This document shows positions 1 through 64,000 of a stretch of 64,000 nt of DNA, in pieces; within the stretch, counting starts at the first letter, position 1; each line of letters begins with the position of its first letter. The notes beneath the pieces were generated by a model. That model was given only the letters and a program-made list of their open reading frames with translations. It was not told where the DNA came from and ran no database searches. The DNA lies in NCBI GenBank assembly GCA_963805065.1, contig CAWDSS010000010.1, positions 407,059-471,058 on the forward strand, in the 5' to 3' direction. The translations under genes were made by a program, and so were the position numbers. The stretch is from Candidatus Omnitrophota bacterium. GTDB taxonomy: Bacteria; Omnitrophota; Gorgyraeia; Gygaellales; Profunditerraquicolaceae.

Positions 1-1178
1 GAGAATAAAGGTTCCCAGGTTTGAGGCAAGGGTAATGCCTATGAGACCCACAACCGAACGCACGCCGATAGCCCCAATTACCGAAGTAACAAGGATCAAG
101 GTTGCCAGAGAAACATGCGGCGTAATATACTTAGTGTGTATAAAACCTAGCGAAGAAGGCAGTTCCCTGTCTTCCGCCATACCGGCACTAACCCGCATCG
201 CCGTATTCATACAGCTTAAGGTTGTCCCGATTACCGCAATGGCAACAGTAATCGCCATAGTAATCATTAAGCCGAATCCCAGGCCATGGAACAGAGAATC
301 TCCGATAAGTTTGGCAAGGTCTCCGATTGGAGCGCCTGATGCCGCAGCTGCAGCCATGCCGGTTACTGTAGTGGCGCCGGTAGTGTTGACTAACTTTTCG
401 CTGATCATAAAGCTTGCGCCAAAATACTGAAAAAGATAAGCAAACAACCCCTGAACAATAAGAGAAATAATAATCGCCTTGGGGATTGTTGTTTTAGGAT
501 CTTTTGTTTCAGCTGCTAAAGCTGTGCAGCTTTCAAAACCGACCAGAATCAAGATAGCTATGGTAGATTGAACCAATATACCCTGCAATGAATGTATCTT
601 AATTATATCCCAGCCTCCGCTAAAGGCCCATTGCGTTGCATGTTGAGGATTAGCAATACGATACCAAATTGCCAAACTGGTAAAGATAACCAAAGTAACC
701 CACTGGATAATATTGATCCAGATTGACGTCACAGTTGATCCTGTTACCCCCCGGTATGCTATATAGCCTGTAACAACTGTAAATACTACACCGATACGGT
801 CAAATTCGTTATTGATAGAGTATGGCCTGTAAACTGTGTATAAATATAGCCAATCAAAGTTGCCATCATTGCCACCATTACTCCCGGATATACCCAATAG
901 AAAAGATGTGCTGCCCATCCGGTAGCCAGTTTTGCTATGCGGGCCATTGAAGTCGGACCGCTTACTTTTTCCTTGCGGGAATCCAAGAAGGCTTTCTCCG
1001 CAAAATAAGTGCAGCTTGCAAAACCTGCTTCAGGATAAATTTTTGCAAGCTCTGAATAGGATAATGCTGTCAGGAAACAAACAGTCAAAGCAAGCGCAAT
1101 TCCTGCCCAGAGATCACTTGCAACTGATGCTCCGTTTGGCGCCTGGTGGCAGCGGCTTGCAGCTGATAAGTAATCCAC
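1..1178 (-). pseudogene. APC-family amino acid permease, apparently disrupted: the N-terminal part (ORF 786..1178) and the remainder, which continues to the window edge, are in different frames
   Basis: ORF 786..1178 encodes the TM1b-TM2 region with ALSYSELAKIYPEAGFASCTYFAEKAF. My manual translation of the minus strand downstream of 786 continues in another frame with typical APC sequence (NNEFDRIGVVF...GFESCTALAAETKDPKTTIPKAIIISL) and has no stop before position 1. The frame switch must occur in ~830-850, in the AT-run atatttata. The N-terminus also looks truncated. Confidence 0.45.
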
Positions 1179-1411
1179 AAGAAAGCGCCCGGCGCAATCA
1201 ATGCCATAGCGTTCATCGCAGCGCCCATTAACCCGAGCTTGGGTTTTACTAAGGAAGAATTATTGATTTTGAGCCATAGTCAAGCCTCCCCTTGCACTTA
1301 GTTATATAATTGCTTACTAAAACAAAAAAGGCATCTTTGTATCCAGAATTGGATAAAAGACGCCTACGTCTTAAAACTTTAATTGCCCTTGCTGGTGCCC
1401 TTGCCGGGCAT

Positions 1412-1438
1412 AAAAAAAGCGTTCTCTAAAAAGAACGC
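1412..1438 (-). terminator. rho-independent terminator downstream of the sigma-factor gene
   Basis: Stem GCGTTCT(1419-1425)/AGAACGC(1432-1438) with a 6-nt loop, preceded on the plus strand by AAAAAAA (a T-run on the minus strand). Confidence 0.5.
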
Positions 1439-1524
1439 CTCTGTTTATCTACACTTCTATGTGTTTACCCCCTTTAGGGGGCCTTACATCACTACAAGTA
1501 AAAAACTTTGCTTCCTGGTAACGC

Positions 1525-2055
1525 CTAGTAATAATATTTTCTACACTTTTCTTTTATCCTTGCCAACAATTTGACTACGCGCACGTGGGAAATGTCGAAC
1601 CTGGCGCCTATTTCCCTTGTAGTCAGGCCATCGGCATAAAGAAAAAGAATACCCTTTTCTCTTTTGGTTAAGCCGTTATTACGTATGGTCTCCGCTAACA
1701 TCTTATTATTCAAGTTTTCAAAATAATGTTTGGATAATTCATCCTGCAAATACAGGGTTTCTTTAAGGCCTGAATTTTCTTTGTCCGTAATTGCCTCTAT
1801 GCTAATCAAAACAGCTTTTGCCCTGTATTTTCTTATATAGTTCCTTAAATAGAAATAGCAGCCTTGAAGAATATAACTGTCGGTCTTATCGGACAGCTTA
1901 CCCTCCAAAAAATCCTGCCAAAGATGCACCAACGCCTCCTGGAATAAATCCTCATGGCTAAAACAAGTAAAATAACCGCTCAGCTTATAGGATATCCTTT
2001 TTAAAATAGGACTTATTCTCTTAACCAGGTTTTCGAACTCTATGTGTTTTGCCAT
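1525..2055 (-). CDS. RNA polymerase sigma factor, sigma-70 family (small, ECF-like; regions 2 and 4 recognisable)
   Basis: 176 aa; region 4 HTH LTKREKGILFLYADGLTTREIGARFDISHVRVVKLLARIKEK; region 2-like YILQGCYFYLRNYIRKYR. Confidence 0.6.
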   Translation of the reverse strand: MAKHIEFENLVKRISPILKRISYKLSGYFTCFSHEDLFQEALVHLWQDFLEGKLSDKTDSYILQGCYFYLRNYIRKYRAKAVLISIEAITDKENSGLKETLYLQDELSKHYFENLNNKMLAETIRNNGLTKREKGILFLYADGLTTREIGARFDISHVRVVKLLARIKEKCRKYYY

Positions 2056-2058
2056 TTC

Positions 2059-2098
2059 AAAAAAAACCCTTTAAAAGCTTTTCTTAAGCTTTAAAGGG
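2059..2098 (-). terminator. rho-independent terminator after nadE
   Basis: Near-perfect 13-bp stem CCCTTTAAA(A)GCTT / AAGCTTTAAAGGG, preceded on the plus strand by an A8 run (a T-run on the minus strand). Confidence 0.5.
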
Positions 2099-2140
2099 CT
2101 GCTTTGTCCTTTGTATTTATCTCTTCAGTGAGATAAACTC

Positions 2141-3814
2141 CTAACTTTTGTATTTATTCGTAATAGGCATTCTCCTGTCCTTACCAAATGCCTTGGGAGT
2201 TATTTTTATCCCCGGAGGAGACTGCCTGCGCTTGTACTCGCTTCTATCAACCATATTTAATACTTTACGTGCTGTTTCTAGATCAAACCCCAAAGAAACA
2301 ATACTATTTAAGTCCCTGTCTTCTTCGACATAGGCTTTTAAAATGAGATCCAGGGTTTCATATTCAGGAAGCGTATCGCTGTCCTTTTGATTCGGCTTAA
2401 GCTCAGCTGTCGGCGCCTTGGTAAACATGCGCTCAGGAATCACCGAGGACAGGGAATTCCTGTATTTTGCCAGCTTGTAGACAAGAGTTTTCGGCACATC
2501 CTTAATTACGGCAAAGCCGCCTGCCATGTCTCCGTAAAGCGTGGCATAGCCTGTGCTCATCTCGGATTTATTACCCGTGGTCAAAACTAACCAGCCGAAT
2601 TTATTGGAAAATGCCATTAAGAAATTACCTCTGATACGCGCCTGAAGATTCTCTTCGGCTATATCCCTTTCTGAGCCGGCAAAATGCTGCTCAAGTATAA
2701 GTAGGTACATTTTATATATCTGCTCAATGGAAATCTTGAGCAATTTTATGCCTAAATTAGACGAAAGCTCGCAAGCATCAGTTTCTGAATTCGAAGACGA
2801 ATACCGCGAAGACATAAACAAACAGATAACATTCTCTTTACCCAGGGCATCTGCTGCTAAAGTTGCTACCAGCGCAGAATCAATACCTCCGCTTAAACCT
2901 AAAACTGCTTTCTTAAATCCGTTTTTGTGTACATAATCGCGTAAGCCCAATATTAATGCCTGATAAATTTCCGCTACCGGCTCTAAAGATCTCATACTGC
3001 GCTTAGGGAAACTCTCTCTTTCTTTAACCAGCCCCGCCTTTATTGTGATTGTCTTTTGGCTGCACCTGGTTTTACTGTCAGGAATTTCTAAATCCACTAT
3101 CAAAAGGTCTTCTTTAAATGCCTCTGCCCGGCTTATGACTTTTCCCGCACTACCCACGACCATGCTCTGGCCGTCAAAAACCAGTTCATCCTGCCCGCCG
3201 ACCAGGTTTGTATAGCATACACTTACCTTATTGGATTTGGCCTGGCTGCGGATGATTTCTTCTCTTAATTTAACCTTTCCGGAATAATAAGGAGAAGCAT
3301 TAATATTGAGCACTAATTTTGCTCCGCACATGGCAACTTTTGCCGTGGGCCCGTCCCTATGCCAAATGTCTTCGCAGATATTTACCCCAAATACTACTTT
3401 TCCTAGCTTATAGATACAGGGCCTGTTGCCGGAACTAAAATAACGCTTTTCATCAAATACCCCGTAATTAGGCAAAAATACCTTGTGGCATACCCCGTAA
3501 ATTTTCGCGTTATGGATTACTGCTGCGGCATTATATAACGCAGCTCCTTTTTTATCCACAAAACCTACAATGGCTACAACATTTTCTATAGCCTTAGCGA
3601 CTTCCTTTAGTCTGGCTAAATTATCACTGACAAATTTATTTTTAAGCAGTAAATCTTCCGGGGGATAGCCCGTCAAAGCCAACTCAGGAAAACAAATTAT
3701 ATCCACATTAAATTCCTTGGCCTTACGGATATACTCGATTATCTTATCGGCATTACCTTCCAAGTCGCCAACCGTGGAATTTATCTGTGCTAAAGCTATG
3801 CGTAAAGTTTGCAT
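2141..3814 (-). CDS. nadE: glutamine-dependent NAD+ synthetase (N-terminal nitrilase/CN-hydrolase domain plus a C-terminal NAD synthetase PP-loop domain)
   Basis: 557 aa; N-terminus IALAQINSTVGDLEGNADKI...ICFPELALTGYPPEDLL; PP-loop GLSGGIDSALVATLAADALG. Confidence 0.85.
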   Translation of the reverse strand: MQTLRIALAQINSTVGDLEGNADKIIEYIRKAKEFNVDIICFPELALTGYPPEDLLLKNKFVSDNLARLKEVAKAIENVVAIVGFVDKKGAALYNAAAVIHNAKIYGVCHKVFLPNYGVFDEKRYFSSGNRPCIYKLGKVVFGVNICEDIWHRDGPTAKVAMCGAKLVLNINASPYYSGKVKLREEIIRSQAKSNKVSVCYTNLVGGQDELVFDGQSMVVGSAGKVISRAEAFKEDLLIVDLEIPDSKTRCSQKTITIKAGLVKERESFPKRSMRSLEPVAEIYQALILGLRDYVHKNGFKKAVLGLSGGIDSALVATLAADALGKENVICLFMSSRYSSSNSETDACELSSNLGIKLLKISIEQIYKMYLLILEQHFAGSERDIAEENLQARIRGNFLMAFSNKFGWLVLTTGNKSEMSTGYATLYGDMAGGFAVIKDVPKTLVYKLAKYRNSLSSVIPERMFTKAPTAELKPNQKDSDTLPEYETLDLILKAYVEEDRDLNSIVSLGFDLETARKVLNMVDRSEYKRRQSPPGIKITPKAFGKDRRMPITNKYKS

Positions 3815-3828
3815 GTTTATATGCCCCT

Positions 3829-3866
3829 AAAAACAAAAATGCCTTCCAGCACATTTCGCCGGAAGA
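3829..3866 (-). terminator. terminator downstream of atpC, ending the atp operon
   Basis: Imperfect hairpin CTTCCaGC...GCcGGAAG (3842-3866), then on the minus strand CATTTTTGTTTTT. Confidence 0.4.
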
Positions 3867-3937
3867 CATCCCTGTCTAATACACTTCTCTGTTTTCAATA
3901 CAAGTATAACATAGCACATTAATTTGTCAAGCTGTTA

Positions 3938-6471
<2,534 letters not shown>

Positions 6472-6472
<1 letters not shown>

Positions 6473-8001
6473 TACCTTTTAATTTCCTTAAGGAAATCTT
6501 GTTTGAATTGTAGAATCGCATTATCCAATTCTTTCATTAAATCCTGGCTCATTTCTTTTTTCTCGTCTATTTCTTTACCTATATCAGGGTAATCATTTTC
6601 CATGTATCTTAAGAATTCATCTTCAAATTTTTTCACGGCATCAACCGGCAAATCATCCAGAAAGCCGTTTGTCCCGGCGTAAATAATCATTACCTGTTTT
6701 GAAATGGGTAAAGGGTTATAGCGGTCTTGCTTAAGGATTTCTACCATTCTTGCCCCGCGGTTCAGCTGCGCTTGGGTAGTCTTATCTAACTCTGTGCCGA
6801 ATTGCGTAAACACCACGAGTTCCCTGTATTGGGCTAAATCCAGGCGCAGTTTGGAAGCTACCTGGCGCATGGCTTTAACCTGCGCTTTTCCTCCGACCCT
6901 AGAAACTGATAAGCCTACGTTAATAGCCGGCCGGACTCCCGCATAGAAAAGATCGTTCTCCAGGTAAATTTGTCCGTCGGTGATTGAAATTACGTTAGTA
7001 GGAATGTAACTTGTGATATCCCCTGCCTGGGTTTCTACTATCGGTATAGCAGTAAGAGAGCCGCCTCCTAAATTATCATTTAATTTAGCTGCCCTCTCCA
7101 ATAAACGCGAATGCAGATAAAATATATCGCCTGGGTATGCTTCTCGGCCGGGAGGCCTTCTTAACAATAGAGATAACTGGCGGTATGCCTGGGCATGCTT
7201 GGATAAATCATCATAAATTATCAACGCGTGTTTACCCGAATACATAAATTCTTCTGCCATGGCGCAGCCTGCGTAGGGCGCTAAATATTGTAAAGACGCC
7301 GATGCTCGGGAAGAAGCGCTCACAATGGTCGTGTATTTCATTGCCCCATGTTTTTCCAATACCTTTGCTACTGAAACAATGCTGGATAATTTTTGCCCAA
7401 CTGCAACATATATGCAATAAACATCCTTATCTTTCTGGTTTATTATCGTGTCTATGGCTATGGCGCTTTTACCTATCTGGCGGTCGGCAATGATTAATTC
7501 ACGTTGGCCGCGGCCTATGGGAGTCATGGCATCAATTGCCTTAATGCCTGTATGCAAAGATTCTTTCACCGGCTGGCGCTCCACAACATTGGGAGCCTTT
7601 GATTCTAGCGGCCTGTATTTATCCGTATGAACCGGCCCTTTTCCGTCAATGGGCCTGCCCAAGGCGCTAACCACGCGGCCGACTAATGCTTCTCCCACCG
7701 GGACCTGCGCGATTTTGCCTGTCCTTTTTACAATGTCCCCTTCTTTTATGTACCTATCGGGGTTATCTGTGCCGAATATTACTACGCCCACGCTGTCTTC
7801 TTCCAGGTTAAACACCAATCCTGTGACCTGTTCGGAAAATTGCACTATCTCGCCTGCCATTACGTCATCCAGGCCGTATATACGCGCGATTGTATCTCCT
7901 ACCTGGATAACCGTGCCGATAGACTCAACCTGCATGCGGCTTTTATACTTTTCTAATTCTTTTTTAATTATAGAGGTTATTTCTTCCGGTTTTAGCGGCA
8001 T
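6472..8001 (-). CDS. atpA: F0F1 ATP synthase alpha subunit
   Basis: 509 aa; [16 protein letters not shown]-loop region; [28 protein letters not shown]. Confidence 0.95.
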
Positions 8002-8002
8002 A

Positions 8003-8548
8003 TTAAACCTGGGCTTTCCTTAAAGTTTGCCTGATTCCTTCCAGGCGGTTTCTTACGGAGCCGTCTATTATTTTGTTACCAATTACAACCTGAACTCCGC
8101 CTAACAAATTTGCATCTAACTCTATGAAAAATTTAAACTTTTTATTAAATTTACTTTCCAATTTGTCTTCTATTTCTTTTATCAATTCCAGATCCAGCGG
8201 GAAAGACGTTTTTAATAATGCCTCTTCTTCGCCATAAGCATATGTAATCCTTAAATATTCGGCAATGTCAGTAATCTCATCAATGCGGCCCTTTTCCACG
8301 AGTAGTTTAAGAAATTGTTTTGTCTCTTCTGCGAAATCCTCGTTTAATACATTATCCAGGAATTCACATTTTTCCGAGTAACTGATTTCCATGCCCCGTA
8401 ATAATTCCAGAAACTCGGGATTGTCGCTGATAATAACATTCCTTAAGTTTTTCAAATCCTCTAAGGCTTTATCTTTACCGATGGTCTCTTTTGCAAAAGC
8501 CATAAAAGCCTCGGCGTATCTTTTTACCAAAATCTTATCTTTTATCAT
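8003..8548 (-). CDS. atpH: F0F1 ATP synthase delta (OSCP) subunit
   Basis: 181 aa helical protein between atpF and atpA; sequence and position are typical of the delta subunit. Confidence 0.7.
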
Positions 8549-9042
8549 TTCAGCCCATCTACCTTGTCCAGGAAATCTTTAACAATCCTTTTATCGCCTT
8601 CACCGGTAAGCTTTTCCTGTATAACAATCTCGGTTGCACTCATGGTAAGATCGATAATCTTATCCTTTAATTCGTCTTTAGCCTTATCTAACTCATATCT
8701 TATGTCTTTTTTGGCATTATTAATTATTTCCTGCGCTTCTTCATTCGCCTTTTTCCTGATTTCGTCAGTAATATCCCTGCCGCTGGTAATTGCCTCTTCA
8801 ATTTTTAGCTTTGCCGTTTTTTCAATATCCGATAATTTAGACTCGTAATCAGCCTTTAAGTTGGAAATCTCCAGTTTCGCATCTTCTATTGTTTTAAATT
8901 CAGAGGCGATCCTGTTTTTCCTTTCATCCAAGAGCTTAAGGAGCTTCTTCCAGGCAAATATGCGCAAAAGAAAGAGTAAGAGAAGAAAACTTATGACTTG
9001 CGCAATGATTTCATTTGTGCTAAGAAGTTTTAGCAATTCCAT
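8545..9042 (-). CDS. atpF: F0F1 ATP synthase B subunit
   Basis: 165 aa; an N-terminal TM helix followed by a long charged coiled coil. Confidence 0.7.
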   Translation of the reverse strand: MELLKLLSTNEIIAQVISFLLLLFLLRIFAWKKLLKLLDERKNRIASEFKTIEDAKLEISNLKADYESKLSDIEKTAKLKIEEAITSGRDITDEIRKKANEEAQEIINNAKKDIRYELDKAKDELKDKIIDLTMSATEIVIQEKLTGEGDKRIVKDFLDKVDGLK

Positions 9043-9060
9043 TTTTGATTAGCCGCTGTT

Positions 9061-9291
9061 TTAAATTTTACCTGCCATGACAAATGCGAACACCAGGGCA
9101 TAAATCGTCAACGCCTCAATAAAAGCGCAGCCTGTTGCCATATTGATTAATATTTTTGTAGATGCTTCCGGCTGCCTGCCGGTTGCCTCCATAGCCGAGG
9201 TGATAGCCTTACCCAAGCCCAATGCCGAGCCAAATGCTGCTATCGCAAGACCTAAGGGTATTGCGAATGCCAATGCTACTTTGTAATCCAT
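9061..9291 (-). CDS. atpE: F0F1 ATP synthase C subunit (proteolipid)
   Basis: 76 aa; two TM helices with a conserved acidic residue (ALTIYALVFAFV...IEAL). Confidence 0.85.
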   Translation of the reverse strand: MDYKVALAFAIPLGLAIAAFGSALGLGKAITSAMEATGRQPEASTKILINMATGCAFIEALTIYALVFAFVMAGKI

Positions 9292-9305
9292 TTTTCCCTC
9301 CCTGT

Positions 9306-10055
9306 TTATTCTTCCTTCACTAATATCAACGCAAAATAAATCGTACTTAAAAGAGCAAACACCACTGCCTGCACAACCGAAGCTACGATTGCTAACAGAG
9401 AACTAAACAGTAAAAGCGGCACACCCGCAATTCCCAGCCCCGATAAAACCGCAAGTAGCAAGTCATCCCCCCAAATATTGCTTCTTAAACGTAACGACAG
9501 GCTGATAGGCTTGACCAGTTCGGAGACAATATGAAGCACAAGCAGCATTAGCGGGATAAATACGGAAAAAGCCAATATGCCCCTGGGCTTTCCCATCATA
9601 TGGTCAACATAACCTAAAAACCCTTTTTCCCGCAAAGCAGAATATTGCACGTAAACAAAAACGCAGATTGCCAATGCAAACGTTGTTGACCAGCTTGAAG
9701 TAGGAGATTTCATAAAAGGTATTAAACCGAATAAATTCATGGAAATAATATAAACGAAAAGCGTTCCGATAAAAGGGGTGTATTTTCTCCCCTTCGGGCC
9801 CAAGACACCGCAGACAAAATCATCCAGTATCCCGACTATAAGTTCACAGGCATTCTGCAGCCTGCCTGGTATAAATTTACTTTTACGCGAGGCAAAATAG
9901 GCAGTCAGCGTAAGAACGCAGACTACGATCAGGGAAAAAATGATGTTTTCCCAGACGTAAAGATATTGGGCCAGATGCGAAGAAACTCCCAGCTTCGAAG
10001 CAAGAATTGTAACTAGGTTCGGGAGTTCCAGCTGAGTAATATGTGTTGCGGCCAT
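9306..10055 (-). CDS. atpB: F0F1 ATP synthase A subunit
   Basis: 249 aa; LSLRLRSNIWGDDLL matches the conserved LSLRLFGNM region. The 5' end overlaps the upstream ORF by 43 nt, so the start is uncertain. Confidence 0.8.
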   Translation of the reverse strand: MAATHITQLELPNLVTILASKLGVSSHLAQYLYVWENIIFSLIVVCVLTLTAYFASRKSKFIPGRLQNACELIVGILDDFVCGVLGPKGRKYTPFIGTLFVYIISMNLFGLIPFMKSPTSSWSTTFALAICVFVYVQYSALREKGFLGYVDHMMGKPRGILAFSVFIPLMLLVLHIVSELVKPISLSLRLRSNIWGDDLLLAVLSGLGIAGVPLLLFSSLLAIVASVVQAVVFALLSTIYFALILVKEE

Positions 10056-10312
10056 ACGGTTATCGCACCTCCGAGCAAAATACCTGCGCCCGCTCCTACA
10101 AGCAGGCCTGCAATCGGGAAGAATTTAAAAGTCAAAATCAGTAATCCCAGTGAATACAAAATAGGAAATTTTACCAGCAAGATCAAGCCAAGTTTTGCTT
10201 TTGATTCCTTCAGGATAGCAATGCGCAATAACTTTATAAAAAGCAGGTAATTAATTATGAACCAGGCTGCTCCAACTAAAAAGCCTAAGAAAAAACGCCA
10301 ATAATTAAACAT
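10013..10312 (-). CDS. small membrane protein, AtpI-like ATP synthase accessory protein
   Basis: 99 aa, hydrophobic, immediately upstream of atpB. Confidence 0.35.
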   Translation of the reverse strand: MFNYWRFFLGFLVGAAWFIINYLLFIKLLRIAILKESKAKLGLILLVKFPILYSLGLLILTFKFFPIAGLLVGAGAGILLGGAITVWPQHILLSWNSRT

Positions 10313-10547
10313 TTTGTGATTTGTTTTCTATCCTTAAAACCTGCCTGATGATCCTGATAACTTCCAGGATACTGGCCAGCGCTCCTATAGTTATGGCTAT
10401 AAATAAGACATAATGAGGGAACCCAAATCTTTTTTCCAGAAAATCTCCCACAAAATAAGCTGTAATGGGGCCTGCAGCCAATATCAGCGGGATAAAAGAA
10501 ATCATCCCCACTATCCTGATCCAGGCGTAGAACTCCTCTTTTTTCAC
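10305..10547 (-). CDS. small two-TM membrane protein, AtpZ-like ATP synthase accessory protein
   Basis: 80 aa; two TM helices; leads the atp cluster. Confidence 0.4.
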   Translation of the reverse strand: MKKEEFYAWIRIVGMISFIPLILAAGPITAYFVGDFLEKRFGFPHYVLFIAITIGALASILEVIRIIRQVLRIENKSQNV

Positions 10548-10563
10548 TTTAAAATAACAGGAA

Positions 10564-10998
10564 TTATTTCTTTATGATTTTAAACGACTCGAATGACTTG
10601 TCGCTCTTTTCTCCTCCAATGGCTACTGCCCGAAGGACCCAGGTATAAACCTGATTGACCTCGAAAGTCTCTGCTTTTATGCTCGCCACGTGGCTAGTCG
10701 CTGGCACTTGCTCTTTGAGGATTAAATTCGCTCCCACTGTATTATAGCCTTTGTATACCCTGAAATCGTAATAGCGCAGGTATATGCTATTTCCCGGTAT
10801 CCAGATAAAATCAAGAGAATCTTTGCCTGTCAAATCTATATCATTGGAAACAGGAGAAATCAAGGTGGGAGCAGACGGGGAATTCAACATACCTTCCGAC
10901 TTTCCCGTAATGCCCATATCTGCAAAAACAGCTGAAACAAATATTAAATTAACCAGGATTATGAATATGATTAAATTTTTCTGCTTTGTTTTAATCAT
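10564..10998 (-). CDS. exported hypothetical protein (signal peptide plus a beta-rich domain)
   Basis: 144 aa; N-terminal KQKNLIIFIILVNLIFVSAVFA; no motif I can name. Confidence 0.4.
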   Translation of the reverse strand: MIKTKQKNLIIFIILVNLIFVSAVFADMGITGKSEGMLNSPSAPTLISPVSNDIDLTGKDSLDFIWIPGNSIYLRYYDFRVYKGYNTVGANLILKEQVPATSHVASIKAETFEVNQVYTWVLRAVAIGGEKSDKSFESFKIIKK

Positions 10999-11058
10999 TG
11001 CTACGGCTCCTTTTTTTGTCCTGTTGCGGCGAGCGAAATTTTTCGTAACTTTAAAGAG

Positions 11059-11781
11059 TTATGCTTTCTTATTCGTTATGTCTTTGGTGAGAATAATTGC
11101 TTCTGCGATTTCGCGCATGGTCTTTCTGGAATCCATGCTCTGTTTTTGAATTAACCTATACGCCTCAGAAGGCAAAATATTGGCTTCTTGCGATAAAATA
11201 TCTTTTGCCCGCTCAATTAGTTTACGGGTAGTCAAGGCCTCTTCGGCACTACGCGCCCTTAAATCCAGCTCTGCATTCTCAATAGCCATGGCTGCCTGGT
11301 TAGCCAGGGCTGCCAGCACATCGAGTTCATGCTTAGAGAATTTATGTTTTTTGGAAGTATAACAATTAAGCACGCCTATGACCCTTCCCTTTACTGCCAT
11401 AGGCACACAGGCTAAAGACACGAGGTTTTCTTTTTTGGCTATATCGCTGTTCAAATAGCGCTTGTCTTCTCTTACATCCAAAACACTAATGGGTTTATTT
11501 TCGCTAGCAACTATTCCTGCAATGCCTACGCCTATTTTTAAATTCGGCTTCTTGTTGTATTCTTCACAGATGGATTGCGTTGCCTTAACCACAAGCTCAT
11601 TCTTCTCGGGGTCAAGAAGCATGAGAGATGAAATCTTGGAATTCATTATCTCCGCTGTGACCTGCACCACCAGGCGTAAAAGCTCCTCCAGATACAAACC
11701 AGAAGTAATCAGGTTGGCAATCTTGGAAAGCGCTTCAATCTGCTTTACATAAATTTCATAATGCTCTTTCTTCTTTGTCAT
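11059..11781 (-). CDS. GAF-domain plus ANTAR-domain regulator (RNA-binding antitermination-type output)
   Basis: 240 aa; central GAF-like region; C-terminal ANTAR-like sequence LIERAKDILSQEANILPSEAYRLIQKQSMDSRKTMREIAEAII; the start is 1 nt after the glnA stop. Confidence 0.6.
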   Translation of the reverse strand: MTKKKEHYEIYVKQIEALSKIANLITSGLYLEELLRLVVQVTAEIMNSKISSLMLLDPEKNELVVKATQSICEEYNKKPNLKIGVGIAGIVASENKPISVLDVREDKRYLNSDIAKKENLVSLACVPMAVKGRVIGVLNCYTSKKHKFSKHELDVLAALANQAAMAIENAELDLRARSAEEALTTRKLIERAKDILSQEANILPSEAYRLIQKQSMDSRKTMREIAEAIILTKDITNKKA

Positions 11782-11782
11782 C

Positions 11783-13114
11783 TTACAATATCGGTAAATA
11801 CTTATTCACTTCGTATTGCGTTACCTGGGCTTTGTATTCATCCCATTCCATTTTTTTGTTACGGATGAAATGCTCAAAAACTTTTTCTCCCAGGCAATCC
11901 TTAACTAGTTTGCTTTTTTCTGTAATCCTGGTTGCTTCTAATAGGTCCTCGGGCAATGACTTAATGCCTGATTTGTCTCGTTCTTGCTCGCTCATATGAT
12001 AGATATTATCATTTGCCGGGTCGGCTAGCTTATAATTCTTTTCAATGCCTTCCAATCCTGCGGCTAACATTACCGAAAAGGCTAAGTAAGGATTGCAGGA
12101 GGGGTCAGGAGAGCGATATTCAATACGGGTTGCTTTTTCTTTTCCTGGCTTATACATGGGAACGCGTATAAGTGCCGAGCGATTCATCTGCGCCCAACAG
12201 ATATAAACCGGGGCTTCGTAACCGGGGACTAACCGCTTATAGGAATTAACCCATTGGCTGGTAATTGAGGTTATTTCCGGTGCATGTTTCAGTAAACCTG
12301 CGGTAAATGATTTACCGACGCTTGAGAGGTAATATTTTTCTTTTTTATCAAAAAACGCATTTTTATCACCCTTGAATAAGGATTGGTGCACATGCATGCC
12401 TGAGCCGTTTATGCCGAATATCGGCTTTGGCATAAATGTGGCGTAAACCCCGTGCTTACGGGCAATCTCTTTGACGACTAAACGGTATGTCATAACATTA
12501 TCTGCCATGGTGAGCGCATCGGTATAACGCAGGTCTATTTCATGCTGCGACATGGCAACTTCATGATGGCTGTATTCAACCGCGATGCCTAATGCCTGAA
12601 GGGTAAATATTGTATCCCGCCTTAAATCCTGGGCAACATCCAAAGGCACTAAATCAAAATATCCTCCCTGGTCTAAAGGTTGAGGCGTCTGGCTATTGCT
12701 AAAATAGAAATATTCCAATTCCGGCCCTACATTGTAAGTAAAACCTTTTGCCTTGGCTTTGGCTAAATTACGTTTTAGAACAAAGCGGGGATCTCCTTCA
12801 AAAGGCTTGCCGCCGGGTTCGTAAATATCGCAGAACATCCTTGCCACGCTGTAACTTTCTCCCGAACGCCAAGGTAATATAGCAAATGTGTCAGGATCGG
12901 GCTTGGCGATCATATCCGATTCTTCAATACGCGCAAAACCTTCAATTGAAGAGCCGTCAAACCCCATACCCTCATCTAACGCACCTTCTAATTCATCAGT
13001 TGTAATGGCAAAACCTTTTAAGAATCCCAACACATCGGTGAACCAAAGGCGGATGAATTTTACTTTGTGTTCTTTTACCAATTTCAAAATATCAGCTTTT
13101 GTCTTCTTAGCCAC
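11783..13114 (-). CDS. glnA: glutamine synthetase, type I
   Basis: 443 aa; N-terminus VKFIRLWFTDVLGFLKGFAI; GS catalytic-domain motifs throughout. Confidence 0.9.
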   Translation of the reverse strand: MAKKTKADILKLVKEHKVKFIRLWFTDVLGFLKGFAITTDELEGALDEGMGFDGSSIEGFARIEESDMIAKPDPDTFAILPWRSGESYSVARMFCDIYEPGGKPFEGDPRFVLKRNLAKAKAKGFTYNVGPELEYFYFSNSQTPQPLDQGGYFDLVPLDVAQDLRRDTIFTLQALGIAVEYSHHEVAMSQHEIDLRYTDALTMADNVMTYRLVVKEIARKHGVYATFMPKPIFGINGSGMHVHQSLFKGDKNAFFDKKEKYYLSSVGKSFTAGLLKHAPEITSITSQWVNSYKRLVPGYEAPVYICWAQMNRSALIRVPMYKPGKEKATRIEYRSPDPSCNPYLAFSVMLAAGLEGIEKNYKLADPANDNIYHMSEQERDKSGIKSLPEDLLEATRITEKSKLVKDCLGEKVFEHFIRNKKMEWDEYKAQVTQYEVNKYLPIL

Positions 13115-14270
13115 TCTTCCTCCCTTGTGAAAATATTTTCATTCTATTCAAGGCCTCTTTTAAATTGTCGAAACTTGAGGCATAAGATATACGAACATAA
13201 TCCTTAAATTCGCTGCCGAATGCCGTTCCCGGCACAACCGCAACTTTCTGTTGTTTCAGGAGCTTTTGCGCAAAATCCATCCCAGAAAGCCCTGTTTTTT
13301 TCACCGAAGGAAAAGCATAAAATGCGCCTTGCGGCTCGTGGCACACAAGGCCTAAATTATTCAGGCTGCCCACGATAAACTCCCTGCGCCTCCTATATTC
13401 GCGCTTCATTTCCTCAACAGATTTTCTGCCGGTTGCCAATGCCTCACAGGCAGCCATCTGGCTGGTTATGGGAACGCACATAATAGTATACTGGTGAATC
13501 TTGGTCATTGCAGCAATTATTTCACGCGGGCCGCAGACAAAACCCACTCTCCAGCCGGTCATAGCATAACTCTTGGAAAAACCATCCAGGTAAATCGTGT
13601 TTTGTTTTGCGCCTTTTAGCGTGGCAAAAGGGATATGCTGGAAATCGTAGGTTAAATCACCGTAGATTTCATCGGTGATGCAAAGCAATTTGTGTTTTAA
13701 TAAGACCTTATTGATACCTTCCAATTCTTTTTTAGTATAGGATACGCCTGTGGGATTGCCGGGATAATTCAACAGCAGGGCCTTGGTCTTTTTATCAATA
13801 TATTTTTCCAGGGTCTTAGGACTAAGTTTGAAGCCTTCATCTTTTGTGTTAATGAATACGGGGGTTCCGCCGGCTAATTCCGTAATCGGGCCGTAAGATA
13901 CGTAACTGGGAGATGGTATAAGTATTTTGTCTTGCGGGTTTATGATTGCGCGCAGAGCCAAATCTAAACCTTCACTTGCGCCGACAGTAATCAGGATTTC
14001 CTCATCAGGGCAATAATCCAGATTATGCTTAGCTTTAAGGTAACGGTTGATGCTTAACCTTAGTTTATAAAGCCCTTTATTGGAGGTATAAGAAGTAAAA
14101 CCCTGCTCTAGCGAATAAATGCCTGCTTCGCGTATGGGCCAGGGAGTAACGAAATCCGGCTCACCCACACCAAGGGAAATCACATCTTTCATCCCCAGCA
14201 CCAGATCGAAAAATGCGCGGATGCCCGAAGGCTGCATTTCCCGGACTTTTTTAGAAATGATATTTTTCAT
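13107..14270 (-). CDS. PLP-dependent aminotransferase, class I (aspartate/alanine aminotransferase-like)
   Basis: 387 aa; PLP-lysine region SKSYAMTGWRVGF; typical fold-type I sequence. Confidence 0.85.
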   Translation of the reverse strand: MKNIISKKVREMQPSGIRAFFDLVLGMKDVISLGVGEPDFVTPWPIREAGIYSLEQGFTSYTSNKGLYKLRLSINRYLKAKHNLDYCPDEEILITVGASEGLDLALRAIINPQDKILIPSPSYVSYGPITELAGGTPVFINTKDEGFKLSPKTLEKYIDKKTKALLLNYPGNPTGVSYTKKELEGINKVLLKHKLLCITDEIYGDLTYDFQHIPFATLKGAKQNTIYLDGFSKSYAMTGWRVGFVCGPREIIAAMTKIHQYTIMCVPITSQMAACEALATGRKSVEEMKREYRRRREFIVGSLNNLGLVCHEPQGAFYAFPSVKKTGLSGMDFAQKLLKQQKVAVVPGTAFGSEFKDYVRISYASSFDNLKEALNRMKIFSQGRKSG

Positions 14271-14282
14271 TTTTAAAATAAT

Positions 14283-14337
14283 GGGGACGTTTCTATTTTT
14301 CCTCTAAACTGGAGACGTTAAAAATAGAAACGTCCCC
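14283..14337. repeat. palindromic intergenic repeat, copy A (arms GGGGACGTTTCTATTTTT / AAAAATAGAAACGTCCCC)
   Basis: Perfect 18-bp inverted arms around the loop CCTCTAAACTGGAGACGTT, flanked by A/T runs; one of five copies in the window. Confidence 0.85.
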
Positions 14338-14344
14338 ATTTTTT

Positions 14345-14392
14345 CCATTTTTTCGCAGTTTTGCGTTTTTACTTTTGGCTTTTAACTTTTTA
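14345..14392. repeat. AT-rich heptamer-periodic tract (GTTTTGC/GTTTTAC-like units)
   Basis: cagttttgcgtttttacttttggcttttaactttttact with ~7-nt periodicity, directly flanking repeat copy A. Confidence 0.5.
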
Positions 14393-14394
14393 CT

Positions 14395-14880
14395 CTAATA
14401 CGATATCGCAATTCTCTTATTCTCTTCCCTGTGTTTCAAAATAACTCCATCCTCTTTGTATTTCTTAAGCAGGAAATGTGTTGCGGTGCCGCGCACATGC
14501 TCAAGGCAGGCGAGTTTCTCTGCCACAAAATTGGAAACTGTATGGATGTTTCTGCCTTCCACAACCAATAGAAGGTCGTATGTCCCGGAAAGAAGATAAC
14601 AGCTGGTTACTTCCGGAAAAGAATAAATCCTTTCGGCAATTTTATCAAAGCCAAAATCTTTCTGAGGCGCAATATTGACTTCTATAATTGCCCGCACGCT
14701 GGAATCTTCGTCTTTAATTAAATCTTTGTTTATCACTGCCTTATACTTTAAAATTACCCCTTCCTTTTCGTATTTTGCCATTGCCTTCTTTATCTCCTGC
14801 GGCTTTTTCTTTAACATTTTGGCAATTTCTTCCGCAGTTGTGCGGGCGTCTTTTTCCAAAATCTCTAATATTTCATCCAT
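14395..14880 (-). CDS. Lrp/AsnC-family transcriptional regulator
   Basis: 161 aa; N-terminal HTH (ILEILEKDARTTAEEIAKML) plus a C-terminal RAM/ACT-like domain. Confidence 0.8.
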   Translation of the reverse strand: MDEILEILEKDARTTAEEIAKMLKKKPQEIKKAMAKYEKEGVILKYKAVINKDLIKDEDSSVRAIIEVNIAPQKDFGFDKIAERIYSFPEVTSCYLLSGTYDLLLVVEGRNIHTVSNFVAEKLACLEHVRGTATHFLLKKYKEDGVILKHREENKRIAISY

Positions 14881-14892
14881 TTAATCCCCCTT

Positions 14893-14925
14893 TTTTAACA
14901 AAAATACCCCGCGTTTCCCGGGGCG
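14893..14925 (-). terminator. terminator after the CheY-like regulator (end of pst operon 1)
   Basis: Hairpin CCCCG-cgtttcc-CGGGG, followed on the minus strand by TATTTTTGTTAAAAAA. Confidence 0.45.
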
Positions 14926-14952
14926 AAATCTGCTGTAATTTTAAAGGATTTT

Positions 14953-15351
14953 TTAGTGTTTGTCTTTCTCACGCAAGTCAAGGCTGACTACCTTTTTTAG
15001 AATTATATCTTCGAGGAAGTTAGCTGTAAAGGGTTTGGAAATATAATCATCCGCGCCTAGGGATTTGGCCTGGGCAACGCTATCCTCATCGTTTAAGGCA
15101 GTAACCATAATGACTTTTATATCCTTGTTTATCTCTTTTATCTGGCGCAGCGTATCCAAACCAGACTCCGAACCTAAGCGGATATCCAAAAGCACGACAT
15201 GAGGCTGGTCCCTTTTTACTATGTCAATTGCCTCTATTCTGGAATTGGCCCCAAAGGTGCAGTAATTCTTCTTCCTTAAGAAACTGCGGGTCAGCTCGCA
15301 TATTTCGTTTTCATCATCAACTACTAATACCTTAATGATATCCATAAGCAA
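14953..15351 (-). CDS. single-domain response regulator (CheY-like receiver)
   Basis: 132 aa; VLVVDDE...LLDIRLGSESGLD...IMVTALNDED...GADDYISKPF. Confidence 0.8.
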   Translation of the reverse strand: MLMDIIKVLVVDDENEICELTRSFLRKKNYCTFGANSRIEAIDIVKRDQPHVVLLDIRLGSESGLDTLRQIKEINKDIKVIMVTALNDEDSVAQAKSLGADDYISKPFTANFLEDIILKKVVSLDLREKDKH

Positions 15352-15420
15352 TTATATTACCATATTTCGGGTCAGAATCAAGATATATTGAGGATCGTGC
15401 CTAAAGGAGGGTGCCTAATG

Positions 15421-16089
15421 CTAATTTAACTTTTCCGGCCGGTGTTTGACTACCTTGGCCTCTACCATATAGATTATATCCTCTGCAATATTGGTAGTAT
15501 GGTCGCATATACGCTCTAAGTGGCGGGAAATCAACAAGAGAGGCACTGCACGGTCAGCGGTTTTAGAATCCTTAAGCATATAATCATTTATCAGTTCCTG
15601 CTGCACGAGGTTACGCAGTTTATCAGCTTCTGCGTCCGAAAGAACCACTTCTCTTGCCAACTCTACATTCTTATTGATAAAGGCGTCTATTGCCTGGCGG
15701 ACCATATCCTGGGCAATGGCTGATAATTTTGGAATGTCAATCAGAGGCTTAAGCAATGGCTTATCTGCGATTTCTATAACACGCTGCGCAATATCCACAG
15801 CCAAATCAGCAATGCGTTCAAGCTCGGAATTAATCTTCATTCCCGTGGTGATAAACCTTAAATCACTCGCCAGGGGCTGGTAACGGGCAATTAAATCTAT
15901 GCATTTTTCGTCAACTTCAAGCTCTAATTCGTCAATCTTATCGTCAGCATCTATTACTTCATTGGCCTGCTGTTTATCCCGGTTTTTTAAAGCCTCGGTT
16001 GATTTGAAAATTGCTTCCTGAGCCAATACCCCCATCTTTAGGATATCCTTGTGCAGCTCTTTTAGCTCCTCATCTAAATGTCTTTCCAT
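15421..16089 (-). CDS. phoU: phosphate-transport regulator PhoU
   Basis: 222 aa; two PhoU repeats ([31 protein letters not shown]; ERICDHTTNIAEDIIYMV). Confidence 0.85.
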   Translation of the reverse strand: MERHLDEELKELHKDILKMGVLAQEAIFKSTEALKNRDKQQANEVIDADDKIDELELEVDEKCIDLIARYQPLASDLRFITTGMKINSELERIADLAVDIAQRVIEIADKPLLKPLIDIPKLSAIAQDMVRQAIDAFINKNVELAREVVLSDAEADKLRNLVQQELINDYMLKDSKTADRAVPLLLISRHLERICDHTTNIAEDIIYMVEAKVVKHRPEKLN

Positions 16090-16145
16090 TCAATCCTCCT
16101 TGCCTGCAAAGGCACACCCGCGCAACTCCACATAAGCGCGGGGTG

Positions 16146-16901
16146 TTAACCGTATCTACCGGTAATATAATCTTCCGTACGCCTATCTTTAGGTGCCGTG
16201 AATATATCCTGTGTTTTTGCGAATTCAATCAATTCGCCTAACAGCATGAACCCTGTATCGTCGGAAACGCGCGCAGCCTGCTGCATATTATGGGTAACAA
16301 TTATTATAGTATAATTATTCTTTAGTTCACGCATTAATTCTTCTATCCTCTGCGTTGCCTGGGGGTCTAGTGCGGAACAAGACTCATCCATCAATAATAC
16401 GTCGGGTTTTACTGCCAAAAGCCGTGCAATACAGAGCCTCTGTTTCTGCTCCAAAGACAATCCCAAAGCCGATTCCCGAAGCCTATCCTTCAAATCTTCC
16501 CACAAAAGGACCGACCTTAAACTTTTTTCCACGATTTCATCCAGGTTGTTTCGCCTTACAGACTCAGCATGGATTTTTTCTCCGAAAACAATGTTTTCAT
16601 AAATTGACAGGGGAAACGGGTTGGGACGCTGAAACACCATGCCCACGGTTTTGCGCAATCTGACTAGGTCTATTTTTGCATCAATTATATTCTCTTTTTC
16701 GATAAGGACTTCGCCCTCTACACGCACGCCGTCAATCAGGTCATTCATCCTGTTAAAAGCCCTAAGCAAGGTTGACTTGCCGCATCCGGAAGGCCCGATA
16801 ATCGCGGTAATTCTTTTCTCTGCAAAATCAGCATTCACGTTTTTCAGGGCATGAAAATCACTGTACCAAAGATTAAGGTTGTTAACGATTATTTTAGGCA
16901 T
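16146..16901 (-). CDS. pstB: phosphate ABC transporter ATP-binding protein PstB
   Basis: 251 aa; Walker [10 protein letters not shown]; ABC signature [16 protein letters not shown]; PstB-typical C-terminal [10 protein letters not shown]. Confidence 0.9.
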
Positions 16902-17647
16902 TATCCGAACTTTCCTCTAATATAACCATCTGTTCGCTTATCAAAAGGCGCAGTAAATATTTTATCGGTATTATCAATTTCGATCAATTCCCCATTCAAA
17001 AAAAACGCAGTCCTATCGCCCACCCTGGCTGCCTGTTTAACATTATTCGTAACCAGAACTATTGTGTAATGCTTTTTCAATACCAGCATTGCCTCTTCCA
17101 CTTTCGCAGTAGATATGGGGTCAAGCCCGGAACATGGCTCATCGAATAAAATCACATCCGGCTCTAACGCCAGGGTCCTTGCTATGCACAAACGCTGCTG
17201 TTGGCCTCCGGATAATTTGAAAGCGGAAACACTTAACCTGTCTTTGACCTCTTCCCAAAGATATCCTTTTTTCAACGCCTCTTCTACCTTCTCTGCCAGC
17301 TTCTTTGTATTCTTTAACCCAAGCATCCGTATTCCATAGGCCACATTATCAAAAATAGAAAGCGGCAGAGGCAAAGGTAAAGCAAAAACCATGCCGATTT
17401 TTCTACGCAATAATTCTACATCCATCTTATTAATGCCTACTCCGTCAAATTTAATGCTTCCCGTCATTTTAAAATTAAGACTGAGGTCATTTAAACGGTT
17501 AAGCATCCTTAAAAAAGTAGTCTTGCCGCTATTCGCCGGCCCTATCACGCTTAAAATTTCATTTGGCGCAATCTCCATGCTGACGTTTTTGAGCGCATGT
17601 ATAGAACCAAACCAAATATTTAGACCCTTGATATTAAACTTAGCCAC
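16901..17647 (-). CDS. second, divergent PstB-like ABC ATPase in tandem
   Basis: 248 aa; Walker [10 protein letters not shown]; signature [16 protein letters not shown]; C-terminal [10 protein letters not shown]. Confidence 0.8.
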
Positions 17648-17670
17648 AACGACCTCTCAAATAAACCTCT

Positions 17671-17783
17671 GTCGATTTTTCGAAACATAATTAGCGGGTG
17701 GCTTGGAGTGATTTCGAGCTGCGTGATGCAGCGAGAAACACTCCAAGACAGGACCCGCTAATTCTACTAAACTAAAATCGACA
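17671..17783. repeat. large compound palindrome inside pst operon 1
   Basis: Outer arms GTCGATTTT/AAAATCGAC; inner ~20-bp arms TTAGCGGGTGGCTTGGAGTG / CACTCCAAGACAGGACCCGCTAA; central mini-hairpin GAGCTGC-gtgat-GCAGCgAG. Confidence 0.5.
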
Positions 17784-17795
17784 CATCAAACAAAC

Positions 17796-18647
17796 TCACC
17801 ATTTTTTGTTTTTCCTAAATTGATAGCGTATAATTATCGCCACTAAATTCATAAACAAGACCAGCGCAAGCAGGACAAGCGCGGTACCATATCTTACCTT
17901 TTCATCAACATTAGGCACTTGTGTGGAAATTACATAAAGATGGTACGGCAGCGCCATCGCCTGTTCAAATACGGATTTGGGAAGCTGGGGTAGATAAAAC
18001 GCAGCAACCGTAAAAAGAATAGGAGCTGTTTCTCCAGCAGCCCTGCCTAAACCGAGAATTGCTCCCGTAAGTATCCCGGGAATAGCATTAGGTAAAACTA
18101 TGTGCCTGATAGTCTGCCATTTACTTGCTCCTAAAGATAGACTTACTTCTCTAAACGATTGCGGGACACTTTCTAATGCCTCGCGCGAAGCAGTGATAAT
18201 TAACGGCAAAATCATGATTCCTAAGGTAAGCGACCCTGAAAGAATGGATGCTCCGAATTTAAAAAATATTACAAACAGCGCTAATCCAAACAACCCGTAA
18301 ACTACCGACGGAACACCTGCCAAATTTACAATGGCTAATTTTATTATGCGGGTCAAGAAGTTGTCTTTAGCATACTCACTTAAATATATAGCTGCCAGAA
18401 GCCCGATAGGCAAGGCAAAAATAATTGCGCCTACCACAAGATAAATCGTGCCTACTATAGCAGGGAATATTCCTCCGCTACGCATGCCCTGCCTTGGTAT
18501 ATCCGAAAGGAACTGCCAGTTAATGGCTGGTAAACCCTTTTGGACGATAATTACAACTATCAATCCTACGGGGATGACAATTGAAAGAGTTGCCAGCAAT
18601 AAGAAGAAAAAAGCGATATTTTGCGTGCGGTAAGGATTTTTCATCAT
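17796..18647 (-). CDS. pstA: phosphate ABC transporter permease PstA
   Basis: 283 aa; ABC permease EAA-like loop, multi-TM; operon position. Confidence 0.85.
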   Translation of the reverse strand: MMKNPYRTQNIAFFFLLLATLSIVIPVGLIVVIIVQKGLPAINWQFLSDIPRQGMRSGGIFPAIVGTIYLVVGAIIFALPIGLLAAIYLSEYAKDNFLTRIIKLAIVNLAGVPSVVYGLFGLALFVIFFKFGASILSGSLTLGIMILPLIITASREALESVPQSFREVSLSLGASKWQTIRHIVLPNAIPGILTGAILGLGRAAGETAPILFTVAAFYLPQLPKSVFEQAMALPYHLYVISTQVPNVDEKVRYGTALVLLALVLFMNLVAIIIRYQFRKNKKW

Positions 18648-19507
18648 TGCCTCTTATGCAAAAATAAATCAGCGGTTACGTTAATGGCAAAACTAATTAC
18701 AAACAAAACTATGCCAATAGCGAATAAAGCAAAATAATGTTCACTTCCTACTACTGCCTCTCCCATTTCAGCAGCGATAGTGGCGGTTAAAGTCCGTACC
18801 GGCACCAATATGCTCTGCGGGATAACCGCGGCATTACCTGTAATCATCATCACTGCCATAGTCTCTCCGATTACCCTTCCTACTCCCAGCATAACCGCAG
18901 CAAGTATACCGCTTGAGGCGGCCGGAAGCATCACCCGCCATATTGTCTGCCAATGAGTTGCTCCCAGAGCAAGGGCGCCCTCTTTGTAGGTCTTGGGAAC
19001 TGAATAAAGAGCGTCCTCGGCAATAGAAACTATGGTTGGCATAGCCATGAATGCCAGCATTATTGAGCCTGACAAAGCAGTTAACCCGGTAGGCAAATGA
19101 AAAATGTTCTTTACCAGCGGAACAAGCGTCACAATACCAATGAATCCTAAGACTACGCTTGGTATAGCCGCAAGTAATTCTATTCCAGCCTTAAGAACTT
19201 CTTTGCTTTTTTTAGGAGCAATCTCGGCGATATAAACCGCACAACCTACGCCAATGGGGATTGAGATGATTGCCGCGCCTAAAGTCACTATAAGCGAACC
19301 GAGAATCAAAGGAAGTATGCCTAATTGAGGCGGCTCTGAAATAGGATACCAGCTTTTCCCCAGCAGGAATTTATTAGGGCTTACGGTCTGGAATACCGCA
19401 AGCCCTTCTTTAAGCAGGAATAAAAATATAAGAATAACAAAAAAAATGGAAGCTAATCCACAGATAAGGACTAGCTTCTCGATAACGAATTCTTTAAATT
19501 TTCGCAC
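18644..19507 (-). CDS. pstC: phosphate ABC transporter permease PstC
   Basis: 287 aa; multi-TM permease between pstS and pstA. Confidence 0.85.
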   Translation of the reverse strand: MRKFKEFVIEKLVLICGLASIFFVILIFLFLLKEGLAVFQTVSPNKFLLGKSWYPISEPPQLGILPLILGSLIVTLGAAIISIPIGVGCAVYIAEIAPKKSKEVLKAGIELLAAIPSVVLGFIGIVTLVPLVKNIFHLPTGLTALSGSIMLAFMAMPTIVSIAEDALYSVPKTYKEGALALGATHWQTIWRVMLPAASSGILAAVMLGVGRVIGETMAVMMITGNAAVIPQSILVPVRTLTATIAAEMGEAVVGSEHYFALFAIGIVLFVISFAINVTADLFLHKRQ

Positions 19508-19512
19508 GTAAG

Positions 19513-20367
19513 TTATCTATTGATGGGAACAAAATCCGTCTTTAATACAATATCTTGTCCTTCTTGGGAAAGCACAAAATCAACAAATTTTTTCACCAAG
19601 CCTTTCGGCTCTCCATTAACATATAAAAATAAAGGTCTTGAAATCGGATATTTGCCACTCACAACATTATCTGTTGTGGAAGATACATATTCTGATGTTT
19701 CATCTTTTGCTACTGAAATAGCTTTTTGCTTGGAAGAAATATAACCCATACCATAGTAACCTATCGCAGAAGGGTTACCCGCTACTTCATCCGCAATTGC
19801 CTGGGAAGAAGGCAAAAGTAAAGCGCTTGACGCAAATTCTTCCTTGCCGTTGGGGTCTCCTTTTCTTAAAACATGCTCTTTAAAATATACGTGGGTCCCG
19901 GAATTAACTTCTCTGGAAAGAATCACAATTTTACTATCAAGGCCGCCTACTTCTTTCCAGTTAGAAACTTTCCCGGTAAATATTGCTGCCAATTGCGCTA
20001 TAGTCAATTTGCTTACGGGGTTTTTGGGATTTACAACCACAGCCAAACCATCTAAACCCACTTTTATTTCAAACGGGTTAATGCCTTTTTGCTTTGCCAG
20101 CGCTATTTCTTTTTCTTTAATGTTACGCGAGGCCATGGCAATATCACAAGTGCCGCTAATCAGGCTTGAGAATCCGGTCCCTGAGCCGCCTCCTGTAACT
20201 GCCACAAAATCACCGGGATTTTTCTCCATATATTTCTCAGCCCAAGCTTGCCCTAAATTTACCATGGTGTCGGAGCCTTTAACCTGTATGGAATTTTTCT
20301 CTGATGCAGCTAATGCATAGCTTACGAAAAGAAATGTTAGAACAATAAATAACCATTTTCTTAACAT
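19513..20367 (-). CDS. pstS: phosphate-binding protein PstS
   Basis: 284 aa; signal peptide; GSDTMVNLGQAWAEKY...VTGGGSGTGF...GTCDIAMASR. Confidence 0.85.
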   Translation of the reverse strand: MLRKWLFIVLTFLFVSYALAASEKNSIQVKGSDTMVNLGQAWAEKYMEKNPGDFVAVTGGGSGTGFSSLISGTCDIAMASRNIKEKEIALAKQKGINPFEIKVGLDGLAVVVNPKNPVSKLTIAQLAAIFTGKVSNWKEVGGLDSKIVILSREVNSGTHVYFKEHVLRKGDPNGKEEFASSALLLPSSQAIADEVAGNPSAIGYYGMGYISSKQKAISVAKDETSEYVSSTTDNVVSGKYPISRPLFLYVNGEPKGLVKKFVDFVLSQEGQDIVLKTDFVPINR

Positions 20368-20425
20368 ATTTACCCCTTTCTTTTACCAGCAGAATTCTTC
20401 TTCATTTGTATCTTTTATAAAGTAA

Positions 20426-20482
20426 TTATATTACTATTGTAATATTAATTATATGTAAATTCTATGTAAAGTTTATGTTAAG
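20426..20482 (-). promoter_or_regulatory. candidate Pho box (three 11-bp-phased TTTACAT/TTAACAT direct repeats) plus a TATAAT -10 upstream of pstS (operon 1)
   Basis: Plus-strand ATGTAAA at 20454-60 and 20465-71, ATGTTAA at 20476-82 (TTTACAT/TTAACAT on the coding strand); ATTATA at 20426-31 is a TATAAT on the coding strand. Confidence 0.5.
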
Positions 20483-21199
20483 TTATTGTGGTGCTTGCGG
20501 AGGGTTTTCTAGTTTTTCGGGATGGTGTTTAACTACTTTGGCTTTTACCATGTAAATAACGTCTTCGGCAATATTAGTGGCGTGGTCACATATACGCTCT
20601 AAATGACGGGCAATTAGGAATAAAGGGATTGCCCGGCTGATAGTGGATTTATCTTTCAAAATATAATCATTGATCAGCTCTTCCTGGACTAAGTTACGCA
20701 GGGCATCCGCATATTTGTCGGATAATATCACTTTCCCTGCCAATTCAGCATCTTCTTTCACGAATGAATCCAGCGCATCTTTAGTCATTTTTTGCGAAAG
20801 ACTGGTTAACTTCGGGATGTCAATCAAAGGCTTAAGCAAAGGCTCATCTGCTAATTCCAAAACCCGCTGCGCGATATCCACGGCAAGGTCAGCCATTCTT
20901 TCCAAATCCGTAGAAATCTTCATTGACATGGCAATGAATCGCAAATCAGAAGCCATAGGCTGCCTTAAAGCCAGCAAATCTAAACATTCTTCATCAATCT
21001 TAAGCTCCCATTCATCGATTATCCTATCATCAATTATTATCTTATGTGCCATATCTTGGCTTCGCTGCTTAAGGGCCTCTACTGAATTAAAAATCGCTTC
21101 TTCTACCAGTGTGCCTAACTTGAGTAAGTCCTGCTTTAAATCAGCCAGCTCTTCATCAAAATGCCTTTCCATATCAAGTCTCCTTAATCTTTTACCCAA
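20483..21199 (-). CDS. phoU: PhoU (second copy)
   Basis: 238 aa; [31 protein letters not shown]; [18 protein letters not shown]. Confidence 0.85.
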
Positions 21200-21953
21200 A
21201 CCTTCCTGTGATATAGGCCTCGGTTCTTTTATCCTTTGGAGCGGTAAAAATATCCTGGGTTTTAGCGAATTCGATTAATTCACCCAAAAGAAAGAATCCG
21301 GTGTAATCAGAAACCCTTGCTGCCTGCTGCATATTATGCGTGACTATTACGATAGTGTAGTCTTTCTTTAATTCGAGGATGAGTTCTTCGATTTTCGCGG
21401 TTGAGATGGGGTCAAGGCTGGCACAGGGCTCATCAAATAAGATTACTTGCGGCTCAACAGCAAGGCACCTGGCAATACATAATCTTTGCTGTTGTCCGCC
21501 GGAAAGCTTAAGCGCGCTCTCATGCAGCCTATCTTTTACTTCGCCCCACAAAGCTGCTTTCTTCAATGACTCCTCAACTTTTTCTTCAATAAATAGCCTA
21601 TCCTTAATTCCATTTACGTTAAGCCCGTAGCTGATGTTGTCGAATATGCTTTTAGGAAATGGATTTGGTTTCTGAAAAACCATTCCTACTTTCTTTCTTA
21701 TTTCAACCAGGTCAACAGAATCATTGACGATATCCGTTCTATCAAGGTAGATTTTACCGGTGAGAGTCGTATTCGCCACGAGCTCATTCATACGGTTTAG
21801 CAGCCTGATAAAAGTCGACTTTCCGCATCCGGAAGGGCCGATTATTGCGGTTACCTGATTCTGGTGAATATCAAGATTTATATTTCTTAAGGCCTGGACC
21901 TTATTGTAAAAGAAGCTTACGTCTTGCACCTTCATTTTCATTTTATTATCCAT
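21192..21953 (-). CDS. pstB: phosphate ABC transporter ATP-binding protein PstB (operon 2)
   Basis: 253 aa; GPSGCGKST; [16 protein letters not shown]; [10 protein letters not shown]. Confidence 0.9.
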
Positions 21954-22794
21954 ACATTTCCCTCTGTCTTTGTCGAATAAAAATAGCTATTCCTGAAATT
22001 AATAACACCATAAATAAAAGCACGAGGCTGCACCCGTAGGCGATAGCTGTTTGTTTATCCGGATGGGTGCCTTCGGTCATCAGCGCATAAATATGATACG
22101 GCAGCGCCATAACCTCAGAAAAAATAGATTTAGGATACCCGCGCAGATAAAAGGCTGCTGCGGTAAAAAGAATCGGGGCTGTTTCACCGGCAGCCCTTCC
22201 TATGCTTAAAATGATTCCCGTGAGAATTCCCGGTAAAGCCGTAGGCAAGACTATGTTCTTTATTGTTCCCCATTTAGTTGCCCCTAAAGACAGGGAGGCT
22301 TCTCTTATTGATTGCGGAACTGCCAATAATGCCTCCTGGCTTGATGAAATAATTAATGGTAGGATTAAAATTCCCAAAGTCAAACTTCCCGAGAGAATCG
22401 AAACGCCAAAACCAAAGAATTTTACAAATACCGCAAGCCCAAAAAGCCCGAATACGACCGAAGGAACCCCGGCTAAATTATTGATGCTTATTCTAATTAT
22501 ATTCACAACAAAGCCCTTGGGAGAATATTCACAAAGATAAATTGCGCATGCCAACCCCAGAGGCAAGGCGAAAATTATAGCACCCATAGTTAAACAGAAT
22601 GTGCCCACTATAGCCGGCGCAATCCCCCCTTGAGTCATAGCTGACCGTGGCCCTTGAGTAAGAAATTCCCAAGAGATTATTTTGAACCCTCTTACACTGA
22701 TAAAATAAATTATCAAAGCAAGGAAAATAAGGGTAGTTAACATACAAAGCAATAACATGAAAAACCCTAAATTCTGAGTAAGGTTCTTTTTCAT
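21946..22794 (-). CDS. pstA: PstA permease (operon 2)
   Basis: 282 aa; paralog of the 17796..18647 protein. Confidence 0.85.
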
Positions 22795-23666
22795 CCGCTC
22801 AATCCTAACTTTATTCTAAAGCGCCTGCTAATCAGTTCGGCAGCAATGTTAAAAACAAAGGTTGTCAAAAATAAAAGGAGTGCGATTGCAAAAAGCGCAT
22901 GATAATGTGCGCCACCCATGGGAGCCTCACCCATCTCCGCGGCAATTGCAGCGGTCATGGGCCTGACCGGTTCTAAAAATGAATGCGGAATAACTGCCGC
23001 ACCTCCGGCGACCATCAATACTGTCATAGTTTCGCCTATTGCCCTGCTCATTCCTAAAATAACCGCTGTTGAAATACCAGAACCTGCTGCGGGTATTATC
23101 ACTTTAGTTAAAGTTTGCCATCTATTCGCCCCCACAGCAAAAGACGCTTCACGAAATGACTTCGGCACATAATTTAAAGCATCGTCCGCCAAACTACATA
23201 CTGTAGGAGTTGCCATCACTCCTAATACTAAACTTGCATTAAGAGCACAAAGGCCGGTTGGGAGATGAAACAGGTTCTGTAAAAATGGCGTTAGAATTAC
23301 CATGCCGAAAAAACCATATACTACAGAAGGAATACTGGCTAATATTTCAATTAAAGGTTTTAGTATCGCTCTTTGTTTGTGTCCTGCCAATTCATGCAGA
23401 TATAATGCGCTTCCCACCCCTAAGGGGATACACACAAGAATTGCGCCAAATGTCACCCACACTGATGCTAATATCAAAGGCAAGATACCAAACTCAGGAG
23501 TTGAATACGTGGGATACCACGATTTACCGAATACAAACTGCCATATATTTACCTTTCTAAAGATCGGCAGGCCTTCATTAAAAAGAACTATGATAATCCC
23601 GATAAGGAATATCAAAGAAGAAAATGCTAGTATCGTAAAAATCCATTTATATAATTTTTCTTTCAT
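22791..23666 (-). CDS. pstC: PstC permease (operon 2)
   Basis: 291 aa; paralog of the 18644..19507 protein. Confidence 0.85.
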   Translation of the reverse strand: MKEKLYKWIFTILAFSSLIFLIGIIIVLFNEGLPIFRKVNIWQFVFGKSWYPTYSTPEFGILPLILASVWVTFGAILVCIPLGVGSALYLHELAGHKQRAILKPLIEILASIPSVVYGFFGMVILTPFLQNLFHLPTGLCALNASLVLGVMATPTVCSLADDALNYVPKSFREASFAVGANRWQTLTKVIIPAAGSGISTAVILGMSRAIGETMTVLMVAGGAAVIPHSFLEPVRPMTAAIAAEMGEAPMGGAHYHALFAIALLLFLTTFVFNIAAELISRRFRIKLGLSG

Positions 23667-23671
23667 CTATT

Positions 23672-23706
23672 TTATAAAAAATGCGGCAGGAAATCTGGCC
23701 TGCCGC
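23672..23706 (-). terminator. intra-operon hairpin plus T-run between pstS2 and pstC2 (attenuator-like)
   Basis: GCGGCAGG(23683-90)/CCTGCCGC(23699-706), followed on the minus strand by ATTTTTTAT. Confidence 0.45.
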
Positions 23707-23742
23707 ACCTAGGAGGCCTTAAATTGAGGAAACGCTTTATTT

Positions 23743-24636
23743 TTACTTTAAGGCCACAAACCCTTCATCTTCAACTAACTTCTGACCTTCTGTGCTTAAT
23801 ATGTAATCAATAAGCTGTTTTGCTAATCCTTTAGGCTCGCCATTGGTATACATGAATAAAGGCCTTCCCAAGAGGTATTTGTTGGTTAAAACGGTCTCTT
23901 TGGATGCCTTTACGCCGTTAACATCAACTGCCTTAACCGCATCCGTTACATAGCCCAGCCCGACATAACCAATTGCACTGGTAGTCTTGGACACCGTAGA
24001 GGCAACCGCCTGATTAGAAGCCTGCATAAGTGCATCTGCGCGCACCTTTGCCCCATCCAGGGCCAAAGTACCAAAGGCTTCAAATGTTCCACTTGAGCTA
24101 TCGCGGGATATAACCACGATTTTCTCATCCGGGCCGCCTAATTGCTTCCAATTAGAGATTGCTCCCGTATAAATATTCTTAATCTGTTTCTTGGTAAGAG
24201 CATTTATGCTATTTGACGGATGCACAATAACACAAATCCCATCCATTGCAATTACATTGGCTTTGGGGCTCCTTCCGTTTCTCACGGCTTTATCAAGCTC
24301 AGTATCCTTAATCGAACGTGACGAATCGCCGATATCGCAAGTACCATCAATTAACGAAGCAATACCCACGCCTGAACCACCACCACGAACAGATATTTCC
24401 GCACCGGGATTATTATTCATAAATACCTCGGCCGCTTTTTGAGCGATGGGTAAAACGGTAGTCGAGCCTTCAAGCACAATCTTCTCTGCGTAACAAGGAA
24501 ACGCAATGCCCAAAACCAGCGCTCCTAATGTCATTAATCTTGTGAACTTCATCTTCATCTCCTCCTTTAATGATTGAATTAGATCCTTGACATTGCAACG
24601 CAATGTCTGCGCACTCACTAAAATTTCATATTCCAA
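23743..24636 (-). CDS. pstS: phosphate-binding protein PstS (operon 2); the true start is probably the internal MKMKFTRL... at about 24558
   Basis: Signal peptide MKMKFTRLMTLGALVLGIAFPCYA preceded by AGGAGG; GSTTVLPIAQ...RGGGSGVG...GTCDIGDSSR. Confidence 0.85.
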   Translation of the reverse strand: MEYEILVSAQTLRCNVKDLIQSLKEEMKMKFTRLMTLGALVLGIAFPCYAEKIVLEGSTTVLPIAQKAAEVFMNNNPGAEISVRGGGSGVGIASLIDGTCDIGDSSRSIKDTELDKAVRNGRSPKANVIAMDGICVIVHPSNSINALTKKQIKNIYTGAISNWKQLGGPDEKIVVISRDSSSGTFEAFGTLALDGAKVRADALMQASNQAVASTVSKTTSAIGYVGLGYVTDAVKAVDVNGVKASKETVLTNKYLLGRPLFMYTNGEPKGLAKQLIDYILSTEGQKLVEDEGFVALK

Positions 24637-25937
24637 TCGACTTGCAAGGTTTGTTCCGGTATATATCCTCCGGTGCTGGCCTTATCAAGACACTCTGCCC
24701 AATAATAGTTTAGCCTTAACCAGGTATTCTTTCCCAGTCCGTAATCAAAGATAGCCTCGTAAGCCTTGGAGTTTGTCCTTCCCGCATAATACCTATCGGT
24801 ATCAGTAAGGATATCCAGCCATGCATCGCGGCCTAATTTAGAGTAAATAAGTCTTGCCTGCCATTGCTTTGCATCAGCTACAGCTTCATCGCCAAATTTT
24901 ACACCTACATCAAAAGCGCCTCTCCCTGTAGTACCACTTGGCAGAGCTGTGTTATACATGTATTCGCCGAATAGAGAGGCAAATGGCAGAAATCCATGAA
25001 AAGGCTCTTTAAAAGATAACTCTGCGGCGGGCTGAATAGTATTATAACTATATAAATACATGCCGCCAGAACCTGTGCTAGTAAATGAATTGGTCGCTAA
25101 TACATTACCGGACCCAGAAGTTGTACTGTTTTCCGAAGCAAATTTCTGTGCCCCCTCTATATGGGTGAACACGTTAGAGGTAAGTGCCGTTTTAAGTGCT
25201 GTGTTATCATTGAATTGAAGTTTTGCACCTAACTGATTTGCAAATAGTGTAGGCTCTGCATCTGTCCTAGAATCATTCTTCATTATATAAACTAAATCAT
25301 TCATGAAAAGTTCCAGTTTGGAATTTACCTTATGACTTAGTTGTAAACCTACGCCTTCCGGAGTAATATTATCATCCCAGAAAAGATTGTGCACCCTCCA
25401 AAGAGGATTCTGGATTTTACCGCCAACAAGAGTAACGCCGTTAACAGGCATGTATTGCGCGTAGGCATAGTCTAACACAACGGCTTTTGGTGAGCCGGGA
25501 GTATTGGTACTCACATCATTATTGCCTAAGGTAACATTTCTGGTACGGGGATCCGACTCCTTACCAGTAGCAATACCAACGGCCACTGTCAATTTATCAT
25601 TAACTTTTGATTCTACTCCTACCCTGGCTCGGATACGCACCCTGCTCTGGTCAACCATGCCTTTATCCTTATCCCATTGATAGCGTAATCTGAAATCTCC
25701 TTTTAACTTCGTATTCTGCACCCAAGCCGGCAACGAAGAATCTTTCCCTTCAGCAATCTCTTTTTTTATCTGCTCTTTTGTTTCTGTGCCGATCTGCTGC
25801 GCCTCACCTGCTGTTAAGACACCTTTATCAACTAGTTTCTGAAGTAAAAGGTCTATTTCACTGGCAAAGACAGAACGTGTTTCCAAACTTAGCGCAAAAA
25901 AACCAACTAATAACACTAATAACAAAAACTTCCTCAT
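24618..25937 (-). CDS. outer-membrane beta-barrel porin, plausibly phosphate-selective (OprO/OprP-like)
   Basis: 439 aa; signal peptide; abundant Tyr/Trp/Gly beta-strand pattern; C-terminal ...VDWNMKF ends in Phe; first gene of pst operon 2. Confidence 0.55.
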   Translation of the reverse strand: MRKFLLLVLLVGFFALSLETRSVFASEIDLLLQKLVDKGVLTAGEAQQIGTETKEQIKKEIAEGKDSSLPAWVQNTKLKGDFRLRYQWDKDKGMVDQSRVRIRARVGVESKVNDKLTVAVGIATGKESDPRTRNVTLGNNDVSTNTPGSPKAVVLDYAYAQYMPVNGVTLVGGKIQNPLWRVHNLFWDDNITPEGVGLQLSHKVNSKLELFMNDLVYIMKNDSRTDAEPTLFANQLGAKLQFNDNTALKTALTSNVFTHIEGAQKFASENSTTSGSGNVLATNSFTSTGSGGMYLYSYNTIQPAAELSFKEPFHGFLPFASLFGEYMYNTALPSGTTGRGAFDVGVKFGDEAVADAKQWQARLIYSKLGRDAWLDILTDTDRYYAGRTNSKAYEAIFDYGLGKNTWLRLNYYWAECLDKASTGGYIPEQTLQVDWNMKF

Positions 25938-25952
25938 TTTGATTTCCTCCTT

Positions 25953-26138
25953 TTAGTTATCAACACAGAGTTTTCTTATCTGACGTAATCCACCTTCAAT
26001 TTCTTTCAAAGACTGGTCAGCATAATCACAGTCAGCCCGCTCTTCCTCTATATTATCCAATATGCTGCGTAACCTGTTAATCTGGTTACGCAGGTGGCTC
26101 GCCACAAAATCCCTGCGTATGCTCGACATGGTGTTCAT
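25953..26138 (-). CDS. small helical hypothetical protein (61 aa)
   Basis: Start preceded by AAGGAGGTG; the gap to the upstream small ORF is 1 nt. Confidence 0.35.
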   Translation of the reverse strand: MNTMSSIRRDFVASHLRNQINRLRSILDNIEEERADCDYADQSLKEIEGGLRQIRKLCVDN

Positions 26139-26139
26139 T

Positions 26140-26277
26140 TCAATATCTCACCTCCTTTATCGGTCCTTTGGCTTCAAAAATCTGGCTGTTAAATTCATTA
26201 ACCCTTTGTGCCTCTTTATCTATGATCTTGTCAAAGAATTTTATTATTAAAGAAATTTTCTTTAAGAGTTTTCTCAT
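26140..26277 (-). CDS. small hypothetical protein (45 aa; not in the ORF track, which lists only ORFs of 60 aa or more)
   Basis: My manual translation: MRKLLKKISLIIKFFDKIIDKEAQRVNEFNSQIFEAKGPIKEVRY. ATGA start/stop overlap with the 66-aa ORF; it carries the RBS for the next ORF. Confidence 0.3.
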   Translation of the reverse strand: MRKLLKKISLIIKFFDKIIDKEAQRVNEFNSQIFEAKGPIKEVRY

Positions 26278-26474
26278 TCTATCACCCCTGCATATTCAAA
26301 AACCCTCTCCCTTATATTTATGTCATCATTTTTTACTCCGGAGGCAAATAACGGGCAAAGCTCATAAAGCTCAAAACAAAAATTCTCTCTTTCAAATGTT
26401 GACGGAACCATTAAGCCATCCAGAAAATGGTTACATATTGCATATTTACTTTTTGAGCTTAAACAAGGGCACAT
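26274..26474 (-). CDS. small Cys-containing hypothetical protein (66 aa)
   Basis: MCPCLSSKSKYAICNHF...; overlaps the 3' end of the regulator gene by 16 nt, so the start may be internal. Confidence 0.25.
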   Translation of the reverse strand: MCPCLSSKSKYAICNHFLDGLMVPSTFERENFCFELYELCPLFASGVKNDDINIRERVFEYAGVIE

Positions 26475-26917
26475 CCTTTAACCTCCTGTAGCTTTCCAGG
26501 CTTGCATTTTGAATTACGGACAGTCACAAGGAATTCTTTATAACGCATAGTAATTAATTCCGTTATGATTTCAATTAAATACGAAACGCTGAATGGCTTG
26601 GTAAGATAATAATCCGCTCCCACCAGGTTCCCGTATATTTTATCTTCAGGGTCAGCTTTAGCGGTTAACATTACTACGAACGTCTTAAAAGCAGCGGGAT
26701 TCTCCTTGATTGCCTTACAAATCCGGAATCCATCAATACCCGGCAGCATGATATCAAGGACCACAATATCAAATACTTCCTGAGTAACTTTTTCCTGCGC
26801 CGCAAGGCCGTCATAGATACTCTGGACTATAAATCCCTCTTTCTTTAGGTTATATGATATTAACTCGTTAACATCTCTATCATCTTCGATAATTAGAATT
26901 TTTCTTTCGCTATTCAT
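26459..26917 (-). CDS. single-domain response regulator (receiver), heading pst operon 2
   Basis: 152 aa; ILIIEDD...VVLDIMLPGIDGF...VVMLTAKADPEDK...GADYYLTKPF. Confidence 0.8.
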   Translation of the reverse strand: MNSERKILIIEDDRDVNELISYNLKKEGFIVQSIYDGLAAQEKVTQEVFDIVVLDIMLPGIDGFRICKAIKENPAAFKTFVVMLTAKADPEDKIYGNLVGADYYLTKPFSVSYLIEIITELITMRYKEFLVTVRNSKCKPGKLQEVKGCALV

Positions 26918-27116
26918 TGTATTAATCTTACGCTTCTAAACCATGTTAAGCGTATTGGCTATAGAAGAAATCCATACTTTGCATCTCTTCTCTAATTAAC
27001 CTTTTAAGGTAATTGATAATTTTTGTTTTTAATTTATTTAACGCCTTTTTCATATTTTGTCCAATTTTGTATTTCTGGATAAAGTATAAAATATGGGCGT
27101 TAAATGCGCTTCAAGG

Positions 27117-27140
27117 AAAAGTAAAATGTAGGTAAAGTTT
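27117..27140 (-). promoter_or_regulatory. Pho-box-like TTTAC half-sites upstream of the regulator heading pst operon 2
   Basis: Coding-strand sequence TTTACCT-acat-TTTACTT with 11-bp phasing (plus strand AGTAAAATGTAGGTAAA). Confidence 0.3.
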
Positions 27141-27166
27141 TTAAGGGTTTACGACGGGGAAAAAGG

Positions 27167-27637
27167 CTATCTTGAGATTTTTACTATCTTGTATTTAAGC
27201 AGGCCTGCGGGGACAGTAATTTCGACTATATCGTTTTCTTTGTGGTGCAGAAGACTGCTGCCCACGGGAGAATTTACAGAGATTTTGCCTTGCGCATAAT
27301 CTGCTTCCACCTCTGCCACTAACATATACTCAAACTCATCATCAGTATCTAAGTCCTTCAGCCTGACAGTTGCGCCGATTAAAACCTGATCCGACTGGAT
27401 GTCCTCATCTTCGATAATGCGCGCACCTGCCAGCTTTGTTTCTAACTCCGCGATTTTCTTCTCATTGTATCCTTGCGCATCTTTGGCTGCGTCATAATCG
27501 GCATTCTCAGAAATATCTCCATGAGCCCTGGCTGCTGCAATTGCCTTGGATATCTCTCGACGTTTTATTGTCTTTAGGTATTCCAGCTCTTCTGCTAATT
27601 TTTGATAACCTTTTTTTGTCAGGTAAATTTCACTCAT
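27167..27637 (-). CDS. greA: transcription elongation factor GreA (start at the internal MSEIYLTKKGY; the ORF-track start at 27685 overlaps phoR)
   Basis: LTKKGYQKLAEELEYLKT...ARAHGDISENADYDAAKDAQ; C-terminal FKBP-like domain. Confidence 0.85.
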   Translation of the reverse strand: MSEIYLTKKGYQKLAEELEYLKTIKRREISKAIAAARAHGDISENADYDAAKDAQGYNEKKIAELETKLAGARIIEDEDIQSDQVLIGATVRLKDLDTDDEFEYMLVAEVEADYAQGKISVNSPVGSSLLHHKENDIVEITVPAGLLKYKIVKISR

Positions 27638-27638
27638 A

Positions 27639-29414
27639 TTATATTTTAGGTAATAAAAAGTAGAACTTGGAGCCCAGGCCTTCAATGCTTTCTACCCCCA
27701 CACTTCCTCCATGTAGCTCTAAGATATGCTTTACAATGGATAAACCTAAGCCTGTTCCTCCCAGTTCTCTAGAGCGGGCTTTATCCACTCTATAAAAGCG
27801 CTCAAATACGCGCGGCAGGTCTTTTTCGGGGATTCCCACGCCTGAGTCTTCTACCACTACCTTTATTAAACCGTTTAATTCCTGGTTATAAATTTTAACA
27901 GTCCCTTTATCCTTGTTAAACTTTATGGCATTATCAATTAAATTGGTCAATACCTGTTCTGCCTTGGCTTTATCTGCCCGGATTAAAAGATTGCTACTTA
28001 AATCATTTTTAGCCTCAATAGACCTTTTCTTGAGCTGTGATTTAAAACCCGCTAAAACCTTATCTGTTAAATCTTTTAAATTGAAATCTTCCAGTTCAAG
28101 CTTTATCGTGCTTGATTCGATGTGAGATAAATCCAGCAGGTCATTGATCAGATTATTAAGCCTGTTGGCGTGGTCCTGTATAATACCCAGGAAATGCCGG
28201 CTATTTTCCTTATCTTCTAAGGCGCCCTCCAGCAAAGTTTCTACAAACCCTTTTATGGAAGTCAACGGCGTCTTTAATTCATGCGAGACGTTTGCCACAA
28301 AATCGCGGCGCATGGTTTCCAGTTTCCGGATTTGCGTTATATCATGTATCACCACTAAACAGCCGCTGATCAAATTATTTTCAAATACGGCAGAGGCATT
28401 AATGTGAAATATTCTCTGCACCGGCCAGGAAAGGCTTAATTCTTTGGATAAGGGCTTACCGCTATTTAAAACTTGCGTTATAACTTCTGAAATATCATTA
28501 TTTCTAATTGACTCCAGCAGGTTTTTACCCTCTACCTTGCCCCTGGTAACACCGAATATCTTTTCTACCGTGGGATTTATAGAAATTATGCTTGCCGATT
28601 TATCCACTACAATTACTCCTTCAATCATGCTATTCAAAATAGCTGCCAGGTGTTGATTTTTATTCTGGATTTCTATAATTTTGCCTTCCAAGTCACCAGC
28701 CATCTTGTTTAATGTACGTCCTAGTTCTCCTATCTCATCTTGAGAAATCCGCGGCATTCTTACGCTGAAATCTCCGGTTGCGAATCTGTGGGCAATAGAA
28801 ATCATTTTATTTATGGGTTTTACGGTTTGAGCAGCTAAAATAGAACCCAGGACAAAAGCAAAGCACATGGCAAAAAGCAAACCCAGGAATACGATTTTCT
28901 TGATCGAAAAAAGCGTAGTTTGTACAGTAGTCAGGGGAAGAGCTAATCTTAAGACCCCCGCAATGCCATTCTTTTCCTTTATGGGGAGAGCGACATACAA
29001 CATGTCAATATTTAGCGTATAAGAATAGCGGATGTCGCTTCCGACATCACCTGTCAGGGCAATTTTTATCTCAGGCCGGCTTAAATGGTTTTCCATTTTG
29101 GCGGTCTCTGCCGGAGATTTTTCAGAATCAGCCAACACCTCGCCTTGATTATTTATCACCGTCAGGCGACACTTGGCACTTTTGCTCAAGGCGTAAACTA
29201 ACTCTTCTAAACGGACTATGCCTTCTTTCTTCAAACTTTCAGCCGTAATCTGATTTTCTATTATATTGGCGTAAGTTATGAGAGAAGATTCGATATTGCG
29301 CAGGGATATTGCTTCTAATTTCTTATCTAAAAAGAAGGCGATGAGTCCAAAAGAAATCAAAATAACTAAAATATATGAAAAAATGAGCTTTAGTTTAAAG
29401 GTTTTTTTATACAA
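27639..29414 (-). CDS. phoR: sensor histidine kinase, PhoR-like (TM sensor, HAMP, PAS, HisKA, HATPase)
   Basis: 591 aa; HisKA VSHELKTPLTSI; HATPase NLIDNAIKF...GGTGLGLSIV; next to phoB. Confidence 0.8.
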   Translation of the reverse strand: MYKKTFKLKLIFSYILVILISFGLIAFFLDKKLEAISLRNIESSLITYANIIENQITAESLKKEGIVRLEELVYALSKSAKCRLTVINNQGEVLADSEKSPAETAKMENHLSRPEIKIALTGDVGSDIRYSYTLNIDMLYVALPIKEKNGIAGVLRLALPLTTVQTTLFSIKKIVFLGLLFAMCFAFVLGSILAAQTVKPINKMISIAHRFATGDFSVRMPRISQDEIGELGRTLNKMAGDLEGKIIEIQNKNQHLAAILNSMIEGVIVVDKSASIISINPTVEKIFGVTRGKVEGKNLLESIRNNDISEVITQVLNSGKPLSKELSLSWPVQRIFHINASAVFENNLISGCLVVIHDITQIRKLETMRRDFVANVSHELKTPLTSIKGFVETLLEGALEDKENSRHFLGIIQDHANRLNNLINDLLDLSHIESSTIKLELEDFNLKDLTDKVLAGFKSQLKKRSIEAKNDLSSNLLIRADKAKAEQVLTNLIDNAIKFNKDKGTVKIYNQELNGLIKVVVEDSGVGIPEKDLPRVFERFYRVDKARSRELGGTGLGLSIVKHILELHGGSVGVESIEGLGSKFYFLLPKI

Positions 29415-29416
29415 GC

Positions 29417-30106
29417 CTACTCCTGTTCAAACCTATACCCGTAATTTTTTACGGTTAGGATACGCTTGGCCTCAGCCTTAAGTTTCTTGCGTAAGGTCCT
29501 GATATGCACGTCCACGGTCCTGGTCTGGATTTCCATGGCATGGTCAAATCCCCAGATATTATCCAATAGGTAATCCCTGGACAACACCCTGCCATTGGCT
29601 TTAATCAGGGTTTTTAATAGCTCGAATTCTTTTGCGGTTAACTCAAGCGGCTTTCCTTTTATATTTACCGAGATTTTCGAAAAATCAATTTCCAGGCCTC
29701 CTATCCTTAAGACTTCCGGTAATTTCTCTTTTTCCTTGGTCCTGCGTAACACCGCTTTAATTCTTGCAATTAACTCCCGTGGGCTAAACGGCTTTGTAAT
29801 ATAATCATCGGCGCCTAATTCCAGGCCAACTATCTTATCGGATTCCTGCGCTTTTGCAGTAAGCATAATTACAGGAATTCCTTGAGTCTTGGATTCTTTT
29901 TTTAAAGATTTGCATACCTCTAAGCCGTCCATTCCCGGCAACATTAAATCCAGGATTATTAAATCCGGATGTTCTCTACCGGCTAAATCCAAGGCATATT
30001 CTCCGTCATGGCAAGACAACGTCCTGAAGCCTTCTTTCTTAAGATTGTAATCCAGCATCTTTACTATATCTTTCTCATCTTCTACAATTAAAATTTTTTC
30101 CTTCAT
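29417..30106 (-). CDS. phoB: OmpR/PhoB-family response regulator (the true start is MKEKILIVEDE)
   Basis: Receiver domain plus winged-helix output (LTAKEFELLKTLIKANGRVLSRDYLLDNIWG). Confidence 0.85.
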   Translation of the reverse strand: MKEKILIVEDEKDIVKMLDYNLKKEGFRTLSCHDGEYALDLAGREHPDLIILDLMLPGMDGLEVCKSLKKESKTQGIPVIMLTAKAQESDKIVGLELGADDYITKPFSPRELIARIKAVLRRTKEKEKLPEVLRIGGLEIDFSKISVNIKGKPLELTAKEFELLKTLIKANGRVLSRDYLLDNIWGFDHAMEIQTRTVDVHIRTLRKKLKAEAKRILTVKNYGYRFEQE

Positions 30107-30777
30107 TTTTGCTTTCCTCTGCAGGCGTTGACACAAACTCCGCAGATATACTGGTCTACCAAGCGCTGTTTCTGGAATTCTTTGAGTTTATCAAAACACT
30201 TAATATATTCGAAATTAGCAGGATTCTCTGCTATGGCGCCTGCCGGGCACATTTTAACACAAAGTTTACAATCCTGGCAATCTTCTTTTGTGGGTTTATC
30301 TGTTTTTAATGGCATATCAGTCAGTATAGTAGCGATGCGAAACTGGCTGCCTAATTGCCTGTTAACCAGCAAATTATTTCTGCCAATCCAGCCCAGGCCG
30401 GCCAGAAATCCTATTTTTTTGTGTGAAAGATGCCCTTTTTGCTTTTCCCAATCCACAATTTGCGAAGCAGGTATGGGTAAAGCCAGGAAACCTTTCTTTT
30501 GGATATAATTGCTTAATTTCAGGGTCAGTTGGTCTAAGAAGGCGTTAAGCGTACGATAATGAGAAAAATACAGACGGGTGGGGCTAGTTTGTATTTCTTC
30601 TAAGATAGCGGATGATAGCCTTACGCCAAAACAGATTGCTTTATCCATTTTTTTTAGGATATTCTCTGAAAGCAGGAAACTTTCTTTTATATCGCAGATA
30701 TCCGCTACGCCGAATAAATCCGCGCCCAAGCCTTGGGAAAGTTTCTTTAGGGCGAGGTAATTCTTATTCTTATCCAT
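30103..30777 (-). CDS. queG: short QueG-family 4Fe-4S protein (epoxyqueuosine reductase-like core)
   Basis: 224 aa; GFLAGLGWIGRNNLLVNRQLGSQFRIATILTDMPL followed by CQDCKLCVKMCPAGAI; shorter than canonical QueG. Confidence 0.5.
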   Translation of the reverse strand: MDKNKNYLALKKLSQGLGADLFGVADICDIKESFLLSENILKKMDKAICFGVRLSSAILEEIQTSPTRLYFSHYRTLNAFLDQLTLKLSNYIQKKGFLALPIPASQIVDWEKQKGHLSHKKIGFLAGLGWIGRNNLLVNRQLGSQFRIATILTDMPLKTDKPTKEDCQDCKLCVKMCPAGAIAENPANFEYIKCFDKLKEFQKQRLVDQYICGVCVNACRGKQK

Positions 30778-32629
30778 TAAGCTTCCTTAAATAAACCATT
30801 AGCAGTGAAATTGAGGCTGGCGTTACTCCTGAAATACGGGAAGCCTGGCCTAAATTCAAAGGTTTAAATTTGAGTAGCTTTTCTCTTATTTCGCGAGATA
30901 AACCGCTGATTCCAGTATAATTCAAATCCTGTGGCAGTAATATCTTTTCTAAATTCTTAAACCTCTCTACTTCCTTTAATTGCCTTTGTATAAACCCAGC
31001 ATATTTTATCTCTATTTCAACCTGGCGTAAAGCCGAATCAGGTATATTAATTTTCATGCTGTCCAGGCTGTTTAAGTTTTCTATATTTATTTGCGGCCTT
31101 TTTAAGATTTCTTCCAGTGTCACAGCTTTCTTTATGGCGGATGTTCCCAATGCAGTTAACCTGTTATTTATTGCCTCGGTCGGTTTTATGCGGGTAGATT
31201 TCAATAAATTAATGCCCTCACTTATAGCTTCTGATTTATCTTGAGTCATTTTGTAATCTTTTTTGGAAACAAGCCCCAGTCCAAAACCTGTCTTTCTTAA
31301 GCGCAGGTCTGCATTATCTTCACGGATAACCAGGCGGTATTCTACGCGTGAGGTAAACATCCTATAAGGCTCGAGGGTTCCTTTTGTAGTAAGGTCATCG
31401 ATTAATACTCCGATATAGCTGGAGGCACGGTCTAAAATTAACGGCTCTTTCTTCTTGGTTCTTAATCCGGCATTAATTCCCGCGATTAGGCCTTGAGCTG
31501 CTGCCTCTTCATAACCGGTAGTTCCGTTAATTTGTCCTGCCAAATATAAATTCTGGATTAATTTTGTCTCAAGCGAAGGGTAAAGCTGTGTAGGCTCTAC
31601 CACAGTGTGCTCAATGCCGTAGCCAAAGCGTATTACCTTAACTTTTTCCAAACCCTCTATGGACTGGAGTATTTTTAATTGCACGTCTTCAGGCAGGCTT
31701 GTAGATAAACCGTTGGGGTAAATCTCATTGGTATCCAGCCCTTGCGGCTCCAAAAATACCTGGTGCCTGTCTTTGTCAGAAAATTTCACGATTTTGTCCT
31801 CTATCGACGGACAATACCTCACCCCGGTTGCTCTTATTATCCCTGTATAAAGCGGAGAACTGCCTAAATTATCTTTGATGATTTTATGCGTGTTTTTATT
31901 AGTATAGGTTATGTGGCAGGGGATTTGTTGCCGGGTTAATTTTGTGGTAGAAAATGAAAACGGCTTAGGCGGCTGGTCTCCTTTTTGCACAATAAGTTTG
32001 GAAAAATCTATGGAATTCTTATCCAGGCGCGGGCAAGTACCGGTTTTAAACCGCAGGAGGTTAAAACCGCTATTATTTAAACTTTGAGCCAAGCCCAGGG
32101 AAGCTTTTTCATTAATTCTGCCGCCGCTAAAATGTTTCAGGCCCACATGGATAAGGCCGTCCAAGAAAGTACCTGTGCAAATAACCACGCAAGTGGAATT
32201 TATCCGCTCATTATTTTCAGTGATTACCCCCAAAATTAAACTATCTTTTATTATCAACTTTTTGACTTCTGCTTGTTTTAGGCAAAGATTCTCTGTGGTT
32301 GTAACCAGTTTTTTCATATGCCGGTTATATTCATACATATCTATTTGTGCCCGGGAAGATTGCACTGCCGCGCCTTTAGAGGCATTAAGTATCCTGAATT
32401 GAATTCCGCAAGAATCAGCGGCAATCCCCATTACACCACCCAGCGCATCAATTTCCTTTACCAACTGGCCCTTGCCTACTCCGCCGATAGCCGGATTACA
32501 ACTCATTAAGCCGACAGTTTCAGCGTCTAAGGTGAGCATAAGGGTTTTACAACCCAAGCGCGCACTCCCCAGCGCTGCCTCAATGCCCGCATGCCCAGCA
32601 CCGATAATTATAACGTCGTAATTAGTCAT
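30770..32629 (-). CDS. mnmG: tRNA uridine-5-carboxymethylaminomethyl modification enzyme MnmG (GidA)
   Basis: 619 aa; FAD-binding N-terminus YDVIIIGAGHAGIEAALGSARLGCKTLMLT. Confidence 0.9.
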   Translation of the reverse strand: MTNYDVIIIGAGHAGIEAALGSARLGCKTLMLTLDAETVGLMSCNPAIGGVGKGQLVKEIDALGGVMGIAADSCGIQFRILNASKGAAVQSSRAQIDMYEYNRHMKKLVTTTENLCLKQAEVKKLIIKDSLILGVITENNERINSTCVVICTGTFLDGLIHVGLKHFSGGRINEKASLGLAQSLNNSGFNLLRFKTGTCPRLDKNSIDFSKLIVQKGDQPPKPFSFSTTKLTRQQIPCHITYTNKNTHKIIKDNLGSSPLYTGIIRATGVRYCPSIEDKIVKFSDKDRHQVFLEPQGLDTNEIYPNGLSTSLPEDVQLKILQSIEGLEKVKVIRFGYGIEHTVVEPTQLYPSLETKLIQNLYLAGQINGTTGYEEAAAQGLIAGINAGLRTKKKEPLILDRASSYIGVLIDDLTTKGTLEPYRMFTSRVEYRLVIREDNADLRLRKTGFGLGLVSKKDYKMTQDKSEAISEGINLLKSTRIKPTEAINNRLTALGTSAIKKAVTLEEILKRPQINIENLNSLDSMKINIPDSALRQVEIEIKYAGFIQRQLKEVERFKNLEKILLPQDLNYTGISGLSREIREKLLKFKPLNLGQASRISGVTPASISLLMVYLRKLNG

Positions 32630-32635
32630 TTTAAT

Positions 32636-32742
32636 TTAAAAGTTAAAAGCCAAAAGTAAAAAGAACAAGTAAAAAGTCAAAACTTTTAAATTTTAACTTA
32701 AACTTTTACCTTTTTGCTTTTACCTTTTGACTTTCTATTATA
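32636..32742. repeat. AT-rich heptamer-periodic tract (AAAAGTN units, then their complement), forming a long imperfect dyad
   Basis: aaaagttaaaagccaaaagtaaaaagaacaagtaaaaagtcaaaac...ctttttgcttttaccttttgactttc. Confidence 0.5.
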
Positions 32743-34026
32743 CTATTCTTTTGCTAATTTAACAAGGAGGGGCAAGATATCCCGGCCGAGCAATTCTCCT
32801 AATGAGCCAAGTTTCGCTGCCTTTTCGGAGAAACTCATGGTGCCGTCAGGCTTGATATTATCGCCTGAAACCAAAAGCGGGACAGGGTCTGCTGAATGGG
32901 CTTTAATCGCGCATACCGTGGAATGGTCTGCGGTTACAGCAACAACTGTATTTTTGATATCCAGCTTAGAAAGTAAGCTGGTAAAAAAGTATTTGTCTAT
33001 CGCTTCAACAATCTCTTTTTTCTTATTGAAATCTCCGTCGTGCGCCGGTTCATCCGGGCCTTTAATGTGCACGTAAATCCCGTCAAATTTTTGTATAGAA
33101 TCCAAAGCTACCTTTGCCCAGACAGGATAATCCACGTCCAAATGCCCGGTTGAATCAGGTACATCGATTATTTCCATGCCTGTAAGAAGCGCAATACCTT
33201 TTTCTACCGGCATCTGCACAAATGAGCCGAATTTCAGGTTATACACAGTTTGTATATCGGGAAATTTTGGCAAATGATCCCCCGCATCGCGCGATAAAAT
33301 CACGTTACCCGGCATTTTATTCTCGGACACCCTTTTTTTATTTACCAAAGATTCATTCAGGACTTTATTGGACTTCTCTGTAAATTCATTTAGCAGTCGC
33401 GCTGCTTCTATTGCCTCTTTTGAATCTTCATATCCGGGCATGGGAACTGATTCTGCCACAAAATTCTTAAAACTCTCTTTTGCTACGCCAAAAACTCCTT
33501 TTCTGTCATAGGCAGGGTCTGTATTTGTAATCCAGCCGGATAATTTATTGTGCATGCCTCTTATGACTAAAACTCCGCGATGGCCGATTGTATTTTTGAA
33601 TTCGAAGGTCGCGCTGCTAAGCGTGACTTTCGAATTTATTTCCTTTGCTAAGCTGGTTGCTTCCTCGGTAGTCAAATTCCTTCCCACCCGGCGGTCTTTA
33701 ATGGTCTTGGCGTCATCTGCTACCGTAGCAAAATTAACGCGGAAAGCTACGTCCCCGTCATTTACCGCGATACCCTCTGCAAAAGATTCTAAGGGGCCCC
33801 TTCCTGTATAATATTTATGCGCGTCGTAGCCAAGCAGGCTAATCACGGCAATATCCGATTCAGGCGCAATACCCTTAGCCACTGGATAAACTAAACCGGT
33901 CTTACCCTGCTGAGCCAGGCGGTCCATGTTCGGCGTGAGTGCCGCTTCAAGAGGCGTCTTGTTATTTAATTCCTTAATGGGCAAATCTCCCAAGCCGTCT
34001 AATACTACATAAATAATTTTTTTCAT
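32743..34026 (-). CDS. apgM: cofactor-independent phosphoglycerate mutase, archaeal-type (ApgM family)
   Basis: 427 aa; IIYVVLDGLGDLP...; alkaline-phosphatase-superfamily metal-site pattern. Confidence 0.7.
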   Translation of the reverse strand: MKKIIYVVLDGLGDLPIKELNNKTPLEAALTPNMDRLAQQGKTGLVYPVAKGIAPESDIAVISLLGYDAHKYYTGRGPLESFAEGIAVNDGDVAFRVNFATVADDAKTIKDRRVGRNLTTEEATSLAKEINSKVTLSSATFEFKNTIGHRGVLVIRGMHNKLSGWITNTDPAYDRKGVFGVAKESFKNFVAESVPMPGYEDSKEAIEAARLLNEFTEKSNKVLNESLVNKKRVSENKMPGNVILSRDAGDHLPKFPDIQTVYNLKFGSFVQMPVEKGIALLTGMEIIDVPDSTGHLDVDYPVWAKVALDSIQKFDGIYVHIKGPDEPAHDGDFNKKKEIVEAIDKYFFTSLLSKLDIKNTVVAVTADHSTVCAIKAHSADPVPLLVSGDNIKPDGTMSFSEKAAKLGSLGELLGRDILPLLVKLAKE

Positions 34027-34038
34027 CTGTTAATTATT

Positions 34039-37000
34039 TTAGCATTTAGAGAAACCACAGGCATGGCATTTAACGCAGCCTTCTTCGTGGCGTAGCGCAC
34101 CCCCGCAATCCGGGCATACCCCTACGATGTCTCCTCTATCTTCCAAATCAGTAGTGATGATTTCATCTTCGTGCGAATGCTTCATAGAAATACTTGCCGC
34201 CGCTTCTACTGAAGCCTTCAAGAGCTGGCTATTGACCAGCCTTCTCTCAACTACGCGCGCGATAGCATCTGCGCAGGAGAAAATCCTTTGTCCTTTTTCC
34301 CATGAAGGGCTGGGGCAGCGGATATTACGCAATTGCTCAATTATCGACTTTACTTCTATGCCTGAACGAAAACCTAAAGATACTAATCTACCGATTGCTT
34401 CCAGCTGCGATGCTGCGCAACCGCCGGCCTTACCCATCTGCGTAAACAGTTCAAAAGGCCTGCCTTCCTCGTCGACGTTTATAGTAACATAGAGATTGCC
34501 GCATCCGGTTGAGACCTTGGTTGTGGTACCGATAATTACCTCAGGCCTTGGCCGCGGAGCAATTTCTTTTTTGAATTCCATGCCTATCGGTTCCTGCTTT
34601 TGTTTGGCAGTACCGACATTAAGCACCTGCTCTTCACGGCTCTTATCACGGTATATAGTAATACCTTTACAACCGGTTTCATAAGCCAACAGATATGCTT
34701 TTCTTACATCTTCCAATGTTGCATCATGAGGGAAGTTTATGGTCTTGGAGGTAGCATTGTGCACGTATTTCTGGAAAGCTGCCTGCATGCGCACATGCCA
34801 TTCAGGGGAAATGTCATGGGCTGTTACAAATATCCTTTTTACGTCATCAGGTATGCCTTCGATGTTCTGGATAGAGGCGTTTTCCGCAATTTTTTCCATT
34901 AATTCGCGGCTGTAAAATCCTCTTTCCTTGGCAATCTCCTCAAACAAAGGCTCTACTTCTACTAGCTTATCGTTATCCATGACATTACGATAATACGATA
35001 CCGCAAATATTGGCTCTATCCCCGAAGAACTCGGGCCGGCAATGATACTTATGGTGCCGGTAGGCGCTATTGTAGTAAGGGTGGCGTTACGCATTTTCAT
35101 AGGATGATCTTTTTTATCGTAAATACTTCCCTTAAAAGCAGGGAACACCCCTTTTTCTTTTCCCAGTTCCAGTGATTTTGCGGTTGATTCCTCCAATATA
35201 AAAGACATTACTTTTTCCGCAAGCGCCACAGCCTCATCGCTATTATAAGGTATCTTAAGGATAATTAACAGGCTTGACCAACCCATAACACCTAACCCGA
35301 TTTTACGCGTCACCTTGGTGGCTTTTTCTATTTGGGGAAGGGGGAATTTGTTTACGTCAATAAGGTTATCCAGAAAATGCACTGCCAGGCGGGTAACTTG
35401 TTTTAATTTATCCCAATCGATTTCTATGCGTCCGCCCACGTTTTTATGCATTACCGCCAGGTTTATTGAACCCAGGTCGCAGCTTTCATAAGGCAAAAGC
35501 GGCTGCTCTCCGCAGTCGAGAGAAATAAAACCATTGCTAATAAAAGTCAATGTTGCTGGTTCAGTAAGGTCGTATACTTCTTGTTCTCCTAAATACTCAA
35601 TCTTATCTATCGTATCTTCAAATTCAGACGAATAAAAATTATGTTTAGATAAAATTTTTAACTTCTTTTCATTTTTATTACAGAGAAAACCGATTTCTTC
35701 AATAAATTTCTTTATATTATCCCTGCTTATTTGAAGCTCATGGCATACCCCATCTAAAATATAATCCCGTCTTTCTCCTCCTGCGCTTGTATAAGCAAAA
35801 CCTCTTCTTTCTCGGCGGCTCCTGTCATATATCTTAGAATATATGCCTAAATTTATGAGGAGAAGTTGGACGCCTTTTAAAAGTTTAAGAGATTTTGCAG
35901 TCAGGCGTATATATGTCGTGTTGTTAGTCTCCTCTATACCGATTGTGCCATCAGCAGTAAATAGTCCCTGCAAAAACCCAATTACAGCTTCTTTTGGTGC
36001 TGTGCAAATTAAGTCCGGAACTTCTTTCTGTTCTGAATCCCATGCTTTAATCCCTAGGCTTTTAAAAAATTCTACAAAGTATTTACTGTGATATGATAGA
36101 TGATATACATTATTTTCTCTCAACACTTCTTTGATATCCTGTCCGTAAAAATTATTTATAATGGGTTTGATGTAATCTAAAATCTCTAAATCATCCTGGC
36201 TAAATGTGAAACCTGTCCGGCAGTTTTCATCTTGATCTCGCAACCAACCATCTCCTACCAATAAGCCTAAAACCTGCCCTAATTCTTTTGACCATCGGGA
36301 AGGAAAATTAAATTTGTAGCTCTTGCTATTTTCTCCAATATATTCATTCTTAATATTAAAAGGCAAACAGGTATTATCATTAAACTTTCCTGCTCCGGAT
36401 TGGATAAGCACTTTGTGGATGCGGGGTTTTAAATCTTGCACCCTGACCCAGCCTTCGGTAGTCATAACCTTATGGTCAGCGGTAGCTATTAACTCAAAAC
36501 CTGACTTAGCAATCGCTTTAAACACGGGTTTCACGCCGGTTTTAAAAACCCGGCTGATTCTATTTAAGGAAACTCCTAATTTTACTTCAGTGGCCACGCT
36601 GCCTTCTTCTTCAACGCTAAAGAGAGCATCTAATATTCTATCATCGGTAAATATGCCTATGCCTCCGCCACTATAGTCTCTGGTCAGATCCTTTATTTTC
36701 ACCAAGCCTTTTTCTGTTGAAACTAATGTATCTCCTACAACGCAAGGATTGGTACTTTCAATTTTTCCTAATCGCGGCGTAGGATTGTATTGATTAATCC
36801 TATCGATAAAGATAATGCCCGGCTCACCATTCTTATGCGCCTGCTTAACTATCAGGTCAAATACGGTTTTGGTATTAAGGCTCTGCACGACTTTGTGTGT
36901 ATGAGGATCGATCAAATCATAATCCTCTCCATTTTTAAGCTTATTCATGAAATCGTCGGTAATGGCAACCGAAATATTAAAATTGGTTATATGCTTGTTG

Positions 37001-37563
37001 TTTTCCTTGCAGGTGACGAATTCCATGATATCGGGATGATCTACCCTTAGTATCCCCATATTTGCCCCGCGGCGAGTACCACCCTGCTTAACCGCTTCGG
37101 TTGCCGCATCATAAACTTTCATAAAAGATATCGGCCCGGAGGCAATCCCTCCGGTAGTTTTTACCACCGCATTCTTGGGGCGAAGCCGCGAAAAAGAAAA
37201 TCCCGTGCCGCCGCCTGATTTATGTATGAGGCTGGTAACTTTCAGGGTTTCAAATATAGATTCCATGGAATCGTCAATTGGTAAGGTAAAACATGCGGAA
37301 AGCTGGCCTAAGTCTTTTCCTGCGTTCATAAGGCAAGGAGAATTAGGCATGAATTCTAAAGAAGTCATGATTTCTAAAAAATACTTTTCTAAGTTTGCCA
37401 CTTCTGTTTCGCTCTTTGCGTAAAGTTTATCCGCCAGCGCAATTGCCTGGGCGACCCTGCGAAACATTTCTTCCGGGGTTTCAATTACTTTGCCCTGTTC
37501 GTCTTTTTTAAGGTACCTTCTCTCTAGCACCTTAAGGGCATTTTCCGAGAGTTTCAGTTCCAT
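34039..37563 (-). CDS. nrdJ: class II (adenosylcobalamin-dependent) ribonucleotide reductase NrdJ, interrupted by an intein
   Basis: 1174-aa ORF; exteins total ~764 aa with active site IESTNP|CGEQPLLPYESC and a C-terminal Cys-rich zinc ribbon CPDCGG...CVKCHACGFSKC. Confidence 0.9.
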   Translation of the reverse strand: MELKLSENALKVLERRYLKKDEQGKVIETPEEMFRRVAQAIALADKLYAKSETEVANLEKYFLEIMTSLEFMPNSPCLMNAGKDLGQLSACFTLPIDDSMESIFETLKVTSLIHKSGGGTGFSFSRLRPKNAVVKTTGGIASGPISFMKVYDAATEAVKQGGTRRGANMGILRVDHPDIMEFVTCKENNKHITNFNISVAITDDFMNKLKNGEDYDLIDPHTHKVVQSLNTKTVFDLIVKQAHKNGEPGIIFIDRINQYNPTPRLGKIESTNPCVVGDTLVSTEKGLVKIKDLTRDYSGGGIGIFTDDRILDALFSVEEEGSVATEVKLGVSLNRISRVFKTGVKPVFKAIAKSGFELIATADHKVMTTEGWVRVQDLKPRIHKVLIQSGAGKFNDNTCLPFNIKNEYIGENSKSYKFNFPSRWSKELGQVLGLLVGDGWLRDQDENCRTGFTFSQDDLEILDYIKPIINNFYGQDIKEVLRENNVYHLSYHSKYFVEFFKSLGIKAWDSEQKEVPDLICTAPKEAVIGFLQGLFTADGTIGIEETNNTTYIRLTAKSLKLLKGVQLLLINLGIYSKIYDRSRRERRGFAYTSAGGERRDYILDGVCHELQISRDNIKKFIEEIGFLCNKNEKKLKILSKHNFYSSEFEDTIDKIEYLGEQEVYDLTEPATLTFISNGFISLDCGEQPLLPYESCDLGSINLAVMHKNVGGRIEIDWDKLKQVTRLAVHFLDNLIDVNKFPLPQIEKATKVTRKIGLGVMGWSSLLIILKIPYNSDEAVALAEKVMSFILEESTAKSLELGKEKGVFPAFKGSIYDKKDHPMKMRNATLTTIAPTGTISIIAGPSSSGIEPIFAVSYYRNVMDNDKLVEVEPLFEEIAKERGFYSRELMEKIAENASIQNIEGIPDDVKRIFVTAHDISPEWHVRMQAAFQKYVHNATSKTINFPHDATLEDVRKAYLLAYETGCKGITIYRDKSREEQVLNVGTAKQKQEPIGMEFKKEIAPRPRPEVIIGTTTKVSTGCGNLYVTINVDEEGRPFELFTQMGKAGGCAASQLEAIGRLVSLGFRSGIEVKSIIEQLRNIRCPSPSWEKGQRIFSCADAIARVVERRLVNSQLLKASVEAAASISMKHSHEDEIITTDLEDRGDIVGVCPDCGGALRHEEGCVKCHACGFSKC
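35515..36744 (-). mobile_element. intein (410 aa) with a LAGLIDADG homing-endonuclease domain, inserted immediately before the catalytic Cys of NrdJ
   Basis: Starts CVVGDTLV (Cys codon at 36742-36744); block B TADHKV; dodecapeptide motifs LGLLVGDGWL and FLQGLFTADGTIG; block F VYDLTEPATLTFISNGF; ends ...ISLD followed by extein Cys (Asp codon 35515-17, Cys 35512-14). Confidence 0.85.
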
Positions 37564-37586
37564 TGTTCCTCCATATTAAAAATAAT

Positions 37587-37640
37587 GGGGACGTTTCTAT
37601 TTTCCTCTGAACTGGAGACGTTAAAAATAGAAACGTCCCC
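37587..37640. repeat. palindromic intergenic repeat, copy B
   Basis: GGGGACGTTTCTATTTT-cctctgaactggagacgtt-AAAAATAGAAACGTCCCC, between the nrdJ start and the end of the LacI-family gene. Confidence 0.85.
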
Positions 37641-37767
37641 ATTCTTTTACAGTAAAGTTTATAATAGCATATTTTCTAACGGGGTCAAGATAAAAATACA
37701 ACATATTGTAGGCTTAGGTTTTTGATATACAATAAATTGTGCTAGAGCAACCTTTCCGACGGGCTAA

Positions 37768-38787
37768 TTAAAGCGGTTTACAGGAATCCCTTAACACCAT
37801 TTCGGCGGGCAGAAGAATCTTATTAATTTTAATTTCTTTCTTAGAGCTCATAAGACGGTTTAATTCTTTTACGCTTTCTTCTGCCATTTTAATTAGCGGC
37901 TGCCTTACGGTTGTTAATGCCACCGGCGCATCAAGGCCGGAAGGGTTATCATCAAAACCGATGATGGATAAATCACCGGGGATATTCTTTCCTAACTCGC
38001 GTGCCACAGCCATCGCTTCCAGGGCCATGGAATCAGAAGCCACAAATACGGCACTCGCCGGGTCGCTCATTTTAAACAAGCCCTCTGCAGCCTGCCTTGC
38101 CTGTCCGCGCGAATAATCAGTCTTAAATATGTAATCTTCGCGTAACGCAATGTTATTTTTCTTCAGCGCCCGCTTATATCCTTCCAGCCTCATAGCTGCT
38201 GCCTGGGTAACTAAGTCTCCGGATATATGCGCGATTTTTTTATGGCCGAGGCTGACCAAATAACTCACTGCCTCAAAAGCCGCAGCCGCATTATCTACGG
38301 CAATGCAGCTCACATTCAAATCTTCCACATAATTATTTATTACTACACAAGGGATGTTTTGAGATACTGCGTCTTCCAATTGGTGGCGGTTGCCGATGAT
38401 GTCTGCGAAGATTATGCCTCCCACTCCTTTTAAATTAAGCGCTGTCCTTGCGTCTGTAAGGTGTAACAGTAAATCCAGCTTTAATGCCGAGCAAAGTGTA
38501 CCGATGCCGCGGATTAATTCCAAAGCATAGAATGAGTAAAATACTCCTTCGTAGCGCGGGATAACCAGGGCAATCACATTGCTTTTACCCGTCGCTAACC
38601 TTTGAGCAAAAACCGAAGGCTGGAATTTCAGCTGTTTTATGGCATCCGAGACCCTAATGCGGTTTTTTTCCTTGACAGTGGAGAATTTGTTTATTACGCG
38701 GGAAACCGTAGTAATGGAAACGCCGGCAAGGCGCGCAACATCTTCGATGGAAATAGTTTTGGAGGGACCTTTTTTAATACGGACCAT
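37768..38787 (-). CDS. LacI-family transcriptional regulator
   Basis: 339 aa; N-terminal HTH ISIEDVARLAGVSITTVSRVIN; periplasmic-binding-protein-like effector domain. Confidence 0.8.
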   Translation of the reverse strand: MVRIKKGPSKTISIEDVARLAGVSITTVSRVINKFSTVKEKNRIRVSDAIKQLKFQPSVFAQRLATGKSNVIALVIPRYEGVFYSFYALELIRGIGTLCSALKLDLLLHLTDARTALNLKGVGGIIFADIIGNRHQLEDAVSQNIPCVVINNYVEDLNVSCIAVDNAAAAFEAVSYLVSLGHKKIAHISGDLVTQAAAMRLEGYKRALKKNNIALREDYIFKTDYSRGQARQAAEGLFKMSDPASAVFVASDSMALEAMAVARELGKNIPGDLSIIGFDDNPSGLDAPVALTTVRQPLIKMAEESVKELNRLMSSKKEIKINKILLPAEMVLRDSCKPL

Positions 38788-38805
38788 TATAAAGCCATAT
38801 GCAAT

Positions 38806-39969
38806 CTATTTTAATACGCTATCGCCGATCTGTATGGGTGAAATTTCTTTCTTAATATCGCAGGCAGAGATATTTTTACGGGTCTGTATTACTTCTATGT
38901 CAGCGACGTATTGCCCATTCCTGGTTACCCGGAACCTGTTTCCCAATTTTACGCCTGCTTCTTCTCCGAAATCAATAATGACAAAATTATTCTCCCTATT
39001 CAACGCCGAGACCCTGCCTTCTAAAGGAGCGCTTTCCGGCTGTAAATTCTCTGCTTGAGGCCGCACAACAATGGGAGGAAGCTCTACGGATTCTCTTTTG
39101 GATAAGGGCAGGTCTTTTTTGGGCTTTTCTTCTGTGGCAATTTCCGTCACTTGTTTATTAAGATTCCCCAACTGGGAAAGTTTATCTGAAAGCATTACCT
39201 GCATCTCGCCGAACTTTCGCTCCAGGTTAGCCTTTTCTTCCTGAAGCGCCTGTAATTTATTTTCCAGCGTGACCTTACGGTTGCTTAAGCTTCTGACCTG
39301 CTGAAGAAGCATTCCATTTTCACTGCGTAATGATCCGAATGTTTCCTGCATTTTATTTTTGTCATTTTTCTCCCTGACCAAATCCTGGGATAAGCCATCC
39401 ACCATTTTCTGGCTGTAATCAAACTGGCGCTTTAAATCTTCTTTTTCGCGTTTCAAATTATTTAATTCCAGCTCCAGGGTGGTCTTTTCACGCTGCAGCT
39501 TTTCATCGTTAATCTGGGCTGATTTCAGGTCGTTACGCAATGTATCCAATTGAAGCTCTAAATCTGTTTTGGATTTTAAAACATCTGCCCAGTAAGCGTC
39601 TGTGGGAGGAGGCGGCGGGGCTACTTCGGGTTCTTTTTTTGTTGCTAACTGATCCTGAAGGAATTTTATTTTATCCGTTAGGTCATCTTTTGCTTTATTC
39701 GCTAATTCATACTTTTTCTCTAAATCCAGCTTTTCTTTGGAAATCCTGCTTAAATCCTTATTCAGCGAATCTATTTTTTGTTCGTAATCGCGTAGCCCGC
39801 CCTGAAGCTGCTGGGCTTGTTTATTAAGGGTTTCGTTTTTCTGCGCTAATTCTTGCGCATCGCGGATTACAGCCTGCTTTGAGCTGGAAGCCTGCAGAAA
39901 AAGAAAAATAAATACGACTGATATTGCGATGAGGCCCACCAGGATTAATTTTATCTTTTTCTCCATCAA
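38806..39969 (-). CDS. membrane-anchored long coiled-coil protein with a small C-terminal beta domain (function unknown)
   Basis: 387 aa; N-terminal TM LILVGLIAISVVFIFLFL; ~250 aa of heptad-rich Q/K/E/L sequence; a poly-Pro stretch. Confidence 0.35.
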   Translation of the reverse strand: MMEKKIKLILVGLIAISVVFIFLFLQASSSKQAVIRDAQELAQKNETLNKQAQQLQGGLRDYEQKIDSLNKDLSRISKEKLDLEKKYELANKAKDDLTDKIKFLQDQLATKKEPEVAPPPPPTDAYWADVLKSKTDLELQLDTLRNDLKSAQINDEKLQREKTTLELELNNLKREKEDLKRQFDYSQKMVDGLSQDLVREKNDKNKMQETFGSLRSENGMLLQQVRSLSNRKVTLENKLQALQEEKANLERKFGEMQVMLSDKLSQLGNLNKQVTEIATEEKPKKDLPLSKRESVELPPIVVRPQAENLQPESAPLEGRVSALNRENNFVIIDFGEEAGVKLGNRFRVTRNGQYVADIEVIQTRKNISACDIKKEISPIQIGDSVLK

Positions 39970-40003
39970 TCCTCCTTAAATCCTCCTTAAATGAACGCCT
40001 AAT

Positions 40004-41239
40004 TTACCACAATTGAGCAAACACCCTTTGCATAACCAGGCTTGATGCGCCCAGCGCTACCGCATTTTCCCTTAACTGGGAATAAACTATCTTTAAATTA
40101 TCCGTCGCTTCCCTAAAAGCCCATTCCTTAACCGTAGAATTAACCCTGGCCAAGAATTCTTCTCCGGCTTCTTCAAATCCTCCGCCCACAACTACAATTT
40201 CCGGATTAAGTAAATTTACTAGATAGGCGATCTTAACACCCAGCCTCTTTGCAGCTTTATCCAGGCAAGCCAAGGCAATCTCGTCTTTTGCGCGGCCTGC
40301 AATAAACACGCTTTTTAAATCCACGTTATCAATGTTGCTGGAGGTGAGTTTAAAAAACTTTGCTGCTTTTTCCTTATCACGCGCTAACAAGGCCTTGGCG
40401 TCTTCCAAAATCCCCAAATCAACTTCCCAGCGCTTGATGAAACAATTGTTGCCAAACTCGCAGTTAAACAAATCCTGCTCTTTGTAATTATAAATGGAAA
40501 CCTCTCCGGCATAACCTTGCGCGCCCCTGTAAATTTCTCCGTTAATCATTATGCCGCATCCCACTCCCGAAAACATGTAAATAATATTTTTGTAACCGTA
40601 TTCCAAATCCAGCCAATGCTCGCCAAAGCATGCGGAAGTAGCATCGTTTTCAATTAATGTCGGCAAATTAAATTCTTTTTCCATTAAGGCCTTAAGCGGT
40701 AAATCTACCGACGCATAAGTATAATAATGATCCATCTTCTGGGGCCAGTGCACAGAGCCCGTCTCTTTATTGATTAGCCCGGCTATGCCTATGCCTATGC
40801 CTCTGATATTGGGCGTGTATTCTTTTGAGCGCCTCAATATTTCGCGCACGATTTCCAGCAGGCATTCGGAAATTTCTTTTACCGATGCGCGGGGGCGCAC
40901 GATTTGTGTCTTAGTGACGATGTTTCCTTTTAAATCCACAAGCAAGCCCACCATGTTCATCAAATTCAATCCCACGCCAATTACAAATCCTGCCTGCGGA
41001 TTCAAATCCAAAAGCACCGGCCTTCTTCCGCCTTCGGAAACATCGAGCTCTTTTTCGTAGATAAGGTTTTTCTTTAAGAATTCATCAATATAATTGGAGA
41101 TTGTGACTACGTTGATGCCCATTTCCTTGGAAATATCCGGGCGACTGATGGGGCCACGTTTCCTTAGGATCTCTAAGATATCGATATTACGTCTTTCTTT
41201 TTCTGTAAGCTGTTCTTTTTGAAGATCCATAGTATTCAT
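40004..41239 (-). CDS. ROK-family transcriptional regulator (NagC/Mlc/XylR-like; HTH plus sugar-kinase-like domain)
   Basis: 411 aa; N-terminal winged helix; ROK region GVGLNLMNMVGLLVDLKGNIV...GIGIGIAGLINKETG. Confidence 0.75.
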   Translation of the reverse strand: MNTMDLQKEQLTEKERRNIDILEILRKRGPISRPDISKEMGINVVTISNYIDEFLKKNLIYEKELDVSEGGRRPVLLDLNPQAGFVIGVGLNLMNMVGLLVDLKGNIVTKTQIVRPRASVKEISECLLEIVREILRRSKEYTPNIRGIGIGIAGLINKETGSVHWPQKMDHYYTYASVDLPLKALMEKEFNLPTLIENDATSACFGEHWLDLEYGYKNIIYMFSGVGCGIMINGEIYRGAQGYAGEVSIYNYKEQDLFNCEFGNNCFIKRWEVDLGILEDAKALLARDKEKAAKFFKLTSSNIDNVDLKSVFIAGRAKDEIALACLDKAAKRLGVKIAYLVNLLNPEIVVVGGGFEEAGEEFLARVNSTVKEWAFREATDNLKIVYSQLRENAVALGASSLVMQRVFAQLW

Positions 41240-41274
41240 TGTCCGTCTTCATCTTTCTCCGTGGCTTTAATGAA

Positions 41275-41379
41275 CATATAACTTACGGAAGCACGAAGTG
41301 CAACGTAAGTTATATGCGCGAATTAGATCCTTGACACGAAATCGATGACACGCAGTTTTGAACCTTACGTGTCAAGGAT
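41275..41379. promoter_or_regulatory. two perfect 12-13-bp inverted repeats between the TPR gene and the ROK regulator, plus a 16-mer shared with the porin/pstS2 junction
   Basis: CATATAACTTACG(41275-87)/CGTAAGTTATATG(41304-16); ATCCTTGACACG(41327-38)/CGTGTCAAGGAT(41368-79); GAATTAGATCCTTGACA (41320-36) also occurs at 24577-24593. Confidence 0.4.
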
Positions 41380-41513
41380 AAATTCAACCTCAAACTTATG
41401 TTCGCTTGCGCTCCATAAGTTTTGGTTTCATTTATTTATACTACCAAATGTGGCGTAAGTCAAGTATTTTTAATAAGTAATGAAGGGTAGGGGATTAGGC
41501 GCTAATTTGAAGT

Positions 41514-43223
41514 TTAATAGACGTCAACCAAATCAATGCTGCGGTCAAGGATACCGGAAGAAGAGACTATAACCAGGTTTATTTCTTTGGTGCCGGGTGA
41601 GAGATAGGATGCGTTAAACTTTGAGTTTTGGGAAGAAGGCTTCATTGAGCCTATATCACCTGACCAGAGGTATTGTAACTCTACTTGCATGCATCCGCTT
41701 TCCGGTAGATACGCACTGGCAGTAAAATTAGCCTCCTGACCTTTATTTAATCTGTAGGCTGAGGATTTTAAATCCGCTTTGGACATGTTAAAAACGGAAT
41801 TCTGTTTTAATGAAATGTCTAAAAATGTTTTGAGGTTATAATCAATGGGCTTACCTTGTTCAATTTCCTTTAACCTCTCTTTAGCTGATGAAACTGTGTC
41901 CGCAAAATTATCTGCAGCCTTATTTAGCAATTGATTATAAAACTCTTTTGCTTTCGTGTAATCCTCTTCCCACTGGCTAAGCAGGCCCAGCTGGTATAAA
42001 CTGGAAATTGCCTGAGGGCTTAAATCTTTTTCTTCCTTGGCCAATTGTTCAAAATATTGCCTGCCTGATTTTATATCTGCACCAATATAGGTGCTGATTA
42101 TGCCGGCTTTGAAAATTGCCTCATCGCGGTGAGGCGACTGTGTAAAATACTTGATTAAATCCAGATAAATATCCTTAGCCGAAGTATAATCCTTGGATTT
42201 TTCTAAGTTAAAGGCGCGCAAATACATTAGTTCCTGGCCAAAAGATTTCTTTCCACCCAGCTCTTCTATGTTTTTAAATAACTTTTCTGCGTAAGCAGGG
42301 TCATTTAACGCCTGGTCTTTGTAAGAAAACTTTTTAGCGGTATCTATGAGCAGTGGGATTGATTTTTCTTTTGGCAAGGACTTCAAGATCCTTGCAATAT
42401 AGGCATCGTAAAGGGTTTCACTTAAATCCAGGTTACCTTCCTGATAAAAGCTTGAGGCGCTTGCCAGGAGTTCATCGTCTTTCATTTCAGATGAAGCTAT
42501 TGCTTTAGCATAAATTTTGTACAGTTCTCTGGATTTTCCTTTTTCTTCATAAGCTAAAAGCCCGTCCGCAACATCCTTTATGGGTTTTAAATCCCTGGCC
42601 CCTTTGGCAAACTCTGAAGCCGCATTCATAAGGCCCGACAAAGATTCCTCTGCGAAAACATCCTGCTGGTTCTTGTGGAATTGCCAAATCAATAGCCGGC
42701 TGTAAAGATTAATCGGCTCGGTTTGAGATGTTTTGTCAATTGCGTTTTTGGCATCCAGCGTCAACTCTTCCCGGTAGTTGTTGCCTTGCGCAAAATATTC
42801 ATCCCAAAACTTGCTTTCCTCAAGATACTTAAGCTGTTTGAAACGGGTTAAGGCAATATAGTAATTTATAAAAGGCGTAGCTACCTGATTCTTTTGCACC
42901 AAAGATTTCAAGAAATCTACGAATTCGGAATATTTATTATCCTTATAATAAAGACTGCTTAATTCTTCAAACGGCGCACGCAGCGAGTCATTGGTCTTTG
43001 ATTCAATAATCTCCTTGCTTAATGTAACTAATCTATTGTTGTCGTCTTGAGCAAGAACTGAATGACAAATACCAAAGCACAAATGACAAATGACAAATGT
43101 TAAAATAATGGGGACGTTTCTATTTTTCTGCTGATTGGGAGACGTTAAAAATAGAAACGTCCCCATTTTTTTGACCATAGACCATTGGCCCTTCAATGTT
43201 GCTTGAATTTTCAATTTTATCAT
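41514..43223 (-). CDS. secreted TPR-like repeat protein (5' end uncertain: the ORF reads through palindromic repeat copy C and a heptamer array)
   Basis: 569-aa ORF; signal-peptide h-region ILTFVICHLCFGICHSVLA|QDD; helical TPR-like repeats; beta-rich C-terminus. The ATG at 43221-23 overlaps the stop of the upstream gene (ATGA). Confidence 0.5.
   Translation of the reverse strand: MIKLKIQATLKGQWSMVKKMGTFLFLTSPNQQKNRNVPIILTFVICHLCFGICHSVLAQDDNNRLVTLSKEIIESKTNDSLRAPFEELSSLYYKDNKYSEFVDFLKSLVQKNQVATPFINYYIALTRFKQLKYLEESKFWDEYFAQGNNYREELTLDAKNAIDKTSQTEPINLYSRLLIWQFHKNQQDVFAEESLSGLMNAASEFAKGARDLKPIKDVADGLLAYEEKGKSRELYKIYAKAIASSEMKDDELLASASSFYQEGNLDLSETLYDAYIARILKSLPKEKSIPLLIDTAKKFSYKDQALNDPAYAEKLFKNIEELGGKKSFGQELMYLRAFNLEKSKDYTSAKDIYLDLIKYFTQSPHRDEAIFKAGIISTYIGADIKSGRQYFEQLAKEEKDLSPQAISSLYQLGLLSQWEEDYTKAKEFYNQLLNKAADNFADTVSSAKERLKEIEQGKPIDYNLKTFLDISLKQNSVFNMSKADLKSSAYRLNKGQEANFTASAYLPESGCMQVELQYLWSGDIGSMKPSSQNSKFNASYLSPGTKEINLVIVSSSGILDRSIDLVDVY
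43058..43100. repeat. heptanucleotide tandem array (CAAATGA)x3 plus degenerate units
   Basis: gaatgacaaataccaaagcacaaatgacaaatgacaaatg. Confidence 0.7.
43110..43164. repeat. palindromic repeat, copy C
   Basis: GGGGACGTTTCTATTTTT-ctgctgattgggagacgtt-AAAAATAGAAACGTCCCC. Confidence 0.85.
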
Positions 43224-44575
43224 TTGTTTTTTACCTTCCCTTTACTCTTGTTATTTAACACCGGGTTCTTCCAGAATTCCCTCAATACATAATACGCCTT
43301 GCGGGGAGTGCGTTTATTAATGCCGTTTTCCAGTTCTTCCGACAGCGCGGCTATCCCGAACCACTCCTCGTTCATATTCATATTATTGGGCGCTTTTATA
43401 TCAAAATAATAACTGCCGTTGGACCAGCCTGCTTCTGTATCATGTATCTTCCAGCCTTCCGGATTATCTTGATTGTGTTTCCACCATTCATCCGTCCATT
43501 CAAAAGTTGTGCCGCCTATGCAGTTACCAACACCAGTTTTAGTGTTATACAAATTTTCGTAAATCTGGCGCCACTGCCACTCAAGGAAAAATGCCTGCAT
43601 GTTCTGGTCTTCTTTTTTTAAATACGCGTCGTACGCATCAGCGCCGAATTCCGATAAGAGAATTGGCTTATCAAAAGTTGCTTTCAGGGAATTAAACAAA
43701 TTCCCGAAGGTTTTCCCCCGGTAAATTATGCAGGCGACTAAATCTACTTGGGGTGCGAATTTATTGGCGAATTCAAGCCCGATTAATTCTCCGTTGCCTA
43801 AGGCAACGGGATGGTTAGGGTCGATTTTATGAATTTCTCCTGCCAGCTCGTTTACATATGAATAGTAAATTTCTGCCTTCATTGCCTTTTGTTTCTGGGG
43901 GTCTGTTTCCTTGTCTATTTCATCTGTTGACCAACGGTTAACCATCCCTAAGCAGGAATAATTGTTTTCATTGCCCAAAATCCAAAGCAATACTCCCGGC
44001 TCATCTTTATAGAGGCTGACCATATTCAACACGTCTTTTTTAACTTTATCCTGAAATGCCTTATCTCCGTAAAATGGGCAGGGATATTCCCAAAACCCCA
44101 GCCAGTTTCCCAAAATAGTGCGTATGCCGTAAATTTCATAAAAATCTTTAATTACTTTTTTTACTGCCTCGGGATTTTCTCCTGGCTGATAAATCCTTAT
44201 CGTGTTTACGCCCATTTCTTTCATTAATTTTCCATCAACCAGCCAGGGCTTATTGGGATCAGACCACCAGTCATATTCATGATTTTGCCCGATGGGGATA
44301 GGGCTGTAACAGACGCCTTTTACAATGTAGGGCTTTTGGTTTACGATTAGTTGGTAATGGCTGTTTTTGAGTTTTTTTATGAAGACGGCAGGCAGAGGCC
44401 TGGAAGCCATGCCTGAAAGGCAGGTTAAAAAGAAAATGGCACAAGGCACAAGGCTCAGGGCACAAAGTAAACCTTTGGCCCTGAACCCTGGATCCTGAAT
44501 CTTGAATCGTTTAATAATTTTATTCGTACTTAATCTCATCCAGATAGAAAGTTGCGCCTTCCGGATTGTTATCAA
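43220..44575 (-). CDS. GH2-like clan GH-A TIM-barrel glycoside hydrolase (WxLGNE acid/base and LSEFG nucleophile-type motifs), secreted
   Basis: 451-aa ORF; VLLWILGNENNY and PILLSEFGADAY. The 5' leader is encoded by heptamer arrays; an alternative start, MASRPLP, lies at about 44410. Confidence 0.55.
   Translation of the reverse strand: MITIRKAQLSIWMRLSTNKIIKRFKIQDPGFRAKGLLCALSLVPCAIFFLTCLSGMASRPLPAVFIKKLKNSHYQLIVNQKPYIVKGVCYSPIPIGQNHEYDWWSDPNKPWLVDGKLMKEMGVNTIRIYQPGENPEAVKKVIKDFYEIYGIRTILGNWLGFWEYPCPFYGDKAFQDKVKKDVLNMVSLYKDEPGVLLWILGNENNYSCLGMVNRWSTDEIDKETDPQKQKAMKAEIYYSYVNELAGEIHKIDPNHPVALGNGELIGLEFANKFAPQVDLVACIIYRGKTFGNLFNSLKATFDKPILLSEFGADAYDAYLKKEDQNMQAFFLEWQWRQIYENLYNTKTGVGNCIGGTTFEWTDEWWKHNQDNPEGWKIHDTEAGWSNGSYYFDIKAPNNMNMNEEWFGIAALSEELENGINKRTPRKAYYVLREFWKNPVLNNKSKGKVKNK
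44438..44506. repeat. two adjacent heptanucleotide tandem arrays, (GGCACAA)x4 and (CCTGAAT-like)x4
   Basis: ggcacaaggcacaaggctcagggcacaa ... ccctgaaccctggatcctgaatcttgaa. Confidence 0.75.
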
Positions 44576-45719
44576 TGTTAGTTGCCCAGCAAAAACCGCC
44601 GATTACATAGGACATATCCTTACCTTTTAAATCAATGGTGTATTGTGTCCATTCTTTGTTTAATATAGTTGGGCCGATGCTGGCGCTGTCTGAATCAGAA
44701 TACTCGCCCATTATGCCGCCGACTTTAAACTCCTCAATGCGCTCTCCACCTTTGTCTCCGCGCGCCCAAAAGGTAAGTTTCGTGGCTTTGGAAAGATCAA
44801 ATCCGCCGTCAGCCCCACCCCAGTTGTTAGCGGGATTTTGCCAGAAAATACCTGCCCAACGCGCACCCTGCGCAGCCTTGCCGTTGTAAATTATTTTAAT
44901 GCAGGTATCCCCTAAATAAGGATCGTCTTTACAAGCGCCGTCGTATTTTATGTCGCCATAATCGCCCATCCAGCCTGAAGGAATAAAATGATTCTTAGGC
45001 GAAGAACGATCGGAATACACATAAAATGGCATGGCTTCTTGCTTCTTTGACTCGGGTTTCATGCTCGGGTCTGCTTCAAACTTAACGTTATCCAGATAGA
45101 ATGTGCATCCATCAGGGCATAGGTCTGAGGTAGTTACCCAGCAAAAACCTCCGTTAATATAGGAAAGGTCTTTACCGGAAAGGTTAATCGTGTATTCTTT
45201 CCAGGTGTCGGTAAGTTCTACCGGCCCCATTTCAATTGCTGCTGAATCCGGGTACGTCCCCTTGATGCCTCCGACCATAAACTTCTGGATTACCTCTCCG
45301 CCTTTTGCACCGCGCGCCCAGAAAGTTAATTTGGTCATTCCGGTAAGGTCAAAACCGCCTTTTTTGCTGCCCCAGTTGTTAGCCGGATTTTGCCAATACA
45401 CTCCTGCCCATCCCTGGTTTTGTGCTTTCTTCGCGCTGTAGGTAAACTGCATGCAGGTTGTGCCTGATTGCGGATTCTCGGAAAATTGGTCATTCATCTT
45501 AATATCTCCGTAGTCACCCATCCAACCTGAAGGAATATAGTGATTGTTTCGGGCATTTTTATCCGCATAAACCACAAATTCCTTGAGTTTTTCAGTAGCG
45601 GGTGCGGCTGCCGGAGTTGCTGCAGGAGCTGCTGCCGGGCTTACGTTTTTTTCTTGGGCAAAAGCGCACAAAGGCAAAGCCAGAACCACTGCTACTAATA
45701 CTGCCATTAACTTCTTCAT
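44520..45719 (-). CDS. secreted protein with two tandem ~170-aa beta-rich repeats (probable carbohydrate-binding modules)
   Basis: 399 aa; signal peptide LMAVLVAVVLALPLCAFA; two copies of YIPSGWMGDYGDIK...GW/AGxxWQNPANNWG...TKLTFWARG...GGFCW...TFYLDxxK(F/Y)E. Confidence 0.5.
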   Translation of the reverse strand: MKKLMAVLVAVVLALPLCAFAQEKNVSPAAAPAATPAAAPATEKLKEFVVYADKNARNNHYIPSGWMGDYGDIKMNDQFSENPQSGTTCMQFTYSAKKAQNQGWAGVYWQNPANNWGSKKGGFDLTGMTKLTFWARGAKGGEVIQKFMVGGIKGTYPDSAAIEMGPVELTDTWKEYTINLSGKDLSYINGGFCWVTTSDLCPDGCTFYLDNVKFEADPSMKPESKKQEAMPFYVYSDRSSPKNHFIPSGWMGDYGDIKYDGACKDDPYLGDTCIKIIYNGKAAQGARWAGIFWQNPANNWGGADGGFDLSKATKLTFWARGDKGGERIEEFKVGGIMGEYSDSDSASIGPTILNKEWTQYTIDLKGKDMSYVIGGFCWATNIDNNPEGATFYLDEIKYE

Positions 45720-45736
45720 TTCTACACCCCCCTTTT

Positions 45737-45924
45737 TAAAAAGTTAAAACTAAAAAGTAAAAACTCAAAACTGTAACTCAAAACTTAAAAGTTTTGAGCT
45801 TTACGTTGCAGTTTTGCGTTTTGCATTTTACGTTTTGCGTTTTTTACCGCCTCCTTTCTACTTTCCTACTTTTTTACTTTTTGCTTTTAAATTTTTTTAC
45901 TTTTTGCTTTTTACTTTTTACTTC
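45737..45924. repeat. long AT-rich heptamer-periodic tract: A-rich half (AAAAGTA-like units), then T-rich half (GTTTTGC/TACTTTT units)
   Basis: aaaaagttaaaactaaaaagtaaaaactcaaaactg...gttttgcgttttgcattttacgttttgcg...tactttttgcttttaaatttttttactttttgctttttactttttact. Confidence 0.6.
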
Positions 45925-48371
45925 CAGAGTTTCTTATACAAGTAATAAGACTTGCGTAATTGCCTTAAAAACGGGCTTAATTTTCCGTCACCCTGGCCGC
46001 AAATTCCCAGCCACTCCTCATGCATATAACCGTCGGGAAACGGCCCGGTAAATAATCCTTTTGTATCATGCGTGTATGGCTCATAAGCCTTCCACCATTC
46101 ATCCAGCCATTCAAACGCCACTGCGCCGATAGAGTTTCCCGCACCGGTGTGAAATGCCATGTTGTTTTCAATATCCTCCCAGGAGCCCTGATGATACACT
46201 GCCTGGGCTTCTTCAGCCTCATCCAGGGAACTGCCTTCTGCGTATGCAGGGCAGCCATACTCTGTAATAAACACCGGCACATCTGCTTCTTCTCTTACGC
46301 TTTTCCAAAGCCTGCCAAAACCATACTCTCCCCGATAGGCGTTAGTGCCGAAAATATCAATATCAGGCGCATCTTTGCCGAATTTATCCAGGAATAATAT
46401 GTCGCCGCTACAAATTGCTACAGGATGTTCGGGGTCAATTTCTTTAATGTGGTTTGCCACTTCATTTGCGAATTTAAAAAATGCGTCGGGTTCCTTATTG
46501 GCATTACAGGCATAGCCGTAAACATTTTCATTACCCAGGAGCCAGAATAATATGTAGGGTTCATCTTTAAATTCCAGAACCATGTTAGTCACTGACTCCA
46601 TCATGTTTTTCTTTTGCTCTTCATTAGTATAATCTGTGCCCGGGCTCCAGGGTGCGCCTGAACCCAAAGCATATTTACCCAGGAAATCGCCCATAATTAC
46701 CATTATCCCGTAATTATCGTAAAGGTCGCGCATAATTTCCTTATGCATTTTATAAGGGTGGTGATAAATCCTTAGGGCATTTACACCCATTTCTTTCATT
46801 AGCCTGAAATCTCCTACTGCGGGTTCGTCTTTATCCTGCAGATTATTTCTGTTTTTATCCACGAAAGCATCATACGGACCGTCTGCCTTGCCGTTCTTAT
46901 TAAAATCATCCTCCATCCAGTTAGTCATTGTCCCGTTATCCGGAGATTCCCCTACTTTTGTGGGAGCATAAGTCAGGCCCTTGATGACAAACGGCTTATT
47001 ATTAACCAGCAATTCCCAGTCGCCGGTTTCATATTGCACTAAATGCACCCTGCCTTTACCGCGCCTCTTTTTTATGCTCAAAAGGTCTTTAGAGGGTTTT
47101 GGCTTGAATTTATCAAGAATACCGATTTTCACAAACCTGCCCGGGTTAGTAATTGTTATATCATTAGAAACGTCATTATCATAACCATTGATTATTCGGA
47201 TATCCGCATCTACTAATTTGTATCCCAACTGCGGATTCTTATGCAGTAAATAATTTATCTTGGCAATTGCTGCTTGGCCAACATACCAGGGCGTATGCCA
47301 ATAAGTCCAGCCGTAACTCCCCGGGTAATGCACTACAATTGCATAATAACATTTAATCGCATGTTTAATTAGGCCGGATTTTTCCAAAAACAAGGCGGTA
47401 TAAAATAATTTTACTCCCTCTGGCTCAGGCGCATTAGCCCATTTTAAAAACCCTGCTTCCAAATCAGGGGAATGTACAAAATCCCAGTGCGAGCCTTCCA
47501 GCCGCTTTTGTTTCATGGCTGTTTTAAATTCAGGATCCCAGCGCACAGAGCTGGAATTGGGATAAATCCCCTCGCCTACCGCCTGAATCAGGCCTTCCTG
47601 ATCGGTAACCACATATTTATAATCCTTAGTCCCTACGTTTTCAAACTTTCCGTATTTCCCATAATCTACAACATCTTCCTTGCCGGGATCATAGAGGACT
47701 ATTTTTGTGGGCAGCTGGCTTACTTTTATTTTTACTGTTTCTTCAGGCATTGTGCCCGGGCAGGGCGCAGGCAATTTTTCATTGGGATTTAATTTAAGTA
47801 TACTTTCTCTGGCAGCCCTGGCAACAGACCAAAACCAGCCTCTAGGGTCCCAGGCTTGCGCAAAACAATATTTTTCCACCACTACTTTAAAGGCCTTAAT
47901 GGACTCTTCTTTCTTTCCCTGATCCCTGTAAGATTCGCCTTGAATAAAATGCGCTGTGGCAACGTCATTTAATTCTCCCACAGCTTCAATATCCGGCCTG
48001 TTCTTAGGCAGGGATTTTAATGACGCCTGTTCTTTCTCTGCTTGAGGAGTATACAAATCTATTAACTGCTGGGTGTATTTGAAGGTTTCTTCTATGTTCT
48101 TTTTTCCATGGGCATTCCAGGATTTAACGATAAGCTCGCCGGATGTAGGTTTGTCTTGAGCGAATAAGTAGCGACATGTACTAAAACAAAAAATAAGCGA
48201 TAAACAAATAATACATAGGTCGATAGTCGATAGTCGATAGTCGATAGTTTTGAAAGAAAAGGGGACGTTTCTATTTTTAAATAAATAACATAACGTAGTA
48301 AAAATAGAAACGTCCCCTTTTCTTTTAGACCATAGACCCTTAGATTTATTTTTTCTATTTATTTTTTTCAT
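45918..48371 (-). CDS. large secreted GH2-like clan GH-A glycoside hydrolase (N-terminal extra domains plus a C-terminal TIM barrel paralogous to 43220..44575)
   Basis: 817-aa ORF; ILFWLLGNENVYGY and VPVFITEYGCPAY; signal-peptide h-region IDLCIICLSLIFCFSTCRYLFA|QDKP. The leader reads through palindromic repeat D and (GTCGATA)x4. Confidence 0.55.
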   Translation of the reverse strand: MKKINRKNKSKGLWSKRKGDVSIFTTLCYLFKNRNVPFSFKTIDYRLSTIDLCIICLSLIFCFSTCRYLFAQDKPTSGELIVKSWNAHGKKNIEETFKYTQQLIDLYTPQAEKEQASLKSLPKNRPDIEAVGELNDVATAHFIQGESYRDQGKKEESIKAFKVVVEKYCFAQAWDPRGWFWSVARAARESILKLNPNEKLPAPCPGTMPEETVKIKVSQLPTKIVLYDPGKEDVVDYGKYGKFENVGTKDYKYVVTDQEGLIQAVGEGIYPNSSSVRWDPEFKTAMKQKRLEGSHWDFVHSPDLEAGFLKWANAPEPEGVKLFYTALFLEKSGLIKHAIKCYYAIVVHYPGSYGWTYWHTPWYVGQAAIAKINYLLHKNPQLGYKLVDADIRIINGYDNDVSNDITITNPGRFVKIGILDKFKPKPSKDLLSIKKRRGKGRVHLVQYETGDWELLVNNKPFVIKGLTYAPTKVGESPDNGTMTNWMEDDFNKNGKADGPYDAFVDKNRNNLQDKDEPAVGDFRLMKEMGVNALRIYHHPYKMHKEIMRDLYDNYGIMVIMGDFLGKYALGSGAPWSPGTDYTNEEQKKNMMESVTNMVLEFKDEPYILFWLLGNENVYGYACNANKEPDAFFKFANEVANHIKEIDPEHPVAICSGDILFLDKFGKDAPDIDIFGTNAYRGEYGFGRLWKSVREEADVPVFITEYGCPAYAEGSSLDEAEEAQAVYHQGSWEDIENNMAFHTGAGNSIGAVAFEWLDEWWKAYEPYTHDTKGLFTGPFPDGYMHEEWLGICGQGDGKLSPFLRQLRKSYYLYKKLWK
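48219..48246. repeat. heptanucleotide tandem array (GTCGATA)x4, perfect
   Basis: gtcgatagtcgatagtcgatagtcgata. Confidence 0.85.
48257..48322. repeat. palindromic repeat, copy D (extended-arm variant AAAAGGGGACGTTTCTATTTTT / AAAAATAGAAACGTCCCCTTTTC)
   Basis: Loop aaataaataacataacgtagt. Confidence 0.85.
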
Positions 48372-48377
48372 TGAACT

Positions 48378-49226
48378 CTATCCTACAATTGCTCCCTGGG
48401 TTACGCCTTTCACAATATATTTCTGCATCAGCACGTAAACTATTATTATAGGTAAGGCAGTTATGGTTAAGCCTGCCATTAACAACGGATAATTCGTGAC
48501 AAATTCTCCCTGGAATGTCTGAAGCGCAACCTGAAGCGGCATATATTGCTTTGAATCAAAAATTATCAAAGCCAGGATATATTCATTCCACACGTTCAGT
48601 GCGTTAAATACAACCACTACTGCTAACACCGGCTTTGCCAAAGGTAAAGCCACATGCCACCATATTCCTAATTTTGAACAACCATCTATCCTGGCTGCGT
48701 CTTCCAGCTCTTTGGGCAATTTATCAAAAAATGTCTTTAATAAAAATATGCTGGTAGACAACCCCACGTTAATCATGCATAAAATATAGCCTATGGGAGT
48801 ATTTCTCAGATGCAGTTTATTCAATAATACGTACAGGGCAACAAAACTTCCCGGTATAGGAATCATCATCGCTACCATAAACATGAGAAATAAAAAATTC
48901 CTGCCGGGAAAACGAAAGCGTGAAAATGCATACGCTGCCATGGAAGAAATAATCACTATGCCCACTACCACTGATACGGTATATAAAATACTGTTCAGGA
49001 AATACCTGTCAAACCCGCCCTGAATCCAGGCCTGGTAATAATTTGAAATATGGAATGTTTTTGGGATTAGCGAGTTGTCTTTAAATATGGTTTCCTGCGT
49101 CTTGAGGCTGGAAGAAACCATCCACAAAAGAGGAAAGATACAGCTGATTGAGACAGTGATGAGGAAAATGTGTACCAGCGCATTTACGGTTACTCTTTTG
49201 ATTTTATAATAAGCAGTCGTCTTCAT
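48378..49226 (-). CDS. carbohydrate ABC transporter permease (MalG/UgpE-like)
   Basis: 282 aa; EAA loop region LEDAARIDGCSKLGIWWHVALPLAKP. Confidence 0.8.
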   Translation of the reverse strand: MKTTAYYKIKRVTVNALVHIFLITVSISCIFPLLWMVSSSLKTQETIFKDNSLIPKTFHISNYYQAWIQGGFDRYFLNSILYTVSVVVGIVIISSMAAYAFSRFRFPGRNFLFLMFMVAMMIPIPGSFVALYVLLNKLHLRNTPIGYILCMINVGLSTSIFLLKTFFDKLPKELEDAARIDGCSKLGIWWHVALPLAKPVLAVVVVFNALNVWNEYILALIIFDSKQYMPLQVALQTFQGEFVTNYPLLMAGLTITALPIIIVYVLMQKYIVKGVTQGAIVG

Positions 49227-49232
49227 ATGTTT

Positions 49233-50159
49233 CTATTGCATTTGCCGCGCTCTTTTGGAGAAGCGGTATTGGATAAACGATATTATTACTAATACCACGC
49301 CGAAAGTTATGCCTTGTGCGCAGGCATAGCCGAAACGCGATGAACCGCGCATGGAAGCCAATATTCTTAATACAGGAACTGAAGTATAGCCTGCCAACTC
49401 TCCGCCTACCAATCCGATAATCAAAACAAACGCCTGCATGGTTCCCAAAACCGTAAGTATTGCCACCAACACCGCAACCGGTATCATCAAGGGAACTGTG
49501 ACCCTGGTAAAAGATTGCCAGGCATTTGCCCCGTCCACTCGTGCTGCCTCATATAGCTCGCGCGGAATTGTTTGTAATCCTGCCAAAAATATCAAGAATC
49601 CCCAGCCAAAGCCTTTCCAGGAATGCACCAATGCCACAGTTGTAAGGGCAGTCTTGGGATCTGAAAGCCAGTGATGCACTAATTGCGGCAGGCCCACACT
49701 AACCAGCATACGGTTAATAATATTAGCACCATCAACATCGTTGATAATAAAACGCCAGGCCATGCCGACTACTATTTCCGATAAAACAGGCGGAATGAAA
49801 AATATCATCCTGTAAAAATTCTTCGCACGTATTTCTCTGTCGCAAGCCCAAGCCAGAAGAAAAGCCAGCGCGTTCTGGAAAGTCAGGGCGATTAGTGTAA
49901 TGTAACCTGCGTTCCGCATGGCTTGCCACCAGCTGGGGTCCTGTAAAATTATTTCTTTGAAATTGTTAAAACCGACAAATATCTTGGTGGGCAATATGCC
50001 GTCCCAGTCATAAAGGCCCAATTGGAACACCCAGATAAAGGGTATGATATAGAAAATTACAAATATTGCTACGGCGGGGAGAACAAATAAATAGTTTTCT
50101 AAAGTGGATTTTATCCGCATATAAAACTTTATTAATTGTAACTTAATGTCAAATGACAA
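49233..50159 (-). CDS. carbohydrate ABC transporter permease (MalF/UgpA-like)
   Basis: 308 aa; LYEAARVDGANAWQSFTRVTVPLM. Confidence 0.8.
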   Translation of the reverse strand: MSFDIKLQLIKFYMRIKSTLENYLFVLPAVAIFVIFYIIPFIWVFQLGLYDWDGILPTKIFVGFNNFKEIILQDPSWWQAMRNAGYITLIALTFQNALAFLLAWACDREIRAKNFYRMIFFIPPVLSEIVVGMAWRFIINDVDGANIINRMLVSVGLPQLVHHWLSDPKTALTTVALVHSWKGFGWGFLIFLAGLQTIPRELYEAARVDGANAWQSFTRVTVPLMIPVAVLVAILTVLGTMQAFVLIIGLVGGELAGYTSVPVLRILASMRGSSRFGYACAQGITFGVVLVIISFIQYRFSKRARQMQ

Positions 50160-50168
50160 AACTCAAAG

Positions 50169-50232
50169 AAAAGGGGACGTTTCTATTTTTAACGTTTCCT
50201 AATCAGAAGAAAAATAGAAACGTCCCCTTTTC
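50169..50232. repeat. palindromic repeat, copy E (extended-arm variant), itself nested inside a 12-bp outer inverted repeat
   Basis: Loop aacgtttcctaatcagaag; outer CAAATGACAAAA (50143-54) / TTTTGTCATTTG (50279-90). Confidence 0.85.
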
Positions 50233-50295
50233 TTTGGTTGTCGAATTACTTAGATTAAGGGATTTATTTTGACGTTGGGATTTTGTCATTTGTTA

Positions 50296-51594
50296 TTATC
50301 TTCTTTTGGCTAATTCTCTTTCTTTTATTGCCTGCGTGAGGCTAGCTACCTCTTCGGGGGTCTTTTCTCCGAGGATAATGGATTGTATGCCTTTGTCCCA
50401 CGCTTCTATGACTGCAGAAAATTCTGAAACGCCCCAAATATTCGGGTGCGTTGAATATTCCATGCCGTTGGCAAATTCCGATAAAATATCGGATATTTTA
50501 GTTGCGCTGTTTTTATTAGCCGGCAGGTTATTGGTTGTTTCAGCCAAAAATGCCTGCTGGTTTGTGTCGGTAAACCACTCTAAGAATTTAACTGCCTCTT
50601 CCTTGTTTTTAGAACGCGCGTTAACCATAAATGAGGAGCCCGCACCTCCCCAAATCGCCATAGGATATTTATCCGATTGCTTGGGGGGAAGAAACGCTGC
50701 GTACTCTAAATTGGGATTCATGCCTTTGTAAACATTAACGCACCATGAGCCATTAAAGGCAAACACTGCTTTTTCATTGGCAAACAGCTGCTCTGCGGTC
50801 TTATTGACCATAATCAACAATTCTCCCGAAGCCAGCCCTGCATCCCTCATATTCTTAAAGATGGTTAAAACCTGAATCCAGTCAGGGTCAGTATAAGGAA
50901 CTTCGCCTCTTATTGTCGCTAAAACTTTATCCTTGCCCATAATATTAAAGGCGTAATTATTGGCAAAGCAGTCAATCATCCACAGCTCTCCCCATCCGGA
51001 AACAAAACCCTGCAGATTAGCTTCCTTGATTTTTTTAGCCATATCCAGGAATTCCTGCAGGGTAACAGGAGGTTTTTTGGGATCAAGGCCAAGAGTTTTA
51101 AATAGATTCTTGTTATAGACCATTTGAATAGTCATCACGTCTATCGGTACACCGTAAATGCCCGGCTTTACGTTGTAACTATTTCCTTCAATAAATTCAT
51201 TTACTGCTAAGGCCTTGGCAAAGAAAGAGTTTTTCCAAGAGCCGCTATTTTCTTCCATAAAAGGGGTTAATTCCAGAATATGCCCGGCTTTGATAAAAGA
51301 GGCGAAATCTCTTTTTTCGCCTAAAATTCCAAAAATATCCGGGAGGTTTGTTCCCTGGGCAGCTGCGCGCACTTTCTGAGTGTAGGCATCAGAAGGGGCA
51401 TATAATTCAAAATTTACCTTTACTCCGGCCTTTGCTTCATACCTCTTTGCCAACTCCTGGAATGCCGGCTCTCTGTCTGTCATCCAGTGCCAGACAGTTA
51501 TAGTTGGTTTTGTTGCTTTCTGGCCGGAAGAACAGCCAATAATAGAAAATATAAGGACAAATAGCGCTAAACCCCCAATGCGTAACTTACCCAT
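50296..51594 (-). CDS. extracellular solute-binding lipoprotein, family 1 (sugar ABC transporter SBP)
   Basis: 432 aa; lipoprotein signal LALFVLIFSIIGC|SSG; SBP_bac_1-like sequence. Confidence 0.8.
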   Translation of the reverse strand: MGKLRIGGLALFVLIFSIIGCSSGQKATKPTITVWHWMTDREPAFQELAKRYEAKAGVKVNFELYAPSDAYTQKVRAAAQGTNLPDIFGILGEKRDFASFIKAGHILELTPFMEENSGSWKNSFFAKALAVNEFIEGNSYNVKPGIYGVPIDVMTIQMVYNKNLFKTLGLDPKKPPVTLQEFLDMAKKIKEANLQGFVSGWGELWMIDCFANNYAFNIMGKDKVLATIRGEVPYTDPDWIQVLTIFKNMRDAGLASGELLIMVNKTAEQLFANEKAVFAFNGSWCVNVYKGMNPNLEYAAFLPPKQSDKYPMAIWGGAGSSFMVNARSKNKEEAVKFLEWFTDTNQQAFLAETTNNLPANKNSATKISDILSEFANGMEYSTHPNIWGVSEFSAVIEAWDKGIQSIILGEKTPEEVASLTQAIKERELAKRR

Positions 51595-51726
51595 GTTTCT
51601 TTTGCTCCTTTCCCTAAAGATTTGAACTTAAAGTATACCACCTAAACACCGCCAAATCAAGGTTGTCAAATTAAATTGAATAAATCTAACATAAGTTTAA
51701 AGGCGGGTCAAGATTTTTATTGGGCT

Positions 51727-52431
51727 TTATATCGCTCTTAACACGCGAGATAAACCCATAAGATCGGCCTTTTCCAGGTTAACGCCTACCTTGTACTTAT
51801 TGGTATCCACCATTTTTGACCAGACTACTTCACCTCTGGTGTACAGCGGCTCGCCCTTATCAGGAATTTCAAGCCACATTTCCAAAGCAGTCCTGGGGTG
51901 TAATTGCTCATTTGCCGAGATACCAATACCTTTAGCGCTGACATCTTCAATTGAAGCCTGGCTCTCTTTATTTTCTCTAAGGTTTATAAACTTCACGGGA
52001 AAAGTCGCATTAAACCTGTCAAAAATCCTGCGGTCTTGAAATTTTTCTTCTTCCATTGTCTCACCCCCTTCAGGTATTGTGTCTTTCCACCATTGGTTAT
52101 TTACCAGACGAGGAAAATTGCTGCGCATAAACTTATAGATTGTTTCCTTATCCCCGTCCTTAATCTTATTGAAGCAAACGCCATGGATGTTGACGCTGCC
52201 TATTGTTTTATGCCAGGCTACCCACGCTTCTATATTTATAGCAGAAACGTCAGATAAAACAATAGTTAATTTCACAAACTCATCTTTCGGTAACTTCATC
52301 TGCAAAGCAAGGTTACAACCCAAGAAACTGATATCGCCCACAGTGCAGTCCGCGCAATTTTCAGCTCCCTGAAGCTTCACCTTAAGCTCTTTGTTTATTT
52401 TCCACCTCGCACAACGCCTTCGCCCTGTCAT
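51727..52431 (-). CDS. tandem PilZ-domain protein (two c-di-GMP-binding PilZ modules)
   Basis: 234 aa; module 1 RRRCAR ... DISFLG; module 2 RRIFDR ... DVSAKG (RxxxR plus D-x-S-x-x-G signatures); the ATG overlaps the stop of the giant ORF (ATGA). Confidence 0.65.
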
Positions 52432-55400
52432 CTCACTCCTTTCTGTGGCTGGTAATAGGTTAAGTTTATATTAGGTAAAACAGCGGCATTAGCATGCAAG
52501 CCGCTATTGACAATCGGCAATAAAGTTCCATCTGTGAAATGCGAATTGTCAGCTGTGAATTGAATTGGTGAACTAGAATATTTCTCTTCCCAAACTCGAT
52601 CAACAAACTGAACTAGCCTGTTTATCGCATTCATATGCGAATAAAGGTATTGGTTTAACTTTGAAAATTCAACTTTATGCCGTGGATCAATAAACAACTG
52701 AGCTACTAATTCTGCGGCATCCTGACCAAATTCGTTTCTTGTAGAATCGTATGTGTATATAATATATTCTAAAATTCTGTAGGTATCTTCAGCCATAAGT
52801 TGCTTTGCAAAACCTAAAAGTTGTCGATCCAACGTGCCCTTGAAATGGCCATAAACTTGATAGATCCATATCTTGTCAAGCTGAATCAAATTTGTGAAAG
52901 AAATTGCTCCTGCTGTAGCCTGCGGCAATTCAGCCAAACTCAAAAACTCATTATATAATTCCTCCGGAACGAATCCCAAATTAACAATAGCAATATTAGT
53001 ACCGGAAAGTAAAGCAGGGCTATATTCTCCTTTGATTAAATCAATATAACGAATTCCGTATTTCTTCACTGTTTCTCGTAACGAATTAGATTCCGACCAA
53101 TCGTTAGACCTTCCGAAAGTAAAGAGAGTTACGTCTCTTTCTTTAAGATGAACTGCACTCTCTTTGGCTTGCGCAATAATCTGCAGGAACTGAACAAGAT
53201 GCTTCCAGGTAAATTCTTGGTAATAGGTCGTCCACAATGAACTAGCTATGCTATTTTTATCAAATGGCAGGGTTTTTAGCAATTGTCTCATCTTTAACTT
53301 TTCTAGGAAACACGCTTTGGCTTGTTGATTATCTTGAGATTTATCATTTTGCTCTTTTTTAACAAGCTCGGGGTTAAAGTATAAGCCAACGCCATTGCTA
53401 AAAAGGCCAGCTTCCAAATAAAAAGTCTCTGCATCCCTTGCCCCTCTAAGAGGAGAATGATAATCATCAACAATAATCTTTAAACGCCCTCCTAATCCAA
53501 AAGGAATATCATGATTAAACGAGACGATAAGATCAACCGGTGAAATTTGTTGCCGTTCCTTTTCGCTTGGATATTGAATAAACAAAAGACCGTCATTCTC
53601 AAAATAATCCCCAAAAGTCCTCTCCCGTCCAAAAAGAATCCTTTGAGCCTGACAAAACCCCCAATAGCTTAAATAGATTTGAATCGCTGCCTGCGGATAA
53701 AATTGTTTTATTGTCCGAGCAAGATTAAGGACAACGCCCGCATCTCCGTACCCTTGATCTTCCTCCGTAGACGGTAACGCAACGAGCCTTACAGACCTAA
53801 TTTCATCTTTGGCGACACTCCGAACCATTTTTACTTTTTTACCCTTCGCTCCCTTTTTTATCACCGGCGAGGCGGCGCGTTTTTCGGTTCTAGGTGTTAG
53901 GTTTTTGGTTATTGAGCTAGAACCAACAGACACCGGCGAAGAGACAAAACTTATACTCTGTTTGGCTACCTGGAAAGCTTTTTCCACATCAAGAAAAGCC
54001 GAGCCTTTATCGTCAATTTCAATTTCAAAACTATTTGAAAACACATCGAGAAGTTGCTCTATTTCTCCAGAAGTTAACTTCTCTGTAAGAAGATACGAAA
54101 AAACTTCACTTATATATTCGCCAAAAGCTGAAACAAAAACTCTATGGTTGTCAGTTGAAACAGTATCTTTATAAATAATAAGCTTATACCAGCGCTGGGC
54201 GATATACCTTAAAAGCTCTAAGTTTGAGACGTATTGCTCTAAATCTTCCTGTGCGAATGCCCAGGCAAGAGGAACGCCGTAATATAGAGTTTTACAGGGT
54301 GGCATATTTTCTGAAAGAAACTGCTCGCCGAATTTCAGCGTCGTTACAAAAACGTCGTCTTTTTTAACAAACAATTTTTTCAACATGGGTATCAATACTG
54401 TTTCTGCAAAATCAGTGAGAGTTTTTGATTTATTTAAATGGGCGATGAAGTCCTCTGTCGCCCGGTCAACACTTGAAAACAACCATTCCTTTTTCTCAAG
54501 GCGCTCTTGGACCTTCGGATCATAAAGTTTCCAAAGACGCACATAACTGTTAACGCGTCCATTAACCCTATAGTCTTCATAGAGCTCTAAAACCCGGGCA
54601 ATCGGCTCGCAGAAACCGTTAGGGTTAACGCTATCATTTAGGAGTTGTGTAAAAAACTTATCAATCTGCTTTCTATAAGCTAAGAGGATTCCGCAAAATA
54701 TTTCAAGCGGCTCAAAATTTTCACCAAGTTTCTCTAAGACATAGCTGGCATTATAATAGCCCTCAGGCGCAACCTCTAGGCCATCCAAATCAATGACAGA
54801 CGCATAATAGTAGCCATTTTTATGTAAAGCATAAGCATTATCTTCATGCGGATCGCGTAAAAATAACCCTTTGTTAAAGACGCGCCATAAATGAAGATAC
54901 ATGGCTACTTTCAGGCTGTTTTTCTCGAAAGAATTTAGATCCTCTGTTTCTTTGAGGTATTGCTCTGTCATAATGATGCGTTCTTTTTGAGTCCCGGGCT
55001 CATAGATAGTATAAGTCATTCCATACCAAGGATGATAATCTAAATCATATTTATGAAGCCTGTCGACCACGCAATCCATGAGGAAAGTAAAGTTAGAATT
55101 ATATTCATAGCCATCCAGCGTCTTTGTAACATACTCCCGGACGACCTTAAAAACAATGGGATACTGCCGTCTGCTTTCACCCTCTCCATACTCCAGAGTC
55201 ATTCTAAAGAGGCGCTTATAGTTACCACTGTCGTCAATGAGTTTAACCTCTTTGATTTCTATATCTTGGGGCCTAGCATGAATCTTAAAATTGATTCTAA
55301 ACGTATCAATCTTAAAATCAGGCTCTTCAGCTACCGCATAAAGCAAAGCCACATCCCTGAGATATCCTTTGCCATAACGCTCTAAGTTCTCATGTAGGGC

Positions 55401-58400
55401 TTCAAAAAATGCTTTCTGCTCTCTAGGAGAAAGGCCTTCCTCAAAAAATTCCCCCTGCTCTTTAAAGGTTCGCGTTAACAATCTTTGTTCGATCTCTTCG
55501 ACATTGTCAACATTCATGCTATAGAATTCTTTCGGATGGCCTGGTTTACAAATAGCCTTGGCGAATGCATTCAAATTGGAATCTTTAAAATTAAATTTAA
55601 CCGGCGAGCTAACCGTGTCTTCTGCACCATTTTTGCTGGTTCGGAATGCCGCCGCGAATCTTCCCAAGGAAAATTGATCACCAAAAAGATTACCGCCTGC
55701 TCTGTATCTGCGATAAATATCCAATACTTCGGCTGTCGAATAACAAAATCCGCTTGGATTAATAGCATCAGAAATCATTTTTTCAAAGAACTTCTCATAT
55801 TGATGGCCGTAAGCTAAAAGGATTCCGTAGAATACTTCAAGAGGCTCGAAATTATCCCCAAGTTTTTCAAGAACATGACTTGCATCAAAATCTGATTCGT
55901 AGCCCACTTCCAAACCGTCTAAATCTATCATCAAAGGATAATATTGGCCTTCCTTTTCAATAATCATCACATTCTCATTATGGGGAACACGAACAAATAG
56001 CCATCCTTCAAAAATCCTCCAGAAAATAAGATAGAGCGACACCTTTAAACTGTTCATCTCGAGCGCTCCTAAATCCTGAGTCTCATCCAAATATTGTTCT
56101 GTTAAAATCAAGCGTTCACGACCAACCAAAGGATCATAAAGAACATGGGTTGTCCCATATTTAGCATGAAAAGCGGGATTATATTTTTGAATCTTATCAA
56201 TAATGCAATTTACGACGTTCACAAATTCAAAATTATAGGGGTATCCGTTAAGAGTTCTTAATTTTTCGTCTCTAACAACCTTGAGAACTATAGGGCATAA
56301 TGCACCGCTTATTCTATCTTCCAAAATTAACTTAAAAACCCTTTTGAAAGTGCCGCCATCATTTAAGAAACTCAGTTCTCTCACGGCGATATCTTTGGGG
56401 GCCGCTATAATATCAGAAAACTTTTCTGAGCCATCTTTCTTAAAACCGCCTTTTTGGATCATGGAATAAATCAAGGCTACATCTTTAATTAAACTCTCGC
56501 CGCAACATTGTGCACGCCCTGTTTTTAGAACCTCCATAAAAACTTTTTGCTCTCCAAAGGAAAGCAGGCTTTCCCTAAATTCTTCATTAACCAAAGCTTG
56601 AATATCAGCAAGGAATCTATCCGGCTGAAGATTAATTGTTTCTTTAGCATGAGTAGTTATACAAAAAGATTTTGCAAAATCATTCATTGCCTGATCTTCA
56701 AAATTATATTCTATCCCTTTGTAGTTAGAATTTTTGTTGAAAGATAAACCGATTAGATTGTTTTTGACCGGCGAGCTGGATTCGGCTCCTTCATTTTTAG
56801 GCATCGGTCCCTCGGCTTGCAGCCTCGGGACTCCCTCGCCTCTCATTGGGCTCGTGCTCGGTCGCGAGGCGGCGCCTTCGTTAGTTCTCAGTTTCCGGTT
56901 TCTAGTTTTCAGATTATGATTCTCAACTAACAACGGACAACTGACAACAGACAACTGCAAAGCCGGCGAGGCGGCGTGGGGATTTTTTCCTGCCGGAGAG
57001 CTGCCAGATTTAGTATCTTCAGCCCACGCTTCTTGAACTTTCTTGATTCCCGAGAGGTCTTCTAATTTTTCCTTAAGCCTTGAGAGTTCTATTTCCTTAT
57101 CTACTTCTAACAACAAACCGTCAAGCTTCTGGATTATCCCAAACAAATCAACTTCAGGAAAAACCATTTCTTTTAAAATTGAAAGCAATTTTTTTCTTCG
57201 TAATTGCTTATCCGGTAATTCAGCTCCCGCTGCCGGTGAGCTAGAGAACAGCTGCCTGTTTATCTTAAGGCGTTCTGCAAGCTCTCTGGCCATCTGCCAA
57301 CGCCATTCCTGCCTATTTTGAGTCCCTTTATAGAAGAAACCTGTTATAGTAGTCCCTCTTTCTTTCTCGCTATCCATCGATAACAAAATCTCATAGCGCG
57401 GAATACATAAAATTTTAGCTATACCAACATATTTAGAAACAATCACCACGCTTTCTCTGACATGTTCTATGACAGAAACATCGGAATATTTACCTACGCT
57501 ACGAGTCAATCCCTCTCCTGCCCATCCCCCAATTCCGTTTTCCCTGTGCCATTCAACAGCCCTTTCGATAGGGATAAGCCGTCTTCTCTTATCACGGAAG
57601 CCCAATCCTGCATCATGAATGGATATTAAAACAAAATCATCAACCTCGCAGCGCACGATTAAACCCAGAGATCTCTTTGCGTGCTGGTTAGTGTTTTCCA
57701 CAGAGCACGCAGTAAATTCATTTTCATCGCCCCTTATCTTTCCCTTAGTGATAACCGGGATTGTTTTTGTTAAATTAAAATAATCATCCCGGAGGCTACA
57801 TTTGTAATCCAAGCCATCTATTTTACGGCTACTCATGGCAGCCCCAATAATCCATGTATCCATTCCTTCAAGCGCCTTCAATTCGTTTTTGACCACAATA
57901 AACTCTTTCAAATCTTTTTTGGGATTCAAAGCCATCCTCATAAAATTTCTTGCTTTTGGCACAAAAGAAAACACCCTCTCGTCTATCACCGATGAGCTTG
58001 CTTTAAGCGTAGTCGAAGGGAATAGTTGGACCTTTGGCGAGGCGGCGCATTCAGGCGAAGCAGGGTTTTTATCGAGAGGGGAACAGGATTGACTAGTTGT
58101 TTCTTTTTTCTCAAGTGAATTCACGCCAACAAACGAGTAGTACATATGCTCAGCATCCTCAATAGGCGTTTCAAGGATTCTTTCTTTCAAAGATGCGATA
58201 TACCTTGCGTCATCTTTTCTTTGCAGAATTTCTGCGGCTTCTTGTGCTTTATTTTCTCTGCCTAATTCGATGCTTTTAGCAAAAGTATATAAAATATCTT
58301 TTCCGTTTTTACCAAGCTTTCTTTCGATAAGATCCAGCCTCCCGTTAATAAAAGCCTCCCACAGCACTGGTAATCCTACGTGCTGTGATAATAAATCTAT

Positions 58401-61400
58401 AGCCTCTATAAGCCAGGCATGCCTGTAACGGGTTGAGAATTCCCTGCATTGGTTAAGTAAACTCAAAACCAGATAATCCACTAACGCAAGTTCAAAAAAC
58501 CTGAATTCCGATTCGCAAAAACCATCGAATAAGAGGCAAAGCGCTTCTCTCATTAGATACGGCTCTAAATCTAGCCCCTCAAATGAACTGCCATCGTTAT
58601 TCCAGCGAGAAGCAAGAATACGAGCTTGATAAGGTACTCGTATCACTATGCCATTAGACAAATGGCTCACAAACAAAACAATATGAGACAAGTCAATCGT
58701 GGAATTAAACGCCTGAGAAAGCCTATGAGAAACATTCCTTACGCTTTGTTTTTGAGCTTCATTTGGCTCTGTAATGTGACGTTGTGCCACTCTAAAGTAG
58801 GAAGCAAAAATGACCTTTTCCACATAAAATGCCATAATAAAGGCATTTTCTCTTTCGGCTTTATAATTATTTCTTGTTTTGCTGCGTTTTTCAAACCCCT
58901 TGATAAAATTCAAAATTGAAAACATATCTCTTTTGCGCAGATGACGAAACGCCTCTATGAGACCTGCTTTTGCAGCCTCAGGAGCCTCAACTTTATTTAT
59001 AATTTGTCGTATCCCCGTGCGATATAAATAATCTATATACCTTGCATCAGGAGATAAGTCATTGATATTGTAAGCGTTACCCGCAACAACGATACAACCA
59101 TCTCCGAAAGGAATATCAGCCCAGTCTGCCTCATCATAGCGAACAGTAAAAGAGAAAATGGTTTCCTTATCAAAGGTCATTCTTGCAAAATAGCGCTTAT
59201 CTTTCAGGTCATCGGGAACTAACCTCTTCATTACTACGGAATCCTGCCACTTCTCTTTAAATAAATTACTGTGGAGCCTTACATTAAGGTCTTGCTCACC
59301 AGGAATATTGGCAAAAATGAAGTTTTCTTCACCCACTAAATTAGCCTGTACTGTTCCCGAATAGGGGAAAAATCTTTTTTCCTCCAACAGAGCTAATAAA
59401 TCCAGGTAATCTCCTAGTTTCTGATTTTGAATAGCGGTTATCACTCTCTCAAAGTATGAGAAATCAGGAACCTTCTCAAGGAAAGTATTAAATCTAAATC
59501 CGCAAAGGTGCTCATATAAACCTTTACTTATTAATATGCCCATAATGTTATGTGCAGCACGAAGAGTTTTTACATTACCCTCAGCTATACGCATCAAATC
59601 AGGCAATATATAAACTTCATAATTATCAACGTTAGGGAACCGTTTGTAAAAATCAGCGATTAAATCTGGAACAGCATCTAAGATAGAAAGATTATAAGCA
59701 TATCTAAGCCATTCCCATCTTCGATCATAAAATCTATCGAGGTCGCGCTCAAGAAGGAGTAAACGATAAATTCTTTCTACAGCTTCTTCTTTATAAGGCC
59801 TTAATTGCTCTGGGCAATTATCATTAAATAATTGTTCGGCGGTTTCCCATTGCTTCCACTCTCTCTTCATTGATTTTAAGACAAGGCGGATAGAAGATAT
59901 TTCTTTATCTTTATTGAGTTTATCTACCCATATATGATTTACGCCTAAAGACTCTCTCTGCGGATTAACAGAAGTCAAAAGTTGACTGAAAAACCAGATG
60001 GCTTCAGGATGATATTTATCCTTCATATGAGGAATCGCCCATTCTATCATGATATCAATAAATGGTTTTTTGTTGATGTCGCCCAATATAGAATCGAAAG
60101 TGGGCTTTTCTTCATATGCATCATGATCATTGGTAAGAACGAGAGATTCAAGAGTAATAGTAAGGTTTATATTTCCTGGTTTGTTATGCGAGATTAATTC
60201 TTGGGCATCGAACTTTCTAGCCTCTTTGGTACTGAATTCGGCTGCTCCTCCTTGTGCGATTATTGAATTCACATTAAACCGCTCAGGATACTTCTTGTAT
60301 TGAGCAGTTAAGCCATATCGTTTTAGAATAGAGGTTAACTCAGCGGTACGATTAAGTGGAGGGAGCTTTATGTTATAGTTAATTTTCTCCGGAAAATATT
60401 TTTCTAGTATGCTTACCAAAACAGGCAAACTTCTGCCCCGTTTTTTAAATACTCCTTCGTGGTTAGAATCAAGAGAAATCACTAATATCACGTTAGAAGC
60501 AATCTGAGCCATAAAATGCTCAAGCTCTGTTTCTTCTGTAGGTAGAAAGAACCCACTGGTAACCACGTAAACTTTATCTATATTAGCGGCGATAAAATTA
60601 ACTATTTTAAGAAAATCAGGATACAACGTAGGCTCGCCTCCCAGCAACCGGACACTTGAAAATCCCCGTATGTCTTCGCTAATAAGTTTTTTGAGTTTCT
60701 CACAAGGAAAAATAGCACCCGGATTATGCTTCATAGCTTTTTCTGCACAGCAAAATGGACAGCCCAAACCACACCTGAAAGTCATTATAAGATTAATGTG
60801 ATCTTCAAAATCCAAGAAAGTGCGCAAAAGATCATATGTTATTGCAAATCGATATTCAGAATGTAATATCCTGTCTAGGATATCTTGCATTGTCTCAAAG
60901 CGCTTCCTTTCTTTATCCTCCATCACCGGCGAGGCGGCGCGGGGATTATTTTGCACTGGAGAACCGGATTCTTCAAAAACCTTACATAAGTTTATGATTT
61001 CGGTTGACCCCCAAAAATCAACCTTTTCAATTTCAATATTCGGTGATCCTAACTTTTCATTAACATATTTCTCGGGGTTGGCAAAAACTCCGGGCTTAGA
61101 AGGATCATGGCTTTTTAGAATAACAGCCAAACATCCATCGGGCGTAATACAAAGGCTTGAGTAGAACGGCTCTTGTTCTCTTTCAAAACGACTTCGCTCT
61201 AAAAGACCTAACTTTAATGCCATGGAAAACGCGCGTCCTTCATAAAAGATACCATGGATATTCTGCTTTAAATTGATCTCAAATTCTTCTCCCAAGGGAA
61301 CCCAAACCAACTCTCTTGTCAAGTTATTGAACGACTCTTTCAATGCATTACCACGTACACTAAAAGGCTGCAGTTCTCCTAATTCCCAAATAATCAGGTG

Positions 61401-63956
61401 GTCTTGCATTGAATCATTTTTGTAAGATAAAGGTAAGAATTGAATTATATCACGATATCTACTGTAGTATGACACTAACAGCTTTCTAAAATCTTCTGAA
61501 TCAACCCCACCATGTCTCATGACTGCTTGTATAACATCCGGATAAAACAAATGAAAACTAAAATATGGCCATTGTGAAGAATTTTCCACAGGATTAAGGG
61601 ATTGAAAGACTTTTTCAAGAATATCCCTATTATTCTGATTAATAAGTTTCTTGGCATTAATAACCAAATCTTTTCTCACTGGAAATCTAGGCAATAACTG
61701 AGAGATAATATAAGCTAAATCACGACGATTTAAAGCATCTGAATCAAGTCTAGTTCCTATTTTTAATGCAGGCCATTTATTAGTTATCGAAAATATTAGT
61801 AATCTGAATAATTTAGGTGACATCTGTTTTACGGGTCCCATAGCATCAAACAGACAATGTTCACATGCATCATTACAACCCCATGTGAACAAAATTCCTA
61901 TCTCTTTGTGGTTTTTGAGCCATAATTCAACAATCATTTGAAATTTTTTTGTAAAGCAGGGAAATGAATTGTTTATGAAATTTTCAATCGTAGGCGAGGC
62001 GGCGCGGGGTTTTTCTCCCACTGGCGAGCTGGATCGAGTCTCAAGATCACCATAAAGATCATAAATAAGCCTCTTTTCAGCATCGCCTAATATTTCATAG
62101 GCGGTTGCAGCCTCTTTAAATATTTTTTCGGCTTCTTTGTTGTTAGGGTTACGATCAGGATGAAACTTCAAAGCTATGGCTCGATATGCCTTTTTGATCT
62201 CTTCCCGCGTAGCATCAGGTTTAACCCCAAGAGTCTTGTAAAACTTAAGCGACTTATTATAACCATTGACGCTGTTAAGAGAATTGTAAGACAATGCATT
62301 GATATACCGCGGGAGCTCCGAATAGCTATCGTCTGTAAGAATATATCCTATTTCTCTTAAGTAAATAACAATTGAATAAGCGGTATCATAAATATTCTTT
62401 CCTTGAGGTTGAATAATCCAAGTCTTGAGGATCATAGGGTTATCGTGGCAGACAAAAGCGACCTCTATAAACCTCTCTCCTGGCCTGCCAGGACCTTCAT
62501 TTTTCACGCGTATATCAAGGACGCCTTCTTGGTAAGGTATTTGGACAATATCTGCTTCTGGGCGGCCAATACTGTTTGTATCAGAGGCCCGAACTACACT
62601 CTTTTCCAAGCCGCCCGAGCTGCTCAAGCCTCCTTTCAATACATTCTCCATCCTATCGCATGATTTTGTTGGTTCAGCTTCCTGATGCATTTGATCAAGC
62701 AGCGCCAAATCATAAGACTCCACAGCTTCAGAGTTGAATACCAGTAATCTCTTCCCGTCTACAGAGAAGAAAGGCTTATCTTTTTCCCCCAGCTTAAGTG
62801 CAATTTTTTTGCCATTGATAGTAGTACAAATCAAATTAATGACTTTTGTCAAACCGTCATATATATGCAGATAGCTCCCACACGCAGAATAATAAGTATT
62901 GAGCAATGCGCCACGCGTATTCAAAGGAACGATTTTTGCGTTATCCACATGATAGATGGCACAGCTAGGATCAACATCCCAGTTTATTTTGTTAATGTCA
63001 TAACAAAGAAGTGTACTGTCAAGTGTTGGTGATATAGAAAATTGATAGAGATTGGGGGCGATAAAAGTCCTTTCTTTTGTTTTGAAATTATACACTTCTG
63101 CTGAACCACACAAACTGATAAATAGCGAATCTGGAATAGCTATAAAATTAGCAAAACTCGTGCCTTGGGGGATAAGAAATATTTTCCTAGTTTCAAACTC
63201 ATAAATTACTTTCTCTTTATTGTCCAAGCGCAAGATGGCAAATTTTTCATCTTTGGGAAAAACATGAATAAACGGCAATCTCCCCGGCTGCACTTGGGAT
63301 AAATCAACTTCAAGGCCTGTCTTTAGATCAAACAGGCTGCTATTATAATCTTCTTTAAACATTACAATGGCGTATCCATCTTGCCCTGAAATATGGACAT
63401 GAGACACTTGACCTTCGAAATTTATATTTAAAACTTCTCTTTTTTCGATATCGATTATTTGCACGGTGTCATTAGGGAAATAAACAGGTATCAAACTACC
63501 GCTTCTTGAAAATGTACCAAACATACTGGCTCCCTTATGCAATCCCTTAATTTCTAAAACCCTTCCCGATTCTATATTGATTATTTCCGGTGAAAACAGT
63601 TTGCCGCGGTAGTCGATCGCCAGATACATATCCTTTGGCGAAAAATTAGCGCTCAAAACATCTGTTTTTAACGATAGCTCAACGATCTTTCCAGATGCAA
63701 CTTCATACAGCTTCTCATCAACAAAAGCAAACTTTCCTTTCCTAGATATGAAATTACTATGTGCATAGTGATAGTGATCCATATTATATGCATTGAATCC
63801 CGGAAGGCGCATTCCTTGTGTCTCAAGAGGAGAACTACTAAGCCTCGGCGAGGCGGCGCGGTTAAAATCGGTCGATAGTCCATAGTCTATAGGCGATAGT
63901 GAAAGTCCCGTGTCCTGACCATTGACCATAGACCATTGACCATAGACTGATTTCAC
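52428..63956 (-). CDS. giant multidomain protein (3842 aa or more; the ORF remains open upstream of the GTG start and continues past the window edge)
   Basis: Uninterrupted 11.5-kb ORF; domains are listed as separate features below. Confidence 0.8.
54657..55364 (-). other. giant protein: atypical protein-kinase-like module 2 (internal duplicate of module 1)
   Basis: PIVFKVVRE ... MTEQYL ... LRDPHEDN ... VIDLDGLEV (IDLD at 54783..54794); DPHxxN resembles the catalytic loops of ABC1/UbiB- and APH-type kinases. Confidence 0.5.
55782..56504 (-). other. giant protein: atypical protein-kinase-like module 1
   Basis: PIVLKVVRD ... LTEQYL ... VRVPHNEN ... MIDLDGLEV (IDLD at about 55917..55928). Confidence 0.45.
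56925..56959. repeat. heptanucleotide tandem array (CAACTAA CAACGGA CAACTGA CAACAGA CAACTGC) inside the giant ORF
   Basis: Encodes ...[13 protein letters not shown]... within a low-complexity linker. Confidence 0.7.
57387..57689 (-). other. giant protein: GHKL/histidine-kinase-like ATPase region
   Basis: [12 protein letters not shown] (DxGxG, about 57597..57626) ... [10 protein letters not shown] (G2-like); extent approximate. Confidence 0.4.
60087..60809 (-). other. giant protein: radical-SAM domain 2
   Basis: [18 protein letters not shown] (CxxxCxxC at 60750..60773) and [15 protein letters not shown] (GGEP at 60630..60641). Confidence 0.65.
61257..61904 (-). other. giant protein: radical-SAM-like domain 1
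   Basis: [15 protein letters not shown] (CxxxCxxC at about 61854..61877); extent approximate. Confidence 0.5.
62052..62246 (-). other. giant protein: DnaJ J-domain
   Basis: [62 protein letters not shown], with the HPD tripeptide. Confidence 0.8.
62397..63779 (-). other. giant protein: beta-propeller-like repeat region (WD40/PD40-like)
   Basis: Repeating ~40-aa units with (I/V)xxxD and YD/FD strand motifs; extent approximate. Confidence 0.35.
63883..63950. repeat. heptanucleotide tandem arrays (GTCGATA/GTCCATA/GTCTATA ... GACCATT GACCATA x2) inside the 5' end of the giant ORF
   Basis: gtcgatagtccatagtctataggcgatag...gaccattgaccatagaccattgaccatagactgat encodes [31 protein letters not shown]. 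Confidence 0.75.
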
Positions 63957-64000
63957 CGGAGAGGCGGCGCCTTCGTTAGCTTTCGGCCCAAGACGTACAG

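Follow-up and report, generated by a model that had tools for sequence, protein, structure and literature searches.

The giant genes of the Omnitrophota can be as long as about 86,000 codons, and few bacterial genes are so poorly understood. Their surroundings have been described by West-Roberts et al. (bioRxiv 10.1101/2023.11.21.568195), who reported pilZ immediately downstream of the giant genes, followed by carbohydrate import (Fig. 7C of that work), and a secretion locus upstream of them. GGDEF is among the recurrent domains of the giant proteins, and the same authors proposed that c-di-GMP is linked to the giants through these modules; the points at which the giants are cleaved were given as unknown.

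Stand-alone PilZ-PilZ tandem proteins of about 230 aa, in which two canonical barrels both keep their C-terminal helices and motifs, are a known, uncharacterised architecture, with Bll4394, Blr5568 and SMc00999 as examples (Galperin and Chou, bioRxiv 10.1101/814665). Another set of described proteins, YcgR, MotI (DgrA), PlzA and MrkH, has the same size and two-barrel fold; here c-di-GMP can pull the domains together by means of an RxxxR motif in the linker between them. Their N-terminal barrel is degenerate (PilZN, PilZN3 or MrkH-N) and lacks the motifs, and their partners are the flagellar motor and DNA. Control of a giant adhesin by c-di-GMP is known from the LapD-LapG-LapA system of Pseudomonas, where the receptor is a degenerate GGDEF-EAL protein that acts via a periplasmic protease. 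The resemblance of that system to the locus described below, a cytoplasmic receptor that is encoded beside a very large surface protein and controls its fate, is an analogy of concept, with no homology.

The locus studied here lies in a window of 64,000 nucleotides, the whole stretch of DNA that was analysed, and comprises the following features.

52428-64000, minus strand: 3' end of the giant gene, 3,856 codons, open at the window edge, with DnaJ and Radical_SAM domains
52436-52442, minus strand: Shine-Dalgarno sequence AAAGGAG, inside the end of the giant ORF
52428-52431, minus strand: ATGA stop/start overlap of the giant ORF and pilZ, 4 nt
51727-52431, minus strand: di-PilZ gene (pilZ), encoding a predicted cytoplasmic c-di-GMP receptor of 234 aa, 26.8 kDa and pI 8.7
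51677-51720, minus strand: promoter-like element (A-tract, CTTGACC, 17-nt spacer, TRTG-n-TAGATT), after the pilZ stop and at the head of the sugar-importer operon
45918-51594, minus strand: downstream module, with the genes of the next three lines
50296-51594, minus strand: lipoprotein-type solute-binding protein
49233-50159 and 48378-49226, minus strand: two permeases
45918-48371, minus strand: GH2-like hydrolase

This is the arrangement of West-Roberts et al., namely a giant gene, one or more small pilZ genes, solute-binding-protein-dependent carbohydrate transporters and glycoside hydrolases. Like the giant-associated pilZ genes of that work, the pilZ of the window is co-directional with the giant gene, lies immediately downstream of it and is followed by transporter and hydrolase genes. 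As the layout is already published, the finding and its interpretation are known at the level of gene order and hypothesis. Tandem architecture, conservation of the motif sets, the stop/start overlap and the promoter-like element are absent from the two main-text passages on PilZ in that preprint and are added here; a 2026 preprint on complete Omnitrophota genomes makes no mention of PilZ. The tandem canonical architecture, with one universal and one variable site, and the coupling seen in this lineage add a little to the known layout. We also add figures for the linkage in both search directions, evidence that pilZ belongs to the transcription unit on the giant side, and the observation that conservation is lacking at the giant end beside pilZ, a constraint on models of direct docking. 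The conserved hinge occupied by pilZ is of interest as one of few small, expressible and testable handles on the regulation of the giant genes.

Within the protein, the domains and motifs are placed as follows, the Pfam scores being those of the two halves scanned separately.

52405-52419, minus strand: RxxxR motif 1 (R5-R9)
52318-52335, minus strand: DxSxxG motif 1 (D33-I-S-F-L-G38)
52126-52422, minus strand: N-terminal PilZ barrel, residues 4-102, then helices 92-114 (Pfam 38.5 bits, AlphaFold2 model)
52033-52092, minus strand: interdomain linker, residues 114-133, with the nearly invariant G123-E124-x-M126 (low model confidence)
52015-52029, minus strand: RxxxR motif 2 (R135-R139), where the linker meets the barrel, a position shared with YcgR-type receptors
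51928-51945, minus strand: DxSxxG motif 2 (D163-V-S-A-K-G168)
51769-52032, minus strand: C-terminal PilZ barrel, residues 134-221, then helix 224-233 (Pfam 40.1 bits, AlphaFold2 model)

An initial annotation, made from the sequence alone, had noted the two RxxxR...DxSxxG signatures and read the protein as a c-di-GMP receptor, and the profile and fold comparisons agree with that prediction for both modules. PilZ (PF07238) matches the whole 234-aa protein in two stretches with 74.4 bits (E=1e-20), and each half on its own exceeds the gathering cut-off of 22.5 bits; an HMM of the N domain also cross-matches the C domain of the di-PilZ protein (i-E 2.7e-5). The AlphaFold2 model (pLDDT 80) has two six-stranded barrels (E10-89 and E140-219) with a helix behind each, and residues 114-134 fall below a pLDDT of 50 where the linker runs into the second RxxxR. 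When this model was compared with the PDB by Foldseek, the top matches were the two-barrel receptors MrkH (2e-9), PlzA (2e-8), MotI/DgrA (1e-7) and YcgR (2e-6), followed by the single PilZ domains of BcsA, Alg44 and MapZ. These matches have low TM-scores (0.33), as the model leaves the orientation of the two barrels to each other undefined. A search of PDB sequences with a PilZ-family profile gave nothing below E=0.4, and the solved PilZ structures are linked to the family by fold comparison only. No hydrophobic segment was found in the 234 residues, and the sequence and the model describe what is predicted to be a soluble, cytoplasmic tandem PilZ-PilZ protein.

The two predicted binding sites differ in their conservation. 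Across an alignment of 33 relatives (49-79% identity), no exchange is seen in either RxxxR motif or at D33 and G38, and D163xSAKG168 is nearly as strict, with A166, K167 and G168 invariant. Among the best 120 of 408 relatives, the C domain has RxxxR in all 120 and [DN]xSxxG in 113, and the N-domain RxxxR is present in 117, whereas the N-domain DxSxxG position has Ser (DhS/NhS) in 55 and Asn in place of Ser (DhN/NhN) in another 55. Because the C-domain motifs are near-universal and the N-domain Ser is variable, the C-domain site is the universal predicted c-di-GMP site of the family, and since the N-domain Ser is Asn in about half of its members, binding at the N site is uncertain family-wide. 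In the protein of the window, the N-domain site reads as canonical. The protein very probably is a functional c-di-GMP-binding PilZ protein.

The PilZ-PilZ protein of the window can be assigned two domains of the canonical type since both pass the profile cut-off and have the barrel with its C-terminal helix, RxxxR and [D/N]hSxxG. This is the architecture of the tandem proteins of Galperin and Chou, and the likeness is one of architecture; those examples are mainly alphaproteobacterial, whereas the Omnitrophota family has an EAWVxWHK strand, a GGE-M linker motif and a conserved loop of its own. Membership of the YcgR type (PilZN-PilZ) was considered and rejected, as the N half is matched by Pfam PilZ rather than by YcgR or YcgR_2 and carries the motifs. 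The protein also falls outside the MrkH type, for its N barrel has helices 92-114 and its C-terminal helix contains only two basic residues, where MrkH has a basic, DNA-binding one. The flagellar motor and DNA, which are the partners of the YcgR, MotI, PlzA and MrkH proteins, have no indicated counterpart in the Omnitrophota locus.

The 408 relatives, the best 120 of which are about 230 aa long, come from a word-indexed protein search; a separate scan of one genome per species gave 79 loci. All 79 loci are from Omnitrophota MAGs, some of them labelled 'uncultured Planctomycetales' or just 'bacterium', and the di-PilZ family is restricted to this phylum. Forty-six loci have 3 kb or more of flank, and at 40 of them an ORF on the same strand, 1,000 aa or longer, ends no more than 1.5 kb upstream of pilZ; at 24 of the 30 loci with 10 kb of flank, the upstream ORF stays open throughout. 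The initial annotation had named conservation of the pairing of pilZ with the giant gene as a point to check in relatives, and these counts show the pairing to be conserved. Downstream, a binding-protein gene lies within 700 nt of pilZ at 54 of 59 evaluable di-PilZ loci, and in tblastn searches the solute-binding protein, two permeases and GH2-like hydrolase follow pilZ in almost every locus at 61-92% identity. The linkage was also found from the other side: in JGI metagenome contigs searched from the permeases, a PilZ gene lies upstream of the binding-protein gene at all 39 evaluable loci, with a large or edge-open ORF ahead of pilZ at 26 of the 29 with enough flank. Chance co-location of pilZ and its neighbours was rejected in view of this phylum-wide synteny in both search directions, and the ORF, the overlap and the PilZ signals are themselves far beyond chance.

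The family also shows a number of variations on this plan. About 22 of the 79 species-level loci have an extra single-PilZ ORF of about 115 aa directly before the di-PilZ gene (L013, L016, L027, L028, L037, L049, L053, L055, L060, L063, L069 and others), and about 10 of the 79 (among L072-L083) have only a single-domain PilZ of 112 aa that matches the C domain. At a few loci that lack the usual importer (L008, L078) or have another sugar module in its place (L090), pilZ is still preceded by a giant ORF, and orphan copies occur with neither giant nor importer (L050, L081). The pairing with the giant gene is conserved but not exclusive. A ComFB-CheR fusion gene lies a few kb downstream at the two loci without the usual importer (L008 6509-7648 and L078 9223-10308, both on the minus strand). 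A recent report (PMC12448109) describes ComFB as a cyclic-dinucleotide receptor domain, and PilZ proteins of the MapZ type bind CheR1 (PDB 5xly). At L004, and likewise at L005 and L006, a separate gene lies between the giant gene and pilZ; in L004 (7906-9420) it encodes a 504-aa HEAT-repeat protein that is 37-41% identical to the fused C-terminal module of the giants in L036, L064, L065 and L088. This similarity indicates that some apparently intervening genes are split-off giant modules, and the one in L004 may be either a real split gene or the product of an assembly frameshift. A small membrane-protein ORF (91-198 aa) is also found ahead of pilZ in the L004 subgroup.

At the junction itself, the di-PilZ ATG (52431-52429) shares bases with the TGA (52430-52428) of the upstream ORF, as had been described in the initial annotation. 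The upstream ORF ends in ...QKGVR-TGA, and the junction reads ...AAAGGAGTGAG-ATGA. The giant ORF is real, and the window covers only part of it. Its frame has no in-frame stop at 63957-64000 and is open to the window edge, so that 63956 is not its start, and on the Logan contig L001, which carries an identical PilZ, the called giant product reaches 18,085 aa before it is cut off by the contig end. Called giant products in relatives have 26,400 aa, 25,381 aa and at least 16,452 aa. Because of its DnaJ and Radical_SAM domains, and since no hydrophobic segment was found in the visible 3,856 aa, the visible part of the giant is probably cytoplasmic and would share its compartment with the PilZ protein.

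The same 4-nt overlap is present in L001-L003 and L062. Among 52 species-level loci, the first pilZ start lies no more than 100 nt past the giant stop in 30, and overlaps of -4, -8 and -14 recur in several lineages; a stop/start overlap is rare, at 3 of the 52, and the ATGA overlap, which had been taken to suggest a dedicated partnership, is lineage-specific.

A second conserved feature of the locus lies on the other side of pilZ. The promoter-like element has a family form of 45 nt (A-tract, CTTGACC, 17 nt, TRTG-n-TAAATT) that lies 5-60 nt past the pilZ stop. An nhmmer profile of it found the element at this position in about 70 loci and nowhere else among matches with E<1 in about 1.5 Mb, and its conservation is not confined to the -35 and -10 hexamers. 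In L012, L031 and L077, in which insertions have come between pilZ and the binding-protein gene, the element stays beside the latter. It is also present in L090, ahead of a different sugar module. In the window, the 370 nt ahead of pilZ showed no sigma-70-like site, and the interval between pilZ and the binding-protein gene no terminator-like site. The possibility that pilZ is the first gene of the importer operon was rejected because of the position of the conserved element after pilZ. Since this element lies between the two genes and stays with the binding-protein gene, and since pilZ starts close to or overlapping the giant stop, is kept where the importer is not, and has no sigma-70-like site before it, pilZ can be placed in the giant-side unit.

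On the basis of these comparisons, we tentatively favour a reading, which we hold at slightly less than even confidence, in which the di-PilZ protein would be a c-di-GMP-gated receptor or adaptor encoded by the last cistron of the giant-gene unit, ahead of a separately promoted importer/GH2 operon. That it functions within the giant/pilZ/importer module at all is a broader proposition, and a probable one. In the proposed mechanism, c-di-GMP would bind the conserved C-domain site formed by R135xxxR139 of the linker and D163xSxxG168, and in this protein probably the N-domain site (R5xxxR9 and D33xSxxG38) as well. The ligand would order the flexible linker and re-orient or close the two barrels, and this closure would switch binding to a cytoplasmic partner in the giant/pilZ/importer module, which may serve predation and feeding. 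The likeliest partner would be the cytoplasmic part of the giant protein or the machinery that handles it, and the signal might come from the GGDEF modules that such giants often carry. In the present lineage, the ATGA overlap would in addition link the translation of pilZ to ribosomes reaching the end of an ORF at least 18,085 codons long.

With respect to the source of the signal, the initial annotation had stated that no other c-di-GMP component is nearby, and within the window this holds. No GGDEF, EAL or HD-GYP motif was found in window ORFs of at least 150 aa, Pfam detected no c-di-GMP family in the 40 other window ORFs (which encode ATP synthase, glutamine synthetase, two Pst systems, ribonucleotide reductase and the like), no second PilZ was found in the window, and an Rfam scan of it gave no match to a c-di-GMP riboswitch. 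As a statement about the locus, it may be an artefact of the window edge, as more than 14,000 residues of the giant lie beyond the window and GGDEF recurs in such giants. Neither the 3,856 visible residues of the giant nor the final 10 kb of any related giant contain a GGDEF motif.

Whether the giant protein itself would be the direct target of PilZ is a narrower matter, and we regard it as possible, though somewhat less likely than not. The last 400 aa of 53 giants comprise 30 singletons that have no relative and a few small clusters; this lack of conservation means that no conserved C-terminal docking module adjoins pilZ. The point is illustrated by the window and L002, whose PilZ proteins are 78% and permeases 92% identical, and whose giants share over the last 10 kb (window 52428-62430, L002 1-10004) only a linker-like stretch of 63 aa. 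Flanks that are 78-92% identical around such a short match indicate very fast turnover of giant modules, or their replacement, between close relatives. The last 1,200 aa of the window giant found no match in the word-indexed protein search, and an exhaustive search of representative genomes with the giant returned no self-match and only 26 weak matches at module level. Its last 480-aa module found no match in Pfam and gave a pLDDT of 41 when modelled by AlphaFold2 from a three-sequence alignment. Against contact with the giant we would count its unconserved ends together with the link to the importer, which is at least as strict, the lack of a terminator before the importer, the rarity of the overlap and the absence of a visible GGDEF. 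The earlier proposal of a dedicated partner of the giant keeps its basis in conserved adjacency, but the importer link is at least as tight, and the proposal is plausible as one of several readings.

The importer link is the basis of the best surviving alternative, according to which PilZ would chiefly be a c-di-GMP switch of the sugar importer/GH2 module, with an ATPase encoded elsewhere or the cytoplasmic permease loops as possible targets, and its place after the giant gene would reflect membership of a shared module only. We consider this unlikely, yet it deserves weight. The counts on the importer side (54 of 59 and 39 of 39) speak for it, PilZ and the importer proteins are conserved to a similar degree and the giant's end is not, and no terminator-like site separates pilZ from the importer. 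The sugar-importer operon of the window, in which no ATPase gene was found, also leaves room for a regulated shared ATPase. However, the conserved promoter-like element stands in between and moves with the binding-protein gene at insertions, and pilZ is kept beside giants whose importer is missing or replaced. To our knowledge, there is also no precedent for a PilZ protein that controls a CUT1-type importer.

It is rather improbable that the adjacency is simply inherited gene order and that PilZ is a general effector acting elsewhere, for example on the type II secretion or type IV pilus-like ATPases upstream. PilZ proteins commonly act on pilus and flagellar machinery, as in PilZ-FimX-PilB and YcgR (see also PMC8389850), a secretion locus has been reported upstream of the giants (West-Roberts et al. 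2023), and the orphan copies in L050 and L081 have neither neighbour. Nevertheless, the gene order has been kept throughout the phylum while the giant gene itself was remodelled beyond recognition, and this, with the repeated stop/start overlaps, argues for selection on co-expression.

An improbable reading, too, is that of a c-di-GMP-dependent nucleic-acid binder like MrkH or PlzA, which would act on the promoter-like element after pilZ and turn on sugar import. The two proteins that rank first by Foldseek are of the same size and bind DNA or RNA in dependence on c-di-GMP (for PlzA, see PMC9915621), the protein is basic, as are most of its relatives (pI mostly 8.3-9.5), and the element is unusually conserved beyond its hexamers. 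On the other hand, Foldseek ranks all two-barrel PilZ proteins closely, at TM-scores of 0.33 and with the domain orientation undefined, identity to MrkH is 10-11%, and the N domain of MrkH lacks the C-terminal helix and the motifs, unlike that of the di-PilZ protein. The element is moreover fully explained as a strong promoter with a UP-like A-tract, -35, TRTG and -10.

The most far-reaching reading, in which the di-PilZ protein would be a stoichiometric, co-translationally coupled subunit of the giant that senses c-di-GMP made locally by the giant's own GGDEF modules and times the transition from prey attack, with the giant protein being deployed or processed, to feeding by import of the sugars set free, would if true amount to a self-contained second-messenger circuit around a single megaprotein, but it is improbable.

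The most original observations of this analysis are the promoter-like element described above and a peptide motif between the modules of the giants, both of which lie outside the di-PilZ finding itself. The motif, [AS][AS]SP[VAITL], occurs as AASPV or SSSPV and often as a doublet, SSSPV...PRAASPV. There are 10 copies in the 3,856 aa of the window giant against 0.08 expected, and none in the 16,375 aa of the other window ORFs. Across 48 non-redundant giant fragments it was found 182 times with a median spacing of 314 aa, and 28 of 53 giant fragments have three or more copies (L002, L009, L013, L047, L049, L060 and L084 are among the carriers). The motif flanks the DnaJ and Radical_SAM domains of the window giant, and it is a candidate linker or processing site of the giants. 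Its RAASP variant is encoded by one GC-rich 13-mer, GGCGAGGCGGCGC on the plus strand, which is present in 8 copies in the window, all within the giant gene, against 0.02 expected:

53866, 56863, 56965, 58036, 60928, 61993, 63847 and 63958, plus-strand coordinates: 13-mer sites

Five copies of this 13-mer are also present in the L002 giant, the modules of which are otherwise unrelated. The 13-mer might serve as a recombination joint in module shuffling, or it may reflect a strong codon-level constraint.

The giant of the window also contains two paralogous modules of about 380 aa, at residues ~2410-2790 and ~2795-3170 of the visible 3,856 (roughly nt 54490-56770). Both follow an SSPV motif and both match one module in L031; by eye only, their HxxN...IDLDG pattern is reminiscent of small-molecule or protein kinase folds. 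Elsewhere in the window, the gene for the large subunit of ribonucleotide reductase (34039-37563, minus strand) is split by an intein bearing a LAGLIDADG homing-endonuclease domain, and two Pst-type phosphate ABC gene sets, both including a PhoU gene, come one after the other (15421-24636, minus strand), with a putative porin next in line.

Follow-up and report, generated by a model that had tools for sequence, protein, structure and literature searches.

Giant genes are already known in Omnitrophota, and their origin, their fast divergence and the cutting of their products are standing questions of the field; in the wider literature, proteins above 10-20 kaa are regarded as giant. The closest described systems are the Archaeovorins (10.1101/2023.11.21.568195) and the class of the "multi-enzyme metabolic cluster" (10.64898/2026.06.07.730766). 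The gene studied here shares with both a giant ORF encoding a chain of unrelated enzyme-like domains, downstream pilZ, binding-protein-dependent sugar transporter and glycosyl hydrolase genes, and poor conservation between genomes. The first of these papers, 10.1101/2023.11.21.568195, presents an Archaeovorin set of genes longer than 90 kb, with an N-terminal transmembrane region and with C39/S8 peptidase and SecA-like domains near the N-termini, and places pilZ, a sugar transporter and glycosyl hydrolases downstream of the Omnitrophota genes. Glycosyltransferase domains are also reported as common in Omnitrophota giant proteins. In that paper West-Roberts et al. proposed that the products are cleaved, stated that the cleavage points were unknown and noted that not knowing them prevented structure predictions. 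The words linker, polyprotein, recombination, mosaic and fusion are absent from both papers, and no description of a junction motif or of motif-bounded cassette exchange was found in the passages searched.

The stretch of DNA analysed here (the window, 64,000 nt, about 41% GC) carries on its minus strand the C-terminal part, 3,856 codons long, of a giant ORF (52428..64000, 39% GC), an open frame without stop that runs past the window edge. The product called on an identical Logan contig, which itself ends inside the gene, has at least 18,085 aa; the gene thus measures at least 54 kb, 11.6 kb of which lie in the window. Immediately downstream, on the same strand, are genes for a PilZ protein, a solute-binding protein, two ABC permeases and a GH2-like protein (45918..52431), and the order pilZ, solute-binding protein, permeases and GH2 is also found in the relatives L044, L045 and L050. 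This downstream set of pilZ, solute-binding protein, permeases and glycosyl hydrolases is the one described for Archaeovorin-type giant genes, among which the gene may be placed; such a placement had not been made in an earlier note on this DNA and rests on ORF size and gene order. The only Pfam domains in the visible 3,856 aa are DnaJ and Radical_SAM; methyltransferases, HEAT, TPR, GGDEF and receiver domains are found in relatives that share the synteny. No glycosyltransferase domain was detected in the visible part of the ORF.

A GC-rich repeat recurs within this frame, and we consider it probable that it is the junction, or "punctuation", motif of a cassette-built Archaeovorin-type giant gene of Omnitrophota. 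The giant gene is an in-frame, head-to-tail chain of protein-sized cassettes with an element of about 16 nt, encoding [S/A]-S-S-P-[V/I/L/A], at each joint. The form AASP (GCC GCC TCG CC) is that of this lineage and of one more distant relative, L044; the solute-binding proteins that flank the giant genes of L044 and of the window are only 61% identical. The eight AASP-coding copies reported in the earlier note were recovered where it had put them, with 0–3 mismatches to its plus-strand 15-mer, and translation returned the eight peptides and the upstream SSP(V/A) motifs as it had worded them. As the coding strand is the minus strand, that 15-mer is the antisense of CCG CGC GCC GCC TCG CC. All eight x-A-A-S-(P/R) copies are in frame within the minus-strand giant ORF. 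From its N-terminal side, they are NEGAASPV (copy 1, 63958..63972; GGC GCC GCC TCT CCG), NRAASPR (copy 2, 63847..63861; CGC GCC GCC TCG CCG, with SSSPL coming next), PRAASPT (copy 3, 61993..62007, within a 51-nt double junction directly after the DnaJ domain), PRAASPV (copy 4, 60928..60942, within a double junction preceding the radical-SAM cassette), ECAASPK (copy 5, 58036..58050), PHAASPA (copy 6, 56965..56979, within a double junction), the AASP-like NEGAASRP (copy 7, 56863..56877, with Arg, CGA, in place of Pro) and KRAASPV (copy 8, 53866..53880, preceding the C-terminal cassette).

AASP is a lineage-specific variant of the broader junction motif [S/A]-S-S-P-[V/I/L/A], which the earlier note missed and whose DNA archetype is TCC AGC TCG CCG GTG; the AASP form often stands in tandem with the commoner SSSPV of this archetype. 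Ten more copies of the broader motif are present in the window, all on the minus strand, and 6 to 32 are found per related giant gene. In the window they are SSSPL (63825..63839, residue 54 of the visible ORF), SSSPV (62019..62033, with the archetype codons TCC AGC TCG CCA GTG), SGSPV (60954..60968), SCSPL (58074..58088), SSSPA (57231..57245), GSSPA (56991..57005), SSSPV (56766..56780, TCC AGC TCG CCG GTC, which opens the first kinase-like cassette), VSSPV (55599..55613, which separates two paralogous kinase-like cassettes), VSSPV (53931..53945, which follows a helical module conserved in other giant proteins) and SSSPI (52563..52577, with the stop codon 45 codons further on).

The DNA of the repeat is more uniform than its peptide requires. 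Given the peptides and the gene's own codon usage, the joint probability of the codons is p ~5e-23: GCC encodes Ala in 16/16 motif positions, compared with 20% in the rest of the ORF, and TCG encodes Ser in seven of the eight copies, compared with 13% in the rest. The 15-mer has 10 matches over the whole window where 0.69 are expected (0/100 shuffles reach 10), and the exact 11-mer CGCCGCCTCGC occurs seven times (0.03 expected), on the minus strand only and in a single frame, with none in the remaining 52 kb. The earlier note had considered that the motif might be common in unrelated genes, but within the window the repeat is confined to the giant ORF. In the other 52 kb, AASP occurs only once in six-frame translation, inside a 36-codon ORF, and no SSSP[VILA] was found in ORFs of at least 100 aa. 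A genome-wide oriented motif (Chi, uptake sequence, KOPS) was rejected, since GCCGCCTCGCC occurs six times in the 11.6-kb ORF and not at all in the other 52 kb. Searches of 185,579 reference genomes and of JGI metagenomes gave no occurrence of the 20- to 23-nt AASP form, barring single chance matches in GC-rich DNA. Codon preference is also seen in relatives: TCG precedes Pro in 17/32 motifs of L045 (background 8%, p 6e-11) and in 14/20 motifs of L046 (p 6e-9). The information content is limited to about 16 nt, third codon positions included, and neither conserved structure or sequence flanking the motif nor an Rfam match was found.

This information at synonymous positions is an argument for an expression signal, according to which GC-rich, less-used codons at domain boundaries would pause RNA polymerase or the ribosome in a gene of more than 54 kb, so that each cassette folds first. 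GC-ending, less-used codons are favoured (GCC, TCG and CCG in the window, GAC GGC in a lineage whose junction word is KDGG), and the motif is exactly at domain boundaries. However, the codons are not the rarest (GCG, TCC and CGA are rarer in the giant ORF), pausing needs neither identical codons nor an identical peptide, and the element lacks a conserved flank or structure and an Rfam match. Furthermore, no codon fixation is seen in two other lineages, where the junction word is RSE[MVI]R and the peptide is conserved with freely varying codons. We regard such a signal as unlikely. The last observation also indicates that DNA identity is not needed for the phenomenon in general.

The earlier note had taken the repeat for a module boundary, and the positions of the motifs bear this out, both in the window and in relatives. 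The DnaJ domain (62058..62243, minus strand, residues 586-647, E 1.1e-23) is followed by a junction 9 residues past its end; the Radical SAM domain (60453..60788, minus strand, residues 1071-1182, E 3.7e-12) is within the cassette that opens at junction copy 4; and motifs flank the two paralogous kinase-like cassettes (54552..56714, minus strand, residues 2429-2771 and 2800-3149), which are 40-49% identical. Elsewhere, the motif delimits the homologues of these kinase-like cassettes, some of which are free-standing genes. Mapping of HMM domains, which could have spoken against the claim, placed the motifs between the Pfam domains. In the relative P0007, zero motifs fall inside any reported Pfam stretch: a motif beginning at residue 91 follows the GGDEF domain, whose last residue is 85, and motifs at 1187 and 4823 precede receiver domains that begin at 1201 and 4829, respectively. 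In addition, P0019, a free-standing protein of 500 aa that more than 24 contigs encode as an ordinary gene, aligns through its residues 21-500 with residues 491-975 of P0005, where motifs lie at 463 and 979; P0019 thus spans one motif-to-motif interval almost to the residue.

The claim that the repeat could be a junction used to shuffle cassettes gained support in relatives, where homology starts and stops at the motif in protein and in DNA. L045 and L046 share six collinear blocks with 53-82% identity and unrelated sequence between them, and the block ends lie on average 15 aa from a motif, compared with 98 at random (p < 5e-5). A DNA breakpoint was located at the motif in 6/8 junction pairs examined. 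At one junction, the identical bases of left flank, motif and right flank are 8/36, 14/15 and 30/36, and at a second one 33/36, 14/15 and 10/36. Cassette order is permuted in a third relative: an HPr-like cassette precedes the kinase-like one in L044 and follows it in L045 and L046, and the junctions at these permuted cassettes are AASPV in L044 and SSSPV in L045. The window and L045 have no orthologous cassettes in common, although the solute-binding proteins next to their giant genes are 74% identical. Cassettes have been inserted, deleted, replaced and reordered between related genomes, with DNA homology switching on and off exactly at the element. The comparison locates breakpoints, not enzymology, and the genes compared are relatives other than close kin of the window.

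If the repeat is a recombination junction, its GC-rich sequence, shared in the same frame, would serve as microhomology, and recombination between any two junctions would give an in-frame product. Repeated exchange among junctions would homogenise their codons by concerted evolution, and synonymous sites of older junctions would drift. The pentapeptide would be under amino-acid selection too, most likely because it forms an exposed hinge between enzymes or is recognised there by a protease. Against recombination it can be said that exchange is deduced from comparison and not seen as an event, that neither recombinase nor transposase is encoded by the 47 ORFs of the window, and that selection alone could retain only those indels whose ends fall at module boundaries. 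The lineages with RSE[MVI]R, in which the peptide is kept with free codons, also count against it. Conservation of four-fold sites between L045 and L046 is no higher within the motif (78%) than beyond it (81%), a test of low power because the two are too similar.

If the element encodes a protease recognition site between the enzymes, the product would be a polyprotein; cleavage was proposed in 10.1101/2023.11.21.568195. According to this reading, a cognate peptidase (e.g. C39 or S8) cuts at or next to S-S-S-P|V and A-A-S-P and frees the enzymes, and the DNA identity is a by-product of the shared ancestry of the junctions. The cassettes match complete free-standing proteins, and a uniform short word stands at each boundary between functional units, as in viral polyproteins. 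This word varies by lineage (SSSP[VILA], KDGG, RSE[MVI]R, PAAGLEE), as would be expected from co-evolution with a protease, and KDGG is similar to the double-glycine sites at which C39 peptidases cut. Codons of both the TCN and the AGY family are used for the invariant Ser (AGY in 12/32 motifs of L045), which indicates selection on the peptide too. Because this conservation persists across changes of Ser codon family, a processing or modification role stays plausible, and the junction peptide is possibly a processing site. On the other side, neither the visible 3,856 aa nor the Pfam matches reported for P0007 include a peptidase domain, and cleavage alone leaves unexplained both the DNA breakpoints exactly at the motif and the identical AASP codons across lineages as distant as 61% identity in the conserved flanking protein. 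We give this reading a substantial chance, although below even; it is compatible with the junction motif proposed above and not exclusive of it. Viral polyproteins and the gingipain/adhesin precursors of Porphyromonas gingivalis likewise hold complete units in one ORF, joined by lineage-specific uniform short words; in contrast to them, here cleavage is a candidate read from sequence, the cassettes number dozens, and the junction is a DNA breakpoint too.

The invariant Ser-Pro pair could also point to post-translational modification in linkers, by Ser-Pro phosphorylation or by O-glycosylation of Ala/Ser/Pro-rich linkers. Bacterial O-oligosaccharyltransferases use A/S/P-rich sequons, and glycosyltransferase domains are common in the giant proteins described, though none is seen in the visible part of this one. 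We hold this to be quite unlikely, given that the KDGG and PAAGLEE lineages lack Ser or Thr at the same positions and that neither codon identity nor breakpoints would be explained.

Two further kinds of modular systems deserve comparison with the cassette chain. MARTX toxins and polymorphic toxins (CdiA VENN, Rhs junction motifs) share with it a modular build, with cassettes exchanged between strains, and a conserved motif, in peptide or DNA, where the variable part starts. Their junction is single, or they have a few linkers that an internal cysteine protease cuts, and their cassettes are toxins with immunity genes, whereas the motif described here brackets every cassette in a chain of housekeeping-like enzymes and no orphan cassettes are found in the window. 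A MARTX-like modular toxin was rejected, as the visible 3,856 aa have no Pfam matches to cysteine protease domains or glycine-rich repeats. Integron cassette arrays (attC, attI core sites) likewise present ordered, independently acquired units with short conserved sites in a single orientation. In contrast to integrons, no integrase or other recombinase was found among the 47 window ORFs, inverted copies of the motif, imperfect inverted repeats and attC-like folded sites are all absent, the information is confined within 16 nt, and the junctions are translated, the array being a single frame; an integron-like array was therefore rejected.

The junction motif would offer an objective rule for dividing giant proteins into units for structure and function prediction, and explicit candidate cleavage sites for searching existing proteomic data. 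It would also provide a testable model of how a single frame of tens of kb gains, loses and reorders whole enzymes unbroken. In a wider and more doubtful proposal, Omnitrophota would build, and keep reshuffling, giant genes from whole genes through a lineage-specific translated junction code, at once an in-frame DNA recombination site (a translated cassette array) and a polyprotein cleavage site, with the GC-rich AASP as the code currently active in this lineage.

Finally, two AASP-AASP pairs and one VSSPV-AASP pair each enclose heptamer arrays of 50-95 nt. This could mean that a heptamer-array or REP-like element, inserting at a GC-rich target, made paired copies by target-site duplication, the repeat being a mobile-element by-product. 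One spacer resembles intergenic arrays and retains a hairpin-arm remnant, and half a palindromic element at SSSP junctions of L045 and L046 would fit as well. We find this very improbable: such spacers occur at only three junctions, five intergenic copies of the element have no GC-rich flank, 14 nt is long for such a duplication, the flanking copies differ at 2-3 positions, and the junctions without insert are left unexplained. All three spacers are read on the minus strand. The one between AASP copies 1 and 2 (63862..63955) holds the heptamer arrays TGACCAT and GTCGATA and a left-arm remnant of an intergenic hairpin element, 31 nt of it being 90% identical to 48218-48248 (E 1.7e-5). It is half of this same palindromic element that abuts the SSSP junctions in the two relatives. 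The spacer between copies 6 and 7 (56878..56962) holds, on the coding strand, arrays of GTTGTCN and GAAACNN, and the one between VSSPV and KRAASPV (53881..53930) is heptamer-like, and 44 nt of it match the stretch upstream of copy 7 at 73% identity.

The GC-rich 15-mer GGCGAGGCGGCGCGG (plus strand) and its variants were found by pattern search at all eight sites described in an earlier note, and translation gave the peptides written there. There are 10 matches to GGCGAGGCGGCGCGG with at most three mismatches in the window against 0.69 expected, and no shuffle gave 10. The AASP copies are coded on the minus strand, where the core CGCCGCCTCGC occurs as seven exact copies in a single frame (0.03 expected). 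The Ala codons of these copies are GCC in 16 of 16 cases and the Ser codons TCG in seven of eight, compared with 20% and 13%, respectively, elsewhere in the giant ORF; the probability of such a choice, given the peptides, is about 5e-23. Copy number, frame and codon statistics thus speak against chance or low complexity as the source of the repeat, and this origin was rejected. A generic genome repeat, the objection raised in the same note, was also rejected, since the core CGCCGCCTCGC has no copies in the window's other 52 kb. In that same DNA AASP appears once, in a 36-codon ORF, and [S/A][S/A]SP[VILA] is absent from ORFs with a length of 100 aa or more (21,789 aa in total). When reference-genome and metagenome contigs were searched with the strict form of the AASP DNA pattern, only single chance matches in GC-rich DNA came up. 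No known RNA family or tRNA was found.

The giant ORF extends from 52428 to beyond the window edge, and its 3,856 visible codons make up at most the last fifth of the gene; in an identical Logan contig the called product has 18,085 aa and is itself cut at the contig end. Downstream of it there are genes for PilZ, a solute-binding protein, two ABC permeases and GH2-like proteins. Passages of West-Roberts et al. (10.1101/2023.11.21.568195) describe most Omnitrophota giant genes as followed by pilZ and then by binding-protein-dependent carbohydrate import and glycosyl hydrolases, and passages of a 2026 preprint (10.64898/2026.06.07.730766) present one class of Omnitrophota giant proteins as composed of many unrelated enzymes. 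Because the downstream order matches the published context, and because of the published multi-enzyme class, we placed the gene among the Omnitrophota giant genes, in the Archaeovorin or multi-enzyme kind, an assignment made from size and downstream context with the C-terminal part read. The gene family is already known. Term searches of two Omnitrophota giant-gene preprints and of Seymour et al. 2023, in the portions of text covered, turned up no account of a junction motif, of cassettes bounded by it or of breakpoints that coincide with it, and a literature search on the motif words gave nothing relevant.

A full HMMER scan with residues 2326-3400 of the visible ORF returned no close relative of the window. 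The kinase-like cassette had 22 distant homologues (24-31% identity) and the neighbouring helical module a few matches; most homologues sit within proteins of 1.2 to 6.9 kaa. Several of these proteins have a strongly over-represented short word: SSSP in P0007 (21 copies versus 0.1 expected) and P0010 (13 versus 0.08), KDGG in P0001, at locus L047 (10 versus 0.12), RSE[MVI]R in P0014 (L048) and P0017 (L049), with six copies each, and GLEE, within the word PAAGLEE, in P0018. We assumed that KDGG, RSE[MVI]R and PAAGLEE sit between domains in P0001, P0014, P0017 and P0018. Among the junctions of P0005 are two AASPV and one IASPV, and the AASP repeat belongs to a wider family of motifs. P0005, P0007 and P0002 each represent the C-terminal portion of a giant gene, with pilZ next to it on the 3' side. 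At two related giant-gene loci, L044 and L045, a solute-binding-protein gene also follows, to which that of the window has 61% and 74% identity, respectively.

Beside the eight AASP copies, the visible part of the giant ORF carries ten copies of [S/G/C/V]-S-S-P-[V/I/L/A]. Three junctions present double motifs of 51 nt (S-S-P-V/A, two residues, K/N, P, R/H, A-A-S-P; family D2), and an N-E-G-A-A-S form is common to two AASP copies (family D3). The pentapeptide alone is conserved and its flanks are near background composition, so that a long disordered linker was rejected; at the DNA level no conservation was found beyond about 16 nt around the motif. Internal translation starts after the junctions were likewise unsupported, Met being present within 20 residues in 22 of 84 cases versus 24.4 expected. 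A tandem duplicate of the junction motif (IRSSSPSSSPVKT) was seen at residues 6108-6117 of L045, possibly the scar of an imprecise exchange between junctions.

The repeat is a cassette junction, as the proposal of a repeated module boundary had anticipated. In the window's ORF, DnaJ (residues 586-647) ends just ahead of the junction at 656-670, the radical-SAM cassette begins after that at 1011-1025, and SSPV precedes each of two paralogous kinase-like cassettes. In P0007 a motif begins at residue 91, after a GGDEF domain whose end is at 85; the receiver domains beginning at 1201 and 4829 are preceded by motifs at 1187 and 4823, respectively, and no motif falls within any reported Pfam stretch. 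Furthermore, P0019, a free-standing 500-aa gene found among ordinary genes in more than 24 contigs, aligns through its residues 21-500 to residues 491-975 of P0005, which has motifs at 463 and 979. By this alignment a cassette is an entire protein, with the motif in place of stop codon, intergenic spacer and start codon.

The suggestion that domains between linkers are swappable cassettes was supported by related giant genes. L045 and the related locus L046 have six blocks in common, which are collinear and 53-82% identical, with unrelated stretches of up to 2.4 kaa between them. The ends of these blocks are at a mean distance of 15 aa from a motif, versus 98 for random positions (p < 5e-5). 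At each of the nine similarity boundaries a motif is at the point where homology starts or stops, or within about 20 residues of it, and exactly there at most of them. Part of this breakpoint pattern could also arise if selection acted on random insertions and deletions. Of eight junction pairs compared, six show the switch in the DNA at the 15-nt motif, with identities for left flank, motif and right flank of 8/36, 14/15 and 30/36 in one example and 33/36, 14/15 and 10/36 in another. The order of cassettes is also permuted: an HPr-like cassette stands before the kinase-like cassette in L044 and after it in L045 and L046, with AASPV junctions in L044 and SSSPV in L045. Between the window and L045 no orthologous cassettes were found in the 3.9 and 6.9 kaa compared, though the flanks are conserved. 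These comparisons show that cassettes move at the junction motif.

In all 84 junctions Pro is preceded by Ser, yet this Ser is coded by both TCN and AGY (AGY in 12 of 32 in L045), which points to selection on the amino acid. The junction codons are biased to one archetype, TCC AGC TCG CCG GTG: TCG is the codon before Pro at 17 of 32 L045 junctions versus 8% background (p 6e-11) and at 14 of 20 in L046 (p 6e-9), and third codon positions hold 0.4 to 1.1 bits. The AASP form is GCC GCC TCG CC in all copies of the window and L044, which is not the case in L045 or L046. In the KDGG lineage (P0001, 16 DGG copies) 13 of the 16 copies have GAC GGC GGN, and in the RSE[MVI]R lineages codons vary freely. 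At orthologous junctions of L045 and L046, synonymous conservation was 78% versus 81%, a low-power test in which no extra constraint was seen. Since the junctions are identical, GC-rich and in the same frame, recombination between any two of them would leave the frame intact, and repeated exchange would keep their codons uniform. The peptide itself seems to be under separate selection. A candidate protease site would be the most economical reason, because the junction words are lineage-specific and processing of Omnitrophota giant proteins by C39 or S8 proteases is suggested in passages of West-Roberts et al. (10.1101/2023.11.21.568195); the peptide may instead serve as a hinge or be a site of modification. 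The nearest analogues, each with one aspect in common and others that differ, are polyprotein cleavage sites, integron arrays and the junction motifs known from MARTX and polymorphic toxins.

Another aspect to mention is a 55-nt palindromic element (GGGGACGTTTCTATTTTT...AAAAATAGAAACGTCCCC, then a T-run) that recurs five times between genes, each time just ahead of a gene start (14283-14337, 37587-37640, 43110-43164, 48261-48317 and 50173-50227). One copy has a folding energy of -33.5 kcal/mol (z -8.1); the element has no Rfam match and looks like a REP-type family of intrinsic terminators. Tandem 7-nt arrays (units TTTTTAC, AAAAGTA, AATGACA, GTCGATA and others) fill the window's true intergenic regions, often flanking the element, at 14366-14394, 32638-32734, 43061-43099, 44438-44508, 45737-45923 and 48219-48248; a cyanobacterial origin, to which these repeats had hinted, was rejected, as HIP1 sites were absent. 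Arrays of the same kind occur in frame within the giant ORF, where motif pairs enclose 50-95 nt of them at three places, and one such spacer is 90% identical to an intergenic array over 31 nt (E 1.7e-5) and retains a hairpin-arm remnant. In addition, in L045 (16620-16665 and 17772-17817) and L046 (11178-11223) the reading frame runs through the left arm of the element (AAAAATGGGGACGTTTCTACTTTTCGC), giving KNGDVSTFR immediately before SSSP junctions, and the continuation of this arm there, CGCTCCAGCT, is similar to the inner part of the element, CGTCTCCAGTT. From this last observation it may be that junctions arose from intergenic terminators or exchange with them by recombination.

The remainder of the window contains housekeeping genes and encodes no recombinase. 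All convincing genes in 1-64000 are coded by the minus strand, with negative GC skew over the whole length, as would fit a single replichore and a strong strand bias of genes. For the GH2-like, signal-peptide-bearing protein at 45918-48371 (minus strand), a terminator-like hairpin and a perfect (TATCGAC)x4 array lie downstream of the listed start, 48371, and the real start is probably further downstream, near 48200. The large subunit of ribonucleotide reductase (34039-37563, minus strand) is interrupted by an intein bearing a LAGLIDADG homing endonuclease, recognized by Intein_splicing and LAGLIDADG_3 matches within its barrel domain. Finally, two complete phosphate-transporter sets lie in tandem at 15421-25937 (minus strand), each with PhoU, ABC ATPase(s), two permeases and a PBP_like_2 binding protein, followed by a putative porin.
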